This document shows, piece by piece, positions 1 through 62,337 of a stretch of DNA of 62,337 nucleotides. Numbering within the stretch: position 1 is the first letter of the stretch; every line of letters begins with the position of its first letter. The notes beneath the pieces were generated by a model that was not told where the DNA came from, did no database searches, and saw only the letters and a list, made by a program, of their open reading frames with translations. Origin of the DNA: Nemertoderma westbladi (Eukaryota > Animalia > Xenacoelomorpha); the NCBI GenBank assembly GCA_032718475.1, contig JAUCBJ010005100.1:1-62337 (forward strand). The letters are read 5' to 3'. The translations under genes were made by a program, and so were the position numbers.

Positions 1-1284
1 TCCAGTCTGCATTTCGTGCTCTTGAACACTCACTGCACTAAGAGAAAGCTTATCTACCAAGGTTGTCAGCTCACCTTGTCGTATTGGGGACCCGAGTGTT
101 AGGGTGTTTACTGAGACTAGTCTAGTGACTTGCCTATCAGATTCACAAATGGCTTTGTTGGTCGGGGAGTAGCCTCCAACTCCAGAATCCCTCTCCCCCT
201 CACAATCTGGCCTCCCTGGTGACCCAGGGTTTGGGCCAGAAAGGTCATCAGGAAAGGGACTCAAAGAATTGTTTGCCGCTCTCTCTCCAGTAGGGGGTGA
301 GACAGGCAGCCATTAGTGAGACATAAGTGATTTTTTACTCTTGTTTCCAATCCTCTCCATCCAAGATGGGAGTAGTGGTCGATCAGGAAGAGCACACTTG
401 CTGATTTCATCGAATATTTTGCATTTAGATCCCACAATGAAATCTAGACTATAAAAGTTATAGACAATGTAAGTGCCTGTTTATCAAGTGTAGATATATG
501 GTACTGAAGGAAACACAATAATTAATCTCGAACCATGATGTTGGTTTCCGAGAGTACATCAATCAGAGGATCAGATATACCCTGGGTACCACCAACATCC
601 TGGCTATCGACAATATCCATAATGTCCGCACCAATTACATACCCGGTACCGCCAACCAGAACGTCGGTAACGGTACCCATACAGGAAGCATTTAGGTGTC
701 CTCCATAGTCAGGTGGAGCCCACGAGGTAGCAGTACTAGTACCCTCCAGCCAGTCACGCTCCGTAATACACATATTTTCTCATCTAGGAGTGAGCAATTC
801 TCCCCTTTTTAGGGAACAACTTTGACACAGTAACTGGTTCTCACAAAGTTTAAATTTTATACGTTTTAGCACTACCACCAGATGCAGATTGTAGTTATCA
901 CTATAATCTACTAGACAGCAGTCAGCACAACAGATAGCTGACATGGCTGGACAGTATTGCTGGTATCCATAATTCAATCTAGTGGTGAAATTCATGGGCT
1001 TCCAATTAGGAAGCCCCGGTTCGATTACTAGATGGCGCAGCTCTGTTTGGGTGCGTGCTTTAAATACTGCAGCATAGCCCAACCCTAGCTTTCATCCTTC
1101 AGTGGTCGATAAATGGGCAACCAAGTCAAATTTGGAATCAAAATGGAAGGGTTTACTGTGGAAACCACACATGGTGGTCCTTAAGCAGGCCAACAGGCCT
1201 TCCTTGGCTTAACAAGCCTAAAAGATTCTCGCATTAATGGTAGCTGAATTGTGCGACTTATTACTTCTTAGTTTTATTTTTGTT

Positions 1285-2205
1285 AAGCGACTTTTTGGTC
1301 AACCAATAAGTCAACTTTTTGGTCGACCAAAAAGTATTTTTTGGGTTACCAATAAGTAGTTTTTGGTCGACCAAAAAGTATTTTTTGTTCGACCAATAAA
1401 TAGTTTTGGTCAACCAAAAGTAGTTTTTGGTCGACCAAAAAGTTGTTTTTATGTCGCCCGTGTATATGATATTTGTTCGACCAATAAATAGTTTTTGGTC
1501 TTCAAAAAGTCGACTTATTGGTCGACCAAAAAGTCGACTTATTGGTCATCAAAAAGTCGACTTATTTGTCGAAAAAAAGTCGACTTATTGGTCGTCAAAA
1601 AGTCGACTTATTGGTGGACGAAAAAGTTAAAATATTGGTCGTCTAAACGCCGACTTATTGGTCGAACAAAAAGTCGACTTATTGGTCGACCAAAAAGTCG
1701 ACATATTGGTCGTCAAAAAGTCAACTTCTTGGTCGTCAAAAAGTTGACTTATTGGTCGAACAAAAACTCGACTTATTGGTTGTCAAAAAGTCAACTTATT
1801 GGACGAACAAAAAGTCGACTTATTGGTCATCAAAAAGTCGACTTATTTGTCGAACAAAAAGACGACTTATTGGTCGTCAAAAATTCGACTAATTGGTCGA
1901 CCAAAAAGTTGAAATATTGGTCGTCTAAATGCCGACTTTTTGGTCGAACAAAAAGTTGACTTATTGGTCGTCAAAAAGTCAACGTATTGGTCGAACAAAA
2001 TGTCGAATTATTGGTCGTCAAAAAGTCGACTTATTGGTCGACCAAAAAGTCGACTTATTGGTCGTCAAAATGTCGACTTATTGGTCGTCAAAAAGTCGAC
2101 TTATTGGTCATCAAAAAGTCGACATATTGGTCAAACAAAAAATACATATTGGTCGACCAAAAACTACTTATTGGTCGAACAAAAAATACTTTTTGATTGA
2201 CCAAA
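1285..2205. repeat. Foldback-like minisatellite element: ~21-bp unit (AAAAAGTCGACTTATTGGTCG-like) tandem array with an inverted left arm
   Basis: About 1500-2150 is a tandem array of ~21-bp SalI-containing units. About 1290-1500 holds related units in the opposite orientation, and 2148-2204 is close to the reverse complement of ~1364-1420. The overlapping ORFs here are repeat artefacts. Confidence 0.85.
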
Positions 2206-2459
2206 TTATTAAGACCATCCCCTTAATTCGGACTCCAGAAAGTGAGGCGGCCAAGGCAGAAAGAAGCCTTCCCCAAAACTGGGCGATGACTTGGAGATCC
2301 CTGGGAACAGATACAACATGGAAGTGTAACTGGTGTCAATTGCCTGGCAATCAACCAGGCATCAAGAGAGGGAACTGCAATGGTGGTAGAACGGTTAACT
2401 CAAAGAACCCAACTGTCAGAAGAAGTCTACTCTGAGTAAATCGATACAGGAGTCCAGAG

Positions 2460-3530
2460 AAAGGGAGGCAGTGTGGGCTGGAGAGATCCAGACCAGAATC
2501 CTTAATGTGATGATAACTGACCAAGCACGAACAGTGAAGCGGCAGTTAGATTAGAAATCTGCGGGCTGGCTGAGTGTGTATCCATCTCTGCTTCACCAGA
2601 CAGATATTTTTGAACAAACATTCCGTGATGGATTGTGTCTCCGTTATGGGTATACCCCTTCCGCAGCTGCCATCACGCTGTGACGGATGTGGTGCCAACT
2701 TCACGTTGATCATGCCCTTAACTGTAAAAAGGGCGGCCTAGTATGTCGCCGGCATGATGAGATGAGGGATGTTGTTGGGGAGCTTTGTGCGATGATGGCT
2801 TGGGGAGGGAGCTCAGTAAAGAAGGAGGCTGTTCTTCGGGAGGGTCGATTTCTGGGTGATGCAGGGGTGAGGACGGATTTGGTCGTTCTGGGTGTGTGGG
2901 CACCGCAGAGGGATGCGTCGTTTGATGTGTGCGTTGTTATGCTGATGCTCCCTCATACCGTACCCACACAACTGAAAGTACAGCTGGAAGTCCTCACAGA
3001 GAAAGAGCAGCTGAAGAAGCAGCACCATTCCCAAATTAATGAGCAGCTACGGTTAACGTTTACCCCCCTTGCTGTTACTGCTGACGGTGTCTGGAGCCAT
3101 GAAGGGAACCACTTTATTCATCATCTGGCGTCACACATAGCTTCCAATGAAGGGTGGAGCGATAAACTCCAGGGAATCGTTCTTGGGTGGATCGAGGCTC
3201 AGTTGTCAATAGCGCTATTGCGGGCACTAGCTCTGTGCCTCAGGGGTGGGAGACGGTCGTGGCGGTTGTTTGGATTGGAAGAGGCAGCCGGAGTTTGGGA
3301 GGCGGATTAGATTAGTTTAGGAACAATGTGATGTTAGGAGGAGCTTTACTTAAATATGTTTGTGGACTAAATAAATAGCATGGCGTACTTGTTGGTGGGA
3401 TATTATTATTATTTGTGCGAAATTAATTAGTTATTAATAAACTGTTTTATTTCCTTGAATTAGATAATACATTGTTTAGTGTATTTGTTATTGTTTTCAT
3501 ATAATGTAAATAAATCTATCTATCTATCTA
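2460..3530 (+). mobile_element. 5'-truncated CRE-like (RLE-type) non-LTR retrotransposon 3' end: zinc motif, restriction-like endonuclease, (TCTA)n tail
   Basis: Frameshifted translation reads GWLSV..FRDGLCLRYG..CDGC..HALNCKKGGLVCRRHD..RTDLVVLGVW..FDVCV..KKQHH..FTPLAVTADG, the C-terminal CCHC and PD-D/ExK-type motifs of CRE-clade LINEs. It is followed by an AT-rich UTR, AATAAA and TCTA repeats at 3516-3530. Confidence 0.85.
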
Positions 3531-3848
3531 CCATAGAATAACAAAGGATATTTCTGACAATAATACATACATTTGGGAGGAGTACCACGGATGAAATCTT
3601 GTCTCCGAGATATCCATCAGCACTTGAAAAGGTTTTTGGCTCCGGATACTCGCCAGCGGATAAAATAGTGTAGTAGCTTGTCCAATCTCCATCATAGAGA
3701 AGCCAAGACCCACTGTGAACGCTATAAATATTATTTTCTATAAAAATTATTAGTTTATTATAAATCGCATTAACGTTTTTTTCTCAATAGTGAAGAAAAT
3801 AACAATTAAATTTGGGCTTCTGGCAGATAATTTGTTGTTATTCCTATT

Positions 3849-4240
3849 CCTATTAACCCCCCCCCCCCCCCCCCCCCCCAACAGACGCAGCTGTGAATCT
3901 GAATTTTTTTTAGAAATTTCATAAAAATATATTGCTTTCCAAATTTTGAAAATGCTTTTTAAACATATTGGGATCTTTTCGAATTATAGCACCATTTTTA
4001 AAACCTACTTTTGGCAACTTTTGAGACGTTTTGGATTTTTGATGTTCGCAATTCGATGAAGTACATATAAATATGCTAGAAATTAAAAGTTTTTTCGGCG
4101 GATTCCAAATTATAGTGCCAGCACCAGATTTTGAAATATGTCAATTTTGTAAATTTCTTGTTTTAACATGTTTTTTGCGGAATATGTGATTTTTGGGGTT
4201 CTGGTTTCGACAAAATATCAAATCTCCGGATGGCACTTAT
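3849..4240 (-). mobile_element. Diverged fragment of the right end of the piggyBac-like element at 4405-5810, in inverted orientation
   Basis: About 3880-4035 resembles the reverse complement of ~5590-5740 (e.g. tatagcaccatttt..aacctacttttggca..ttttgagacgtttt). CCTATTAA plus poly-C resembles the TIR. Confidence 0.65.
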
Positions 4241-4269
4241 ACAATAATTCAGAATCTACTTTCCCTTAG

Positions 4270-5985
4270 CTTGACACTTGAAAGGACAATGCATTAGCTG
4301 TGAGGACCAACCAGAGTATATTATTGTGCTTCGACGGCCTCATGGAGCGAATAAGCTCCAATGCTCCAGTGGACAACCAATTACTTTCTTGAGACACCTC
4401 TTAACCCTATTAGTACCGGGCTATAAAATGCTGTACAAATACCGGGGGGGGGGGGGGGGGGGGTCATATTGACCCTTCCCTCTAAAATCTATAAATATTA
4501 ACGAAAACGTCTGATTTTTTGTTTGTACGTAGATATCACTTGTCTGGATCCGACCGAAAAATATTTTTTCGTAAAAATGTACTGGGGTGTTAATATTGCA
4601 GCACCAAAATTACAAGTAGTGCCAATTTTCACAAAATTTGAAAGTTGCATTTTTCGGATAATTGTTTTTCAGTACAGGTTTTCTGGGGCGCAAAATACAT
4701 TGGAAAATAATTAAAAATGATATGATTACTATAAATGGCTGTTTAGTCCTCTATGCGTAGGAAAAAAAATGAAAAAAACAAGTAACCAGCACTTTTCAGT
4801 TAGAACACAAAATTTTTAATTCACTTATACGATGCTATAAATTCACATTTTCAGGTTTTCTAGGGCGCTGATTCTAATGGAATACATTTCAAATATGCCA
4901 GATCATGGCTACTTGTATTTTTCGGCGTAATTTGGCATATTTTGGTGCCAGCACCAAATTTCTTACCCATCACCAAAAAGTACAAGTTTGCGATGTCCAG
5001 TGCTGTTTTTGTTGATTCCATCGGATTCAAGACCCTCATAAACCCGTATAACGCAAGAAACAAAATGACACAATCAATTGATATATGATGGTTTTTAAAA
5101 TTTGGTGCTAGCACCACATTTTGCACCCACTTCCGAAAAATACAAGTTTGAGATGTCTAGTTCGATAATTATATATTCCATTGAATTCAGAACAGCCATA
5201 AACCTCTAAAATGCAAGAAATAAATTGTCACAAGCAATTTTATCTATTGAATGTCAATTTCAAAATTTCGTGCTAGCACCAAAATTTGCACACAGCACCG
5301 AAAAATACAAGTTTGATACGCTTGGTGCAACTCGTATATATTTCATCGAAACCAGAACCCCAAAAAACCCAAATTGCGTAAAAAAACAAGTTTCAAACAA
5401 TCAATTTATAAAATTGACTTATTTCAAAATTTGGTGCTGGCACCAAAACTTAGCACCAGCCGAAAAAAACAAGTTTGAAATTTCTAAATCAATTTATATG
5501 AATTCCATCCAATTGCTAACACCAAAAAACCGGTGTAAATAAAAAAAGAGATGTTACAATTAATATTTAATGAAATGTAATTTTCAAAAAACGTCTCAAA
5601 AAAAGTGCCAAAAGTAGGGTTACAAAATGGTGCTATAACTCGAAAACTACCCAATATTTTTGAAAACGGTTTTCACTACTAGGAAGACAATAGATTTTTA
5701 GAAAAAGTCAAAAAATTTCAGATTCCCAACTGCGTTTGTTTCAGAATTATAATAAAAAAACCACGGGGGAGGTCATATTGACCCCCCCCCCCCCCCCGGG
5801 TTTAATAGGGTTAAAGGACACTGGCCTTGAATGCAGATGACCTGGCAATTGTCATGGGTGATAGGGAGTTGTGGAGGCGCAATTTTCATCAGCCATAGTA
5901 TTCTTAATATATAATATATATGTAATATATATAGTGCAGCTCCAATGCAGCATGCCGATAGTAATGGTAGTGGTAATAATAGTAG
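4270..5985 (+). mobile_element. Old RTE-type LINE 3' fragment, split by a piggyBac-like insertion, with a degenerate (TAG)n-like tail
   Basis: 4270-4404 and 5811-5985 join across the TTAA to read ..PHGANK..GQPITFLRHLLKDTGL.ADDLA.VMGDRELWR, matching the younger copy at 35191-35897. It ends in tgcagcatgccga followed by TAG/TAA repeats. Confidence 0.8.
4405..5810. mobile_element. Non-autonomous piggyBac-like DNA transposon (1406 bp)
   Basis: TTAA TSD at 4401-4404 and 5811-5814. The ends CCCTATTA..CCGGG and CCCGGG..TAATAGGG form TIRs. A subterminal GGTCATATTGACC palindrome sits at both ends, GGTGC(C/T)AGCACC-like motifs repeat internally, and there is no transposase ORF. The flanks rejoin into an RTE reading frame. 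Confidence 0.9.
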
Positions 5986-5987
5986 TT

Positions 5988-6125
5988 TCCAGAGATTTGC
6001 TGTCTTCAGCAGTTAGAGCCCAGCATGGGATCCGATAGAGGAGTATTTCTGCTTCTCTAAATAATCGGACCTGAAGTTTCCAACGTATTCTGTGTGACTT
6101 CCATATTCTGGAAAGACCATTCATA
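5988..6125 (-). mobile_element. Inverted RTE-type LINE RT fragment
   Basis: Minus translation LSRIWKSHRIRWKLQVRLFR..LLYRIPCWALTAEDSKSL is homologous to 35585-35720. Confidence 0.8.
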
Positions 6126-6349
6126 CCATGCACAATGTCTGTTTCACCAAGCAAGATGGAATGGTGGTTATTGTCTTGCATCCATTGTATCATATTGTAT
6201 CACACTGATGAATTAAATACATATGCTGCTGGAAAGACCATTCATACCATGACAATGTCTGTTTCACCAAGCAAGATGGAATGGTGGTTATTGTCTTGCA
6301 TCCATTGTATCATATTGTATCACACTGATGAATTAAATACATATGCTGC
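6108..6349. repeat. Tandem duplication, 2 x 120 bp
   Basis: ctggaaagaccattcataccatg...aatacatatgctg occurs at 6108 and at 6228, nearly identical. Confidence 0.9.
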
Positions 6350-6508
6350 ATCATTATCACACTGTGTTGTATATTACCTACACAGCATCATTCATAAATA
6401 ATTCAGCACAACCCCTAACTGATAACATACAATTTTTCCAATTCATCAACAGTCTATATTTATATTGGCCTGTCTTTTATAACTAACTGAATAGTATGAA
6501 ATACTTAC

Positions 6509-6626
6509 ATTATCGATGAAATCACATTATTGAATTCCAATACAGTTAAGCGATTTTGATCATGTGTGCCATACAATATCAAACTTCGTCCAGTAAAGTA
6601 CTCATGCTCGAATAATTCAATTTTTC
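6509..6626 (-). pseudogene. Exon encoding a beta/gamma-crystallin-like Greek-key motif, part of a spliced and probably degraded host gene
   Basis: Bounded by ctaacAG and GTAAGT. It translates as KIELFEHEYFTGRSLILYGTHDQNRLTVLEFNNVISSI, matching the crystallin pattern 'I.L[FY]E...F.G.....FN..ISS'. Neighbouring candidate exons (~6835-7000, ~6250-6420) contain stops or frameshifts. Confidence 0.6.
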
Positions 6627-7706
6627 CTGTTAGAAATTTATGACAGTTTTATATAAATTTGAATGATGGTAGATCATAAGTGGGACATATCAGGGACAAT
6701 TCAATTTTTTGGGGGAATCCCATTCCCTGCCCCAAAAGTATCACATAAAATAATAACATTTTAATCAATACTGAACTTTACCAAAACTAATATATCCTGA
6801 GTAACTAAAATATATAACTAAATCTGCTACTACTTGGTCGAGATGAGATTATTCCAAACAATTTAATTTCTCCAAATTCCAGCATTCCTTTCAGGTTGGT
6901 TTTATATAAGTGAGAGACTGTGCGTGATCCACATGAATGCAGGAATCACACTGGTCGACAGAAAAGAACATCTAGCATGACCTCGTCATTAATTATCCTG
7001 CAGTGCTGAATATACAAAATAAACGGAATACAGTGATAACAGTCCGCTTTTAGATAGTCTGCGACTTGCTCGGCAGTGACTGATAATTCTCGGCAACCAA
7101 AATATGAACATGGGCCTTGTTGGCCTGAATGTTAGCGTGTCGTTGAGCTACTCGTAATCACGTTCACTGATGGTTTCCACGCATATTGGTACTACCAACG
7201 TGGTTGGTTGGGTTATTGCTGGTGGGACCGGGGGGCCCCCTATTTCGGGCGTTCCGGTAGGTTGGATGAGTGACCAGTGAGGTTGTATCCCTTCCGGAAC
7301 CAATTTCGGCATTGTGGTATGGTGTTTGGTTGTCCGTTGTTGGCGGAGAAGATGAAGAGTGGTTGATTGAGCGTTGGTGGTACGTGTCTATTTTCTCCTT
7401 TGTTATGAGTTCTATAACTTATCTTTCGCAGCTATTGAATCCAGTTGGGGCTTCGTTAATTTTTCCTAGAGAAACTGTGAAGAGGGAGCTCACCTGCATT
7501 AGAGTTTCTGTGATCAACCTTTCATGCTCTTTTTCCATTAAATATATTTTACAGTGTCTATGATGATGCTTTGAGGTTGAATATACATATATGTATTATC
7601 ATATATATCATTATATGTATACAATATGTATTCCTCTGCCATACTACCAGTAGTGATTATTATCAGTTCAATAATTATTAAAGTTATATATATATATATA
7701 TATATA

Positions 7707-7860
7707 CCTTGGATATAGTTGTCTTCTTCACAGATCATTTTCACAGATTCGATCCTATCATGTGCCACTGGAAGGAGAGGGTCCCAACTCTGAACTCCTG
7801 GGTATAATATCTTACTATAAAGAGCGGTTCCATAGTTGACATCTCTGAAAGGCAATGGAA
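7707..7860 (-). pseudogene. Candidate exon of the same host gene (crystallin-like motif)
   Basis: A GC-richer island in AT-rich DNA ending at an AG|GTATAT donor. It reads GTALYSKILYPG..AHDRIESVKMIC, resembling 'LY...Y.G....D.I.S[VI]K'. Confidence 0.4.
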
Positions 7861-7999
7861 TATTTTTTTGTTACATGCTTGTCTATTGATCAGATTTTTC
7901 GATCAATATCAACACTTCGGATGGATCATGGATGTTGAAAACATAAAAACAATATGTATATTTAGTTAGCTTTAATTCTTCACTTAACTATTGAAGTTG

Positions 8000-8830
8000 T
8001 TTTACAAAACATATTCAGAACATATTCGACTGTGCCGGAAATGTCAATTACATAAGAGATTCCCAACTTCCCACATCTTACAGCCATTATCATTCCAAAA
8101 ACGACTATCAGTAGATGTCGTGAAGGACTTCACATTGACTTCAAATGGGAATTCTAAGATACTAACAACTATCGACAACCTGAGTAAATTTGCTTGGTTA
8201 ATTCCTATTTGTGATGAACAAGCATCAAATGTCGCGAAATAATCCGATCAAGGATCAAACTTCCTTTCTGATCTTATAAAAGAAATTAAAGATATCTTTG
8301 GTTTCACTTACATTGCTCCATCTGCGTATCATCATCAAGGTAATGGAGCCGTATGCACATCCAAATGTTAGCTCTTACCTTTGAAAATCATTCAGATTGG
8401 GAAACACTACTTCCAGCTGTGACTTTAAATTATAACACTGCAATTATAACACAGTAGTACACACAAAAACCCCATTCTTTCTGATGTTTGGTCGTCAAGC
8501 TATCGATACCAATAAATTCGAACATCCCTTTAGTTTACTAGCTGATATTACTAATTATCCTCAACAACTTCGAGCTCGTTTAACCCGAGCACATAAAATC
8601 GCAAATAAATTTATTGACCAGTCTCAACATTGTCAACTTATGACAGACACATGGGAACAATGTGTAAAGAAAAATCCACCCCTGTTCACACTAGATCAGC
8701 AAGTACTTTTATCGCACTATCAAACATGAAAGTAATAAAACTATAAAGTCGCTGGATGGGCCCATTCATTATTCAACAGGTCTTAAACCCCCATGCTTTC
8801 CTTATACACCCAAAGCGTAAACAACCTACA
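8000..8830 (+). pseudogene. Degenerate Ty3/Gypsy (or Ginger)-type integrase
   Basis: Broken frames read CRKCQ..RLSVDVV..NGNSKILTTIDNLSKFAWLIPI..SDQGSNFLS..SAYHHQGNG..W..LLP..YNT..PFFLMFGR..RWMGPF, i.e. the zinc finger end, the DDE core and the GPF motif. Confidence 0.85.
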
Positions 8831-8989
8831 AGTCGAATGACTGTGTAAAATGTAAATAAAAAAAACATGTGTAAAAAAAACATTGCATATATATTACATA
8901 TATTAGTATTCATCATGGTATCTTATGTAAATACATACTCATCGTTGTATCTTATTATAGTGAATCTAAATTCTAGAATTTAGATAAGA

Positions 8990-10020
8990 GGGAGCGAACA
9001 AAAAAAATGTGCTGATATCATTGGACTATTTCGTTCTGTTAAAGCGAAGAAGTGTGTAAACAACAAGGGTGAGGAACAAATCAACGATATGCTCATGAAG
9101 ATGTCATCCTTGTACACAAATGTGTTTGACAAACTGGTGGCAGCCAGGAAAGAAACGATAGAATCTAAAATCGAATTGATCAAACATAAGATAGAAATGC
9201 AAACCAGACCTCTGTATTCGATAGTTGTACAGGCCCATGTTCCTGTCACCAATCCAATGAATGACACTCAAAAACGAGCTGATGCCCAGAACACAGTCCC
9301 AAGTCCATCGTCAATGACTCGACGAAGATCATATATCCATATAGGACGTGTCAGCCTTGATGATTTGGAAGAATCAGTATCAGAATACATATAAACTCTG
9401 GAAATCCCGACTGTGAAACACGTGCTCTCTCCAAGAATATCCTGAAAATATGGGCAGATCATTTCATGTGGTATGAGATCAGGATCACCAGTCCGAAATA
9501 ATGAATCTGGACGACTGGGAAAGAAGAATTACAATAAAAAAACTATAGATTGTCCAATGCTGATCGAACAAAGTTTTTTCTGCAAACAAGACAACAATTC
9601 CAGTCCCAGGCTCCGTCTGGTGTACAAGATTGTGAAGACAATCACAATCAAATAAACCCGGAGAATTGACTAAACTTTACACTTTCTCTATGGAATATTG
9701 AGGGGCTATCAAACCGACAGTCGAAATTAAACTCACACAAACTATTTATGTGCATGTGGTTCTTCTAACTGAAACGTTTCATACAAGTTCAACTTTAGAG
9801 AACTCGTCTTACTACTCTTTTGTACAACCTGCCGACAAACCAAGTTGAGGGCGACATTCCGGTGGACTTGTAATTCATTGTAAACCATGCTTAGACCCGC
9901 ATCTAATTTCATCCTGCCCAGAATACATTGTTGTTGAATCAGATGTAGTCACATTTATAGTATTTATAGGACTACCTCAAATCTCAAACTCCACCATTTC
10001 CATTATTAATAGTCCTATTC
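8990..10020 (+). pseudogene. Degenerate LINE: ORF1 C-terminus plus AP-endonuclease start
   Basis: ORF1-like sequence (YIHIGRVS..V.EYI) is followed by endonuclease-like motifs (WNIEG, LLTETF, GRHSGGL, IYRTP-like), all broken by stops and frameshifts. Confidence 0.55.
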
Positions 10021-10266
10021 GAAAACATCAAAAAGTGAACTTAAAGATAGATATAATTGGGTATAGTAGTCCTCACATGGAACAGAACAAGACGAGGAAA
10101 ACTAGCAAACTAGATCCCAACCTATTTGTGAACTTGGTTGACTCAGACCTATATACATACATATCTGAATGGTATTGATTGTAGTAAAAAGAAAGCTTCT
10201 CTTCTCACCATGCTGGAGAATAGGAACAAATCCATGGCGGATAACCAACTGTACTGGACGGAACGA

Positions 10267-10452
10267 ATATTCATCACGGTATCTTACATAAATACATATT
10301 CATCACGGTATCTTACATAAATACATATTCATCACGGTATCTTACATAAATACATGTTCATCATGGTATCTTACATAAATACATGTTCATCATGGTATCT
10401 TACATAAATATGTATTCATTGCAGTATCTTACGTAAATACATATTCATCGTA
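10267..10452. repeat. Minisatellite, ~29-bp unit ATATTCATCACGGTATCTTACATAAATAC, about 6 copies
   Basis: Direct tandem copies. A related ~2-copy array lies at ~8905-8957. Confidence 0.9.
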
Positions 10453-10999
10453 ATATGTTCGTATGAGGAATACTGTATGCTTTCTATTGATATAAGCCAC
10501 GAGTGAAATGATTGAGATTTAATGTGTATTTGAATCGAAAAATTATCAGATCACTGGGTAATGACATCAAATATGTAGCAGCCAATCACAGCCGATTTTC
10601 AAAATTGGTTTCCCACGCCTCCTTAAACCCGCCATTTCGACCGTTTCCTCGTGGTTTTACAAAAAACACACCCCGCCACTCGATTCAGGGCATCTTCTTA
10701 CTTACTCCATATTCATTAGTATCTAGCCCAAAAAAATTTCGCACACCAACCCTATACATAAAGGACGAATTCTAGCGATTACAGCATCAATAAAAAATGT
10801 TTTCTAGAACATACTAACACTTTCTAAGTAGTTACCCGTTGAAATACATTAGATAGATAATCGTAGTTTTTGATACCTGGATTAAAATATGGCTTTTTAT
10901 AAAATGCTATATCTCAAAAACGGCACAACAGATTTTGAAAAAAAAATTTAGCAGCGGTTTTCTGTCATCCATATCTATCGTTTTATAAAATAAAAATAT

Positions 11000-11419
11000 T
11001 GCCTCCAGGGGTCGTATGATACATTTGTCCTTCCGCGTATATTTAGTATTCCCATCATCCCTAGCCAATACATTTTTGACATTAGTGTCTATGCCAACCC
11101 AGCAGTATAATGGGAATCTGGAATTGCTGGGATAATCATAATAAAATGCGCTTTGAGTATGCCGAGTGTAGAAAAGCACTATATAAATAATCAATATTAT
11201 CATTATTATTATTAATATTCATCATATGCAATATTATTGATATGCAATTGTTTCATAAATTATAAATTACATACTGAAATAGTTGAAAAGGGAAAGCACC
11301 AGTTATGACTGCTCCACTGTAACGGTTCTTTAGAACTCCAATGTCAGGTGAATCACATCTTGAATTGAAATCCACATCCTCTTCACCAACAGGGGAATTG
11401 CATGTCATATAAACATCCC
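11000..11419 (-). other. Two candidate exons of the unidentified host gene
   Basis: The acceptor ttacattgcAG opens GDVYMTCNSPVGEEDVDFNSRCDSPDIGVLKNRYSGAVIT. After a short AT-rich intron-like gap, a second acceptor opens VLFYTRHTQSAFYYDYPSNSRFPLYCWVG. The donor positions are ambiguous. Confidence 0.4.
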
Positions 11420-12155
11420 CTGCAATGTAAATAATGTGTACTACCACAAGAAAGCATAAACCTTTGTTAATATATTTTGTAATAATAATAATAATACAAT
11501 TTGATGGATTATTTAAATCCTGATTTTGTACAGGGGGATCAGTATTGTTACGCTAGGTCTGTTAACCCACTAGCTCGTATATAAACCATATAAATCATAC
11601 CGCGGCAAGTTGCGGTATTTAGGACTGTCAGCGATAGTTAGGATTCGCTGCGCGGGGATTGTTTTCCCGTGAGTTTGGTTTGTTACTGTAACTGTATATC
11701 TGCTTCACCGGTTAGAGGACAGGTTTCCTTTTGTCTAGTTCATAGGCATTAGACCCGCTCACGTACATAGAATAGACACTAGGCTCTGCTCCTCGCCAGT
11801 AGTCGTTTGTGTATTGTATCTGTTTGTTTAGATACCCTGGACTGGGATTTGTTGTCAGGTACTGAATATTACTGCTAATACTAAAACTGTTAATATTATT
11901 GCTAGAATATTACATATTTTATTATATACTTTGTTAGTTTTATTTGTACCGGTTAGGGTATATATATGATATATATATATATATCAAGGTAAGTTTGACA
12001 TTTGGACATTTTGACATTTCGACATTCTGACTTTGTTGATTTATTTGTACCGGTTAGGGTATATATATGCTATATATATACCAAGATAAGTTTGACATTT
12101 CGACATTCCGATACTTTGACATTTTATTACCCGTACTTGACGTATATAATAAGAC

Positions 12156-15100
12156 ATGAGTGACACACCACATTCGACTCGACACCCACCTACCGACTAT
12201 GACTCGTGCGACCCGGACAGATCGACAGTAGACGAACCGAGAAGGAGAACCCGAGATTCCACAAATGTCACACCGTGTGCGTCGCCGGTACCCCGAACGG
12301 AAATACGGGAAGCCGCAATGCGAGGCGACGGCAGGATTGAGTATTTCCTTACAGTCCCGCAGACCAGGTCACGGGAACCAGACATGGTAAGCTTGGCGGG
12401 AAGCCAAGAAAATGTCATTAGAAGTATAGGAGGACACATGGCCTAGATTACTCGAAACCTCGGAGAAGGTTTTCGCGTTTTACGCGTGTTAACCGCCCCG
12501 ATGTCGAGATACGAGTTCTACACCTTACAGGTAAGGATAGAGAGTAGGGTACATGCCTCCGTAGATAAACTTAAAGGTTTACACGAACTTGCAGAGTTGC
12601 GTGGCGACAACTTTACTCAGGTAAAGATAATAGATAAGTTGGTAAGTGCGAGGGAAAGCCTTATCCAGTTTAAGTCAGTAATAAGATTGGCTCAACAGGA
12701 GCAGTTCGACCAACTGCTAGGTGAGTCAGTTTCTGACACATTGTTACAACCCGAAGAGGAAGAAGAACTATACTGCCTGGACGGGAGGTTAGAGACGCTC
12801 ACCAATTTTCTTCGTAGAAACGGCGTACCGATCGAAGAACCGGAAATCGAACCGCGAGGGACGACGGAAGTTCTTACTACGGAAGGCTTGCGAGCCTACC
12901 AAAATCCACCACTGGATAGATCGTTCGTTAGTGTGTGGAGCGACGTTGGCGACGTTAGTAGGACAACGTCTGTAATTACTCGACAATAACAGAAAGTTGC
13001 ACGCCGACAACAAGTCGTCGAGGAAGAAGCGCAATGGCAGATGGCACAGATCGCCATCGCGGGAGAGAAACAGCAAAGAGAGGACGAGGCAAGGATTGCG
13101 CAACTCAAAGCGCAAGCAGAATTCGAAGCCTTAGAACTGAGAAGACTGGAGGAAGATTTGGCACAAGAAGCTGCAGCCGACGAATTAGCACGAGTTGCGA
13201 CAGTAAACGCAGCGGAGTTAGCTCGGAAGAAAGCGGCATCTGACGCACGCGCCAAGTTGGAAGTGAGACAAATTAACGCACGATTGGCTATACAAGAAGC
13301 AGAGTTAGCGGCACAACAACAAGTAGCAGATCGACGCGAAACGGAGATGCAACTACAGTTCGAACTAAATCGTAGATCACGCGAGGCAGCGAACGCGCAA
13401 GCGGACTTCGAAATCGACGCGAGAGATAGATCTATAAGATCGCGAGCTGGACACGACTTGTCTGCCCTGGATCGCATGGAAGCTCGATATCGCAGGATAC
13501 AGAAGTGAATCGAGGAAGGAAGTGTGGGAGCGATAGATCGAGGAGAGGAGTTCGTCGAGGATTACTGCAAACGTTTTCCACAAGTGATTCCTATGCTGAA
13601 ACCTACAACTCCGATAAAACCGGTCTTTGTTACGAAACCTAAAGAAATAATACCTGTGCGCTCGGCGCAAGGTAACAGGTTTGTTGTGATGGAAATACCA
13701 CAACCTAGGGCAACTTCATCGCCAATTTTAGCAGGTAATGTAAATAGTCCACCTACAGTTAGTCATAGTCTACCTTTAGGAAGAGAGGAACCTGCGTTTA
13801 TGACAATTAAACAGGTAAGTAAGCTGTTAGCAGTTAAACCTGTGACGTGCTGTGCGAACCCAGTTATTTATAGACCGACTACGAAACCCGACTGTTTTAT
13901 TCAACCTTTGACACAATGTTCGACGCGACCTACGACTTCGTGGAAGGCTTGCGAGCCTACCGAACAACAGAGGAGGATGGATGTGGGTAGTACCCACGGG
14001 ATCGAACAATGTTTAACGAGCCCTACGACTTCGTGGAAGGCTTGCGAGCCTACCGAACGACGGAGAACCGTAGATTCTAGACCTCAACGTACTCGACAAA
14101 AGGTAATACGCCGGACGCGAACCCACCGACCACCTTATCCGGATGATAGCGACTCATCAAGCGACTCGGAGTCGACAGAACGGAAAATATTCCGTACTGG
14201 AGAGGCAGCAGCGGCAGCGGATTACAAATGGGAGGAAGGATCGACGAATCCATACATCGACAATCCTTCACACGAGAAACACCTTTGCGGAAACCCACGT
14301 TGCAACCAGTGGAAGCGATCAGCAGCAACAGACTCGCCGAAATGATGCGACCTGTAACGGACCGACTAGCTCAACTCGAAGAACGACTCGAAGCACAACC
14401 GTCGGATCGATCGTGAACCAGCGTGGAGTTAGAACAACCTAGACAACATCGACCACCAAGGAGAGAACAGGAGACTAGACAGACTCTGACCCATCGAGAA
14501 GAAGATCCCGTTAATATTTCCTACCGACAAACAACGCGCGGAAGGGAATGAATGGACAACGCAACCAAACAAGGATGCGGACAGTTAGATTTAGTTAGCG
14601 AGATTGCGAAGTTCGCGGCTAGACACGGATTACCGGCATAAAAACCGACGAAGTTCTCTGGCAATGTGAAACACTGGCGTACACTGGTAGACTACGTAGA
14701 GTCCCAGATCGCTAAGTGTGCTTTCACCTCGACGGAGAAGTTTAATTACTTGCTCCAAGTCCTGTCTGGTGAGCCGAAACGATTAGCGGAAACCTTCATT
14801 GGTGTTCCAGATGCCTTTGAGTTGGCGTACGACCGTCTATATTCGATTTACGGCGGCAACGTCGCCATGGCTAAATCCATTATCGAAGACCTCTGCAGAG
14901 GAGGCAGTATTTTGAAACCGATCGATCTTCTGCGACTCGTGGACGAAATCAAGAACGCTATAGGGACTTTACGGTCCATTGGACAACTCGAATACGCTAA
15001 CGCACCGACAGTTCTCATTCGAATAATCGGTAGACTTCATCATCGACTACGACGAGAATGGCGATGCATCGAGTAGCAGCGTGAAGAAGCCGGCGGGCTA

Positions 15101-15540
15101 TTGAAACTCACCGACGTCTACCAACTGATTTCGCGGGAGACCGTAATTGAGACTCGATCCAACTATACTGATCACCATATAGCGGCAGAAGGAATAGCTA
15201 TTGCTGCGCCGAATCGGACCAAACCATTTCCGACGAACGCAAAAGCCCTGACTTATGCCACCCCAACTGAAACTTCTAAAGTTCTGACGCCTATCGGCAC
15301 CAAGCAGCCACGACAACAGTTGCCGGCAGACTTTGCGGGATGCTCATATTGCGAAAAGAATGGCAGAAACCATAGCGGACATAAAGTCGTGGATGTCGCT
15401 CATTCAGGGAGTTGGGAATTGAAGAGAGGAGACTCCAAATTCGATCTTTGGATTCTTGTTAGAGATGTACGAAGCCAGGATACGTCCGGAAGGATTGCCC
15501 GAGCGACGATACATGTCCTCTATGTGGACGTAACCATGTC
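12156..15540 (+). pseudogene. gag: Element B gag (coiled coil, capsid-like domain, CCHC knuckles), disrupted
   Basis: ORF pieces 12156, 12486, 13041, 13524, 14666 and 15101 are collinear with D gag. The knuckles (CSYC..H..C, CRRC..G, CPLCGRNH) are spread across frameshifts. Confidence 0.8.
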
Positions 15541-17007
15541 GCAGGAAAAACGGTCATTAAATATTATGAGAGATACCATTCGCCAGACCGCGAATGGCCA
15601 CTACGAGGTTGGCATGTTGTGGCGCAATGGAAAACCTAAGCTCGTTAACAACTACCCGCTTGCTTTGAGGCGACTCAAATCAATAAGGCAGCGATTGTTG
15701 CGTGATGGGACGGCCCATATGCAATACAATGCGCAACTTCAGACGTATCTCCAAAAGGGATATGCCGTTAGGATGTTAAATCCCGAGGTAACCACAGATC
15801 AGACATATTACCTGCCACACCATTTTGTTCGACACCCGGACAAACCTGGCAAGGTGCGTGTAGTCAACGACTGCGCTGCGCTTTACCAAGGGATGTCTAT
15901 GAACAGCGATCTGATGTACGTGCCGAATATGAATAATTACCTCATGGGAGTCCTAATGCATTTTAGACAACGCAAAGTGGCTTTCACCTGTGACGTAGAG
16001 GCCATGTTTCACCAGGTTAAGGCTTTGAAGCGGGTCAGGGACTGCTTGAGGTTTCTTTGATATCTGGATGGAAATTTAGAACTTCCGCCAGAAACTTACC
16101 AAATGCAGGTAAGAGTTTTCGGAACCAGGGACAGCCCCAACTGCACCATGTATGCCTTAAAGCAGACAGCATTAGACAGACAAGACTAATTTGACCCAGA
16201 AGTAGCTCGGACAGTGGAACGAGATTTCTACGTGGATGACGGCCTCAAGAGTTGTGACACTCTGGAGTGCGCTACGACCGTAGCACACCAACTCCAGGAT
16301 TGTCTCGCTGAGGGCAGATTCCGCCTTACGAAGTTCGCTTCCAACGAACCCGAACTAGTGAACTCATTTGACCCAACTGATCGCAGTGGAGGAGATTTAG
16401 ACTTAGACCTAGTACCTCTACCTACGACCAAAGTATTAGGACTTAGTTGGGACCCTAACACCGACAATTTTAGGGTACGTGTAAGGTCCAACAACCAGAC
16501 TAGACCTCTCACTAAGAGGACTTGCTTATCGACCATGAGTCGATTGTATGACCCATTGTGTTTCATTAGTCCAGTGATCCTACATGCTAGGATCATACTC
16601 CGCAGCATTTGGCAAGCCGGACTGGAATGGGACGATGCCATCCCAGAAAAGTTCGCTGAGCAATGGAGGGACTGGGAAGCCCAACTGACGTTCCTACAAG
16701 ACTATACCATACCAAGGGTATACTTTCCTTTGCAGACCACCTTTCCTGCCGATTTAGAGCTTCACAGCTTTAGTGATGCTAGCAAGGATGGATTGGGGGT
16801 TACTTTATACCTTAGACGACAAGTGACATCGGACAGCTACGATGTGTCTCTCGTTACTTCTAGGGGTAGAACAATGCCGTTGAAGTATATGACTGTACCT
16901 CGTGGAGAGCTGCAAGCCGGGACAATATCCACCGATATTGTCAGTCTAGTTCAACGCGAGCTGGAGGCTAACTTGAATGTCACATATTGGACGGATGCGA
17001 CGTTGGT
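15535..17007 (+). pseudogene. pol: Element B pol remnant (RT plus RNase H); protease and most of the integrase deleted
   Basis: Reads GHYEVGMLW..YYLPHH..FYVDDG..KVLGLSW..TKR..YDPL..W D..HSFSDAS..YWTDATLV, then switches abruptly to LTR sequence. It has internal stops at ~16058 and ~16186. Confidence 0.9.
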
Positions 17008-17049
17008 AACCCAAACCCCTAACCGAGAGAGGCCAAACCCGTGGAGGTT

Positions 17050-17468
17050 AGGGGCCAAACCCCTAACCGAGAGAGAACACAAGGAGTGAAGGGAAACACT
17101 CCAAAGGGTGCCAACAGGGATATTAGCCAATGGGGGGAAGGCATCGGCTAGGTAATGTAATACGGCCAAACCGTGCAATATATATTACCAGTTGACTGCA
17201 TCAGTTATCTCAGTTATCAGTTAGTCAGATCAGTTAGGGTGGAGCGGCAACATCTATTACTGTCCACTACCGCCACCACATCATTCAATCAGTGTTTACC
17301 GGTATATCAGTTATCATCAGTTTAACCGTGCTTGCATTACTCATTTTATTATACTTATACTTATGAACTCCAGAACTTTCAACTTAACTGACCCTTTTCA
17401 TACACACGGCGGGGACGCGTAAATAGACAAACCCAACGGATAAATCGGGATCCGTAGATCCCGTCACA
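17050..17468 (+). repeat. 5' LTR of A (5'-truncated)
   Basis: Matches ~23728-24146 with about five substitutions by eye. A TATA-like AATATATATTA at ~17177 is followed by TCAGTT initiator-like motifs. Confidence 0.92.
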
Positions 17469-17559
17469 GTAATAGATTTCCAGCTGCCCGAAACTGAACT
17501 CTGAACTGAAGTAATAGATTCCAACAGCCCGAACTGACTGCTAGCCACCAAGAGAAAGG

Positions 17560-20500
17560 ATGAGTCGAGAAGAGAAGACGACACCGCCGCGGACCCCGGG
17601 CGACGATCTAACGATCCGTGAGGCCGCGACGCAACGATACGGACCCACGACACCGGTCGATGCTACGTCGACCAGGTCGACGCCGGTTGACGCCACGTCG
17701 ATAACGAGCAACGGTCGGGAACCAAGATGTGGGGGGTCGTCTACGACGAGAGAGCGAGTCGAGTAGAGGAGAGAGTGAGACGGGAGAGGAGAGAGACGAG
17801 TCGACACAGGGCGGCGGTCGATATGCCGATGTCGCCGGCCAGCCACAGGCCGAGGGCGACGAACGGCCCACCAGAACGGCAACGGTGGAGCCGATGGTAC
17901 GACGTCGGACCCGGAGGGAGAGAGGAGTGCGGTACACTTACAGTACGTACAGCAACCGTACGGGCGAGGGGGGTAGTAGTAGTACGTTAGGAAATGTTGG
18001 TATTAATAGTACCGTAGTAGATAACCCTAATCCCTTTATTACAGGAAATATTTTACCCGGTAATTCAAATTCAAATAATAATATTAATTCAAATATTCAG
18101 AATAATTCAAATAATTCGAATAATAATTTAAATTTTGAAAATAATAACAACTCTAATTTAAATAATTTAAATAATAATCCCGTTTCAAATTCTAATAATT
18201 TAATTGATTTAACAAATAATATTGGGAATGGTGCTATTAATATGAGCGTGTCAGACGTGTATAGCCCGGCAGACGGCGGCCTGGTAGGCCACGTAGTTAG
18301 TGGGCAGGAGGTGGCGGGGTTGAGACAACCCGACGGCGGCCTGGTAGGCCACGTAGTTGGTAGGCAGGAGGTAGCGGGGTTGAGCCAACCCGAGGTGGGC
18401 CTGGTAGGCCTCGCAGTAGTAGAGAGAGAGGCGGGGGTGAATAGACCCAGCCGTAGTAGAGATAGTGTGTCGACTAGAGAGGGGTGTAGAAGTGGAGTAA
18501 GAGATGGTGAAGTTAGATGTGGCGAGTGGGGGGGGGGGGGGGCTACAGGAGCCCTATCACGGAAGATTAGTGGCAAGAGAAGGGGGGTGGAAAATGTCCG
18601 ACAAGAGGGACGCAGAATTGTAGTAAGAGATAGTGAAGTTAGAAGTGGCGGGTGGGGGGGGGGGGGGCTACGGGCCCCCCACCACGAGAGATTAGTAGCG
18701 AGAGAGGGGGGGCAGAGAGTGTCCCACAGGCGTCGGCGGATAATGCGCGGGCCGAGTTAGGTAAACCGCAACACCCGGCGATGGAGAATAATAGGGGGAT
18801 TGCGAGTATCCCCAGCGGCGTGCGATCGAACAGAGAGAGACAGGTTGACGTCGCGAGAGGGCGGGCGACGAAACGTCGAGCCCAGTCAGAAGAGAGAAGA
18901 TTAGTAGAGTTTATTAGAGAGGTCGAAGATAGAAGAAGATTAGCAGAGTTTAGCCGAGAGGTCGAAGAGAACAGGAGTGAAGATAATAGAAGAGTCGTTG
19001 CTAGGGGCAACCGGAGAGCGAGGACGGATAGCGAGCCGTCGATAGTAGAGATGGAGTTAGGGAGTCAGTGGGGTCGAACTTCGGGAGATTGCCGTCGCCC
19101 CGGAGAAATGCACCGCACGCCAAGAGAGTGGTACAGGACGTACCGGTACGAAGAAGAGAACAGGAGAGGGGATCGAGGGGAAGCTTCCCGACGGGATGTA
19201 GCTGCCGATCGAGAGTACGGTAGTCGCGGGGAGATTCGAGATTCGCGAAGAATAAACTTCGGTTCGGAAGGGCACATGCAGACTGCAGGACATACTGTAG
19301 GCCTTACTGCACATACTATTATAGGCCATGCTGGGAGAGATAGAGTAGGCGATAGGGTAGCGCGAACGATGGGATTAAACCCGGAAGTCGCGGAGTACAT
19401 ACCGGTAGGTAGGCGAGAGGTAGGTAGGCCTATATCGGTACAGCAGCATGACTATAATACACAGGGACATAACATATATCCAGGGGAGGGGAGAGTTATT
19501 GTAGATAGATGTATGGGCCCCAATATATTAACATCAACCCCAGTACCAAACATACCGGTGGGGGGGGGGGGGGACAGGGTGACATTCCCCCATTACAATA
19601 TCAACAATATACCCCAATAGGAGCAAGAACATCGAACCCCTTGGACGAGAACAGGTCGTGCGACACGGAAATATGGAGGGGGCCGTTACCCCCAATGATA
19701 TATCCGACGCAACAAATAAAATCAACAGATAGGACGGACGGACCGCACCCAATAGGAGAGTCTGTACAACATCCATCGAACCCATTGGAAGCGCAAGCGA
19801 TGGGAATGGCCACATTAATCGATGCATTAAAGACCAGGATCGAGTTACCACCAGTCGAGCCATTTAAATTCGACGGAAGTAGGCCGGAAGAATACCTGCA
19901 GTTTCGGCGCATGTACAGCAACGAGATATTAAGTAAGAACTTGACGCAGGCGGAGTGCCTAAAATATCTGCAAGTATATACAGGAGGCCCAGCATACGAC
20001 ATCGTGAGGCAATACCAGGGCATCGAGGGCGGCTTCACGACAGCATGGCGGGCGTTAGATAGGGAGTACGGGCACCCAGCCAAGATCATCCGGCAAACCC
20101 TGAGAGGCATAACATCGGGTGGCCTACAGGATAATCCCGTTAGCATAAAGACCTTTGCGAATAAGGTCGAGAAGGCGTTAATCGTACTGAAGACGCTAGA
20201 CGCACCATACGAACTCAACGCGTCTAACAACATCACCACGATAGCGCAGGCACTGCCGATCTGGCTGCGGAGAAAGTGGAGGAAGATCGCCTTCTCCACT
20301 CGAGAGAAGAAAGGTGCGGAACCGGGCCTAGAAGAAATGTCGAGCTTCCTAAACTATGAAGCCGAATTAATTACAGACCCAGTCTATAGTGAGGATAGTT
20401 TGGGGAAGGCACCAAAGACCGAATACAACAGGCCTGGACCCGAACATAATCCGACAGACCCATTCTCGGGAGTGGGACAGTCACTACCACATGCGGCCAC

Positions 20501-22043
20501 ACAGGGGACTGCTAGTCCACAGTTAGCTGGTAGTAGGGCCACACCGTGGCGGGCACAGAAAGAAAATAACACCATAAATAAACATAATCCCAATGTACCC
20601 AGTAGGCCGAATACAGACAACCAAAACACTAAATCGATACATATAAACCTACGCGCGATACGTGAGGGACTATACAGGGAACGCTATAATCCAGGATTCG
20701 AATGTCAATTACACCGGGACGGAACCCATAAGACCAGGAGTTGTAAGCACTGGCAAGCGTTGCCCAAACAAGATCGTGTAGCCTACACAGACGCAAACGG
20801 ACTATGTCATCGATGTGTGGTAGAAGGACACAGACCCGGAGAGTGTAGAGAAACAGCAGCAAGAGAGGAGGAGACTGGAGGCCAAACAGCAGCTAGAAGC
20901 ACTATAGAAGAGGAGAAGAAGAGAAAAGTACTACTCGGGGTAGTACCAGTGAAGATATCAGGAGAGGGCGGTCGATCAGTAACGACATTAATGCTGGTCG
21001 ACAGCGGAGCAGCCTTCACGCTGGTGGAGAACTGGGTGGCCGAAGAGATAGGGCTAAAGACGAGGCCGAACAGAATGGCGGTAACTACCGTCTCGAGTAA
21101 AGATGAGGTCCTGGAGACGAGGACGGGGCGGTGCAGGATAGCAGCGATTGCACCGGGATGCGACTATGGGGCGACGATCGACCCCATCCACATCATCGAA
21201 TCGATAAACATCAACGCCAGGCGACCAACCAACGTTGAGGTCGAGCAGTACAGATTCCTGGAGGGTATCGATTTCTCAATACCAAAGGTGGACGTTAGGA
21301 AGGTGTCCATTATAGTAGGAATGGACTGCCCGACGGCCCATGAGAGAATGAAGACGGTCTTCGGCGAAGACAGGCAGCGGGACCCGACGGCGATCCTCAC
21401 GCCGTTCGGATGGACGCTTAGCGGCCCAGTTAAAACCAACATCCCATGCAGTGTGACAGAGACATCTGGGTGCATGATACCAGGCACCGAAGACGCAGAG
21501 GAAGTAGAGGAGAAACAAGAGATAGTAGAGCCAAATAGGGAGGTGACGGTAAGAAAGTTGGCAGAGGAGAGTAGGTTTCCCAGCAAGCATCGGTATGGAG
21601 ATGGACCGGAGCGGACGGCGAGGTGTCCGGAGGACAACACTCCGGGGGAGTGCCCGGAGGAGTGTCGGAAGGAGTGTCTAAAGGAGTGTCCAGAGGAATG
21701 TCCGGAAGAGACGCAGGTCCGGTTTGGAGGCATACCGACAAGGGGGAAGTCGAGAAGGAAGGCAGGATGGAAAGGGATAGGACTATTATTCTACCTTCTG
21801 TTCTGCCTGTTCTTTCACTTTCTATTCATTCTGCCGGCGGGAGACAACAAGGAGGGAGGTGGCATTTTGATGCCAGGAGATGAGCTAGTTAAGAAGGCGG
21901 CGGAGAGACCCGATTTCAGGGTGGCAGAAGAGGGAGAACCAATTCCTGGTGAGATGGAATTGGCGAAGAGAGTGCGGCGAATCCTACAGGACCTACAAGA
22001 GCAGCAGTGGGAGAGTGCCTGTTGGAAGAATCGCCCTAGTTAG
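17560..22043 (+). CDS. gag: Element A Gag-protease polyprotein, with frame breaks mostly at poly-G runs
   Basis: An N-rich and R/G/E-rich N-terminus is followed by LPPVEPFKFDG..YLQF (BEL capsid-like), the knuckles CQLHRDGTHKTRSC and CHRCVVEGHRPGEC, the protease LVDSGA, and AILTPFGWTLSGP. Confidence 0.85.
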
Positions 22044-22254
22044 GAGATTTAGTCGTCCAATATTTTGGACTGAGGGGGGTGGGAATGAGGGCGAGACGCC
22101 CTTCCCACAAAAATAATTATTTAATTTAAATAAACAATAATAAATAATTAAATAATTAAAAATAATAGTTAGTAGAAGTAAGAAGTAGTAAGGTAGAAGT
22201 ATAGTAGGTTAGAAGGCGGCAGAGTATAGGGAGTGTGGTATAAACATACCACGG

Positions 22255-23000
22255 GAGTAGAGGGTACGTAGTACCGGGAGTTAAGTTAGAAGGCGGCGGG
22301 GTAAGGGAGTGTGGCATATTGTCATGCCACGAGTAGTAGTAGGGGGGTCGTGGGCACCGGAAGCGCCACGTAGAAAGTAGCAGTGGTAGAGAGGTTGTGG
22401 GCACCGGAAGCGCCACGTAGAAAGTAGTAAGAGAGGGGTTATGGGCACCGGAAGCGCCACGTAGAAAGTAGTACGAGAGAGTGGTTGTGGGCACCGGAAG
22501 CGCCACGTAGAAAGTAGTAGCAGAGAGTGGTTGTGGGCACCGCAAGCGCCACGTAGATAGAGGTGGTGAAAGAGTGGTTGTGGGCACCGCAAGCGCCACG
22601 TAGAGAGTAGAAAGGGGTAGACTAAGTATAGTTAGAGTTAGTAGAGAGTTAGAGGGTTTTAGTTAAAGTAGTAGTAGAGTGGTTGTGGGCATCGTTAGCG
22701 CCACGTAGATGGAGGTAGAGTTAGTAAGAGGGTACGTAGTACCGGTTGTGGTTGTGGGCACCGTTAGCGCCACGTAGATGGAGGTAGAGTTAGTAAGAGG
22801 GTATGTAGTACCGGTTGTGGTTGTGGGCACCGTTAGCGCCACATAGATGGAGGTAGAGTTAGTAAGAGGGTACGTAGTACCGGTTGTGGTTGTGGGCACC
22901 GTTAGCGCCACGTAGATAGAGGCAGAGTTAGTAAGAGGTTTTTAGTTAGAAGTAGTAGTAGAATGGTTGTGGGCACCACAAGCGCCACGTAGATGGAGGA
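22255..23000 (+). repeat. Internal tandem array of A (~46-bp, then 69-bp units; GTGGGCACC..AGCGCCAC core x11)
   Basis: Eleven cores counted between 22350 and 22992. The 69-bp units also carry GGTACGTAGTACC. Confidence 0.9.
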
Positions 23001-23588
23001 TTTTAGTCAGAGTTAGAAAAGAGTTAGTAGACTTAGTAGTAGAGTTAGAGAGTTCTAGTTAGAGTTAGTAGAAAGTTAGAGGCTTTTAGTTAGAGCTAAA
23101 AGTAGTAAGAGTTAGCAGAGAGTAGAGTTAGTAGTTAGTAGAGTTAGGAGTTAGTTAGAGTTAGAGAAGCTAGATAGTTAGCAAGTTAGACCTTAGATAA
23201 GGTAGATAGTATGATAGCACAGGGGTAGCATTAGAGGTCAGGACCTTAGAGAGTGGCAGGGAGTAGAGAGGAGATAGTGAAAGGAGCTGTTGGCGAGAGA
23301 GAAGTGTGCGATTCAGGTGTGGGGAGAGGGTAAGAGCGAGTTGAGTTAGAGAGCGGAGTTAGAGTGGTAAGAGTGCCGGGGAAACAAAAATTGTGTGAGA
23401 GAAGCGCACGATCGGCCCGACACGAGGCGCCAGAGGGTAGTGACATCATACCCATAGGGAGCGGCCTGGAAAGCCGACTCCAAGAAAATAGATCCACCCC
23501 ACACCCGATAATAGATCGAGTTCCAGCGGAATTGTAGCGCACTTTAGTTGGATGCTATCTTCTTACCGGGAAGATAGCATGGGGGGGG

Positions 23589-24146
23589 TGTTAGCTTATC
23601 CAATCCCGCTAACCAAACCCCATAGAGTGAGCCGTTAAGCCGTTAAGCAATATTGGGAGCACGAGGTTGATTACCCAACCTTGTGTCACCCCAATCAAGT
23701 GGGAAGGAGAAACACACAACGAGGGTCAGGGGCCAAACCCCTAACCGAGAGAGAACACAAGGAGTGAAGGGAAACACTCCAAAGGGTGCCAACAGTGATA
23801 TTAGCCAATGGGGGGAAGGCATCGGCTAGGTAATGTAATACGGCCAAACTGTGCAATATATATTACCAGTTGACTGCATCAGTTATCTCAGTTATCAGTT
23901 AGTCAGATCAGTTAGGGTGGAGCGGCAACATCTATTACCGTCCACTACCGCCACCACATCATTCAATCAGTATTTACCGGTATATCAGTTATCATCAGTT
24001 TAACCGTGCTTGCATTACTCATTTTATTATACTTATACTTATGAACTCCAGAACTCTCAACTTAACTGACCCTTTTCATACACACGGCGGGGACGCGTAA
24101 ATAGACAAACCCAACGGATAAATCGGGATCCGTAGATCCCGTCACA
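23589..24146 (+). repeat. 3' LTR of A (558 bp, TG...CA)
   Basis: Follows the PPT GGGGGGGG (23581-23588), begins TGTTAG and ends GTCACA. The host IN tail (VQRLVLLEETRNETGDY) resumes immediately after it. Confidence 0.92.
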
Positions 24147-24972
24147 CTGTACAACGTCTCGTACTCCTTGAGGAGACTAGAAACGAGACAGGAGACTACA
24201 AATCTCCACCCAATATTAGTAAATAGAGATGTGGGACCCTTGATGGCCGCCACATAGACTTACCGTATTTTAGTAATTTAGTATTTTGTATTACTGTATG
24301 TGCATTTGTAATCCTCTTCACTGTAGATAGAGACAGCGGTGGAATTCCATTGTCTTTATATGTGAACATGGAGGGTAGTAGTACCCTTATGTATCACATA
24401 GGAGTGAGCGGGATTGTGTGTACAGTAGGAATGGAATTCCACTTGGAACCCACAAGTGGGACAATTTTTCAAAAATTATTAGACAAATCCATTTAGTTGG
24501 ATTTAAATTTAAGAAAAATGATTCTCCAGTGAATGCGAATTCTAGAATACAGCTAGATAAAAATTAAAATTGGGGAGGACAAGAGCGGATGGAAGGCTTG
24601 CGAGCCTACCGATAAATTTTTTTTTGGGAAAAGAATACTGGCCTTGTTCTACGTAGTCGTGTCTACTATTATTTAGACCGAATTAATTCTCGACTGCATT
24701 ATTTCTTTGGGAATGTAGTTTGGGAAATTAAAAGGTGATTATTTTAGACTCGCGGCTAGTTTACCCGGATTTCGTTTTTTATCGGCACAATTTTTGGATT
24801 AGGAGCCAGTGCGAAATCACGTGAACCCGAAGTCATTAGGCAAATGGGTTGGGGTTTTAGAGCAAAGTTGAGCCAAAAGCCGACTAACTCTAAGTCACCT
24901 CACATCTAACCTCTATTTTGTGCTTCATCTAGTAGAAACGTAACAATATGTAACCATATATAGGCGTATACA

Positions 24973-27900
24973 ATGGCGGAGAAGATTTATAAGGAGTTAC
25001 GACAGGGGTTTACACAGGAACAGGAGCACCAGGCGCCGTTTAATCGTTATGGAGCTAAAAACTTTAGTGTGTTTGGGTGGAGAGTATGGCTAGGAGTACA
25101 GCCAAGCTCGCTAAATCCAAGGCGGACCCGAATGTTACAAAACAGCGATTGGACGCTTATAACAAAAGAGCGGAGGAATTACACGCGGAGTTTAATGCAT
25201 TGTATCCCTACGATGCGTTATGCAACGCCAGTGACATTTGCGAGGATCCAGACACGGAGATACGCCGATTATATCATACGCTGCAATATTTGATGGTGAA
25301 CGAACCCTTACCTGCAGCTAGGGACGAATTCGAAGGAATGCATCTTTATAGACGCGCTCGAGGAGCGGATCCAGAGACAAAGGACGCATTCTCCATATAC
25401 AAACTGTTTTACAAATGTGGAGCATGTATGCGCAAGCAAGACAACGCGATTCCTATGCGATTGAACTCGGAAAACCCCGAGCCGATATTTGTGCGATGCT
25501 CATACCACCAAAGTCTGCGTTACCAAGAAGGCGGATACCCTTTGACGAATCCATACCATTCGTTCAAGATGAGTGGACCGAATGCAGGTGAGATCGTTAT
25601 TTACGAACCCAAATTATTCGAACCAGACGTCTACAATATGGTAGTGGATGAGTCTAATAAGTCGACGCAAGAGAAACGGGAAGCTTTGAGCCTCTACAGG
25701 GCCTACAAGGCATACGAGAAAGGCGAGATCGAGGAGTTCGGCGGAAGGCTCGCGAGCCTACCATTTTACTGGATATCCCACGATCAAACCGTACCTAAGG
25801 AGATGACACCCGAGCTCTTCGATAGTATCACCTTTACTCAGCGTTTGTCGCAGAGACTACAGATACCTCATGTCGAGATGACGCGAGAACCTCAGCCCCA
25901 TCCTACTAAAGCGATAGTACCGGTCGCGAGACCAACCAGCTTTCCTATTAGTATACCGGCCCGAGAGGAGACAACTTATGAGATTCCTATAGTTGAACAC
26001 CCGGAGATCATTTCGAACCGGGATTTCCTCCCATCGGTTACCTTTGGTGATGTGTTAGAGTCAGCCGAGTTGCGTAGAACGATAGTACAGAAAATCGTAC
26101 GCAACGTGCCTCCACATATTACGGACTTTAAGGAAGTGAATCGCGCGGGGACGGATATCGCACCTTGTATCTTGCGAGGATATCTAACGAAAATGATTCG
26201 ATTATGTATTGGAGTCGGAACGTTTGAGACCGACACCGATATTGCGACCAATTGGACCAGTAAACCTATTAGTTTCGATGATGAAAAGTCAATAGGGAGA
26301 ATTTGGAACCCTACCGACGATTTACTCTACGATTGGGACACGACTAGCCGATCTCTGAAGGAGAATGGTTATATGTTTTACGATAAAGAAGGCCATGGAA
26401 GAGGATCGATTGCCTACGCCATACGTGGATACTAGACCATTGTTGCTTTGGGCTATTGAGCAAGGATATTTTAGGGAGTATAACACGCTAAAAACTGGAA
26501 CGGGTTATATCTCATACCTAATGTTTAGTTGGGATTATAAGGAGAGTAAGAGGAGCAAATACACGGACGTATACGGAGAGGGAGATACCCCCGGCATAAA
26601 CGAGTTCGAGTTACAGCTAAAGTGGCGAGGTTGCGTGTGTACTGGGCGATTACCTCACCTCCACGAATAATCTTGCAATACTATTTGGCGATAGAATCTT
26701 CGGTAAACGTTTGCTTCATCGCCGATGTAGTGTCTAGGACTCTAAAGTGACATCCGTTATGTCTCGGTGAAGGACATACCTTTTACGATGGAGGAAGGAT
26801 GCATACTGATGTATTCCGCCGATTTCTCCAACCCTTTTATAACACCAATGCGCACTGCGAAGTTTTCACGCGAGCGGGACTTAGCGTTTTCAGGGACGTC
26901 TATCTCACTCACGCAGGAAGCCTAGTCGACAGACCGTCGATGTTAACGTTAGTACCCTACGATGGGGAACGCAACGCGGAATTCAAAGGCCCGGAAGGAT
27001 CCTGGAAGGCTCGCAAGCCTACCACCCATCATGACGATGTGGATCTGACCGAGTTTGCGATAATAGACGAACCGTTGTGGCAACTCATAGAGATAGAGGA
27101 GAACCTTCCGAGGAAGACGCGAACTAAGATACGCGAGTTGGAGAAAAGCGATGCCATGGTTTGTGTACAACCTACGGATACGAACATACCGACTGACCCG
27201 GATGATGAGAATTATCACGTGGACAGTAGCTCTCGCCCCATCGGAGATCTTATCTATGAGCGAGTTTGCTACCCTGCCAACACTATTTGTAGCAGATGCG
27301 GGGCAACTGGCCACCACGCAAAGAAATGCGGAGCGAAACATATATCTCTACCGGACTTAGTATGTTACTGGTGCGGGGATCAACGTTCGCACACTTTCTA
27401 CACCTGCTGGCGTTTCGTGGCGCAGTGCACGTATTGTAATATTAAAGGTCATAGGGCATCCGAATGTCAACTTAGGGACATCCCCTATGAGCATATGTCA
27501 GTTAAAATCATTCGACAGCTATTCAACCATTGGGAGAATCTAGCAGACGAGCATGTATCGACACAGCGACGCCATTTCCCTATGAGAGCACACTTGGGAT
27601 TTTGGGCCGTAAACCCTCTCATAATGTCGAAAGAAGGATACGTGTCAGCTATGCCTCAATACGATGCACTCTTGGAGGTGCTGGATATATTGCCATTGGA
27701 TAGCGGATTTAAGGTTGTGCGGGACTACTTTCTGCAGGTACACCCCGACAACAAGAACACTTGGAACTTTCAAACTGTGGTGAACAAGATTACCGCAGGG
27801 GAATTCGACAAATTGCGAGTCGAACAGCAGAATCGAGGAGCCTGGCATTCGATAGCTTGGGCATACCGGAGCGAATTTTATCACAAATGTGTAACCTCGT

Positions 27901-28442
27901 GTATTCTAGACGAGACGGACGTTTTGCGTGAGACTGGCTTCAAGGCCACGCCGTTAGCCGAAAAGACGCGTCACCCACAGGATGATCCACAACTTCGTAT
28001 ACTTAGAGCCCAGAAGGCCGGACAAGAGATAAAGAAGGTAGTAAATGTCGCTGAGAGGACGACATCGAAGTCGCAAATCCGGATGACTCGAGGCACGGTT
28101 TCCATCGCTAGAGAACCGCGCGGAGGGACAGGATTCGCTTTGCCAGAACCCATTAGAATTCAGACGACGTCAGAGAGCGAGGTGTCTGCGGACGGAACAG
28201 TCCCACCCTTTCGACTTCCTCCCAGCATTGTGGAGACTCGATCCGATGTTAAGCCAACAATTGGAATCGGACGAGGATTTAGAGGACTGAGCGCACGACG
28301 GATGTGCGAAACTCCCGTCGTCCCCTTTCCTAGCATTTTGGAACCACCGACAGCTCGACACCGAAGTCCGAGTCCAGTTCGATCCCGACCACCACCCAAT
28401 CGTATTAGAGGGCGTAGACTAACCTGTTCGACCAAGGAATAG
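24973..28442 (+). pseudogene. Element B extra 3' ORF: Cys/His N-domain, DEDDy-exonuclease-like domain, 3 CCHC knuckles and a conserved C-domain (frameshifted)
   Basis: Pieces 24973, 25077, 26365 and 26799 align end to end with D 43302-45804 (GMHLYRR.RG.D.ET..FS.YKLFYKCG.CM.KQD; VDT..LLLWA; LQYYL..ES; KPIGDLIYER-like; GFWAV.P; TWNF). Confidence 0.8.
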
Positions 28443-29227
28443 GAGAGCAAGATGAAGAAAGGAAGGCTTGCGAGCCTACCGATTGGATATTTATATTTGA
28501 ATATTATATTTGGATGTTATATTGGATATTTTATTTGGATATTTATATTTGATATTTATATTTTGGAATTTATATTGAACATTGGTTTTGGAGGAGCGAG
28601 ATAGAGAATGAAGGCTTGCGAGCCTACTGTTAGCAATTAGTGCTCAGGAGAAGATATCTAGACCAGTAGGACGAACTATTGAGCTCGTCAGGAGGACACT
28701 TAAAGACTTATTTGAAAGTTATTAGCGCATTATGTTTATTCTATATTTAAGATTGATTTAATTTGGTAAATTTATTATGTATATTTGCAATATATGAAGA
28801 ATTATTGAAAGCTTGAAATTATTTGTTTTGATTTGTTCTGATTTGTTTAATTTGCTTATCTTGATAACCGAAAGCTTTTTTTTGTATTTTATGCACTAAA
28901 GTTAATTGGTAAATTTGTATTTTGTATGTATAATAGATTGTATTTACACCGTACCTGCAATATTAAGTATGCAATAATTAGGTAGTGATTATTTTATATT
29001 TTAGGCCCCACCAGTAGATTTAGAAGTATTTTGTAAATAGTTTATATTTCGATTGGTGAAAACAGTCTTACTTACTGTTTTCATGGAGCGGTGATGGATT
29101 ATTTCACTATAAGATAGCATTTGTAGTTTAACGTAAAAACTTTCTAAAATCCGACGCATTTTGATTAAGTTACAGTAATGCAATATGCCTATTCATATTG
29201 GTACACATAAAACCCGTAGGTAATCTC

Positions 29228-29300
29228 ATGGCGTAGTGGTCAGATGGTTAAGGCATTGGTTGCATTACAGATAGGTTACGAGTTCGAATCCCAGTCGGGA
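29228..29300 (+). other. tRNA-derived sequence (Pol III A/B boxes); pseudo-tRNA or SINE head
   Basis: An A-box-like TGGCGTAGTGG/TGGTCAGATGG and a B-box GAGTTCGAATCC lie ~45 nt apart. The acceptor and anticodon stems do not pair cleanly. Confidence 0.6.
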
Positions 29301-30300
29301 AATTTGCATTTTTGGGCAATTTATTTACATTTGGTATAATTAGATAAACCAATGAGGTGCGTACAACACATGGAACGATGAGTTGGGCCAATCATAGGGC
29401 ATAGAACATCTTATTGCTTCAATGTGAGGCCATGGAATGCTCTGGAAGGTTCTAGCGGATTCTATGTCCCAGATTTAGTATATAAAGGCTGGTTTGCCTT
29501 ATACTGTAAACTTCTGAACATGTATATTTCTGAACGTCCACCATTGGGACAGCCAAGCATTAGGATGATGGCCGCCTAGACCGTTAGGCCGTCAGCAACG
29601 CAGGGAATGATGTCAACAACACGCTAAGCGCCCATATTAGATTAGACGGCGTACCCCCTTCGCCCTTCGAAATACTCCACCTTTGCCATGCAGCGCCCGA
29701 TTTCCGAGGAAGGTAAGACTTTGTTTGATGCCCTTGCCCGACGTAAGACCTATAGATCAAGGTAAGCGTGATGCCGTTCTGGGACGCCACAAAATTTAGG
29801 ATCAAATAATTATATTCAGACAGAACCCCCCCATCAGTACTGCAAATCCCTGGGTTAACCTGTATACCTCACAGGTGCGAACTATTGCCGTTCGTCAATA
29901 CGCGAGTACATATTAGGTACGGACAGCATATGTTCCATAATTTAGTGATTCGAAGCACTGACCGTTTGGTACCGGTTCGCTTTGTAGAATATACATTAGT
30001 ACCCCCCCCCCCCCCCCCCCCCTGTCTGCACTTGTTATTTGATCAGGCAAGGATCTATTTTGTAGTATTAGGGGGGCAGGAATTGGGTTAGTTAGGAAGC
30101 CTTAGATGTACCCGGGAGAGGCCTTCGTGCTTCACATTTCGAGTTGCGAACCTTGCGTCGCAAACTACGTAGCGTACTGTACATTGCGAGTTGCGAACAT
30201 TGAGTATAACAAACTGTACTGTATTGCGAACTATGAATTGCTGACTACTGTTTGTGAATTGTACATTAGGAACTATGATTGGTAAGTATAAACTATTGAT

Positions 30301-30753
30301 TGTTACGCTGATTGGTGTGTTACTAAAGTGTGCCTATAAAATCCCAAATGCTTAGATAGGCGCTCTTTTCCCTTTGATTGATTTCTATTTCTTAGTTTAC
30401 TATAAATAATTACTGATTAGGTCGAAAATAATACGGTAGTTAGACTGCTACTATGGCAACCCGTTGCGTAATAAATTAGAATTGCGCTTTCTGGAACACT
30501 TAGTAATTGGTACGCTGTTACATATTTGTGACTGTAATTAATTAGTAAAATTAAGAATTTGTACGCAGCATAGCGGAGAGTAGATTTGGAGTACTGTACA
30601 CTATTCACGCTGGGCGGTTATTTGAATTAGCGGGCAATAAGTTAGATCGCAGTAGCCAGTACGCAGCACGCATTAGTAAATCGCTGGCCTAAAGCCAGCC
30701 GAAGGCAAGTTTAGTCCCACAGTAGGTATTAGCCCTAATAAAACACTGTAACA
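30301..30753 (+). repeat. Possible LTR (unassigned)
   Basis: TGTTAC...GTAACA inverted ends, an internal ATTGG and CTATAAAA, and AATAAA just before the end. There is no TSD, PBS or second copy in the window. Confidence 0.3.
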
Positions 30754-33541
30754 AAATTTTGATTGTTTAAATATTCTCACATTCACACATTCCGTTAGGG
30801 AACCCCAGTATTTGCGATTAGATTAGATTAGAAAAGACGTAATTATTAGCGCGTTTTAACAGTAAGATTAGATCGTAAGAATACACTCTGAGTGTAAAGC
30901 CTCTCACACTCGTCTTAAGTAAGCTTAGGAAGCCGATTCGGGTTTATTGTTTTGGTTATTCCCGCGTGGCTCATATATTCGAACAGTTAGCTTTCTATCG
31001 AGCGATCGGTAGAGAAAGGAACAAGCGATTAGCAGGAGCCGTAGAAATTTAGTAAAATATATTAGCGGACGGCAGGCGAGCGCCATCCAACGGTGAGTAG
31101 CAGTTTTGTATTTAGCAGCCCTACATTAGTAATAACACGCTCCTGATTACCCCTGTTTAATAGTAGAGCAGTCTTTGTGTCTTTATTGGTTAGGCAGAGA
31201 CCCGCTAGTTTAACAGTGAAGCACAGGTATTTGCCTGTTTAGCGGTTCTGCAGTTAGTACAGGGGTAGGTTGTTTAACAGTGAAGCACGTGATACTTGCT
31301 GTTGCTTGCAACAGTAAAGAGTGTATTCAGAGTTAGATTACTGTATTCACTAGTCGCATGCAGTAGTACAGTAGTGCATTAGGCTGATTGCTGTTACTGC
31401 GTACGGTAGAAAAGACATTTGTTTGGCTGTACCACATACAGTATTCATTAGGCTGTTAGGTTAGTGTACTGTTTTACTTACTGTACTGCGTACAGTGGAT
31501 GTACGGTAGTGCGTTTACTAATCGCAAATACAGCAGTTCATTAGGCCGTTAGGGCACGCTGTAATTAGTAAGTTTTTTGAAAATTTTAGCTAGGTTTGTG
31601 AGAATTCAGTTTTGGTCAAAATTATTTGTAATAAAATCTAGAGTTTTGTACCGGTATGTTAGATAACCGCTTAGTTGTTTTATACCATCTGGAGATACAT
31701 GGCAAGACGGAGCTTCTGAGTTTGGGGTTCGTGTGGGTCTGCGGGTTCGGTTTGCAATCAGTGAAGAGCCTGAAACTTTGGACGCGGGCGTGGAATCTCA
31801 CAGCAAACAAGGTTAGTTGTTCTGTTGGCACCATTGTGTTTGTGGAAGCAGTAAAAAATTACCGGTTGTTTAATTGCGAAGCTGAACACAATTTATTAGC
31901 TAGGTTAGTTAGGTTTAGCCGACCATGGTTTTTTGAATCGCTCAAGTTAGAGAGAGAGAGAGAGAGAGTCGCAACCCGAAGGTGTAGCCACGTGCTAGTG
32001 GATACATATAATATGTGAAATTAAAATTGCGTTGATTAGAGCTATATATGTAAAATTAGAAATATTTGGGTGGCAAGTTCATTTTTGAATATTTTGAATT
32101 AGATTCAGAAATTATTTTGTGTCATACCGGTATTTAAATGCTATATAATAGCTATAGAATAATATTTTTGTTTAAATATTGTACTGGTATTTGTAAAAGC
32201 TTTTGCGGATCTAGCTAGTTATTTTCCCCGCAAAGTACTCTGTAGGTGTTTTAGCGGACATAAAAAGCCGTTTCCTTACTGTACAGGTGATTTAGTGGAC
32301 ATAAAAAGCCATTTCTTCTGTATGTGTACTTTAGCAGACATAACTAGCGATTTTATGTCGCAATACGCCAAAATACTCTTGATACAGTGCAGTTCAGATG
32401 ACAACATCTATCAGCTGATATGTACATGTGTAACTTTTTCTTTGTTCGGTCGACCAATCAGAGCGATTTTCATTTTATTTGTACAGAAACCTCCGGGAAA
32501 TTGCGCAATGCATTATGGTTTATGTTTACCTTTTTTCCTGATGCCAGAACATCGGCTGTGGAATTATTCTGTGTTTCAGACTTTAGCCAAACATTAGAAC
32601 AGCTTTGATTATAGAAACGTATAACTGTTATCATATTGTTACAATCCATATTGTCATATTGTCAAACCAGATCACATACAAACACCGCATTATTTTACTG
32701 CTATTTACTGTCGGTTATTAATTGTTAGAAGTTGATGGAATGTTGTTATATTTGGAGAATATCGATAAATAACCATAAAACCCCAATCTTCTTGATATAC
32801 TGAAGGTTAGAGAGACCGGTTACATATAGCAATTGCGACTTACATTATAGTGGTTTTGGAGTGAATTGAATGCTGTTTCATAGGCCCTACATGTGTCGGT
32901 TGCTGTTCTCCTTATATATGATTTAAATTAGTGAAGGTCGGCAGATCAGTGTGCAGCAGTGTGCGGTAGTGTGCACGAGTGTGACAGATAACAAAGCATT
33001 TCCTAAAGAATGCGCCTTATACGTAAATCATTAGCCATCCCGTTGTGTTTAGTGTAAGTCATAACTCTGTTTACATACTTAGAGCGCCACGTCCTAAAGG
33101 AACTGTTAATATTTCCCGAAAGTGAATAATATTTGTCAGAGATTATATTAACGATCAGTCGAATAATACAGTAGGCCTACACCGCAATAAGGTCAGAGCT
33201 TCCGAATCCAGTCTCCCGGGTAAATCCAGTGGATGAATGGTCGCGCATAGGCTGGCTTCGGCTAATGTAGTTTTATGCGTATCAAATACTTGTCATAGGC
33301 TAAAGTCGATTTATAACCTAGAAGACACCTAAATTTGGCAGATTAAACTGCTAAACAGCGAACAGTGGCGAACAGTATTTGCTATAACTGTATCCTATTA
33401 AATTCACAATATTGCATTGCGAATTTATTTTGACATTTTTGGACCAACTAATTATTTGACAAATAATTTAATCATATTTTCGATTAAATATATCTCGAAT
33501 TTTTGCGAGATTTTGGCCGGAAGGCAAATATTATTTAGACT

Positions 33542-36500
33542 ATGAGTGTCTCAGAGAAGGAGGCACTAGAGGACAGCTATGAGACGGCGGCTGGACCGCC
33601 GACTGACGATAGCGTTAATATTACTGTTGACGACAATGCCGACTATGACGACGCAGCGAGCGACGCTGACGTAAGTGAACAGGAGGACGAGACAGTAACT
33701 AGTGAGGAAGAGCAAGCAGAGGTAATAGTATTAGGATCCCCTACCACTACTGTAAGGAAGGATTGTACAGCAGCCCGACCGGAGGTGAGTGATAGGGAAA
33801 GTAGTGTAGCAGAAGCGAGAGCCCGGAGCGCGGTTGCCAGACCTGTGGGTATGGTAAGTGCCGTGGTCCCACCGGCTAAAAGGAGTACCCGTTGTTCCCG
33901 AAATAATCCTTCAAGTCCACCGAGTGTGAGTCAGGAAAGCGAGAGAGAACTAGACACCGCGATAAAGGAGAAACTTCGCGCGCATGCCGGACATATAACT
34001 CGGACGGCGGACAAGGTAAGGAAGATGTTAGCCGACTCAGCAAACATCGGAAGGGAAGGGTTAGTAGAGATTAGAAAAGGATACAATTCAGCATTATTCA
34101 AGCAGATGGAGGAGCTTGCAGTCCTAGCGAAGAGAGCAGTGGAGTCTCAGTCAAGCGACGTGGCGACGAGAATTTACGACAGGGTTTTAGCAGCCTTGTT
34201 GGAGCACCACACATTATCAGAGCGATTTCGACGAGTTAGGACGGAGAACTGGTTGCTATGAGCATCACAAGCGCAGGCGACTCAGATGAGAGGCGCAGAG
34301 TTGAGAAACTTAGTGGAGCGGGAAGAGACGCAGGATAAGGAAGAGCGCAGGTATCAGAGGGAAGTTACCAGCTGGCTGATGCAGAGTGGAGTGGTGGTAC
34401 CGGGCCAGGTGCTGCCGACGACGGACAATATCCAACAGAGAAGGTTAACTCCACCCGACGACGCATCTAGAGAAGGTGGCGATTCCCAGGTTAGTCATGC
34501 GCGAGGGAAGGTTATATGTGCTAGATCCCTTGTTTCTCACAACTCGGTGGAGGAGAGAAGACACCGACTGAACGAACAACAGGCGGAAATTTTGCGTGCA
34601 TCGGAAGAAAAGAAGGAAGCCGAGTGGGAACAGGAGTGCACACGGAAGTTAGACGCAAAGTTGCGAGAGTTGGAAGAAATAAGTAAGCGTGAGCAAGCGG
34701 AACGCGAACGGAAGGAACGCGAACTCCAACTTGAACGCAAACAGAATGAACGCGAACTCCAACTTGAACGTGAACAGAAGGAACGCGAACGGAAGGAACG
34801 CGAACTCGAGATTGAGAAGGAGCGAAGGGCATTGTATGAAGAGAAGGCGCGTGTGGAAGAAGAGAGTGCAGCGAGACGAGCGAGGGAAGAAGAAGAACGT
34901 AAACTGGCACAGTTGGAAAGTGCGAGACTAAACTTAGAGAGCGAAGAACGGACCAGGAAGGCGAATGAAATCGCCGAGAAGGGGATGCGAATGATCGAAG
35001 AATGTGGGGCGAGTGTAGGTACTGAGTTGCGAGAACTGTTCGCACTACAGAAGGCCGAACAGGAAGCGAGAACTCCGACTATACGCGAGTCGACGACGAC
35101 CAGAATTCCTATACCCGGTCCAGCTATTACGAGTACTCGGATCGCTAAACCGTTCTCTACATATCGCACACCAGTTGGTATTAGTGCTTCTACTACTAGG
35201 ATCGGCATGCTGCATTGCAGCTGCATTTTTAAGAATGCTGTGCCGGCTTGTCAACAAAATTGCACCGCCACAACTCCCTATCACCCATGACATTTGCTAG
35301 ATCATCCGCATCTTTAAGGCCAGTGTCCTTTAAGATGCGTCTCAAGAAAGTCATGGGCTGTCCACCATGCTTATTCACTCCATGAGGCTGCCAAAGTACA
35401 AGATTATGCACTGGCTGGTCCTCATGGCGAAAGCAATGTCCTGCAAAGCGGAGGCGATTTTGTTCTAGTGTCAAGCTTGGGGGAACCAATGAGAAACCTC
35501 CAATGTTATATAGTGTCTGGTTGGAGATGTGTGCATTGTACTTGACACAATGTACCCGGCGTAGCATTCTTGTGAATGTGCCATCCAGAGATTTGGTGTC
35601 CTCAGCAGTTAGAGCCCAGCATGGACTCCCGTAGAGGAGTACTGGAACTACTGCTGCTCTAAATAATCGGACCTTAAGTTTCCGATTAATTCTAGGTGAC
35701 TTCCAAATCCTGGAAAGCCTATTCAAGGCTGCCCATGCCTTTCCCTTACGTATTCGAAGGTCCTCACCTGACTTCCGGATCCATGATCCCAGGTAACAGA
35801 AGTCGTCCACATGCTCAAGCATACCATCCTTTGAGCTTATGCTCATCCGATCAGAGACTTGCTGAGGACTTTCAAAGTTAACTGTCAGAATTTTGTCATT
35901 AGTGCTTCACCCATCGCGCAAGATCCATGTCATCAGGACACTGCACCACTACATACCGAACGTGACAACGAAGAGTTTAGAGGAGAAACTCCGACGGGCC
36001 GAGTATTGCGCGAACCGCGGGCAAACCCGCGGGTTTGGAATACGCGGACGGAGCGCCGACCCAGTTCGACGGAGAACTTCCGGGTTAAACCGGAAGAGGG
36101 ATCATATGAGAGACAGCGGATTACTCAGATAGAGCCAACAATACAACAGAACCCTAGCCAGGAATTTATTACGAGGGATGAGTTAAGTGCTAGTTTAGCA
36201 CAAGCTATATCGCCGCACATCCAACCTATAATGGACATGCTTAGTAACCTACAGTTAAAGGAAGCAGCCCAGGTAAGAAGTAATTCTAATCCTAGCAGGC
36301 CTGAGTTATTTTAAGTCCAACCTAGTCAACGAGTACACATATCGGAGGCAACTATACCACATAGACCTCAGGTAAGAATGCCTGTCCCTACGATACATAA
36401 TCCCAACTTCGAGAATTCGGCGGAAAGATTTATACAGGATGCTTGAGTCAGGGCTTCGGCGCGTAAACCAACGCGAGCGCTGAGAACTGATACTGACTCA

Positions 36501-37616
36501 AGCGATGAAGAGGAAGACATGAGACGTCAGAAGTCCCGAAACTATAAGGAAAGAAGGACCGACGCGGAGCAGGTAAGTTTCAATCCCCGGGAAAGGACCA
36601 GACTTAATAAGCCTGCAGAACTAAACCATTTGTTAACCTGGAACGACGCAACCCTTAGAGACATAGGTAAGTTTGCCGCTAGGCAAGGACTGCCGGCGCA
36701 ACAACCCCAGAAGTTTATGGGCAACCATAAACATTGGAGGACTTTCAAAACCTATGTCGACGAACAGCTGACCAACAGCACCTTTACTCCCAATGAGAAG
36801 TTCAACTATTTGCTTCAAATGCTCCATCGAGAATCTAGAGCCATTGCTGACAACTTCGTCGGCAATGAAAGAGCATTTGAGTTGGCAATGAAGACGCTTA
36901 GCGACATCTACGGGAATAAAACCAAGATGGCACAGTCGATAGTGGAAGACTTGGGTAAGGGCGGAAGGATTACAACTCTGCTGTTGAACTTAGCGAACGC
37001 TATTTCGAACGCATTAGACATCTTGAGGACGGTGAATCTACCTCATCATGGTGATCACGCCGAAGTTTTGAAGAGCATAATAAGACGTTTAAACATGCGT
37101 TACCGACAGAAATGGCGCAAATTAGAGAATAAGTTGGAGAGCCAAGGTAAAGTATTGACACTTCAACATATTCATGACATGATAGCCACAGACACAGTAG
37201 CAGAGATGAAGTCAAACTTCTCAGAGGAGAATATGAGAGAGTCTAAACCTGTTACCGGTAAGTCTATGGTAAGTTTTGACGATGACAGGACCACTGTGAC
37301 TTATAACTCAGTAGACAGATATAATTCGAGTACCCCTGCCTTTAGATCAGACTCGCGAGTATGGTCAGGTGAGCAGTCCGATAGACCTAAGTTAAAGCAA
37401 CAGGAGTTGCCGGATGGATTTGTAGGTTGCCAATTCTGTTTACTAAAGGAGGTAAGATCTGACGACCATAAGTTAGACAGTTGCAGACGGTTCAAAGAAT
37501 TAACTTCGGAACAGAGAAGAGTTCAAGTGCGGACGTTGGACACCTGTTGGGCATGTCTTGCGCCAGGTCATGTACGGCGGCAGTGCCCGAACAGCAAGGA
37601 CGGATGCATGGAATGA
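33542..37616 (+). pseudogene. gag: Element D gag (disrupted by stops and an RTE insertion)
   Basis: Has an E/R coiled coil, PQKFMGNHKHWRTF..EKFNYL, and the knuckles CQFC..HKLDSC and CWACLAPGHVRRQC. Confidence 0.85.
35191..35897 (-). mobile_element. 5'-truncated RTE-type LINE (707 bp) with an 11-bp TSD and (TAG)n tail
   Basis: TSD ATTAGTGCTTC at 35180-35190 and 35898-35908. The ORF reads VDDFCYLGSWI..KAWAALNRLSRIWKS..KVRLFRAAV.PVLLYG..W.LT..LDG..RMLR..RLRFAGHC.R, an RTE-like RT C-terminus. Confidence 0.92.
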
Positions 37617-37634
37617 GGCAGACTACATCACAAG

Positions 37635-40600
37635 TTGCTACATGCGGTTTTCCATACCCCAACGGACCGTTACTTACAGAGAAATCCTCAAAGGAAGGGG
37701 AGCAGAGAACCTGTATCGATAAGGAGAAATACGTACACCGGCATTCAGGATGATGGTTACCAACCAGATTCGTCAGACAAGGATGGCGAGTCGAGCGCGA
37801 GAGAAGTGACCTGCCAAGGTTTCACCGCGGATAGTTCATCGACCAGCGCGCGGACGTATTTATCATCGGCCACGTCGGAAATATTTAGCGTGATTCCGGT
37901 GAAACTTACTGGGGATAAGGGATCGAAGAGAATATATGTGATGTTGGACACTGCGTCCACACTATCGTATATAGACGAGGAAGTGGCGAGAGCCGTTTCC
38001 AGCTTCCAGGACACAGAGGAGATCCATATAGAGTTAAAGTTTATGCACGGGGTAGGGAACCTCAAGGGACACAGAATTTCGGTAGAACTAGACTCCCTAC
38101 TTCCAAGAGACCAGCACACTCGACAAGAACGGAGAGCTTTGCCATTGGACGGATTTAAGTGTCTAGCTATGAAGGGGTTTGGCAGGCAGTTAGGTAAGGG
38201 GCCACCGATGAGTCCCATAGTACAGGAATATTTTGACAAGCTCAGAATACCAAGACACCAGGTAGGTTATAGGAATGTTTCTATGTTGATTGGTGCAGAA
38301 CAGCTGATCGCACACCAGATATGGGAAATGAGACAAGCTGAGCCGCATGTAAATGGACCACATGCCCATAGGACTATATTAGGTTGGTATACAAGAGTAC
38401 CCATGTCTTATGAGTTTACAGGTGGCGAAAAGCCAATGGATAGATACAACGGATTACAGCCTATAACTGAACCACCATTAGTAGAACCACCAGACATAGA
38501 CGAGTTTAGGAGAACCTGTATTGACCACTATAGTGACATTAGCGAGTCGGACGAAGAGTTGATTCCCGATAATGTTAGGTTGTCGGAACCACTCTACAAT
38601 GACCGGACAGATAGTGAACCCGAGGACTACTGTTATCAGACCCGTGGGTCTGGTTCAGCACCCCACGCTACCTACTTGAGTAACGTTTTGACTTATACCG
38701 ATATAGTGGAGGGTCAAGTGGCTAAATATCGAGACCTAGCATTTTCCAATACAGTGAGGAGGAATTGCAGAAGGAATTGATATGCCAGGACCTCGAGACA
38801 GGAGCCAGAACCGTCGAATGGCTGGATAGGGACGCAATGGAACCCGGTGGATATGACCTAGCCATGTCCGCTGATGAGAAACGGTCGCTGGAGATGATGG
38901 AAGATACCATACGTCTGCTACTGACTGGACATTTTGAAGTTGGAATGTTGTGGCGTCGACAACCTCCTAAGTTGGAGAACAACTACAACTTGGCCTTGAA
39001 AAGATTGAACGGAGTAAGGGCTCGGTTGCTAAAGAATCCAGACGTTAGGGAGAAGTATTGCGCCCAGATCAACAACTATTTTGCCAAGGGATTTGCTGGG
39101 AAGGTAGAGGACCCGGACTTAGTGACAGACCAGACTTATTACCTCCCACACCACTATGTGACTCACCCTGACAAGCCAGACAAAGTCCGAGTAGTCAACG
39201 ACTGCGCAGCAGTCTATAGAGGTATGTCCCTGAATTCAGAGCTGATGGACGGTCCCAACCTGAATAATTATTTGATAGGAATACTGTTGCGTTTTAGACA
39301 GTGGTGATTCGCGTTTACTTGCGACATCGAGGCGATGTTCCACCAGGTAAGAGCCTGTAAGGCAGACCAGGATAGTCTTCGATTTCTCTGGTTTGAGAAT
39401 AAAGACCTATCCGGCCCAGTGGTTACATACCAAATGTATGTTAGGATATTCGGTGCCCGCGATAGTCCAAACGGCACGCTGTTTGTTCTAAAGAAAACGG
39501 CAACAGCCCAGATTGGTAAGTATCCAGTAGAAGTTATCGAGTCTATATTGAGAAACTTCTATATGGACGACGGATTGGTGTCCAAGGACACAGTGGAAAA
39601 AGCCATAGAAGTGGCTCACGGCCTACAGAAGTGCTTGGCAACAGGGGGTTTTCCTCTGACCAAGTTCACTACTAACTCGGAGGCCCTATTAGAATCGTTC
39701 CCGGTGAAAGATTGCGGGAGCGGAGACATAGAATTGGGGGTAGAACCCATTCCCATTCCCATTCCCATGGAATCCGAACACGGACAAGTTCCAGGTAAGA
39801 GTTAGATTTGAGCCCAGTAGTCCAGACAAAGTTTTGACAAAGAGAATTTGCTTATCAACATTAAGTAGACTATTTGACCCGATGAACTTTATCAGTCCGG
39901 TAATATTACAGGCACGAGCGTGCATGAGGAAAATTTTTTTGTCCGACTTAGAGTGGGACGAACCAATATCCCCTATACATGCAAAGCAGTGGAGAGAGTG
40001 GGAAGCCAAGTTGCATCTATTAAAAAACATAGATGTACCCCGCTCCTACTTTCCGAATCAGCTGGTGTTTCCAGCTGATTTAGAGCTCCATCTGTTCAGT
40101 GACACAAGTGACACTGGCTTTGGTATGGTAGCCTACCTTCGCCGAGAGGTAAGTCAAGACAAGTTTGAGATGGCCTTTGTGACTTCTAGATCAAAGACAA
40201 TGCCGGTCAAATACATGACTGTCCCTCGTGCAGAGTTGCAGGCAGAAGTAGTTTCAGTCGAGGTAAGTAAGCAGATAATAGAGGAGTTAGACACGACATT
40301 GACCTTATTCTATTGGACGGACGCATCCTTAGTGTTAGTATACATTGCAGCCGACAATATTGCACTAAAGACATTTGTGGCCAACAGACGCGCTCAGATC
40401 GTCGACTTTTCGACGAAGGAACAATGGAGACATTGTCCGGGAGTGTTAAACCCGGCCGACATAACTTCGAGAGGTGCTATGCCGGTGGAGTTCTGTCAGG
40501 AAGAGTCCCAGGAGTTTTGGTTGCATGGACCTGATTTTCTAACGAGGACACAGGAACATTGGCCAGAGCAACTGAAGATAGTGACCAATCCGATGCCAGA

Positions 40601-42524
40601 GGATGCAGAAGTCAAAGTGGAGAAAGTCTCTAAGTCAAAGTCGAAAGCCAAACTCCAGTTATTGGAGCGGCCTGAAGAGTCATTGGAGCGGCCTGAAGAG
40701 TCATTGGAGCGGCCCGGAGACCTGTCAGACCTACAGACTTACGTGACTACTAGGTCAGGAAGGGTAAGTTATGACATAAAACCACCCTTACAGACTACAC
40801 AAGAGTCACAATTGGTAAGTGACGGACAGAAAATGACCGACACAATGGAGCCTTTGGTTTCCAAACCTGCGGGTTTGGATTCGAAACTTCCATTAACTAG
40901 CGGACGACCGTCGCTGGCATTAGAGCCATGTAGTATTTATGACAAATTACTAAATTCGTCTGCCTCTTGGCTGACAATTTGTAAAAGAACTGCATGGTTA
41001 AGCCGATACGTTTCGTACCTTTGTTTAAAACATTCGAAACATTTAGGAGAACAAATGAGCGCTAATAGTGAGCGAATTCAGAAATTGAAACAACCTCTGA
41101 CAGAGGATGAGATTGATCAAGCGGAATTAAAGCATTTGAAACATTATCAAATGTGTGCCTTCCCCAAAGAATTCTATCTATTATCGGCTCAATGACCAGT
41201 TCTCTACAAACCCCTTAGAAAATGGAGTCCATTAATCCATAAGGGTTTGATTTGTCATAGATCAAGAATCCAGACTGTCGACATAAACTCACAGTTTAGG
41301 TTCCCAGTGATAATCCCTAGTCACCCAATAGAATTGCAAAGAGCGATTCTATGGGATATACACAAGAGGTTGCATCACGCGGGAAAGTTACACTGTTTGT
41401 CGGCAGAGAGACAGCGATTCATTCTATTGCAGCCAAGCAGGGCAGTGGGTACCATGTACGACGCCTGTCTGGTTTGCAAGAGAGTGAACGCCAGAGTATT
41501 GGAACAGGAGATGGCTGAACTCCCAGAAGCGAGAGTGCAGGCATATGACCCACCCTTTACAAATACAGGGGTAGATTGTTTTGGTCCGATTGAGGCAAAG
41601 AGTGGACGGCTGACCCATAAACGATGGGGCCTGCTACTGATATGCATGGCCAGTAGAGCCATACATATCGAGCGTGTGGCAGACAAGTCGACCAAATCTC
41701 TGCTCCTGGCCTTAAAGAGATTTATGGCCAGGAGAGGACTAGTAAAGGGGTTTTACTACGACAAGGGTACAAACTTTGTCAGAGGGAATAGCGAGTTAAA
41801 CGCGGCTCACAAACCAGCGCAAAATAGAGAAATTTCTGCAGCACTTTTGCCGCAAAGAGTAGAGTGGAGATTCAACACTCCAGAAAGTCCTTGGATAGGA
41901 GGAAGTTGGGAGTGTTTGGTTCGTTCCATAAAGCAGGCCATTGCTAAGACATTGCCTGTAAACAAACAACTTACCGACGACGAGCTGGTCACAGCTTTCA
42001 TCGAAATCGAGCATACGCTAAACTCGAGGCCGATAGCTATGTTGCCAGACGGTGTTGCATTAACGCCGAATCATTTGCTAATGCAGAGTCCAGCATTTCT
42101 TGTGCCGGCATCAGAACCCATTAGTGCCGACCTATACAGTCGTAAGAGCTTGAAAATAACTCAATTTGTTGCGTACACATTCTGGGAATATTGGCGGGAA
42201 TACTATCTTCCCACCATATCCACCAGATCAAAGTGGTACAAAACGGTTCGGAGCCTCCAAAGAGGAGACTACGTATTGATAACCGAACCAATTGTCAAGA
42301 GAAAATACTGGGAGACTGGAGTTATCTTGCACATACACCCAGACGTGCAAAATATAGTGCACACAGTCACTGTGAAAATTAGGTGCAAGTGTCCGCACCC
42401 AATGAAGTGTAAAACTAATGGTTTACACACCTTGGACCGACCGGTCCAAGATATCGGGTTATTAGAGGAGACACGCATCGAGACAGGAGATTATAATTTG
42501 TCTCCTGCCTCAAACAAAAATTAG
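37635..42524 (+). pseudogene. pol: Element D pol (PR, RT, RNase H, IN) with several stops and frameshifts
   Basis: MLDTAS protease; YYLPHH and FYMDD RT; LFSDTS and YWTDA RNase H; H..LHHAG..C..C, TGVDCFGP, DKGTNF, GGSWECLV, LNSRP and LTPNHLL integrase. Confidence 0.93.
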
Positions 42525-43301
42525 TGTTAGACGCAACTCACTTCGTGTGCATTCCTCGTATGCAAATACTAGGAAATGCACAGGAGCGGGTTTGCGGTGA
42601 TTTGCGTTGAGAATTTGTCTGGTGGGTATCAAAAACAAAATTTTATTTCAAAATTTTTCGAAAATTAAAAAATTTTAAAAATTAGAAGTGAACCCAAGAC
42701 AATTCCAAACGCTGTGTATAGACGCGTTTTAGAATTCGTCTATAGAGATACAGTAATTTGAGAAAAGTCGTGAAGCCTTGAAAATAGCATTTAGAAACCA
42801 TGGTGACGGCTATATTACATAGGAGTGTAAATTGAGTTTAGCAACTTCCACAGATTGGTGCCAACAGTACAACAACCAAGGTGCTAAAGGTTAGTAGCAC
42901 CAGAGGCGTACACGGACCCAACTCAGTAGTTTGCAATGAAGTGAGATGTTCGATTATCAAACCTGTGGGTTTGGTATTGTAGAGCGTTGAGACTATTGTC
43001 GTTTCTAACTACTGTAGTTTAGTACGAGTAATGGGAGTAGTTTGGGCATCAAAAAGTGAGTTGGTCACGGCCAGTTTATCTCCAAAGTTTTGCGCTATGC
43101 ATGGGAATAGGTTAGAGGATAGTTAGGAATGAGACGGGATCTAGAGAGTCGAACCTGAACTGCTGGAAGGCAGCTGGGGGGAGGGGGGGGGGGGTTCGGG
43201 AGGTCTGTCCTTCGGCGACATCTAACTGATTTACCCACAGTGTAATTAGCTACGTAACGGAACCTATTGGGATATATATATATGTATATACGCGGCTTAT
43301 A

Positions 43302-45955
43302 ATGGAGAAGGAAATTAGAGCTCAACCGCGGAGAGGATTTACTGCCAGAGAGGAGGCGGAACTACCATTTGCCCGACTGGGATGTAAAGACTCGAATGTT
43401 TACTACCATGGGAGGTCGGTAATGGAACTGAATGGGAAGTATAAACCCGAAAGAATGAGAGCGTTGAGACCGCATGAAAGAATGGGACCGTATGGAAGTT
43501 TTGCGGAAGGAGTATCGCACTCGGTATCCTTGCGATTTTGCGTTAGACGTATGCGACATTAGTGCAGACCCGGACGAGTAGATCGCACGGCTGTACCATA
43601 TGAACATGTATTTACGACACGACAAACCTCTACCTGCAGTCCGCGATCAGTTCGACGGAATGCATCTGTACCGGAGGACTCGAGGCGAGGATCAAGAGAC
43701 GTCAAAGGTCTTCAGTGTATACAAGTTGTTCTACAAATGTGGTGAATGCATGAATAAACAAGACGTGGCGATTCCCGATCGACTGGACGAGCAACATCCT
43801 GAACCGATATTAACGCGATGTCAAGCTCACCAGTTCCTTAGATACAACGAGGGAGGTTACCCAATGAGCAACCCGATGATCAGTATCGACTTCAGCGGAA
43901 AGCGACCTCCAAGACCCATTATGCCGACCATTACGACATTAAGATCCGTATACGGAGATTAAACCCTGTTCGACACCCAGTTTGATAGAGACGGCAGTGG
44001 CCATTTCGCTATACCGAGCCTATAAGGACCTAGAGGCGCGGCGTGAAGCGGCACGGGACTCGGGTACCAAACCCGCGGGTTTGGAGCTCTCGAGTCCCAT
44101 AATAAAGACACAATATCGGAAGGGGAAGGATCCTAGGGAACAGATTTTGGAGGTATGCAGGCGAGGAGGTATGCACGGAGCGGAGCGTATCGACGCCAGG
44201 ATGCTACCCAAGAAGGTTAGAGAGGCGATTCTCAACCAAGATTACGTCAAGGTGGGATCGGGAGTCCAGAGCGATTTGGAGAGTGACTTCAACGCCATGA
44301 CTGATTTGGAGGACAGATTGCCAAGACTGTTTGTTGACACCAAGCTATTGTTGCTATGGGCACAGGATATGGGAATTTATAGGGAGTATCCCAACTCTGC
44401 CAAGACTGGTATGGGCTTCATAGCGCATTTGTTGTATAATTGGGACTTCAAGTTGAAGACGCAGAAGAAATACGAGGAGGCGTATGGTGAATGTAACACG
44501 CCACCGGGAGCGGAGTTCAAATCCCACTTCAAGCGGCAAGCGTTAGTGTATTGGAACATTTGCGCGCCACCCCGTGCGTCACTACAATATTATTTGGTGC
44601 TTGAGTCGAACACGGTAACTTGTTTATTAGCGGATTTCGTTGCGCGAGTTTTGAAGCGTCATCCATTGGTATTCGGAGGAGATCAATACGTTCGCTCGAA
44701 AGGGGGAATCCAATCCGACGTTATGAAGCATTTCTTAACCCCGTTCTTCAACCAATTGTTAGAGAATACGTTGATGGTTAGGAGAGGATTAGCCATATTC
44801 GAAGGAATATATCGACAGAACATCGGAGATTTGGGAGACCGACCGTCGATGGAGTATCTGACGCCAGAGGCCTTGGAGAAGTGGTTCGGGAATCAAACCC
44901 GCGGGTTTGGTACTCTCTTCCACTCGGAGGCTGATAGACCTGTTAGAGAGGGTTGGCCGGAGACGTTAGTAGAGGTGTTCGAGTGGATCTTCCGGTGGAG
45001 AAGACATATCCGAAACGAACGCGGGAGGAAATATTGGAGATAGAGGACAAGGGCAAGGATGTTTACTTTGTTCCGGATCGACAACCTCTGACCGGAGAGG
45101 ACGACATCGTATTAGACATTGGGAAAGAAGGAAGTGCGAAACCGATTGGAGACCTCATATATGAGAGGGCCTGGTTTCCACAAGCGCGTAGGTGCAAGTT
45201 GTGCGGCAGCACAAGGCACAATCAAAAATCGTGCAACGCGGTAGTAGATAAGGTCTGCCGTTGGTGCAATGAGACCGACCATTCATTTCATACGTGCACC
45301 GTCTTCATTTCTCAATGCGGATATTGTGGGGTAAAGGGACATCGTAGCCCGAGATGCCAACTGCGAGATGATTCCTTCCAAAACCATAGCGCTAACCTAC
45401 TTCGAGAGATGCTAGATAAGTGGGAGGGTGTGGCCGATTACCACATCCAAGCGCAGATGCGTTGGTTACCGTTTAAAGCAGGATACGGGTTTTGGGCAGT
45501 AGACCCATCACACGTTGCGTATGAGCCGTATCTGCAGTCGTTACCACAATATCAGGAGCTAATACTGACCGCTCAAGATCTTCCGCAGAACACTGGAGTC
45601 ATCGTTGTTCGGGAATACTTCAGACAATTAAACATGGATAACAAATACACTTGGAACTTTGTTGCTATTTGCGACCGCATAACGAAAGGTCTATTTTCGG
45701 AAACTAGAAAGGTGGTGCGCGCGCGAGGAGATTGGAGGATGGCGGCTATACAATATCGCCGAGTTCCTATTGACTCACGTACTGGTGGGGTCATTGACCG
45801 CTGAGAGGATAAAGGAACAGCGAATCGCAGCGCCCACAGCGACAACCGTTGGAGCTCAAGGCTCGCGGAGAGAACCAGGAGGAGAGGTCCAAGACAAGTG
45901 TCAAGTCAAGGACGACCACTACCACTCAATACCTAAAGAGGTGAGGTCTCTATAG
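43302..45955 (+). pseudogene. Element D extra 3' ORF: DEDDy/WRN-like exonuclease fold plus 3 CCHC knuckles (frameshifted)
   Basis: LPKKVREAILNQDYVKVGSGVQSD..FVDTK..KTGMGFIAHLLYNWDFK..W....LQYYLVLES, then the knuckles CKLCGSTRHNQKSC, CRWCNETDHSFHTC and CGYCGVKGHRSPRC. Confidence 0.8.
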
Positions 45956-47874
45956 GGGTGTTGAGAACAGGCGGCGGCAGACTCGTGAGGGTCTGGGGGC
46001 ACGTTAAATTTGGTATATAGTGCAAGGGAGTCACTGAAGGCCCTTGTGTCTGACGAACCATGAATCAACATGGTGCCGTGGTTCTGTCTAGTCGGCATGT
46101 TGCCGTACTGCCAGTCCTGTATACAGTAGGGGTGGTGGCATGGCGTGATTTGTGGTTCATGTGGTGTGAACTGTGTTTTGTGTGTGGGCGAGCAGTGGCA
46201 GTTTGCTTGGGGCTTGGATGGGTTCTTTTGGCCATCAGCTGTTCCGTTTTTTTGATACTATATGTTATTGTCTCCATGTTCAGCTGATTGGTCTTTGGGA
46301 TTTGTTTGGGTCTTTGAGTTTTCTGTTGCTGTGGGGACGTGAGTACACGTGATTGTGTGTATGGCCACTGCGAGTGAGTGTGGGAAACCTTGCCAGTTGG
46401 CTCAGTCACCACTGGTATTAGTAGGACCATATTTTACTGCACCCCAGCATACTTTGTGCACACAAAGTTATTTTGCCCTGACGGTAAAATAAAGTACTCT
46501 CGACTCTCATGTTCTCTCTAGTCGATACAACTATTCCCTCTCGATTTTTGACCCCGATTTTGTCTTTACCGATTATGTCCTCTGTGTGTGCATGATATGT
46601 GTTCGATTTTGTGCTTACCGTTGTGTACTTGATATTGTGAACATCTGTTGAGTACACATGTACAGTGACTGGTAAGTGTTTACTTGTTCAGTAGCTTTTG
46701 AGCTACAGACAGTATTGTTTTTTCAATACTGCCGGCGAGGCAGGTGAAAACGAGTCAAAATTCCATGTTGGGTAGTGCAAGCCCACATGGGACAAGACCG
46801 TCGGTTAGGCCCAAGAGCGACCTTGGTGCTCGATTGCTATCGACTGGCCCACCTGCCCGTTGACTCTCTGAGTTGGCTCAATCTACAGTCAGGACACAGT
46901 AAGTTGACAGTAGCCGCCCATCTGGCTACACGTTCGACGAGCTGTGCCGGTGTGATCGGGGAATTGAAAATTGAACCCGGGAAGCATCTTGCCACCCCCC
47001 GGCCCGGTCTGATAATAACATCAGTTGGACTGGCCCCAGGGGTGGTGGAAAAGCGTCCGCCTCGTGGGTGCGCCTCGGGGAGGAGCCCAGAAGGACGTAA
47101 GCGGCAGCGCAAGGCGCAAGGTGCATCGGAGAAAGCTCGGGTGCAATTGCAGAAGGAAGAGTTGGCGGAAGCGACCACAGGAGCACGACAATTGGGACGA
47201 GGCCGAGGGAGAAGCACGAGCCGGGATTCGGTCGGGGCTCAGGGAACATCGTCGCCGGTTCCGGGGAGTGACGCCTCGCGGACAACGTCAACAGAGTCGA
47301 CGGGAGGACGATTAGTGTATCTGGGAAGGGGGCGGAAGAGAGGAGCGAGCCCGAAGAACCCAGGAGCGGGTCGGTAATGCATTCGTATCATGGAGTGACA
47401 GACTCTAGATATATACATCATCGTCGCTCTGATGTATATTGTAGCATTTGTAAACATTTGACTGGACTCATATACACTAGTCGCATCGATTTGAATTTAT
47501 GTTATGAGAGAGGCGAAGGAGGTGATTGGGGAGACAAACCTGCGGGTTTGGCTTACTCCTTTCATCTACCCTAGCAAGTTTTATAAAGAAAGTCATATTT
47601 TGTAAATTTAATTTGTAAGTAGTAATCATTATGTAGAACGAATGAGAAAGCAGTATTTTTGTAAATTTAATTTGTATGTAATAATCGTTAACATTGAAGG
47701 AGATAATATTTCGTAAATTTAATTTGTATGGTAATGTATTAATTATAATGTCTTCGGATTGTCTCCGGCTTGGCCTACTTACAATGGACTGTACGAGTTC
47801 TAACTTGCCTAATACAATTCTGCCTGTGTCTGGTTTAATAGCAAGTTTGCTCGATCCTTCTCTCTCTCGCCCTC

Positions 47875-50800
47875 TTGGAGTATTCGTCTGTCGCGAAGCC
47901 TGCTTGCTGTGGTTGCAACCCTAGATCTGGTCGCTGCGTTCGTTGTTCGTGTGCGAGGTCGGGATTGCCATGTGCCTCTTGTGCTCCGATGGCAAGTGGG
48001 CGCTGTTGTAACGCACTGGGAGCTGTCAGTTCGCAGCAAGTCATCTCCGGCACTTCGCACGACATATCGCCTTCCAAAAACAGCAGTGCATCCCAACCGA
48101 CTGCCACATCATCAACAGGAGAAGATGGCGACGAGACCCTGGTAGACCATGATATAACCATGGCTTCATCTCCCAGCTCGTCGTTTCAGCTACCCAATAG
48201 GACAGCGACCCCGTTTCAGCTACCCAATAGGGCAGCGACCCCGTTTCACACAGCCTCAGAATCCGTTCCCATCGTGATGCCTCCCGGTTACAGCGGGTCT
48301 GTGGGCCACGGCGTACTCGACTACATGCTAACCAACTCGCCGCGGACGAGTCAGGCTACAACAACGAAAAAGGGCAGGGTCCAGGCACCAAGTGAGACAC
48401 CACAAATAAACTCAACTCTGGATGAACTTGACTACCTCATGGAATCCGCGTCGGGCTCTCCCCAGTTTGTGATGGATGTCCCCATATATGAACCGGGTGT
48501 CTCCCAGTCTGTGCCCGGCTCCCCCGTGTCTGAGTCAGGTGCTCCCCAGCCCGTATTGGTTGCCCCCCAATCCATGTCGTGCTTCCCCATACCCGTGTCG
48601 GGTGCTCCTCTATCTATATCGGGTTCCCGCCAGCTGGGTGCCCCCCAGTATGTGTCAGATGCTCCCCAGGATGTGTCGGTTGCCCCCCAGTATGTGTCGG
48701 GTGCCCCCCAGTATGTGTCGGGTGCCCCCCAGTATGTGTCGTGTGGCCCCCAGTATGTGTCAGGTGTGCCCCAGTATGTGTCGGGTGTGCCCCAGTATGT
48801 GTCGGGTGCCCCCCAGTATGTGTCGCTTGCCGCCCAATCCACGTTGTGTGTCCCTCTGTCTGTGCCTGATGTCCATCAGTCCATGTCGAGTGCCACCCAG
48901 TCTGAGTCGGATGAACCCTTGTTTGTGTCAGGAATCTCCCTGTCTATGTTGGGTTCCTCCCAGTTGGGCGCCCCCCAGTCTGTGTCGGATGCCCACCAGT
49001 CTGTGTTGTGTGTCCCGCAATCTGGAATGTGTCCCCCCCAGTCCATGTCGTGTTTCCCCCAGTCTGTATCAGGTGTGGGGTCTACAGCAGCGTCAGGTGC
49101 CTTTCAGTCCAGGGTTGGAGCCATTCAGTCCGGGGTTGGAGCAGGTCAGTCCGGGGTTGGAGCTATTCAGTCCGGGGTTGGAGCATGTCAGTCGGGGGTG
49201 GATGTCAGCCTATCCAGGATTGGAGCAGATCAGTCCGGGGTTTTGGGGGTGGAAGCCAGCCTGTCTGGGGTTGGAGCAGGCCAGTCCGGGGGTGGAGCTG
49301 TTCAGTCCAGGGGTAGAGCAGGTCAATTCTGGGTTGGAGCTGTTTGGTCCGGTGTTGAGCCCAGCCTGTCCGGGGTTGAAGCATGTCAGTCCGGGGTTGG
49401 AGCAATACAGTCCGGGGCTGGAGCAGGACAGTCCGGGGGTGGAGCTGTTCAGTCCGGGGTTGGAGCAGGTCAGTCTGGGGTGGCTGTATTCCGGTCAGCC
49501 CAGGGTTGGAGCAGGTCCGTCTGGGGCCGGAGCAGGTCAGTCCGGGGGTGGAGCAGGTCAGTCCGGGGTTGGAGTAGGCCAGTCCGAGGTTGGAGCAGGT
49601 CAGTCCGGGGTTGGAGCTGTTCAGTCTGGGGTTGGAGCAGTACAGTCCAGGGTTGGAGCAGGTCAGTCTGTGGGTGGAACTGTTCAGTCCGGGGTTGGAG
49701 CAGGTCAGTCCAGGATGGCTGGAGCCGGTCAGTCTGGGGCTGGTGCAGGTCAGTCCAGGGGTAGAGCAGGTCAGTCCGGGGTTGGAGCAGGTCAGTTCGG
49801 GGGTGGCACCTCCACGTTTGCAGCGTTCTGGGACCCCGTTGCAGAGGGTCACCGCGACTCAGACCCGGAGGGGTTGATGAACCGTGCATATGGAGCTCCT
49901 CTAGTTGGTAAGGGGGCAGTGCCAGACGAACTTCTCCACCAGTGGAGACGGGCGACCCAGCTATGCGGCTCAAAATACAGGCTGCCTGGGGGTGCTGTGG
50001 GCAGGGACGTTGTCTCCCTCCTCTCGGATGAGGCCGGTGCTTTTGTCTCTGGACTAAAGCACAACATTGCTAATGCTCGTTCGGAGCGCATCCTCCTTGC
50101 TGACTCATTGCTACTCCACAGGGACCCCAAGGTTATTAAAGCAGCCGATATTCGCCGACTCCTCACCAGACGCGTCGAGTTATGGCGCTCTGGACACCTG
50201 GAGACACTGCTTGTGGAAGCCGAACGCTGCTCCTTAAAGTTTTCAACTGGCAAGTGGGGTACCAGGAGGTGCCGACCACCAGGGGAGGAAAAGGAACACA
50301 CGATCCGTATTTTCACTCGGCTCATGCTGGAGGGAAAGGTTAGAAGCGCAGTCAGATGGGTGACGGGGCGAGAATCCAGTGGGGTCCTCGACCCCAATGA
50401 CGAGATCCAATCAGGAGGAAGTAACCAGCGGGTGTTGGACGTTCTCCGAGCTAAGCATCCCTTAGCGGCACCACCCCCACCGGAGGCATTACTACAACCC
50501 GAGGAAGACTTTCCACTCAGGGTTGATGTGGATATCACAGCGTCACACATCGAATCCGCTGCCCGTAAACTACATGGAGGCGCTGGTCCGACCGGATCGG
50601 ACTCTACCAGGTGGCGCGATTACCTCCTCAGCTATGGGGCCCATAGCGAGCGCCTCCGGGATGCAATAGCCAGTATTACCCGCTCCATTGCAAACTCAGT
50701 AGTTCCGTGGGAGTCGATTCGCGCATTACAGTCAGGACGGCTCATCGCCCTGGATAAATGTCCTGGTGTTCGGCCAATAGGAATTGGTGAGTGCCTGCGA

Positions 50801-51709
50801 CGGATCATGGGCCGTGCCATGGCAGAGGAGACCGGGGACGACATCACCAACACGTGCGGAGCGGAGCAGTTGTCGGCTGGCACCTCTGCGGGTGCTGAGG
50901 CGGCTATCCACTCGATGGCGGCAATATTTGAGGATTGGCGCGATGATGGGTGGGGTGTTCTCCTGGTGGATGCATCAAATGCATTCAATGCACTAAACAG
51001 AACGGCAGCTCTGTGGAACGTCCGCCAACTGTGGCCCCAGTGTTCACTGTTCTTGTTCAACAGTTACCGGGGTCACAGCATCCTCATAGTCCGCGGAACA
51101 GAGGAGGTGCTGTTCAGCGAGGAAGGGGACACGCAGGGTGACCCATTAGCAATGCCGTTCTACGCGTCGGGTGCACTCCCTCTTATTCGTCGTCTAAGAA
51201 GCACCAAGACTCGCCAGAACTGGTATGCCGATGACTCCGCGGCAGCAGGAAAGCTAGAATATGTTCTTGACTGGTTCCTCCTGCTGCAGCATCACGGCCC
51301 CACACTCGGCTACTACCCAGAGCCTACGAAATGCTTCCTTGTAGTTGACGAAGCCTTTCTGGATGAGGCCAACAGGGTTTTCGCGGGTCACCCCATCAAC
51401 ATCGTAATGGGACACCGCTTCCTCGGGGGGTTTATTGGTGGGACGGACGACCAGAAGACGTTTGTAGGGGCGAAGGTAGCAGCGTGGGTCGCTTCTGTCG
51501 ATAAACTGTCTGAGATGGCTGAGGCCCAGCCGCAGGCCGCATTCGCAGCGATGGCCTGTTCTCTGCAAAGAGAATGGGCATATCTCCAGCGCGTCACACC
51601 TAACTGTAGCCTTGAGTTTGAGGACCTGGAGCGCGCCATCGCGGAGAAGTTCCTCCCAGCCATTCTCAATGGAGATGTGTCAGTGAAGGAACGTAGCTTG
51701 TTTGCCCTG
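47875..51709 (+). CDS. CRE-like single ORF (Cys-rich N-terminus, repeats, reverse transcriptase); frameshift near 49.5 kb, truncated by LTR insertion
   Basis: ORF 47875 hands over to the frame of ORF 48476 inside the QSGVGAG repeat. The RT stays open until the LTR junction tttgccctg|TGTGAC. Confidence 0.85.
48640..49810 (+). repeat. Coding 21-bp tandem repeats (PQYVSGA-type, then QSGVGAG-type)
   Basis: CCCCAGTATGTGTCGGGTGCC units at ~48640-48830 and CAGTCCGGGGTTGGAGCAGGT units at ~49105-49810. Confidence 0.9.
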
Positions 51710-52240
51710 TGTGACGGGATCCAGGGAGGATCCCGGTTTATCCGGTTTGTTAATTCACGCGTCCCCGCCGTGTGTGAAGAGTGAAAGGGTTTACGTTGTT
51801 TGTCGCATATAATGTTCAGGTATAAGATATAGATATATATATATGATGTCGTACACAGAAGGCGGGAAACGGTAATTAAAGTCCCGGTCCTTCCCTAGCT
51901 AAACTAACTAACCTAACTAGCACCAATATGATACTGAGATAACTGAACTGAAATGATTACTGCCAACTGGCTATATTGCACGGGTGGCCTAATTACTCTA
52001 CCTAATCGATGCCTTTCCCCCCTCTGATTGGTTGATACCCTTGTTGGCGCCCTTTGGAGTGTTCCCGTTCACTCCACCTGTTCTCTCTCTGTTAGGGGTT
52101 TGGCCCCTGACCCTCGTTGTGTGTTTCTCCTTCCCATTTTGTTGGGGTGACACGAGTGATTGGTTATCCAATTTCATGGCCCCCAATATTGCTTATCGGC
52201 TTAACTTTATGGGGTGTTAGCGGAATTGAATAAGCTAACA
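51710..52240 (-). repeat. 3' LTR of C (531 bp)
   Basis: The minus strand reads PPT GGGGGGGAG|TGTTAGC ... GATCCCGTCACA, homologous to the A LTR. Confidence 0.9.
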
Positions 52241-52949
52241 CTCCCCCCCATGCTATCTTCCCGGTGAGAAGATAGCATCCACCTCAAAGTGCGCAACAAT
52301 CCCGCTGGATCCCGATCTAGTATCGGGTGTGGGGTGGAATTCTTTTCTCTCGGAGCCGGCTTTCCAGGCCGCTCCCTATGGGTATGATAACGCTACCCTA
52401 TATGCCTGGCGTCCCATGTCGGGCCGATCGCGCTCACCTCTCATGCGACTTTTGTTTCCCCAACACTTTCGCCCTATCTCTTCTCCACTCTCACCCTAAC
52501 TCTCTCATACCCTCGGACCTCCTCGTCCCTCACTCAGCCTCTTATTCTCCCCCCCCACACTAGAATTGCGTCCGCACTCTCTCCGTACTTCGCATTGTTG
52601 CTCCATCTCTCTTTGACTACTCTATCCCTTCTGACGAGTCTCACCCCCCCCCCCCTCTTGTGCCGTCGCACCCAAGAAGTGTGAAATCGTCTGGCGTCTC
52701 GTCCCTAGTGCCATAGTCAGTTAGCCCCCCAGTCCCAGTAGCTAATTGAGAAAGGTTGTATGACTATAGTACTTACTTCGAACATATATTTTACTGCTAA
52801 ACTACTGATTACTACGTACGTACATATAATTGCACTTATTTATTATTTTGCATCAGTTTAATTTGTACTTAATAGTTCGTACGTCCCACGCGGCGCCTTC
52901 CAGGCGTACCACGTCCAAGTCTCAGTTTCTCTCCCCCGGCCCTGGGAAC

Positions 52950-54503
52950 CTATCTGTTCCTCTGGAGATAGTTCCCTCTGGCGTCCTCTTCCCTGGGTCG
53001 TTTCTTGGTTACTACCGCTCCTCTGGTATCCGCTTTCTGCTTTCGGACTTTCGCCGCCACCTCCCTACTGATCCCGGTTGTTGGCTCCTTGGGCGCTGGT
53101 GTTATTAGTGCCCGATATCGCTTCGCCGGTGGCCCCTCAGAGTGGCCCTGTTCTCTCCCTCTGGTGGCGTCCCATAGGATCATCTTCATTGCTCGCGGCA
53201 CGTGCTCCGCCAAGAAATCCCTAAACTCCCCTCGGTTCTGTGGCGTCCACCTGTCCAAATATCTTTGCGTATTCATCACTCCGGCATACGACGCCGCCGT
53301 TGCTACCTCTTGATAGGTAAACGGTAGCCTCCGCTTTATGATTTCCATGTGAGCCTCCTGATTGATAAGGAAGAAACCCCACTTGAACTCCTGGGCCTTC
53401 ATGCGCTGGCGCGTCATGGCTCCGACGTCGGCCCACTCCTCGAATCTTCTGAACTTCTCTTCGTCGTCCATCCAGTCGCACTGGCGTCCGTAGCGTCCTC
53501 GAAAGTTGCACTTCGGACATCGGTTATGCAACCGTGGACACGCCCCCATCCTGTGGCTCGACTCGCGGCAGTAGAGACAAAAGGTTCCCTTTTGGAACCG
53601 GTACAAACAGCTCCTTTCCTGGTGGGTCTGTCTCCCACAGTAGTCGCAACCGAGTACCAATGTCTCCCGCCCCACGTCGTCTTTCGTCCCAAGCGATCTC
53701 CGCGGTCTGTGGAGTCGCTGGTAGGCGAACTTCTGCACGTTGGTGTCCCTGTCTACGTCGATCTCTCCGCCCCTCTCGTCTCCCCGAATACTACCCGTGG
53801 TGCCGTCCCCGGTTGCTCGCCCAACCTGATAGTGCTCCCCGCGAAATCCATCGCCGGCTCCTCGTGCACCCAGGTCCGCTTGCCGGATCTGTCCCAGAAG
53901 GCCCTCGCCCCACTGGCCGTCACCACCCTCCCGCCAACCCAGTCCGTGTCCGAGTGGCCTATCCTCTCGATGGGCGGCACCTCTCCGAACCCGTCGTCGT
54001 CCTCGTCCTCCTCTCGCAGTGGTTCCAACCCCGGTATCCTGGTGGACCCACTATGTCCCTTCCCACCTTGGTTCTTGCCCGTAACTCTCCATTCCTCAAG
54101 CTCCCCTAGCCTCCTTTACGGTTGGTCGCCCTCGGCGCCCACTGGTATGGGCATCGCTTGCAATCCCGACGTCGACTGTTTCGGTGATCCCACCGTCCAC
54201 CCCAGTTCTTTCCCTAGAGACTCCCCCGAACTCCCTGACAAAGCCCAACGAAGTTCGTCTAAGGCTGCTTGTTCCTCTAAGCCGTAGCTCTGCGCCCTAG
54301 CTTCCTCCTCCCTCTCCTCTGCTTCTCTCCTCTCTCACAAGTTTGCCTGCCATCTCGAACTCTGCCCGATCGCTCACCCGTAGGGGGTGCCTTGCCAAGG
54401 CACAAACGTGATGAGTGATGGGTTTAGGTGGTTTAAGTTCAGTTCGATGGCCTATCTCTTTCTGAATTTCTGAGTTATTGCCTATTCTTACTACTGTTAC
54501 CAT
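52950..54503 (-). pseudogene. Element C extra 3' ORF: 3 CCHC-type knuckles plus FEEWAD..T..R..WGF domain (frameshifted, no exonuclease-like part)
   Basis: CDYCGRQTHQERSC, CLYCRESSHRMGAC and CPKCNFRGRYGRQC, then FRRFEEWADVGAMTRQRMKAQEFKWGFF. Confidence 0.7.
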
Positions 54504-54744
54504 AATTTGTTCCCCTTCTTAGCCCTATTCTTATTCTAATTTTATTTTGATTTTAATCCTACTGTCCTATTACTTGCTACTGCCTATGGATTATTCTATC
54601 TCCTAATCCACATTCTGGCCTACTCTGTGGGCCTGTGCAGTACAGCAGTATATGTCGCGCGGCCTACACGATCTATCCAACTGTACTCATATGCCCCCCT
54701 CTCGCTACTAACTGCTAATTAATATCTATATTATATACCCTTCT

Positions 54745-55185
54745 ACCTCTTACTCTCTCTCTAACTAACGGTACTACGTACCCTCTAACTCTTACTCTCT
54801 CTCTAACTAACGGTACTACGTACCCTCTAACTCTTACTCTCTCTCTAACTAACGGTACTACGTACCCTCTAACTCTTACTCTCTCTCTAACTAACGGTAC
54901 TACGTACCCTCTAACTCTTACTCTCTCTCTAACTAACGGTACTACGTACCCTCTAACTCTTCTCTAACTAACGGTACTATGTACCCTCTAACTCTTCTCT
55001 AACTAATGGTACTACGTACCCTCTAACTCTTATCTAACTAACGGTACTACGTACCCTCTAACTCTCTAACTAACGGTACTACGTACCCTCTAACTCACGG
55101 TACTACGTACCCTCTAACTCTCTCCTAACTAACGGTACTACGTACCTCCTAACTAACTAACTAACTCTAGGTACTACGTACCTTC
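54745..55185 (-). repeat. Internal tandem array of C (GGTACGTAGTACC core x12; 42-bp, then shorter units)
   Basis: Cores at 54770, 54812, 54854, 54896, 54938, 54973, 55008, 55043, 55075, 55099, 55134 and 55170. Confidence 0.9.
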
Positions 55186-55338
55186 TTACTGACTAACTTC
55201 TGCCTACTAACTGCGTACCTACTATGTACTATTATTTTATTTTTAGTTTCTATTTTTTATGTGTGGGAAGGGCGTCTCGCCCTCAATCCCACCCCTCTCA
55301 GTCCAAAGCTTGGACGACTAAACTCTTCTCTAACTCCA

Positions 55339-58300
55339 CTAAGGTGCCCCTTCTAACAGACAGCATTTCCCTACAGCTCTCCTGTAGGTTTTTCTGTCCT
55401 TTGCACCTATCTTACCACCTATCTGCACTTCTACCGATCGGACTCTTCCGTCCTCATCGGAGTAAGTGCCTACAACTCTCGCCAACCGCCACTGGTTGTT
55501 GATGATAGTATCATCCGTAACGATTACGAGATCTCCATCTCTTAACTCCCTATTCGGCTTCCTCCACTTGCTTCTTTTATGGAGCGTGGGTAGGTATTCT
55601 TCTACCCACCTCCTCCAATACTCTGCGCTTATTGCTTTAGTGACTTTCCAACTCTGGCGGGAGTGTATGTCATCTGGTTCTACACCCCGCATATCGATGG
55701 TCGCTGGCCTTTCCATCAGAAAGTGGCTAGGCGTCAGCACGTCTAGTGACTCAGGGTCATCATTCTCCGGATATAGCGGTCTGCTATTAATGATCCCCTC
55801 GCACTTCGCAAGCACTGTCCGTAAGACGTCCTCAGTGACCATGTGGTTGTTCATTAGCTTCGTCATTAGACGCTTTGAACTGCCCACCAGTCTCTCGACG
55901 CATCCTAGTGTATGTGGTGCATACGGCATCCTTCTCTCCCACTTTACTTGTCGTCGTCTCATGCCCGCCCTGACTTCCTCCCCTTCCAAGATGTCCAAGG
56001 CCTCTGCCATCTCATTCTCTGCGCCCACAAAGTTGGTGCCGTTGTCGCTGTATATCACTGCGATCGTCCCACCTTTGCGGTCTCTAAACCTTTCTAATGC
56101 ATTAATGAATGCTGATGCGGTTGCATCTTGGGCGAGTTCTATCCCTACCGCCCGCGTGTTGTTACATATGAAGATGATACCGTAGCGTTTCTCCGTGTGC
56201 CGCATCACCTTGATCTTTATCGGCCCGAACATGTCCACACCGCAATGCGTAAATGGCGGGTCGTGCTGTCTTACTCTACTCGCTGGTAGTGGCGCCATCT
56301 CTTGTATGGCTCGCTCCTTCTTCGCTCGTCGGCAGGTCTGGCACTGCCCCACTACCGCTTTCACCTTCTTCCTCAACTGTTTGACCCAAAAGGTCCTCCT
56401 TATCTCCGTGAGAGTTCTGTTGGTGCCCCCGTGCAATATCGACTTATGGGAGTCCCAGATAATCTGGTGAACTATTGGCGATCCTGTTGGAATGATGATG
56501 GGTATCGGTGGTACGATTATGCTGTTGTTGTATCCCACCCTAGAATTCATTACTAGAATTCCGTCGTCATTAAGTTGTGGTGACAGCGTGATCAGCTCGC
56601 TGTCCCGTCGAAGGTGCTGTTGGTTACCGACGCGTTCCACCTCGTCGCCATAGTTCTTCCGTTGTTCATAGCGGATGACTGCCTTGGCCGCTCCTTCCAG
56701 ATCTATGGATGTCCTGATCTTCTTGTCTTTGCCGACTCCCGCGAGGAAATTCCCGAAGGCTCTCCAGTACGCCACTAATTTCTTGGTCTTATACCAACTA
56801 GAACTGTAGCTGAGGAGTTTATCCGTCGGGTTATCGCATAGTTCTTGTTTTGGTTGCACGTCCCTAATCTCCCTCACCATCTGGGAGTATATCTCTTCTC
56901 CCTCTGAATCTCCCTCTTCTCCCTCTGACACTACTTCTGAGCCCGGGTCCACCTTTCTCATCGGCGGCCAGGCCTCCTTATCGCTCAGAAATTGTGGCCC
57001 GTGTTGCCACAATCCTTCCCTTTTTAAGAAAGTGTGGCGTGCCACGCCCCGTGATAACAAGTCCGCTGGGTTCTCATCCATTGGGCAGTTGTGCCACCTT
57101 TCCAATTCTGTGGTCGCCCTTATCTCGTCCACCCTATTTGCGACGAATATTGGGTATCTCGTCCTTTCGTTATGTAGCCAACCAAGCACTACCATGGAGT
57201 CCGTCCAGTAGTGTGTCTCCACTATGTTGGGAATAGTATCCACTAGGTAGGCTGTGGCTCTAACTCCTAGTCTCGCAGCTGTCAATTCTAACTTGGGAAC
57301 TGATGCTGAATCTGGCGGCGTTGACTTTACTTTGCTAAAGGCCAGTCTGGGCTTGTGAGCCCCCTCTCGTTGTACTAAATAGAGTGCCGCTCCGTACGCC
57401 TCCAACGACGCATCGGAGAACATGTGTAGGTCCAGATTCGTCATGTTCCCATCCGGGAAATACACTCGTGGCATGTTGTATGTTCCCATCTTCTCCAAAT
57501 CTCCTGTCCACTTACTCCACTGTTTCTTGATTTCCTCTGGTACCTCTATGTCCCACTCATCCTTCAATTTGTATACTCTCTTGAGTATCTGTTTCCCCGT
57601 GACTAATAATGGGGATGCTAGGCCTAGGGGATCGTATATCCTTGCTATATATGATACATAGCCCCTCTTCGTGTGGATGTCTGCGCCCTCCTGGCTCTGC
57701 TGATACTTCAGTTCGTCTGTCTCCCTGTTCCACACAATTCCCAATGCCTTCTGTTGAGATTCTGTTCTCTTGTTCGCCATGTCTTGCCCTTTGGCTGTTG
57801 TGGGATTATCCATGGTCGATTCTGGTCTCTTGTCCTCTATCGCCTTGATAAATTCTTCCAAACTGGATTGGAATTTGGTCAGGTTAAAGCCGGATCCTTT
57901 TAGGATGTCGCGAACCTCGTGCCCTGTGTCCAGTATCTCCTTAACCGTATTTTGTTGACAAGCCGGCACAGCATTCTTAAAAATGCAGCTGCAATGCAGC
58001 ATGCCGATCCTAGTAGTAACCGTATTTCCAGACTCCATTCCATCGTCTACGTAGAAGCCGCGTCGAATCATATCGACGGCCCTAGTGCTGTATCTATCTT
58101 CCTTCCCCTTCACTGAATCTCTCACTGCCATAGTCGTCGTAAATGAAGACGACTTGGCTCCCATGTTTTGTACTACCATCTTATATGCCGGTATTATCGA
58201 CGGTTCTTCCTCGCCGTTATACCATAAGAAGCGTTGACTGTCGCTATCTTCCTCTGTTACGCGGACTTGGTTGAACATGCCTTCTATGTCACACGTGAAG

Positions 58301-59479
58301 GCGTGTTTCCCATTTCTAAATCTAAGTAGGACCTCTATGCCCGAGTTGTATATGTTTGGACCTTCTAACAGATAGTCGTTTAAGCATTTTCCGTTGGTCT
58401 TTGCTGATGCGTCAACTACCATCCGCAGTTTACCTTTCTTTGGGTCTAAAGCCACGTGCGAGTGGCAGGTAATATGTCCTGTCCGTGTTCGGTTCGTCGA
58501 CCGGTAACTCCACGGCCCACCCTTTCTCGACGTACTTCTTAATCGTTCTGTGGATGTACTCATTCTTCTCGGGGCTCCGTTTTAGTGTTTGTTTCAGCTT
58601 GCGGAGTCTCGTGAGTACCATCCCTCTATTATCGGGCAGTGGTATCTTCGGTAGTTTCCATACCATTCCTATGGTGTACCGCCCCTCGTCGCACTTCATA
58701 GACTCCTCCACGCTTTGTAAAGCCTGCTTGTCTTCTACCGAGGTCCCGACCCCGGTCTCTTTCAGTCCCTCGAAATCTTGTCTGAGCAGTCTTTTAAGCT
58801 GCTCCTCTGCTCCCTCATCACCCATTTCCTGCATTGTTCCCGCGAACATGCATCCTGATGTCTCCGACATCCTAAATGGTATCTTGCTCTTGATTGGGCC
58901 ACTCAGCGTCCACCCGAATGGTGTTAATATCGCCACCGGGTCACACTGCTTGTCTTCGCCGAAGACCGTTTGCATTCTTTCGTGGGCCGTTGGGCAGTCC
59001 ATTCCTACTATGATGGATACCTTCCTAACGTCCACATCTGGGATTGAGAAGTCAATGTCGTCCAGGAATTTATATTGCTCGACCTCGATGTTGGTTGGCC
59101 GCCTGGCATTGATATTAATTGACTCTATCACTTGGATGGGGTCGATGGTTGCCCCATAGTCGCATCCCGGTGCCACCGCTGCAATTGCGCACCGTCCGGT
59201 TCTCATCTCCAGGATCTCATCTTTGCTAGAGATGGTTGTTACCGCCATTCTGCTTGGCCTCGTTCTCAATCCTATCTCTTCGGCCACCCATTCCTCGACT
59301 AATGTGAAGGCAGCTCCACTATCAACCAGCATTAGTGTTGTTACTGATCGATTGCCTTCTCCAATCACTCGCACGGGTACTACTCCAAGTAACACCGTTC
59401 CTCTCTTCTTCGCCCCTACGTGCTCGTTGCCATCGTTTGGCCTCTCCTTTGACCGAACTTTACCGGCTTCTCCTTGCAT
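55339..59479 (-). CDS. pol: Element C pol (PR-RT-RNase H-IN), one frameshift near 58450
   Basis: LVDSGA; KLRMVVDAS..DIEGMF..FYVDD; MFSDAS..YWTDS; H..ILHGG..C..C, CGVDMFGP, SDNGTNF, INSRPL and LTPSHFL. Confidence 0.93.
57953..58016 (+). mobile_element. Minimal RTE-type LINE 3' tail insertion with an 11-bp TSD
   Basis: TSD TAACCGTATTT at 57942-57952 and 58017-58027. The insert matches the reverse complement of ~35192-35256 and ends in TAGTAG. Confidence 0.92.
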
Positions 59480-62337
59480 TCCCTAGCTCTATGTCCACTC
59501 ATCACACATCGCGAGCAGATCTTATTGCTCAACGCATAATCTATCTGATCTTGCCTAGGTAGCGCCTGCCAGTACCTGCAGTTCATGGTTTGATGAAGCG
59601 CATTTGCGTGTAGCTGGCATTTGCTCTTTGGGTCGTAGCCCTCCTTATACAGTGCATCGCGTATCGCAGCTGCGTTTGTACCAAAGTCCCTACTATTCTT
59701 ATTGTTTGGATTCGGCCTACTGGACGTACTGGGGTTATATTTATTCGTGTTGTTATTGTTCCCCTGTCCGTTCCATGGTGTGGTCTTATCTTCGGCTAGC
59801 TGTGGACTCGTAGTCCCCTGCGTCGCTGCATATGGCAATGATTGCCTGAGCCTCGGTAATGCGTTTGATGTATTGTGCTCTGGTTTCGGTCTATGGTAAT
59901 CCGTCTTCGGTCCCTTTCCCAGGCTATCTTCGCTATAGACTGGGTCAGTTATTAGTTCAGCCTCGTAGTTTAAGAAGCTTGACATTTCTTCTAAACCCGG
60001 TTCCACACCCTTCTTGTCTCGAGTGGAGAAAGCGATTTTCCTCCACTTGTTGCGCAGCCAGTTCGGTAGTGCCTGCGCTATCGTGGTGATGTTATTGGAC
60101 GCGTTGAGCTCGTATGGCGCGTCTAGCGTCTTCAGCACGATTAGCGCCTTTTCGACTTTGTTAGCGAACGTCTTAATGCTAACGGGATTATCCTGTAGGC
60201 CACCCGATGTTATGCCTCTCAGTGTCTGTCTGATGATCTTGGCCGGGTGCCCGTATTCCCTGTCCAGTGCCCGCCATGCTGTCGTGAAACCGCCCTCTAT
60301 GCCTTGATATTGCCTCACGATATCGTATGCTGGGCCTCCCGTGTATACTTGCAGATACTTTAGGCACTCCGCCTGCGTCAAGTTCTTTGTTAGTATTTCG
60401 TTACTATACATGCGCCGAAACTGTAGATATTCTTCCGGCCTACTCCCATCGAATTTGAATGGTTCCACGGGTGGTAACTCGATCCTCGTTTTCAACGCAT
60501 CGATCAACGTGGCCATCCCCATCGCCTGCGCTTCCAATGGGTTCGATGGATGCTGTATGGTTTCTCCTGTCTGGTGCGGTCCGTCCGTCCTATTTCCTTG
60601 ACTTTCTTTGACTTGGGTATGTCATTGGGGGTAGCGGCCCCCTCCATATTTCTGTATCACACGACCTATTTTCATCCAAGGGACTCGTTGTTCTTGCTCC
60701 TATCGGGGTATATTGTTGATATTGTGATGGGGGAATGTCACCCTGCCCCCCCCCCCCCCCCACCGGTATGTTTGGTACTGGGGTTGATGTTAATATGTTG
60801 GGGCCCATACACCTATCCGCAATAATTCCCCCCTCCCCTGGGTATATGTTATGTCCCTGCATGCTGTAGTCATACTGCTGTACTGGTACCGGTATAGGCC
60901 TATCAGCTTCTGGCCTACCCGCCGGTATGTATTCCGCGACTTCCGGGTTTAATCCCGTTGTCCGCGCTATCCTATCGCCTACATTGCCTCTGTCAGTATG
61001 GCCTATGGTATGTGCAGTAAGGCCTACAGTATGTCCTACAGTCTGCATGTGTCGCTCGGGATCGAAGTTTATTCTTCTCGAACAGTCCTCCCCGCGGCTA
61101 CCGTATTCTCGATCGGTAGGTGTATTCCGTCGGAAAGTTTCTCTTCGACCCCCCCCCCCCCCCTCTACTGTTCTCGTCTTCGTACCGGTACATCGCGTAC
61201 CCCTCCATCGGCGCGTAATACGCCTCACCAGGTCGCATCTCTCCGGGGCGACGGCAATCTCCCGGAGTCCGACCCCACTGACTCTCCGTTCTCATCTCGA
61301 CTACCGACGGCTCGCTATCCGTCCTCGCTCTTCTATCGTTCGCGGCGATACTTCTACTACTGTCTTCTCTTCTTCTCCTTTCAGTGGAGTATTCCCGCTC
61401 GTGAGATCTCTCGTCGACCTCCCGGTTAAACCCCACTGTTCTTCTTCCCTCTTCTGATCGGGCTCGACGCTTCGTCCGCCCTCTCACGACGTCAACCTGT
61501 CTCTCTCTGCTCGGTCGCACGCCGCTGGGGATACTCACAATCCCCCTATTACTCTCCGTCGCCGGGTGTTGCGGTTTACCTATTTCGGCCCGCGCATTAT
61601 CCATTGACGTCTGTGGGACACTCTCTGCCCCCCCCTTTTTGCCGCTAACTCGCTGTTGTGGGGCCCCTGTAGCCCCCCCCCCCCCACTCGCCACATCTAA
61701 CTTCGCTATCCCTCACCCCGCTACTATATCCCTCTCTAGTCGACACATCAACCCTACCACGGTCGGGTCTATTCACCCCCGCCTCTCCCTCTGCTATTGC
61801 GTGGCCTACCAGGCCCTCTACTCCCTGCCTACCAACTACGTGGCCTACCAGGCCCTCGCTGGGTCTACCCGACCCAGCCACTCCCTGCCTACCAACTACG
61901 TGGCCTACCAGGCCCTCACTGGGTCTACCCAACCCAGCCACTCCCTGCCTACCAACTACGTGGCCTACCAGGCCCTCTCTGGGTTGGCTCAACCCCGCCA
62001 CTTCCGGCCTACCAATTATACGGGCTACCAGGCCCCCGTCTGCCTGGCCATACACGCCCGACGTGTTTACGTTAATAGCACCCATATTGGAAACGGAATT
62101 AATTTGTTCGTTTGAAACAAAATCATTTGAATTATTTTGTAAATTCGGGCTTGGATCATTATTTAAATTATTTGAATTATTATTATTTTCTAAATTTAAA
62201 TTATTATTCGGATTATTTTGCACGTTCAAATCGAAATTATTATTTGTATTTAAATTTAAATTACTGCTACTAGGTAAAGTATTATTTGCTGCAATAAAGG
62301 TTTGGTTAGAGTTATCCCATACGGTACTATTAATATT
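59416..62337 (-). CDS. gag: Element C gag (partial; frame breaks at poly-G runs)
   Basis: Near-identical to A over EAQAMGMATLIDALKTRIELPPVEPFKFDG...DPVYSEDSLGK, with knuckles CQLHANALHQTMNC and CSRCVMSGHRAREC. Confidence 0.88.

Follow-up and report, generated by a model that had tools for sequence, protein, structure and literature searches.

Why should a retrotransposon carry the same short palindrome eight times, scattered through coding and non-coding sequence? This question is raised by element B, which lies in the 62,337-nt stretch of Nemertoderma westbladi DNA that was analysed as a whole (the window; Table 1). The palindrome, GGAAGGCTYGCRAGCCTACC, has seven exact matches in B and an eighth copy with two mismatches, the asymmetric form being on the + strand in every case, and 100 dinucleotide shuffles yielded no match even with three mismatches allowed; the eight same-orientation copies reported by the first-pass annotation are thus confirmed. 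The last copy had been described as trimmed, which is correct for this sequence, although part of the B family has an extra G at 28609 and hence a less trimmed palindrome 8. There was no copy in six other regions counted, nested element C1 included, or in the 46 kb of the 62-kb window outside the two B parts; the palindrome also had no match in viral contigs, and no Rfam family was matched at the gathering score.

Table 1. Position of the palindromes and associated features of elements B, C1, C2 and D in the window.
Feature	Coordinates	Strand	Description
B gag-pol	12157..17008	+	Broken by stops and frameshifts
B palindrome 1	12881..12900	+	Loop TGCG; 5′ part of gag
B palindrome 2	13942..13961	+	Loop TGCG; gag linker, 700 nt upstream of DUF1759 block
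B palindrome 3	14035..14054	+	Loop TGCG; second unit of 93-nt duplication
C1 (BEL/Pao type), nested in B	17009..24147	+	No B motif
C-terminal tail of B pol	24148..24225	+	Resembles end of D pol
B palindrome 4	24591..24610	+	Loop TGCG; pol/extra-ORF spacer (non-coding), ahead of predicted acceptor
Predicted branch point (CTAAC), pyrimidine tract and AG acceptor	24906..24932	+	Sequence pattern only
B extra ORF	24973..28442	+	Four frame pieces
B palindrome 5	25743..25762	+	Loop CGCG; extra-ORF linker, 166 nt past conserved N-terminal block
B palindrome 6	27004..27023	+	Loop CGCA; extra-ORF linker between two conserved blocks
B palindrome 7	28461..28480	+	Loop TGCG; 19 nt downstream of extra-ORF stop
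B palindrome 8	28609..28628	+	Loop TGCG, two mismatches; 3′ non-coding region
D palindrome 1	33838..33854	+	Degenerate, loop TGTG; 5′ gag
D palindrome 2	36022..36038	+	Loop CGCG; 680 nt upstream of DUF1759 block; matches B 2/3
D palindrome 3	38637..38653	+	Loop CGTG; protease-RT linker, region missing in B
D palindrome 4	40862..40878	+	Loop TGCG; linker past RNase H region, region missing in B
D palindrome 5	42958..42974	+	Loop TGTG; pol/extra-ORF spacer; matches B 4
D extra ORF	43301..45804	+	Broken; three CCHC knuckles
D palindrome 6	44068..44084	+	Loop CGCG; extra-ORF linker; matches B 5 (+169 vs +166)
D palindrome 7	44894..44910	+	Loop CGCG; extra-ORF linker; matches B 6
D palindrome 8	47535..47551	+	Loop TGCG; 3′ non-coding, followed by AT-rich repeats like B 7
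C2 extra ORF piece	52950..54050	-	Distant homologue of knuckle plus helical region
C2 tandem array	54770..55182	-	12 GGTAC-GTA-GTACC hairpin units; between pol and C2 extra ORF

On its sequence, B is a retrotransposon of the BEL/Pao type, now broken, that carries an orphan ORF (the extra ORF) downstream of pol. A DUF1759 domain (14642–15073) is followed by RT and Peptidase_A17 (RNase H region) up to 17008, its BEL/Pao-type domains, DUF1759 and Peptidase_A17, being 46–61 % identical to those of element D; this copy is devoid of protease and of most of the integrase. Belpaoviridae are flanked by terminal repeats (LTRs) of 0.2–1.2 kb, with a PBS and PPT; no matching pair of terminal repeats was found for B or D, both interrupted by other elements. 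The four frame pieces of the extra ORF probably constitute one gene, coding for a cysteine-rich N-terminal block with conserved CxxC and CxxH residues, a middle block, three CCHC-type knuckles (at about 27288–27467), a helical block and a low-complexity tail. Upstream of the extra ORF, both B and D contain ACATCTAAC plus AG, which in B is predicted to be the acceptor for a spliced extra-ORF mRNA; the B acceptor passes a 70 % pyrimidine threshold, whereas that of D (CTAAC at 43222, AG at 43240), with a weaker pyrimidine tract, falls below it.

The extra ORFs of B and D both contain three knuckles (Pfam zf-CCHC, 22.2 bits; cut-off 20.8), and the stretch from the knuckles through the helical block is free of interruptions at 27090–27890 in B and 44995–45801 in D. 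Their best PDB match was the Lin28 knuckle pair, which is weak (E 0.098), other PDB matches being worse, and AlphaFold2 models built from two-sequence alignments reached a mean pLDDT of only 41.7 and 38.5. No env match to this third ORF was found in Pfam. Outside the window, no homologue appeared among 3,066 candidates, 3,746 longer candidates or 1.84 billion representatives, and in metagenome contigs none of 47 and none of 170 pattern matches was confirmed.

The five B copies located in coding sequence use all three codon phases. This agrees with the earlier observation, made from the peptides quoted there, that the motif is read in different frames, and supports a constraint on the nucleic acid; taking B and D together, 10 of the 16 sites lie within coding frames. 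The proposed fold also stands, with a predicted stem pair probability of at least 0.82 for six of the eight B sites in a 200-nt context, to which we add an A·A mismatch: the hairpin is AGGCU-loop-AGCCU with outer GG/CC pairs. Palindromes 2 and 3 had been attributed to local duplication, and they indeed occupy the first and second units of a 93-nt duplication; in another B copy, one contig lacks ca. 87 nt at palindrome 3. When both fall in one folded window their stem probability is 0, presumably because in such a fold 13942 and 14035 pair with each other and this abolishes their hairpins. Among 40 listed places, of the 2,521 at which B-family copies differ, none is within the motif, about 0.3 being expected by chance, which makes this absence uninformative.

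The first-pass annotation did not see the motif in elements A, C and D, which is true of the B palindrome; nevertheless, D has an equivalent of its own, CAAACC-YGYG-GGTTTGG, also in eight copies, and neither motif occurs outside the element it belongs to (B 8, D 8, and 0 in the other regions counted). The two elements are related (40–61 % protein identity), also in the extra ORF (38–58 % identity in four blocks), and share the BEL/Pao order of domains (capsid, NC, protease, RT, RNase H, integrase), D being fuller than B, with DUF1759, Peptidase_A17, Integrase_H2C2 (weak) and DUF5641 in more than 14 kb, insertions included. A weak Pfam match of the D gag N-terminus to AvrE (E 0.005, 14.5 bits vs. 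a cut-off of 24) was discarded as noise. Four of the eight D sites map within 60 nt of matching B positions (P 0.001–0.002, with the mapping tolerance and the anchors picked after the offsets had been seen), a test that D palindrome 8 failed, and site spacing is mostly 0.8–2.6 kb in both elements. Over 15 aligned sites, 89 % of the stem cells pair and five of the eight pairs change on both sides, three of these five being clean compensatory swaps between the families, which fit a symmetric DNA site equally well; in addition, both partners of a stem pair have changed in D palindrome 3, from A-T to G-C. Only B palindrome 6 departs from the YGYG loop, which the other 15 of the 16 sites share, and the second loop position is G in all 16. 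Since B and D are sisters, they do not represent independent cases.

Could the palindromes have arisen as micro-insertions, neutral or selfish, or as a side effect of repeated copying, and persist solely where protein linkers or non-coding DNA tolerate them? Identity does end sharply at the motif edges (0.13–0.40 in the flanks), and all B and D sites fall outside conserved protein blocks. Nevertheless, the longest flanking direct repeat is 0–3 nt at all 16 sites, within background, so that the insertion with TSDs that the first-pass annotation had named as contrary to its reading left no trace, and in the 62-kb window neither motif has spread beyond its family. Likewise, matching positions of B and D hold different sequences, all three codon phases are used with motif lengths not divisible by three, and among 32 listed contig pieces, the four that cover a B site are without a 20-nt gap. 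We thus consider this origin very improbable.

Whether the sites act as RNA or as DNA was examined through their departures from symmetry, which on the sense strand are G·U in 16 cases and C·A in one. The ratio is 11:1 with the common loop of B counted once, against a background share of 0.51–0.56, and 8 of 9 in the loops alone (P 0.02 at a share of 0.5, 0.07 at 0.6), in a test devised after the sites were seen and with one decayed copy per family. Family-wide differences do not have that skew (T>C 293, A>G 364; run X1). This strand-biased wobble favours a role as RNA and speaks against a function as double-stranded DNA, in which a dimer of the extra-ORF protein, or a host factor, would bind the palindromes and keep the element unsilenced or transcribed along its length. 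Also at odds with DNA sites are the A·A asymmetry of B, identical at its eight sites, the 3′ G of D, present at all eight without a fixed partner, and the usual preference of CCHC knuckles for single-stranded nucleic acid. DNA binding does, in turn, agree with the near-perfect dyads of 17–20 bp with a CpG-containing centre, with an even spacing that suits an effect on chromatin, and with the conserved CxxC/CxxH residues of the extra-ORF N-terminal block, and it needs no special pleading for sites present in both predicted RNAs.

There are also precedents for DNA sites. In the available sections of Bousios et al. (2010; PMC2829016), Sireviruses, plant Ty1/copia LTR retrotransposons in which an extra ORF follows pol, carry 8–32 copies of element-specific palindromes of ca. 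10–20 bp (RM boxes) with a shared CG-containing core, and some cluster upstream of the env-like extra ORF, as only the C arrays do here; their role is likewise putative. B and D resemble them in having an element-specific palindrome in at least eight copies, but the Sirevirus CGG-CCG core clusters in LTRs and linker DNA, while the YGYG sites are dispersed singly through coding linkers, and neither strand-biased wobble nor matched positions are reported in those sections. The target pattern of VANC21, family-specific motifs in one orientation, is exactly that seen here, and VANC is also a transposon-encoded accessory protein that co-evolves with many such motifs (according to the accessible part of Hosaka et al., 2017; PMC5735166). 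By the same account, VANDALs are DNA transposons whose motifs, 8–9 nt long and non-palindromic, spread through tandem repeats within non-coding sequence, and binding to dsDNA was shown. Tandem Repeats Finder listed no array that contains a B or D site, and it is the C arrays that would resemble the VANDAL motifs. No sequence link was found between VANC and the extra ORF. On balance, we regard a DNA role as rather unlikely, though the strongest of the alternatives.

The first-pass annotation had proposed packaging or dimerisation signals, or protein-binding sites. Its RNA component is favoured by the wobble, while packaging or dimerisation through Gag is less well supported because the extra-ORF mRNA, not expected to be packaged, would retain four of the eight B sites. 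In such a scheme nucleocapsid knuckles would bind the loop and two genomes of one family would join at multiple sites through the motif; self-complementarity holds for every YGYG loop if wobble is allowed, and pairing inside particles could account for the homogenised copies. Predicted duplex energies average −30.6 (B-B) and −28.2 (D-D) vs. −11.0 kcal/mol (B-D), the sense strand beating the antisense by 5–6 kcal/mol, but any palindrome has a strong self-duplex energy and these values are not independent support. Many equal palindromes would also pair intramolecularly, as suggested by the loss of the hairpins at 13942 and 14035 in the joint fold. The excerpts available for retroviruses describe a UGCG tetraloop, a known ligand of CCHC knuckles, in SL-C of RSV micro-psi (PMC5035970), and pseudopalindromic hairpins that convert to extended duplexes in HIV-1 (DIS) and MoMuLV (PMC7599994); B and D have a comparable loop and self-complementary hairpin by sequence and prediction. 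In those excerpts, specific binding of RSV Gag was not weakened when UGCG was changed to GAGA (PMC5035970), and the signals that Gag reads lie in the 5′ leader, as one copy or two, without being repeated along the genome (PMC5035970, PMC7599994). In B, the first site is 724 nt inside gag and there is none upstream, in 11547–12156. Gag also carries knuckles, and the loop alone does not name the binding partner. Signals of this kind seem to us an improbable explanation, more so than DNA sites.

Our preferred reading, to which we assign a probability of about 0.4, is that the B palindrome is one member of a set of family-specific motifs, a putative RNA stem-loop to which the zinc-knuckle protein of the same element's extra ORF would bind, in the manner of Rev or CERV. 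The protein would be translated from the spliced mRNA; its knuckles would grip the two loop guanines while a neighbouring domain reads the stem, so that each family's protein would coat only its own transcript. Its likeliest purpose would be to let the long unspliced RNA survive and leave the nucleus; in D, splice donors abound in this RNA (GGTAAG, 19 sense vs. 2 antisense). Sites within the extra-ORF mRNA would provide feedback. Selection and short-patch copying during reverse transcription may keep the copies alike.

The closest parallel is CERV of the C. elegans element Cer1, a novel LTR-retrotransposon accessory protein with a cysteine-rich region, made from a spliced mRNA and needed to export the unspliced genomic RNA (Sun et al., 2023; PMC10309623, accessible sections). 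Nonetheless, Cer1 is Gypsy/Ty3, the CERV cysteines form a C4-type loop and not three CCHC knuckles, HIV-1 Rev binds one structured region instead of eight scattered hairpins, and the word "stem-loop" is absent from that paper, which hence defines no RNA target (PMC10309623). The location of the sites speaks against export: the predicted B acceptor (24932) precedes four of the eight B sites, which would remain in the spliced mRNA, and that of D precedes three of the eight D sites. Rev-type response elements, by contrast, sit in an intron.

According to the ICTV profile, BEL/Pao replication is poorly understood and the only third gene is env-like, of unknown role (PMC8742986). As far as the consulted parts of the descriptions go, Belpaoviridae share with B and D the DUF1759, Peptidase_A17, DUF5641 and integrase zinc-binding domains in gag-pol order, and differ in that env-like gene, here replaced by a knuckle protein (PMC8742986; PMC3118150). 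B and D also exceed their 4.2–10 kb range, and repeated palindromes are absent from the profile (PMC8742986). The nearest database proteins are only 32–38 % identical to these elements, and D pol had no match in viral contigs. We found no prior description in the literature, a weak negative given that main texts only were searched and that the spelling BEL/Pao was poorly matched. An orphan accessory protein is thus paired with an obvious candidate target, and the two sister families provide a ready-made exchange of specificity, the protein and hairpin of B vs. those of D. It thereby becomes possible to test how an LTR retrotransposon distinguishes its own transcript or DNA from that of a relative, and how eight scattered sites change sequence jointly; if RNA binding is true, the pairs are candidate orthogonal RNA tags.

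The parallel motif of D, together with the knuckle ORF and hairpin arrays of C, points to a family-specific system and not to a one-off motif. More broadly, and somewhat more doubtfully than for B itself, a lineage of animal BEL/Pao elements may practise self-recognition at the RNA level, each family having an orphan triple-knuckle protein and its cognate hairpin at least eight times, even inside coding sequence, with the specificity of the protein and of all sites shifting jointly as families split; this would make a library of orthogonal pairs, an RNA counterpart of VANC. C was initially thought to be without an extra ORF, a notion overturned by the homology of the C2 piece (hhalign 95.5 %, E 1.5e-8, 23 % identity over 154 columns), and it is therefore no clean negative control. 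The knuckle ORF of this family is shorter, and tandem hairpin arrays, at 22263–22990 in C1, take the place of scattered palindromes. Since C2 contains this related ORF but no sense-strand YGYG hairpin with at least four pairs, the ORF does not require that type of motif. Both C1 and C2 have LTRs and a purine tract, the LTR copies of C1 being 98.6 % identical over 423 nt.

The palindrome GGAAGGCTYGCRAGCCTACC occurs in exact form at 12881, 13942, 14035, 24591, 25743, 27004 and 28461 of element B, and an eighth copy with two mismatches is situated at 28609, all eight in the same orientation, as the first-pass annotation had described; none of 100 dinucleotide-preserving shuffles contained any match with up to three mismatches. 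The claim that the motif is read in different frames was likewise borne out, with the five coding copies using all three codon phases, and identity between non-duplicated sites falls to 0.13–0.40 directly beyond the 20 nt. That annotation had not seen the motif in A, C or D, and in a count over eight regions of the window it was indeed present only in B (3 + 5), but a separate palindrome in the related element D had been missed. The B palindrome is a real, non-random feature, larger than first reported.

The palindrome of D, CAAACC-YGYG-GGTTTGG, was found by a dispersed-word search and has six exact sites plus two with two mismatches (0.03 expected), all restricted to D (8 in the same count). 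B and D are 46–61% identical in gag-pol blocks and 38–58% in the extra ORF downstream of pol. Four of the eight D sites map at most 60 nt from a B site, as would 7–8% of positions (P 0.001–0.002, with tolerance and anchors fixed after the offsets were seen); of the unmapped sites, two lie in pol regions absent from the B copy and two are too far from any anchor. The 16 sites all fall outside conserved protein blocks, an avoidance that is not significant for the four independent coding sites of B alone (P 0.13). The feature amounts to palindrome sets, each specific to its family and in part positionally conserved, in elements of BEL/Pao type that encode an orphan knuckle protein. Repeated element-specific palindromes (Sirevirus) and cognate accessory proteins (VANC, CERV) are already known; our literature search, weak on the family name and covering main texts, found no description of palindrome sets in BEL/Pao elements. 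The database proteins nearest to D pol are only 32–38% identical, indicating that this lineage is poorly sampled.

Features of elements B, D, C1 and C2, and offsets of palindromes to shared protein blocks
Feature	Position or offset	Strand	Remark
DUF1759 in B	14642-15073		domain match
C1, nested element inside B	17009-24147
C1 tandem arrays, between pol and extra-ORF position	22263-22990	+	4 GGTAC-GTA-GTACC units and 11 of a second unit
Acceptor-like sequence, B	24906-24932
B extra ORF, after pol	24973-28442		four frame pieces
Element D, relative of B	33540-47700
Acceptor-like sequence, D	43222-43240		pyrimidine tract under the threshold used
C2 knuckle ORF	52950-54300	-
C2 tandem array, between pol and knuckle ORF	54770-55182	-	12 GGTAC-GTA-GTACC units
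Offset to shared protein block	B -700/-607, D -680
Offset to shared protein block	B -576, D -531
Offset to shared protein block	B +166, D +169
Offset to shared protein blocks	B +47/-89, D +28/-101

Element B carries two domains that serve as markers for BEL/Pao retrotransposons, DUF1759 and Peptidase_A17. Stop codons and frameshifts interrupt this copy. Set against D, it is missing the protease and the greater part of the integrase region, and a search for a terminal repeat pair found none. The family is multi-copy: in three of the four runs, representing at most three samples, 19,092–36,261 contig pieces aligned to the 19.9-kb stretch that B and C1 make up together. The pieces of the extra ORF match D in order, suggesting a single gene; it contains three CCHC-type knuckles (Pfam zf-CCHC, 22.2 bits, cut-off 20.8), and no homologues were found outside the window. 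A tRNA-like stretch (29222–29301), with a B-box (GTTCGAATCC at 29282) and not called by ARAGORN, is possibly a SINE head in the 3′ region of B.

In a loop-centred alignment of 15 sites, excluding duplicate 14035, 89% of stem cells were paired and both sides had changed in five of eight pairs, with three clean between-family swaps (T-A/C-G once, G-C/A-T twice), these counts representing two families rather than 15 independent events; one D site has a private A-T to G-C double change. Of the 16 loops, 15 are YGYG, and all have G as the second base. Both strands of a palindrome have the same sequence, which makes its imperfections informative: within dyads, the sense strand showed 16 of G·U type and one of C·A type, or 11:1 with the common loop of B counted once (P 0.006, two-sided), the G·U share in chance dyads of B and D being 0.51–0.56. 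Differences among family copies were not skewed to C-to-T (T>C 293, A>G 364; run X1). This strand-biased wobble is only suggestive of RNA, because loops alone give 8/9 of G·U type (P 0.02 at a 0.5 share, 0.07 at 0.6). Hairpins were predicted with pair probabilities of at least 0.82, in 200-nt context, for six of eight sites in each element, and a seventh D site retains four of five predicted pairs. Zinc knuckles usually prefer single-stranded nucleic acid. In one RSV study, an NC knuckle contacts a UGCG tetraloop via its guanines, and altering the tetraloop left specific Gag binding unreduced (PMC5035970). Judged from sequence, the palindromes are candidate RNA hairpins that the extra-ORF protein would recognise, a reading to which we assign a probability of roughly 40%.

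The C family contains a shorter, distant relative of this ORF in C2 (hhalign 95.5%, E 1.5e-8), no dispersed YGYG hairpins having been found in C2, and tandem hairpin-like units in their place; a knuckle ORF thus accompanies a repeated hairpin-like motif of the family's own in all three families, in two layouts. C1 appears to have lost its knuckle ORF. The layout of the C arrays is like that of Sirevirus repeated motifs (PMC2829016) and VANC targets (PMC5735166), which keeps alive the reading of the B and D palindromes as DNA sites, a less probable one.

In B and D, ACATCTAAC, a pyrimidine-rich stretch and AG occur in this order 40–60 nt upstream of the extra ORF. If this acceptor is real, the ORF would be expressed like env, from a spliced mRNA predicted to retain four of the eight sites in B and three of the eight in D. 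Such retention would agree poorly with a genome-selective packaging signal and better with a protein that coats transcripts of its own family. Signals for packaging or dimerisation, one of the readings in the first-pass annotation, are rather unlikely as targets of Gag. Work on Cer1 describes an LTR retrotransposon using a novel spliced accessory protein, CERV, for export (PMC10309623). Donor-like GGTAAG words in D, many of them in gag-pol, number 19 sense versus 2 antisense (P 0.0002), and AATAAA in B 0 versus 9; we infer that these biases are what a long transcript exposed to processing would be expected to show, and they may reflect U1-based protection of such a transcript.

A micro-insertion with TSDs is contradicted by flanking direct repeats of 0–3 nt at 16/16 sites, within background, and by the lack of 20-nt presence/absence in contig pieces spanning B sites (four of 32 listed), in which 7–17% of letters differ and gap positions number five at most; we rate neutral insertion as very improbable. 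The 93-nt duplication that includes 13942 and 14035 appears to be polymorphic, since ca. 87 nt of the 13876–14006 interval are missing from one contig.

Across 11547–62337, retroelements are deeply nested, C1 inside B and both E and C2 inside D, and large deletions have removed internal parts of them. A 70-nt piece is 100% identical, in opposite orientation, between D (35191–35260) and C2 (57949–58018), and D 35190–35900 resembles a foreign insertion, with similarity to 4283–6123. An element at 47842–51784 (+) with long 21-nt tandem repeats (G/A/Q/S-rich peptide) breaks the 3′ end of D and is itself cut by C2; downstream of the repeats, a frame contains the reverse-transcriptase-like words QGDPL and YADD, which we take to be of non-LTR type, with no Pfam RT match at E 0.01. 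Finally, a fold-back array of 22–24-nt units and a 155-nt inverted repeat pair (1297–2215 and 3880–5740) are likely miniature DNA transposons.

Follow-up and report, generated by a model that had tools for sequence, protein, structure and literature searches.

A BEL/Pao Retrotransposon with a Leader Complementary to Its Own LTR, a Candidate for Self-Primed Reverse Transcription

Elements of the window and classification of element A

The window, that is, the whole stretch of 62,337 nt that was analyzed, contained several BEL/Pao retrotransposons. Two of them are described here in detail: element A, and its sister element C, which lay on the minus strand with its 5' LTR past the window end and showed 78% DNA identity with A over 2.9 kb. 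Their main features were as follows.

17046-24146, plus strand: element A, a BEL/Pao LTR retrotransposon without pol
17046..17468, plus strand: 5' LTR of A, truncated at its 5' end, 98.6% identical to 23724-24146 (6 differences in 423)
19509..22043, plus strand: gag-protease ORF of A, with DUF1759, a CCHC knuckle, and an aspartyl protease
23568..23588, plus strand: polypurine tract, the same tract being present also 5' of the LTR of C
23589..24146, plus strand: complete 3' LTR of A, TG...CA, 558 bp
51710..52240, minus strand: 3' LTR of C, 531 bp, with the site equivalent to the putative primer core of A, TTTAATTAC, at 51880-51872
55339..58581, minus strand: pol ORF of C, with RT, Pao peptidase/RNase H, integrase, and DUF5641

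Element A is a member of BEL/Pao. Its 3' LTR had the TG...CA ends and the adjoining polypurine tract, the 5' copy being truncated, and the domains DUF1759, Peptidase_A17, and DUF5641 with the order PR-RT-RH-IN were found in A and C taken together: DUF1759 and the protease came from A, and Peptidase_A17 (E 2.9e-40), an integrase zinc domain, and DUF5641 came from C. In LTRs, polypurine tract, gag, PR-RT-RH-IN order, DUF1759, Pao peptidase, and DUF5641, the A/C pair matched Belpaoviridae; the best protein homologs were 31-38% identical. RT, RNase H, and integrase were absent from A, so that A would need enzymes in trans, and the pol of C is the kind of helper that it would need.

The truncated 5' LTR of A was fused to the pol of another element (12.2-17.0 kb), with short duplicated LTR fragments at 17008-17045 between the two, and no target-site duplication was recognizable around A. 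An LTR pair was not found for the other two BEL/Pao elements of the window. Three BEL/Pao elements had an extra ORF 3' of pol (26751-28442, 44947-45804, and 52950-54050 on the minus strand) with two to three CCHC zinc knuckles and no Pfam match where scanned. The 3' LTR of C adjoined a long ORF (48473-51784), preceded by repetitive coding sequence, in which RT-like motifs were recognized by eye; these we take to be of the non-LTR type, and the ORF had no Pfam match. An identical 70-bp stretch occurred in inverted orientation in two different BEL/Pao elements, at 35191-35260, within an ORF that belongs to the element at 33.5-42.5 kb, and at 57949-58018, in frame in the RT region of C; it is probably a small recent insertion. 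A tandem array at 1284-2205 also matched itself in reverse, with 70-78% identity.

Complementarity between the LTR and the leader of A

The features around the end of the 5' LTR of A, all on the plus strand, were as follows.

17179..17186, plus strand: TATA-like box GTGCAATATA, common to C, a putative promoter motif judged by its letters
17210..17215, plus strand: TCAGTT initiator-like motif, with the predicted RNA start at A17212
17212..17260, plus strand: predicted self-primer, about 49 nt long, whose helices with the leader contain bulges
17252..17260, plus strand: predicted primer core ATCTATTAC, with the predicted cut after 17260
17261..17274, plus strand: segment past the predicted cut, pairing with the conserved U5 block
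17402..17420, plus strand: U5 block CACACGGCGGGGACGCGT, conserved between A and C, the partner of 17261-17274
17446..17463, plus strand: U5 hairpin CGGGATC/GATCCCG adjoining the LTR end (pair probability 0.98)
17469..17510, plus strand: leader block 1, of which 17469-17477 is the predicted primer-binding site
17511..17549, plus strand: leader block 2, a tandem copy with a second GTAATAGAT from 17511 that can pair with the same LTR segment

The 5' LTR ended in CCCGTCACA up to 17468, and the leader opened with GTAATAGAT (17469-17477). An earlier sequence-only reading of this DNA had noted that no TGG-type primer-binding site follows the 5' LTR, and that the leader, present as a block at both 17469 and 17511, is instead the complement of the element's own LTR, landing exactly on the LTR boundary. 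All of this was confirmed, and the coordinates given in that reading were correct throughout: GTAATAGAT was the exact reverse complement of ATCTATTAC (17252-17260) and the match began at the first leader base. When the full 558-nt LTR was put through 1000 dinucleotide shuffles, three of them reached a 9-nt match from that base; for the duplex formed by the leader's first 30 nt, none of 200 shuffles did better (z -3.7). Contigs from three runs bridged the LTR end and the leader of A (pieces 6, 11, 16, and 27). The proposed extension of the match to 12 bp by TGT/ACA requires T17261; it stood for the 5' LTR copy and failed for the 3' LTR and for C, both of which carry cytosine at that place. Owing to this cytosine in the 3' LTR, only nine contiguous pairs are common to both LTR copies of A. 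In the family contigs on A, no other letter was listed at 17261, so that the T and cytosine states both exist, and either state put 17260/17261 at a helix junction in the predicted folds.

The pairing partner had also been placed downstream of the TATA and TCAGTT motifs, near the predicted RNA 5' end, and the positions bore this out. The spacing from the TATA-like box to the initiator-like motif was 31 nt in A (17181 to 17212) as well as in C (51975 to 51944), which is canonical; further TCAGTT copies were present at 17201, 17217, and 17230. Going by this motif spacing, transcription is predicted to start upstream of the junction by 49 nt in A and by 73 nt in C, and the primer of A is predicted to be about 49 nt long rather than 11. 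No AATAAA was found downstream of the site in A.

Folding gave the core helix a probability of 0.91-0.97 in all five folds that contained both arms. The imperfect pairing noted earlier beyond the core appeared as a longer predicted duplex with bulged helices: the piece 17212-17260 gave -35.8 kcal/mol with leader block 1 and -31.7 kcal/mol with block 2, compared with a mean of -14.9 and a best value of -27.0 kcal/mol for the same piece against 285 internal windows. The region 17195-17560 as a whole folded no better than shuffles (z -1.39). The folding signal is a specific long-range helix, not overall stability. The hairpin that the sequence-only reading had described as abutting the site and kept in C with a different loop was recovered by folding, the C counterpart having an 8-bp stem and another loop. 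On the other side of the predicted cut, the segment equivalent to 17261-17274 paired with the U5 block at a probability of 0.97-0.99 in the 3' LTR copy of A, as CGUCC/CCGCC, and of 0.9 in the copy of C; the pairing was weaker (0.6) in the 5' LTR copy of A.

Element C kept ATTAC-CGT at the predicted cut and diverged past it, and several family contigs started or stopped at this boundary (51868/51869). The summed contig depth over the LTR of C was hundreds of times that of its flank, a depth that is no copy number; it suggests that the A/C family is large. Two single contigs of one run showed variant leaders past the LTR end, both with a GT start, among the 24 loose contig ends listed. One of the two carried the downstream block of A; in the other, eight of the first nine letters were those of the predicted leader of C, the ninth giving a G-U pair. 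The expectation that the leader of C, which lies outside the window, should complement the site in its LTR finds partial agreement in this unlinked family contig; among the contigs aligned to the LTR of C and to A, no listed piece spanned either stretch. At the LTR end of C, a majority of seven contigs from one run equaled the predicted C leader in its first seven letters, with an agreement of 0.49 and mixed subfamilies and flanks, which is only a hint. A separate search of metagenome contigs with an 18-nt U5 pattern gave 23 loci, none of them matching past 18-19 nt, and these were taken as chance.

Primer-binding sites of tRNA type were sought in the same region. The 18-nt site for tRNA-Arg or tRNA-Gly was absent in A, which had no TGG start, and the best match of its leader to a tRNA 3' end was 1 nt among 42 host-contig and 44 bacterial-contig tRNAs, a partial set from other hosts. 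ARAGORN found no tRNA in the window. At about 29230-29300, a tRNA-like box B was seen at 29282, with no ARAGORN call; this region is a possible tRNA-derived SINE.

Priming sites in BEL/Pao relatives

A profile search of genome contigs gave 25 loci (L025-L049) with BEL/Pao pol in prokaryote records, and further searches added loci. The pol of these 25 was of animal type, and they are most likely host contigs binned into those assemblies. Viral contigs gave no relative with the pol of C as query and one marginal match with an alignment. Altogether, 54 loci (L024-L049 and L050-L077; many overlapping or re-fetched) were screened, and 44 were dropped for lack of a usable LTR end and leader. The 10 distinct relatives with a defined LTR end and leader comprised four with TGG, one of decayed tRNA type, and five with self-pairing. 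TGG lay within 4 nt of the LTR in L033, L050, L065, and L066, and the leader of L050 matched a tRNA-Lys over 17 nt. In these elements the match to the own LTR at offset 0 was 3-4 nt (L033, L050, and L065) or 6 nt through a T run (L066). L062, with a tRNA-Lys match over 9 nt and an own-LTR match of 8 nt at offset 4 (p 0.067), was read as having a decayed tRNA site. Self-matches comparable to that of A were absent from all five of these elements. The L033 element (7262-13241), which had LTRs of 206 bp, a TGG site, and a duplicated target of 5 bp, stood inside a 1.4-Mb Wolbachia chromosome record, as either a real insertion or an assembly chimera.

The five self-pairing relatives (L029, L028, L051, L046, and L041) had no TGG and showed an 11-base pairing with their own LTR, each with different letters. 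In L029, 11 nt paired directly at offset 4 (1 of 1000 shuffles). In the other four, 8 nt paired without splicing, in every case directly 3' of an AG with a pyrimidine-rich tract (0.65-0.88), and joining one strong donor extended the pairing from 8 to 11 nt (1 of 14 donors in L028, 1 of 16 in L051, 1 of 2 in L046, and 1 of 5 in L041); for comparison, 1.8-5.6% of all GT positions would give 11 nt. The 11-bp pairing in these four elements is predicted, on the basis of sequence motifs, to need the removal of an LTR intron. The sisters L028 and L051 shared this predicted donor, and the exon end CAC facing leader GTG in one versus TAA facing TTA in the other is a compensatory change across the junction. 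The unspliced matches of the four were individually modest (p 0.012-0.15, the L041 value coming from 232 of 1047 LTR nt). The effect of splicing on duplex energy was small in L028 (-25.1 vs. -22.1) and L051 (-21.3 vs. -20.1) and large in L046 (-22.6 vs. -10.7). With A included, all six self-pairing elements had a pairing whose end fell on the LTR boundary or no more than 4 nt away from it, and its length was 11 bp in five of them. The acceptor AG is absent before the site of A, so that no intron is needed there. In both L028 (1000-1770) and L051 (1000-1862), AATAAA followed directly past the predicted cut, which would leave a strand-transfer repeat of only a few tens of bases.

A quick tree of 44 rows was computed under LG+G4, leaving out L025, L027, L034, L038, L056, L057, L062, and L067 (short, weak, or redundant) and L070 (no match). 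The five self-pairing relatives fell within a supported 34-row set, on at least two separate branches. C formed a long branch (1.4) outside this set, with weak placement; since the five lie inside the supported set and C does not, it is not their close kin. One state change suffices on this tree, but the branch separating the TGG elements from all others had a support of 24, or 37 with C added, so that a single and a repeated origin both fit.

Priming of A in comparison with known systems

In Tf1, the RNA's first 11 bases anneal to the primer site and are released by RNase H, according to the accessible parts of PMC7175516 and PMC4600332. Element A has no tRNA-type site and a site complementary to its own LTR, and on these grounds it probably primes reverse transcription in the Tf1 manner, with a 5' piece of its own RNA; the priming step itself we infer from the DNA. 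The Tf1-like geometry proposed in the sequence-only reading is supported by these same features, and it recurred, spelled in different letters, in five of the 10 further BEL/Pao elements, the four TGG elements having no comparable match. Transcription would start near 17212, and the RNA would fold back on itself, bringing 17252-17260 into pairing with 17469-17477. It would then be cut after 17260 by a nuclease, which the analogy with Tf1 suggests to be the RNase H encoded by a helper such as C. From the 3' end released in this way, synthesis of minus-strand strong-stop DNA would run over 17468 and as far back as 17261. This DNA would then jump to the RNA 3' end, and the transcript of the 3' LTR would serve to restore the promoter and the primer segment. 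In the four relatives with a predicted LTR intron, the 11-bp pairing would form only once that intron had been removed.

Other origins of the complementarity were weighed against this reading. The LTR-leader pairing might be selected for a structural role (hiding a 5' poly(A) signal, packaging, dimer formation, or translation control) while another molecule primes. The long, multi-segment duplex and the duplicated leader block would fit such a role, and the leaders of A, L041, and L046 open right past the LTR with GT, resembling a splice donor. However, the pairing adheres to the LTR boundary in all self-pairing elements, mostly at a length of 11 bp, and it is missing from the four TGG elements, and no other primer site is visible; we therefore regard a purely structural role as unlikely. 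An accidental inverted duplication by template switch, or chance, could have left a defective copy with an LTR complement in its leader, and A is indeed rearranged, with its pol deleted, its 5' LTR truncated, and LTR fragments at its left junction. Against this, the LTR end and leader are bridged by contigs of three runs, variant leaders keep the downstream block, and the geometry recurs in unrelated elements, which makes an accident very unlikely. Priming by half of a host tRNA or by some other small RNA fragment, with an incidental LTR match, has a precedent in Ty1/copia lineages in the accessible text of PMC6317226, and the leader of A reached 10-11 nt on some tRNAs when G-U pairs were allowed. 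Strict pairing there was 6 nt, however, and the G-U values were at the level of TGG controls at unrelated sites (8-12 nt); moreover, the site varies within the family, and the LTR of A tracks A's own letters, so that we give such a primer hardly any weight.

Beyond A itself, we tentatively suggest, at somewhat less than even confidence, that much of BEL/Pao swapped tRNA priming for self-priming, repeatedly or early and with long 5' primers, and that the spliceosome builds the primer in several lineages. As part of the same tentative reading, splicing of the LTR intron may gate reverse transcription, the unspliced 3' LTR keeping the intron. Self-priming has been demonstrated for Tf1 and predicted in a few gypsy and copia lineages, and BEL/Pao replication is described as tRNA-primed and is poorly understood. 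If self-priming of A is true, this mode would occur in all three superfamilies of LTR retrotransposons; elements would no longer depend on host tRNAs and might also escape silencing by tRNA fragments, and they would be overlooked or ranked low by annotation tools that demand a tRNA site. In the relatives, the predicted building of a primer by splicing would connect splicing with reverse transcription in a new way.

In the literature searched, we found no report of self-priming in BEL/Pao, in agreement with the earlier remark that none was known; supplements, subscription papers, Repbase, and GyDB lay outside the search, and an earlier mention is possible. The accessible parts of PMC3118150, PMC12440569, PMC11117352, PMC6238403, and PMC5408684 yielded no primer discussion, those of PMC3601003, PMC8220671, and PMC12451622 only general primer remarks, and those of PMC13524379 only gypsy tRNA sites. 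The ICTV profile of Belpaoviridae describes replication as primed by tRNA, with a site of 18 nt for host tRNA-Arg or tRNA-Gly (PMC8742986), whereas A is without such a site. As far as the accessible text of PMC6317226 and PMC4600332 goes, self-priming has been reported in Tf1/sushi, and there are predictions of it for Tcn1 and TAR. For Tcn1 (gypsy) and TAR/Houba/Osr-1 (copia), which belong to other superfamilies than A, the prediction comes from complementarity alone, as in A; the criterion in the part of PMC6317226 consulted is at least 10 bp within 0-5 nt of the LTR, and the nine pairs of A are one short.

Element A shows a close likeness to Tf1/Tf2 from Schizosaccharomyces pombe, to Tj1, and to the Tf1/sushi group, for which the accessible sources describe a primer site complementary to the own 5' RNA and no tRNA site; the U5 stem-loop beside the primer site of A may be a further likeness, and the 11-nt length in Tf1 recurs as 11 bp in the five BEL/Pao relatives. 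Tf1/sushi elements are of Ty3/gypsy chromovirus ancestry, whereas A has BEL/Pao domains; A therefore would work like Tf1 but is not a Tf1/sushi member. The predicted primer would also differ, as it is the first 11 nt in Tf1 but some 49 nt by prediction in A or 73 nt in C, with nine contiguous pairs in A. Unlike Tf1, A has a duplicated leader block, and four of the relatives have a pairing that is predicted to be built by splicing.

What the first reader, a model, noticed from the sequence alone, without database searches (positions are those of the whole stretch)
36022..47550. Sister element D has its own palindrome at the homologous positions: a family-specific code with a shared YGCG core
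Seen: CAAACC-YGYG-GGTTTG(G) at 36022, 40862, 42958, 44068, 44894 and 47535; the 44067-44084 copy is a perfect 18-bp palindrome. Positions match B: in gag, in the pol/extra-ORF spacer, shortly after 'LYRAYK', shortly after 'DRPSM', and in the 3' UTR. The stems differ completely from B (AGGCT/AGCCT) but are uniform within each element, implying concerted replacement at several distant sites. C-to-T variants still pair as G-U in RNA, and c(UGCG)g is a UNCG-class tetraloop, though CpG decay could also explain these variants. Inference: a self-recognition system (homodimerisation or selective packaging) co-evolving with an element protein such as the triple-knuckle extra ORF.
Basis: partly seen in the sequence, partly recalled or inferred. 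Interest (0 to 1): 0.9.

Follow-up and report, generated by a model that had tools for sequence, protein, structure and literature searches.

The report
Family-specific repeated hairpins in retrotransposons
Two sister jumping genes (BEL/Pao retrotransposons) each carry their own short palindrome repeated eight or nine times along their length, four of them at matching places, and these likely fold into RNA hairpins that would let each family's own proteins pick out its own RNA for packaging.

Summary
Confirmed. Element D, a decayed BEL/Pao retrotransposon, has the six palindromes exactly where stated (chance 0), plus two likely and one doubtful variant copies. Sister element B has eight copies of its own version. 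Four sites match B within 6-36 nt of shared protein anchors. The stems are not 'completely different': both fit ARRCY-YGYG-RGYYT and differ by compensatory changes. New evidence favours RNA hairpins. D's flanks pair into longer, site-specific stems (P about 2e-4), more so on the sense strand. At the spacer copy, other family copies pair at all 12 lower-stem positions, with G-U pairs. Best reading (0.5): dispersed self-recognition or packaging hairpins bound by the element's own zinc knuckles (Gag and/or the extra ORF), with family-specific stems. Against: B shows no lower stems; element E has a related knuckle ORF but no repeated hairpin; no third family, expression or binding data were obtained. 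The UNCG and CpG-decay ideas are not supported. No earlier scan finding matched. My paper searches found no such system in LTR retrotransposons.

The parts
33500..47650 (+). Element D, decayed BEL/Pao LTR retrotransposon (approximate limits; no LTR pair found in the window)
   Evidence: DUF1759, Peptidase_A17, Integrase_H2C2, DUF5641; continuous family depth in runs X1 and X3; self-BLAST shows no LTR pair
36021..36038 (+). D palindrome, gag, upstream of DUF1759 (loop CGCG); matches B 13942
   Evidence: in 100-nt context a competing fold wins (stem probability 0.03)
40861..40878 (+). D palindrome in the RNase H-integrase linker (loop TGCG), with predicted lower stem
   Evidence: z -2.3
42945..42988 (+). 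D palindrome 42957-42974 (loop TGTG) in the pol/extra-ORF spacer, on a 12-bp lower helix (42945-42956 with 42977-42988) with G-U pairs; matches B 24591
   Evidence: (z -2.7 sense, +0.9 antisense)
44055..44098 (+). Perfect 18-bp D palindrome 44067-44084 (loop CGCG) on a 10-bp lower helix (44055-44064 with 44089-44098), just after LYRAYK; matches B 25743
   Evidence: (z -3.9)
44893..44910 (+). D palindrome (loop CGCG) just after DRPSM; matches B 27004
47534..47551 (+). D palindrome (loop TGCG) in the 3' non-coding region, purine-rich 5' flank and pyrimidine-rich 3' flank
   Evidence: position match to B not anchored
38636..38653 (+).
33837..33854 (+).
37347..37364 (+). Doubtful variant D copy (5 mismatches; one compensatory change, one mismatch) between DUF1759 and the gag knuckles
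   Evidence: hairpin lost in the unconstrained fold
43302..45952 (+). Extra ORF (ORF3) of D, broken into several frames: conserved N-terminal block, a middle part with DEDDy-exonuclease-like motifs (lead only), three zinc knuckles and a conserved domain after them
   Evidence: 40-63% identity to B; distant relatives P0001, P0004/P0008, P0005, P0007; DEDD lead 0.86 for relative P0005, not confirmed
35180..35897 (.). Separate high-copy insertion inside D gag (not part of the system)
   Evidence: joint 35179-35898 in runs X3, X4, X5 and far higher depth
12881..28628 (+). Eight copies of B's 20-nt version (12881, 13942, 14035, 24591, 25743, 27004, 28461, 28609), all in one orientation, with a fixed A.A mismatch
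52950..54050 (-). Related knuckle ORF of element E, an element with no repeated hairpin (comparison case)
   Evidence: hhalign probability 92%, E 7.6e-7

Best explanation
The repeated palindromes of element D likely fold into stem-loops in the element's genomic RNA and likely serve as dispersed, family-specific self-recognition (packaging) signals read by the element's own zinc-knuckle proteins. Shown: 8-9 copies per element, at matching sites in B and D, in inter-domain linkers, read in different frames, all in one orientation, with B-versus-D stem differences that keep pairing. Predicted: each D copy caps a longer stem whose lower part differs in sequence from site to site, which would hold the shared tip exposed. 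Inferred: the loop guanines at positions 2 and 4 are bound by CCHC knuckles (Gag nucleocapsid and/or ORF3), as for HIV-1 SL2. Inferred: the uniform upper stem gives family specificity, either by protein contact or because identical palindromes can switch from hairpin to RNA-RNA duplex with any other own-family copy, linking two genomes. Inferred: the need for all sites to stay compatible, helped by template switching between copies during reverse transcription, would drive the concerted change between B and D and keep sister families from cross-packaging.
For: Flank pairing in D: mean z -1.54 for 9 copies against -0.07 for the motif dropped at 150 random D sites, P about 2e-4; sense strand -1.54, antisense -0.82. 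Own flanks beat all 8 swapped flanks for 6 of 9 copies. Spacer copy: 10 of 12 lower-helix positions pair in the window, and both mismatches fall where almost all other copies in runs X1, X2 and X3 carry a letter that pairs. All 7 variant rows in the helix arms are compatible with pairing, one only if linked to its partner change. No variant row lies in the 18-nt motif (P 0.11 alone). Across 13 distinct copies, 89% of cells pair, 5 of 8 pairs change on both sides, and 0 of 500 shuffles reach this (the copies were found as palindromes and are related, so this is a description, not an independent test). G at loop position 2 in 17 of 17 and at position 4 in 16 of 17; HIV-1 knuckles bind G9 and G11 of the G8-G9-U10-G11 loop (PMC7599994, passage). 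Same orientation in 8 of 8 B and 9 of 9 D (P 0.008 and 0.004). D copies are evenly spread (smallest gap 826 nt, P 0.002 for 9 copies, 0.11 for the six exact ones). Four anchored position matches (rough P 1e-4 to 5e-4).
Against: B shows no flank pairing (Stouffer z +0.2 to -0.7), so lower stems are seen in D only. D 36021 and B 13942/14035 are not predicted to form in 100-nt context. Element E has a related knuckle ORF but no repeated hairpin, so ORF3 does not need them. Only two families could be compared. Linkers tolerate insertions, which inflates the position match, and the anchors were chosen after reading the claim. Ty1 and Ty3 need only their ends for packaging (PMC4974528, passages). 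Nothing here tests binding, dimerisation or packaging.
Confidence: 0.5

Rival explanations
1. The palindromes are double-stranded DNA sites for a dimeric element-encoded regulator (ORF3), a VANC-like anti-silencing or transactivation system with a family-specific code.
For: Dyad symmetry, a CpG core, family-specific sequence and an extra ORF of unknown function. VANC21 and VANC6 bind different short motifs in their own transposon families (PMC5735166, passages). Sirevirus LTRs carry palindromic repeated motifs in CpG islands (PMC2829016, passages).
Against: All copies face one way. Variation is wobble-tolerant on the sense strand, and the lower stems contain G-U pairs. Most copies lie in coding linkers, whereas VANC motifs are tandem repeats in non-coding parts. 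The elements are not CpG-depleted. CCHC knuckles usually bind single-stranded nucleic acid (established knowledge).
Confidence: 0.17
2. The hairpins are RNA transport, export or localisation signals: either a Rev/RRE-like pair with ORF3, or sites for a host adaptor of the Egalitarian type.
For: Stem-loops of 40-60 nt with bulges and differing lower stems resemble Egl cargo signals, which include one in the I factor retrotransposon; Egl binds through a DEDDy domain (bioRxiv 2025.08.03.668247, passages). ORF3 may hold a DEDDy-like domain (lead).
Against: Egl signals share shape, not sequence, while these tips are near-identical within a family and differ between families in one host. The DEDDy call is unconfirmed (probability 1%, not above shuffled controls).
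Confidence: 0.15
3. The copies have no function. A hairpin that stalls reverse transcriptase was copied to tolerant linkers and is homogenised by template switching or gene conversion.
For: All coding copies lie in poorly conserved linkers and in varying frames. B has a tandem-duplicated pair, 13942/14035. A single orientation fits copying in cis.
Against: Site-specific lower stems with different sequences need selection at each site. The same four sites were kept while pol diverged to about 55% amino-acid identity. B-versus-D changes keep pairing. Elements C and E show nothing similar.
Confidence: 0.1
4. The hairpins are RNA-processing or replication signals, such as cut sites for an RNase III-type enzyme, stops for a 3'-5' exonuclease, or pause points for plus-strand synthesis.
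For: Invariant G at loop position 2 on a long stem recalls NGNN-capped RNase III substrates (recalled, not from a call). A possible exonuclease-like domain lies in ORF3.
Against: Cutting at 8-9 sites would destroy the genomic RNA. The catalytic residues are not clearly kept in B or D (read by eye). No RNA ends could be examined because only contigs were available.
Confidence: 0.08

Closest known systems
Multiple dispersed packaging signals of ssRNA viruses (MS2, picornaviruses, HBV pregenome; review PMC6281560, passages read)
   Same: Many stem-loops spread along the genome RNA, with a shared apical recognition motif, in coding regions.
   Different: Those signals are degenerate. These have near-identical 18-20-nt palindromic tips that changed in concert between sister families, in an LTR retrotransposon. 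Protein binding is not shown here.
Retroviral and Ty1 psi and dimerisation hairpins (HIV-1 SL2, psi and DIS; MoMuLV DIS-1, DIS-2, SL-C, SL-D; Ty1 PAL) (PMC7599994, PMC4974528, passages)
   Same: Palindromic hairpins able to form extended duplexes; tetraloops with G at positions 2 and 4 bound by CCHC knuckles.
   Different: Those are one to a few different hairpins clustered in the 5' leader. Here one motif is repeated 8-9 times over 14-16 kb, inside gag, pol and ORF3.
VANC / VANDAL anti-silencing system of Arabidopsis (PMC5735166, passages)
   Same: Family-specific short motif repeated in a transposon that carries an extra gene; proposed co-evolution.
   Different: DNA transposon; 8-9-nt non-palindromic dsDNA motifs in tandem repeats in non-coding parts. 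Here an RNA-type hairpin, dispersed, mostly in coding linkers. I did not compare ORF3 with VANC directly; ORF3 gave no Pfam hit other than a weak zinc knuckle.
Sirevirus repeated palindromic motifs (PMC2829016, PMC4728375, passages)
   Same: Palindromic repeated motifs with CpG cores in an LTR retrotransposon, also near an extra gene; families can have distinct sets.
   Different: Plant Copia; clustered in LTRs and before env; read as promoter boxes and siRNA hotspots. Not placed at homologous coding linkers.
DEDDy ORF3 of bdelloid Juno and Vesta LTR retrotransposons (PMC5408684, passages)
   Same: Extra ORF after pol with a possible DEDDy exonuclease domain.
   Different: Those lineages are not described as BEL/Pao in the passages read; 0 mentions of palindrome or hairpin in the text. 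Here the ORF adds three knuckles, and the DEDDy call is only a lead.

Membership tests
BEL/Pao LTR retrotransposon (host element) | DUF1759 gag, Pao Peptidase_A17 region, integrase with DUF5641, order RT-RNase H-integrase | tested here: met
   (E 1.8e-10, 8.1e-37, 9.5e-16)
BEL/Pao LTR retrotransposon (host element) | Paired LTRs | tested here: not met
   No LTR pair for D or B in the window; both are nested and cut by other elements
Dispersed packaging signals | Several stem-loops with a shared apical motif spread along the genome RNA | tested here: met
   (prediction plus variation at one site)
Dispersed packaging signals | Bound by the capsid or nucleocapsid protein and needed for selective packaging | not testable with these tools
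   needs binding and packaging assays
Retroviral dimer-initiation palindrome | Self-complementary hairpin able to form an extended duplex | tested here: met
   duplex favoured over two hairpins in 45 of 45 D-D and 36 of 36 B-B pairs, 9 of 72 B-D pairs (computed only)
Retroviral dimer-initiation palindrome | Confined to the 5' leader, one or two copies | tested here: not met
   8-9 copies across the element
UNCG tetraloop | c(UNCG)g loop | tested here: not met
   2 of 9 D copies; 0 of 8 B copies (U-A closing pair)
VANC-type anti-silencing system | [quoted passage not shown] | tested here: not met
   7 of 9 D copies lie in coding frames, dispersed
VANC-type anti-silencing system | Element protein binds the dsDNA motif and removes methylation | not testable with these tools
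   needs EMSA, ChIP and methylome data
DEDDy exonuclease ORF3 | DEDDy fold with Exo I-III motifs | tested here: inconclusive
   Atlas lead 0.86 to RNase_T clusters for relative P0005; hhalign lands on the Exo II region at probability 1%, not above 40 shuffled controls; no Pfam, NCBIfam or PDB hit; models pLDDT 35-37
Known structured RNA families (Rfam 15) | Match at the gathering score | tested here: not met
   0 matches in the window

The most novel reading that the evidence does not exclude
These BEL/Pao elements run a lock-and-key identity system. An accessory knuckle protein (ORF3, possibly a dead DEDDy nuclease plus three knuckles) reads a family barcode written 8-9 times along the genomic RNA, and barcode and reader change together as families split, so sister elements in one genome cannot use each other's particles. 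It would be the RNA-level counterpart of VANC/VANDAL, inside protein-coding linkers of an LTR retrotransposon.
Probability: 0.25. Interest if true: 0.88.

Novelty: new variant of a known kind. Interest (0 to 1): 0.72.

Why it matters
How LTR retrotransposons pick out their own RNA, and how sister families in one genome avoid cross-packaging, is poorly defined even for Ty1 and Ty3 (PMC4974528, passages). Here two sister families carry a short, explicit, repeated code that differs by a few compensatory changes, which makes specificity testable with short RNAs and small knuckle domains. It is also a clear case of concerted evolution at distant sites inside coding regions, and it points to an uncharacterised ORF3 family with a new knuckle-plus-domain module.

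Tried and rejected
No host genome is held, so a genome-wide search across families was impossible. Homologue searches for ORF3: none (1022 candidates), none (559 candidates), only P0005 itself. The profile search gave 7 hits, of which P0001, P0004, P0005 and P0007 align over the knuckles and the following domain; P0002, P0003 and P0006 were dropped as repeat or generic-knuckle matches. DNA for these relatives could not be fetched (no match). Locus searches: viral contigs none; metagenome 1 locus, L001, bacterial and spurious; L045 a T4-like phage, spurious; prokaryote genomes none. Motif scans of viral contigs: 32 single hits for D and 5 for B, none similar to the window by tblastx. Two AlphaFold models were unusable (pLDDT 35 and 37) and the Foldseek search gave nothing. 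Atlas on B's ORF3: 0.84, unnamed. No RNA holder listed; X5 is only guessed to be RNA, so expression is unknown. Rfam and ARAGORN were empty. De novo searches in C, E, F and the flanks found no dispersed hairpin family. CpG decay and a UNCG rule were considered and rejected. Scan look-ups showed no matching finding. Paper searches found no report of such a motif in BEL/Pao elements; the library lacks most subscription journals, and I read no supplements or repeat databases, where such families might be described.


Full report
Observation. The six copies stand at 36022, 40862, 42958, 44068, 44894 and 47535. 44067-44084 is a perfect 18-bp palindrome. No shuffle of 100 gives a match. A scan at up to five mismatches adds 33837, 38636 and 37347, all inside D and none elsewhere. 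38636 has a compensatory arm change and is convincing, 33837 is likely, and 37347 is doubtful (about two chance hits are expected at that level, hand estimate). Element B has eight copies of a 20-nt version, all facing the same way, with one fixed A.A mismatch.

The elements. D (about 33.5-47.6 kb) and B (about 12.1-28.7 kb, split by nested element C) are decayed BEL/Pao LTR retrotransposons: DUF1759, Peptidase_A17, integrase zinc finger and DUF5641. Their pol blocks share 54-56% amino-acid identity, against 32-41% with element E. Both carry an extra ORF after pol, 40-63% identical between them, broken by stops and frameshifts in the window. A 718-bp foreign insertion lies in D gag. No host genome is held. 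An animal host is inferred from the element type (own knowledge).

Positions. Measured from shared peptides, four sites match: -724 vs -706 in gag, -379 vs -343 in the spacer, +54 vs +60 after LYRAYK and +79 vs +58 after DRPSM. The rough chance is 1e-4 to 5e-4, but this is generous: the anchors followed the claim, and all coding copies lie in variable linkers. The 3' copies cannot be anchored, and the window's B lacks the regions that match D's 38636 and 40861. The motif is read in different frames at different sites, so it acts as nucleic acid. With the insertion removed, D's nine copies are 0.8-2.6 kb apart, more even than random (P 0.002; P 0.11 for the six exact copies). B has two close pairs.

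The two motifs are homologous. One pattern, ARRCY-YGYG-RGYYT, catches 14 of the 17 sites on the + strand and one more on the - strand, with 0.17 expected. In the gapless alignment, two inner pairs never vary and five of eight pairs change on both sides; 89% of cells pair. The copies were chosen as palindromes and are related, so this describes the pattern and does not prove selection. D's variant copies carry a G at the position where B does.

RNA or DNA. With the tip held fixed, D's flanks pair with each other better than shuffled flanks: mean z -1.54 against -0.07 for the motif dropped at 150 random D sites, P about 2e-4; the antisense value is -0.82. Own flanks beat all swapped flanks for 6 of 9 copies. 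The 44067 copy sits on a 10-bp lower helix. At the spacer copy, 10 of 12 lower-helix positions pair in the window. Contigs of three DNA runs (two samples) show that almost all other copies differ from the window at both mismatches, with letters that pair. All seven variant rows in the helix arms are compatible with pairing; one needs its partner change in the same molecule, which the table cannot show. None of 19 rows falls in the motif, so the UGUG loop is the family state there (P 0.11 by itself; contigs drop rare variants, and one loose end shows another Y-G-Y-R loop). The helix holds several G-U pairs, which would be A.C on the other strand (z +0.9). The elements are not CpG-depleted. Against this: B shows no flank pairing, and three of 17 copies lose the hairpin to a competing fold in 100-nt context.

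The possible reader. Loop position 2 is G in 17 of 17 copies and position 4 in 16 of 17. HIV-1 knuckles bind G9 and G11 of the GGUG loop of SL2 (PMC7599994, passage). Both Gag and ORF3 have knuckles. ORF3's knuckles and the following domain have four distant relatives among seven hits. For relative P0005 the Atlas points to DEDD exonucleases at 0.86, a lead only. A profile of ten RNase D and polymerase exonuclease domains aligned at the expected Exo II region but at probability 1%, no better than 40 shuffled controls. Both folds failed. Element E has a related knuckle ORF and no repeated hairpin by three searches. So ORF3 can exist without the code, and Gag is an equally good candidate reader.

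Mechanism. I commit to dispersed self-recognition (packaging) hairpins at 0.5. Shown: copies, positions, orientation, pairing-preserving divergence. Predicted, with variation support at one site: extended RNA stems in D. Inferred: knuckle binding to the loop guanines, family specificity from the upper stem, and a hairpin-to-duplex switch. Computed duplexes are favoured in all own-family pairs and in 9 of 72 B-D pairs, which follows from the sequences alone. Also inferred: homogenisation by template switching under a need for compatible sites. Rivals: a VANC-like dsDNA code (0.17), transport or export signals (0.15), neutral spread (0.10), processing signals (0.08). The RNA-level readings together come to about 0.73.

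Comparison with what is known. It works like the multiple dispersed packaging signals of ssRNA viruses (PMC6281560, passages) and resembles retroviral and Ty1 palindromic dimer or psi hairpins (PMC7599994, PMC4974528, passages). It differs by repeating one near-identical tip across gag, pol and ORF3. The family-code logic recalls VANC/VANDAL (PMC5735166, passages) and Sirevirus palindromes (PMC2829016, PMC4728375, passages), which are non-coding, clustered DNA motifs. DEDDy ORF3s are known from bdelloid LTR elements (PMC5408684, passages). Egalitarian shows a DEDDy domain binding bulged stem-loops (bioRxiv 2025.08.03.668247, passages). Other papers were seen as search listings only. Ten searches found no description of this motif system; subscription journals, supplements and repeat databases were not covered. 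Rfam has no match. Five look-ups in the scan's own notes showed nothing on this DNA or its like.

Verdict. A real, non-random feature, richer than reported: nine candidate copies, homologous stems and evidence for RNA structure. New variant of a known kind; interest 0.72. The main limit is that only two families could be compared.

Noticed in passing
window 52950-54050 (-): Element E, a more distant BEL/Pao element (32-41% pol identity to D), carries an ORF3 with the same three knuckles and following domain but no repeated hairpin.
   Followed up: partly
window 17446-17463 and 24124-24141: Both LTRs of nested element C end in a 7-bp hairpin with loop CGTA, which fits the same Y-G-Y-R loop pattern; one copy per LTR. 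The LTRs are 98.6% identical, so C inserted recently.
   Followed up: no
window 47842-51784 (+): A separate element with long 21-bp repeat arrays and an RT-like frame (motifs recalled as CRE-type non-LTR; no Pfam hit) lies between D and E.
   Followed up: partly
window 35180-35897: A 718-bp very high-copy insertion in D gag; its pieces match 3880-6123 and a 70-bp exact match at 57949-58018 in E.
   Followed up: partly
window 46054-46284 and 46748-47377 (+): D's long 3' region holds a short hydrophobic, cysteine-rich frame and a 209-codon basic frame of unknown status; B lacks an equivalent.
   Followed up: no
P0001, P0005, P0008: Distant ORF3 relatives from other datasets pair a DEDD-exonuclease-like N-terminal part with the triple knuckle; P0001 has the knuckle module twice. 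This looks like an unnamed mobile-element protein family.
   Followed up: partly
window 33000-48000: Summed contig depth across D is in the tens of thousands in runs X1 and X3, against single contigs near 20-35, which suggests a very abundant family (depth is not a copy number).
   Followed up: no

Follow-up and report, generated by a model that had tools for sequence, protein, structure and literature searches.

A non-env third gene of BEL/Pao retroelements in Nemertoderma westbladi with a predicted DEDDy exonuclease domain and three zinc knuckles

The question raised by this locus is what the long reading frame after pol encodes in BEL/Pao elements of Nemertoderma westbladi, and whether it belongs to the elements that carry it. 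A reading made without database searches (hereafter the sequence-only reading) had proposed, at 43302..45955, a third gene with an exonuclease fold fused to triple zinc knuckles. The window analysed herein, that is the whole stretch of 62,337 nucleotides (contig JAUCBJ010005100.1, assembly GCA_032718475.1), is a nest of retroelements, of which B, C, D and E are all BEL/Pao by Pfam domains, with BEL-type Gag/Pol domains in the order PR-RT-RH-IN (integrase domains in D and E). The frame after pol is called ORF3.

12.4-28.6 kb, plus strand: element B, BEL/Pao (DUF1759 and Peptidase_A17, Pfam)
12447..17045, plus strand: gag, RT and RNase H of element B, integrase core absent (Pfam)
17046..24146, plus strand: element C, a relative of E inserted in B (its 423-bp terminal repeats agree at 98.6%)
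24973..28442, plus strand: ORF3 of element B in five frame pieces (N-domain, C-terminal half of the predicted exonuclease, three knuckles, C-domain, low-complexity tail)
33.5-47.5 kb, plus strand: element D, BEL/Pao (DUF1759, Peptidase_A17, Integrase_H2C2, DUF5641, Pfam)
33539..42524, plus strand: gag-pol of element D (DUF1759 Gag, knuckle, PR, RT, Pao RNase H, IN)
43302..45804, plus strand: ORF3 of element D, decayed (in four frame pieces, with an in-frame stop and an internal deletion)
51.7-62.3 kb, minus strand: element E, BEL/Pao (DUF1759, Peptidase_A17, Integrase_H2C2, DUF5641, Pfam)
52950..54050, minus strand: ORF3 remnant of element E (knuckles, the third degenerate, and C-domain; tblastn with the homolog P0002, E 1e-18)
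55339..60621, minus strand: gag and pol of element E (Pfam)

The gag-pol of D is interrupted by stops and frameshifts; no LTR pair around D was found within the window, where another element truncates the 3' end of D near 47.5 kb, and no tRNA genes were found in the window. Element C is related to E (78% identical at the DNA level over 2.9 kb) and has lost internal sequence, and this C/E family carries tandem repeats between pol and ORF3 (54697-55165 in E, 42/35 bp; 22294-22938 in C, 44-69 bp). The stretch 47477-52027 belongs to a different element; it has tandem repeats of 21 bp, and RT-like motifs lie in a frame of 1103 codons (48473-51784) that gave no Pfam match at E 0.1. This element may be of the non-LTR kind. 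A 70-bp stretch, 100% identical and inverted between D gag (35191-35260) and E pol (57949-58018), adjoins a non-LTR RT fragment (35229-35906, minus strand) and is probably a small recent insertion. Tandem arrays of 22-24/47 bp at 1297-2215 are in an inverted, foldback-like arrangement.

At the position after pol, homologous ORF3 sequences were identified in B, in D and, for the knuckle part, in E. The long frame that the sequence-only reading had placed downstream of IN in both B and D is thus homologous between the two, but it is broken into four pieces in D and five in B, and in B it does not follow IN: the integrase core was lost at the insertion of element C (17046-24146), after which pol restarts with only about 30 C-terminal codons. 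The start ATG at 43302 of D is homologous to the ATG at 24973 of B (pairwise E 4e-7), and the D frame carries an in-frame stop at 43579-43581. The two ORF3s share 43-56% amino-acid identity and are alignable as proteins over most of their length, with DNA alignable over only 202 bp at 70%, in good agreement with the divergence described earlier; by tblastx, identity is 58% over 137 codons in the N-terminal domain, 40-63% in the middle and 41-50% in the knuckle and C-terminal part. The 3' limit had to be revised. Since the last frame piece of D (45805-45955) has no similarity to B, an ORF3 reaching to 45955 was dropped, and the frame is supported as far as the stop at 45802-45804, at or before which the conserved part ends.

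The remnant in E, overlooked by the sequence-only reading as was the N-terminal domain, links a knuckle-bearing ORF3 to BEL pol in a further copy, but without nuclease: no similarity to the N-domain or to the exonuclease part was found in the E copy.

Neither a signal-like nor a TM segment was found in ORF3, the maximum 19-residue Kyte-Doolittle mean being 1.27 for the D pieces and 1.48 for the B pieces (best value at the D N-terminus, 0.43), and no fusogen family matched in Pfam. ORF3 thus has neither the signal peptide nor the TM anchor of an env-like protein, as had been stated before. It is an element-borne, non-env third gene of these BEL/Pao elements.

Alternatively, ORF3 might have been passively captured from the host and be decaying without a role in the element, and every copy in the window is indeed broken; the gag and pol that accompany it are, however, broken to the same extent. 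The B-D substitution comparison proposed in the sequence-only reading gave saturated synonymous sites in every gene (pS 0.76-0.84, ungapped segments; 0.76-0.81 in ORF3) and a pN in ORF3 of 0.35 for the N-domain, 0.38 for the exonuclease part and 0.42 for the knuckle/C-domain (range 0.32-0.42), against 0.37 for gag, 0.31 for RT and 0.32 for RH. The segments for pS and pN were picked for their similarity, a choice biased towards conserved parts to the same extent in every gene. By this measure the constraint on ORF3 between the families is equal to that on gag and pol, and the substitution pattern is that of a gene under purifying selection.

Within family D, we used as sibling copies the contigs from public sequencing runs of the same organism (runs X1 and X2 being one sample). 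Divergent D copies are many, with 8939, 6238 and 4312 contigs on 40.5-47.5 kb in X1-X3, and they cover 30/30 bins of this interval, pol and ORF3 alike; the contigs are short and none spans pol and ORF3, so that the pol-ORF3 linkage beyond the window is inferred. The list of differences in the exonuclease frame has 15 entries; the siblings are polymorphic at 13 of them, and 12 of these 13 are synonymous against 34% expected (p 2e-5, the sites being non-independent). Together with the constraint between families, this synonymous excess largely refutes passive capture, which we hold to be very improbable. At two of the places where the frame of D switches, sibling contigs and the window copy are unequal in length, and the frame breaks of D therefore look copy-specific. 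In some sibling contigs the sequence passes directly from about 45.9 kb to about 47.1 kb (45842-47141), that is, part of the D family is without 1.2-1.3 kb of the 3' region.

Three conserved parts of ORF3 lie outside its middle.

43489..43962, plus strand: N-terminal domain of D, C-x2-C-x23-C-x2-H (58-63% identity to B 25167-25577)
45193..45357, plus strand: three tandem CCHC zinc knuckles of D (starts 45193, 45256 and 45316)
27288, 27363 and 27426, plus strand: three CCHC knuckles of B (by motif)
53648-53232, minus strand: knuckle-bearing stretch of the E remnant, third knuckle degenerate
45358..45804, plus strand: conserved C-terminal domain, W..(A)....R....(W/G)GF, common to B, D, E and P0002

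The triple knuckles reported earlier are present in D as well as in B. A profile of four knuckle sequences matched the knuckles of Lin28, Air2 and T. brucei RNase D (E 2e-4 to 6e-4); the homolog search with the D knuckle piece gave 0/103. The N-terminal domain is the best-conserved part of ORF3 (63% identity between B and D), is missing from P0002 and E, and gave no match in Pfam, NCBIfam, PHROG or PDB.

For the middle part, the motifs quoted in the sequence-only reading were located at 44204-44608 of D.

44204..44680, plus strand: predicted exonuclease-fold core of D (ExoII Asp 44273, DT motif 44333, ExoIII Tyr 44591 and Glu 44603)

It might be argued that there is no exonuclease fold here, the likeness of the motifs being convergent and ORF3 being another kind of knuckle protein. 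The ORF3 pieces of the window gave no exonuclease match in Pfam, NCBIfam, PHROGs or PDB, nor did sequence and profile searches of PDB with the exonuclease part; against a DEDDy profile, an HMM of 15 RNase D/PolA-exo sequences, the hhalign probability was 0.2% for D alone and 0.7% for D plus B, below significance. AlphaFold gave no usable model (pLDDT 34 for the exonuclease part and 41 for the N-domain), a low confidence that we attribute to too little alignment depth. On ESM Atlas the D piece reached only fungal clusters without a name, below the recognition threshold, and its homolog search at longer lengths gave 0/2818 candidates.

The fold is predicted in two steps by way of one homolog. 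Among 1.84 billion representatives, phmmer gave two matches, P0002 (E 1.6e-4) and P0001, the latter a helicase-associated repeat protein rejected as a chance match, so that P0002, a protein of 648 aa, is the sole true match. The D core is 26% identical to P0002 over 162 aa (z 27 against shuffles), and P0002 carries its domains in the order of ORF3, i.e., exonuclease, three CCHC knuckles and C-domain. The homology is independently confirmed by the knuckles and C-domain, which are shared in order though absent from the query, and in tblastn P0002 matched element E (E 1e-18) and element D (E 2e-6). P0002 in turn was connected to the DEDDy family by three methods: Pfam PF01612 at E 0.2; ESM Atlas, with PF01612 in 25 of 30 matches; and hhalign, in which residues 25-262 aligned to the 15-sequence profile with 89% probability (E 2e-6), the 125 co-linear columns taking in ExoI, ExoII and the DT motif. 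The 100 column-shuffled controls gave at most 2.3% and a score of at most 20.9, against 40.5-44.6 without shuffling. In hmmsearch with the same DEDDy HMM, P0002 ranked first among 486 targets. The fold proposed earlier is thereby supported indirectly, through P0002, and is not recovered from the window pieces alone. The common domain order and the D-P0002 score, together with the agreement of the three methods, make the absence of an exonuclease fold improbable, and ORF3 is accordingly predicted to carry a DEDDy/DnaQ-like domain in its middle.

P0002 is a singleton, its own homolog search having returned only itself among 7996 scored. No relatives were found in viral contigs and metagenome contigs, tblastn of plasmids and phages with P0002 gave only rows at E 6-10, and a viral-contig locus (L001), which matched over 11 residues of a phage protein, was rejected as due to chance.

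Is the predicted nuclease active? The sequence-only reading had taken it as possibly catalytically altered, ExoI being missing and ExoIII reading YxxxE. The latter was confirmed in D and in B (26682/26694) and is shared by P0002, i.e., the canonical Y-x3-D is replaced and the last ExoIII position is acidic in 3/3 sequences. As to ExoI, a different cause was found.

44096..44098, plus strand: internal-deletion breakpoint in D, where ExoI would lie (sibling-contig loose ends; anchor spacing)

Sibling contigs of 4/4 runs stop at 44096-44098, and in each of the three DNA runs they do so from either side (loose ends of 9, 13, 6 and 1 contigs behind 44098 in the four runs, and of 4, 4 and 3 before 44096); 0/26 pieces listed bridge this point, and in two of them 309 and about 451 bases are left without a match. 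The spacing from the hairpin (described below) to EDRLP is 240 bp in D against 655 bp in B. Loose ends and anchor spacing together indicate that copy D has lost roughly 0.4-0.5 kb internally, immediately before the LP..VREAIL motif, and the absence of ExoI from D is therefore uninformative about the family. In B the frame is open at 25701-26432 but this stretch aligns to nothing (z about 0) and gave no supported ExoI match, and ExoII of B is for this reason unrecognisable too; ExoI candidates picked by eye and a tandem-exonuclease reading of the stretch were both rejected for want of alignment support. P0002 carries D62-x-E64 (ExoI), D130 (ExoII) and Y229-x3-E233 (ExoIII). D130 and the D residue at 44273 align with the ExoII Asp of RNase D, and the register of Y229/E233 on the Tyr/Asp of RNase D is weak (P 0.004). 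The acidic set D-E-D-(Y)-E is predicted on this basis for ORF3, and the argument from a missing ExoI no longer holds.

These observations bear on the view that ORF3 is a catalytically dead exonuclease-fold adaptor of the EXD1, Egalitarian or Exuperantia kind, with the element RNA as its cargo to be chaperoned, localised or packaged. The Asp-to-Glu change at ExoIII in all three sequences, the unrecognisable ExoI-ExoII region of B despite its open frame, and the presence of multiple nucleic-acid-binding modules in a single protein would fit such an adaptor, and EXD1 and Maelstrom are cited as inactive DEDD derivatives in the accessible text of PMC5408684. P0002, however, retains all four acidic positions and the Tyr, and D retains the ExoII Asp and the ExoIII Tyr and Glu. 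Dead DEDD members usually lose the catalytic acids. We consider the dead adaptor unlikely, though deserving of serious attention.

A possible RNA target of ORF3 came from short palindromes repeated within the elements.

12884..28625, plus strand: B-family hairpin AGGCT-YGCR-AGCCT, 8 sites (12884, 13945, 14038, 24594, 25746, 27007, 28464 and 28612)
36023..47549, plus strand: D-family hairpin AAACC-YGYG-GGTTT, 6 sites (36023, 40863, 42959, 44069, 44895 and 47536), with a variant at about 38638

Each is a family-specific 14-bp palindrome with a YGYR core, found in coding and non-coding parts and in all three frames, and confined to its own element, with none in C or E. The 8 sites in B compare with 0 in 100 shuffles, and the 6 sites in D with at most 2 strand-matches in 100 shuffles. 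Their places correspond between B and D, with one hairpin before the ORF3 start (379 bp in B, 343 bp in D) and one after EDRLP (606 and 586 bp). Of nine copies folded, eight form a hairpin with a 4-base loop, the stems being lengthened by differing flanks and G-U pairs, which fits hairpins of the sense-strand RNA. The hairpin at 44069 showed no sibling difference of at least 10% among those listed. They may resemble the stable UNCG/YNMG loops and the packaging loops bound by retroviral knuckles. A link between hairpins and ORF3 is proposed as a hypothesis from their co-occurrence in 2/3 families.

The same motifs could be read at the level of DNA, with the N-terminal Cys/His domain of ORF3 binding CGCG-core palindromes in the integrated element as an anti-silencing factor of the VANC type. 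They are family-specific, dispersed, palindromic and CpG-containing, occupy matching places in B and D, and are absent from C/E, whose ORF3 is without the N-domain; TE proteins with family-specific targets have a precedent (PMC5735166, accessible text). The extension of the stems by different flanks with G-U pairs and the single sense-strand polarity are, on the other hand, RNA-like, knuckles bind single strands, the N-domain has no DNA-binding match, and the families number only three. Little weight is thus given to this DNA-level alternative.

Taken together, we favour, with about even confidence, the reading that ORF3 is a cytoplasmic RNA-binding protein with a likely active, metal-binding DEDDy exonuclease fed by three knuckles in a manner analogous to trypanosome RNase D (TbRND), and it is likely an accessory tool for RNA handling. 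The knuckles, the N-terminal Cys/His domain or both would take hold of single-stranded RNA. The RNA so bound would most likely be that of the element itself, at its repeated tetraloop hairpins, and the nuclease would trim 3' ends in the particle, be it of the element RNA, the primer or bound host small RNAs, such trimming helping the element to replicate inside the cell. In E, where the knuckles occur without nuclease and without hairpins, the nuclease appears dispensable or lost. A more elaborate form, in which ORF3 serves as a self-recognition kit that reads the hairpins of its own family while a DEDE-type exonuclease strips or trims host piRNA/siRNA guides, i.e., a sequence-specific counter-silencing nuclease encoded by an animal retrotransposon, is doubtful in our estimation. 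An ORF3 that did counter small-RNA silencing would count among the rare enzymes that a transposon directs at the piRNA pathway.

The closest known systems are the Juno/Vesta LTR elements and Terminons of bdelloid rotifers, in which Rodriguez, Kenefick and Arkhipova described, in the accessible text of PMC5408684, a DEDDy (DEED) ORF3 that is RNase D/WRN-like, with proposed roles in 3'-end processing or silencing; the account is repeated in the available portions of reviews (PMC5718144, PMC6431247, PMC6338049). The elements of the window likewise carry after pol a non-env ORF3, with a predicted DEDDy-type domain. Juno and Vesta, however, are not BEL/Pao, and the accessible text of PMC5408684 contains no discussion of BEL/Pao; the rotifer motif is DEED whereas the window ORF3 is predicted to read DED-E (ExoII Asp, ExoIII Glu), and no knuckle fusion, N-domain or C-domain is described there for the rotifer ORF3, a comparison made by description. 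The novelty supposed in the sequence-only reading is thereby narrowed: a DEDDy ORF3 of LTR elements had been published, and what stands is that no exonuclease ORF in BEL/Pao was found in the searchable literature, which excludes most subscription papers, Repbase, Dfam and supplements (PMC3118150 comes with element sequences that could be relevant to this negative).

In TbRND, a DEDD exonuclease is combined with four CCHC knuckles that bind ssRNA and raise cleavage (PDB 7C42; PMC7797062, accessible text). ORF3 has the same order of (predicted) exonuclease and tandem CCHC, and 7c42 was its top knuckle match (E 6e-4), but TbRND, as described there, is a cellular mitochondrial enzyme with four knuckles, a canonical DEDD set and a short linker; since 7c42 matched the knuckles only, with no PDB match to the exonuclease domain, the likeness is treated as an analogy. 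The Dada DNA transposons of Laccaria and Ectocarpus also carry a transposon-borne DEDDy domain, which according to the accessible part of PMC3706591 lies, unlike that of ORF3, inside a DDE transposase of a DNA transposon and keeps the four canonical residues. The VANC proteins of Arabidopsis VANDAL are, like ORF3, accessory TE proteins with family-specific cis motifs, and according to the accessible text of PMC5735166 they belong to a DNA transposon, recognise tandem-repeat targets and have shown DNA binding and demethylation, whereas ORF3 and its motifs are known from sequence. Within Belpaoviridae, the third gene is only env-like in the ICTV profile (PMC8742986), and only env-like third genes are mentioned in the accessible text of a BEL/Pao survey (PMC3118150) and of PMC13524379; ORF3 shares this slot after pol but is without signal peptide, TM anchor or fusogen likeness. 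On this prediction, the slot can be occupied by a protein of RNA processing in place of env, and captured DEDDy exonucleases are extended to a further LTR superfamily. The combination of nuclease, knuckles and family-specific hairpins makes the question of ORF3 function, raised with the rotifer elements, testable in terms of substrate, cis target and catalytic need. DEDDy ORF3 cargo was already known from other LTR elements; its BEL/Pao host and its multi-domain form are apparently new.
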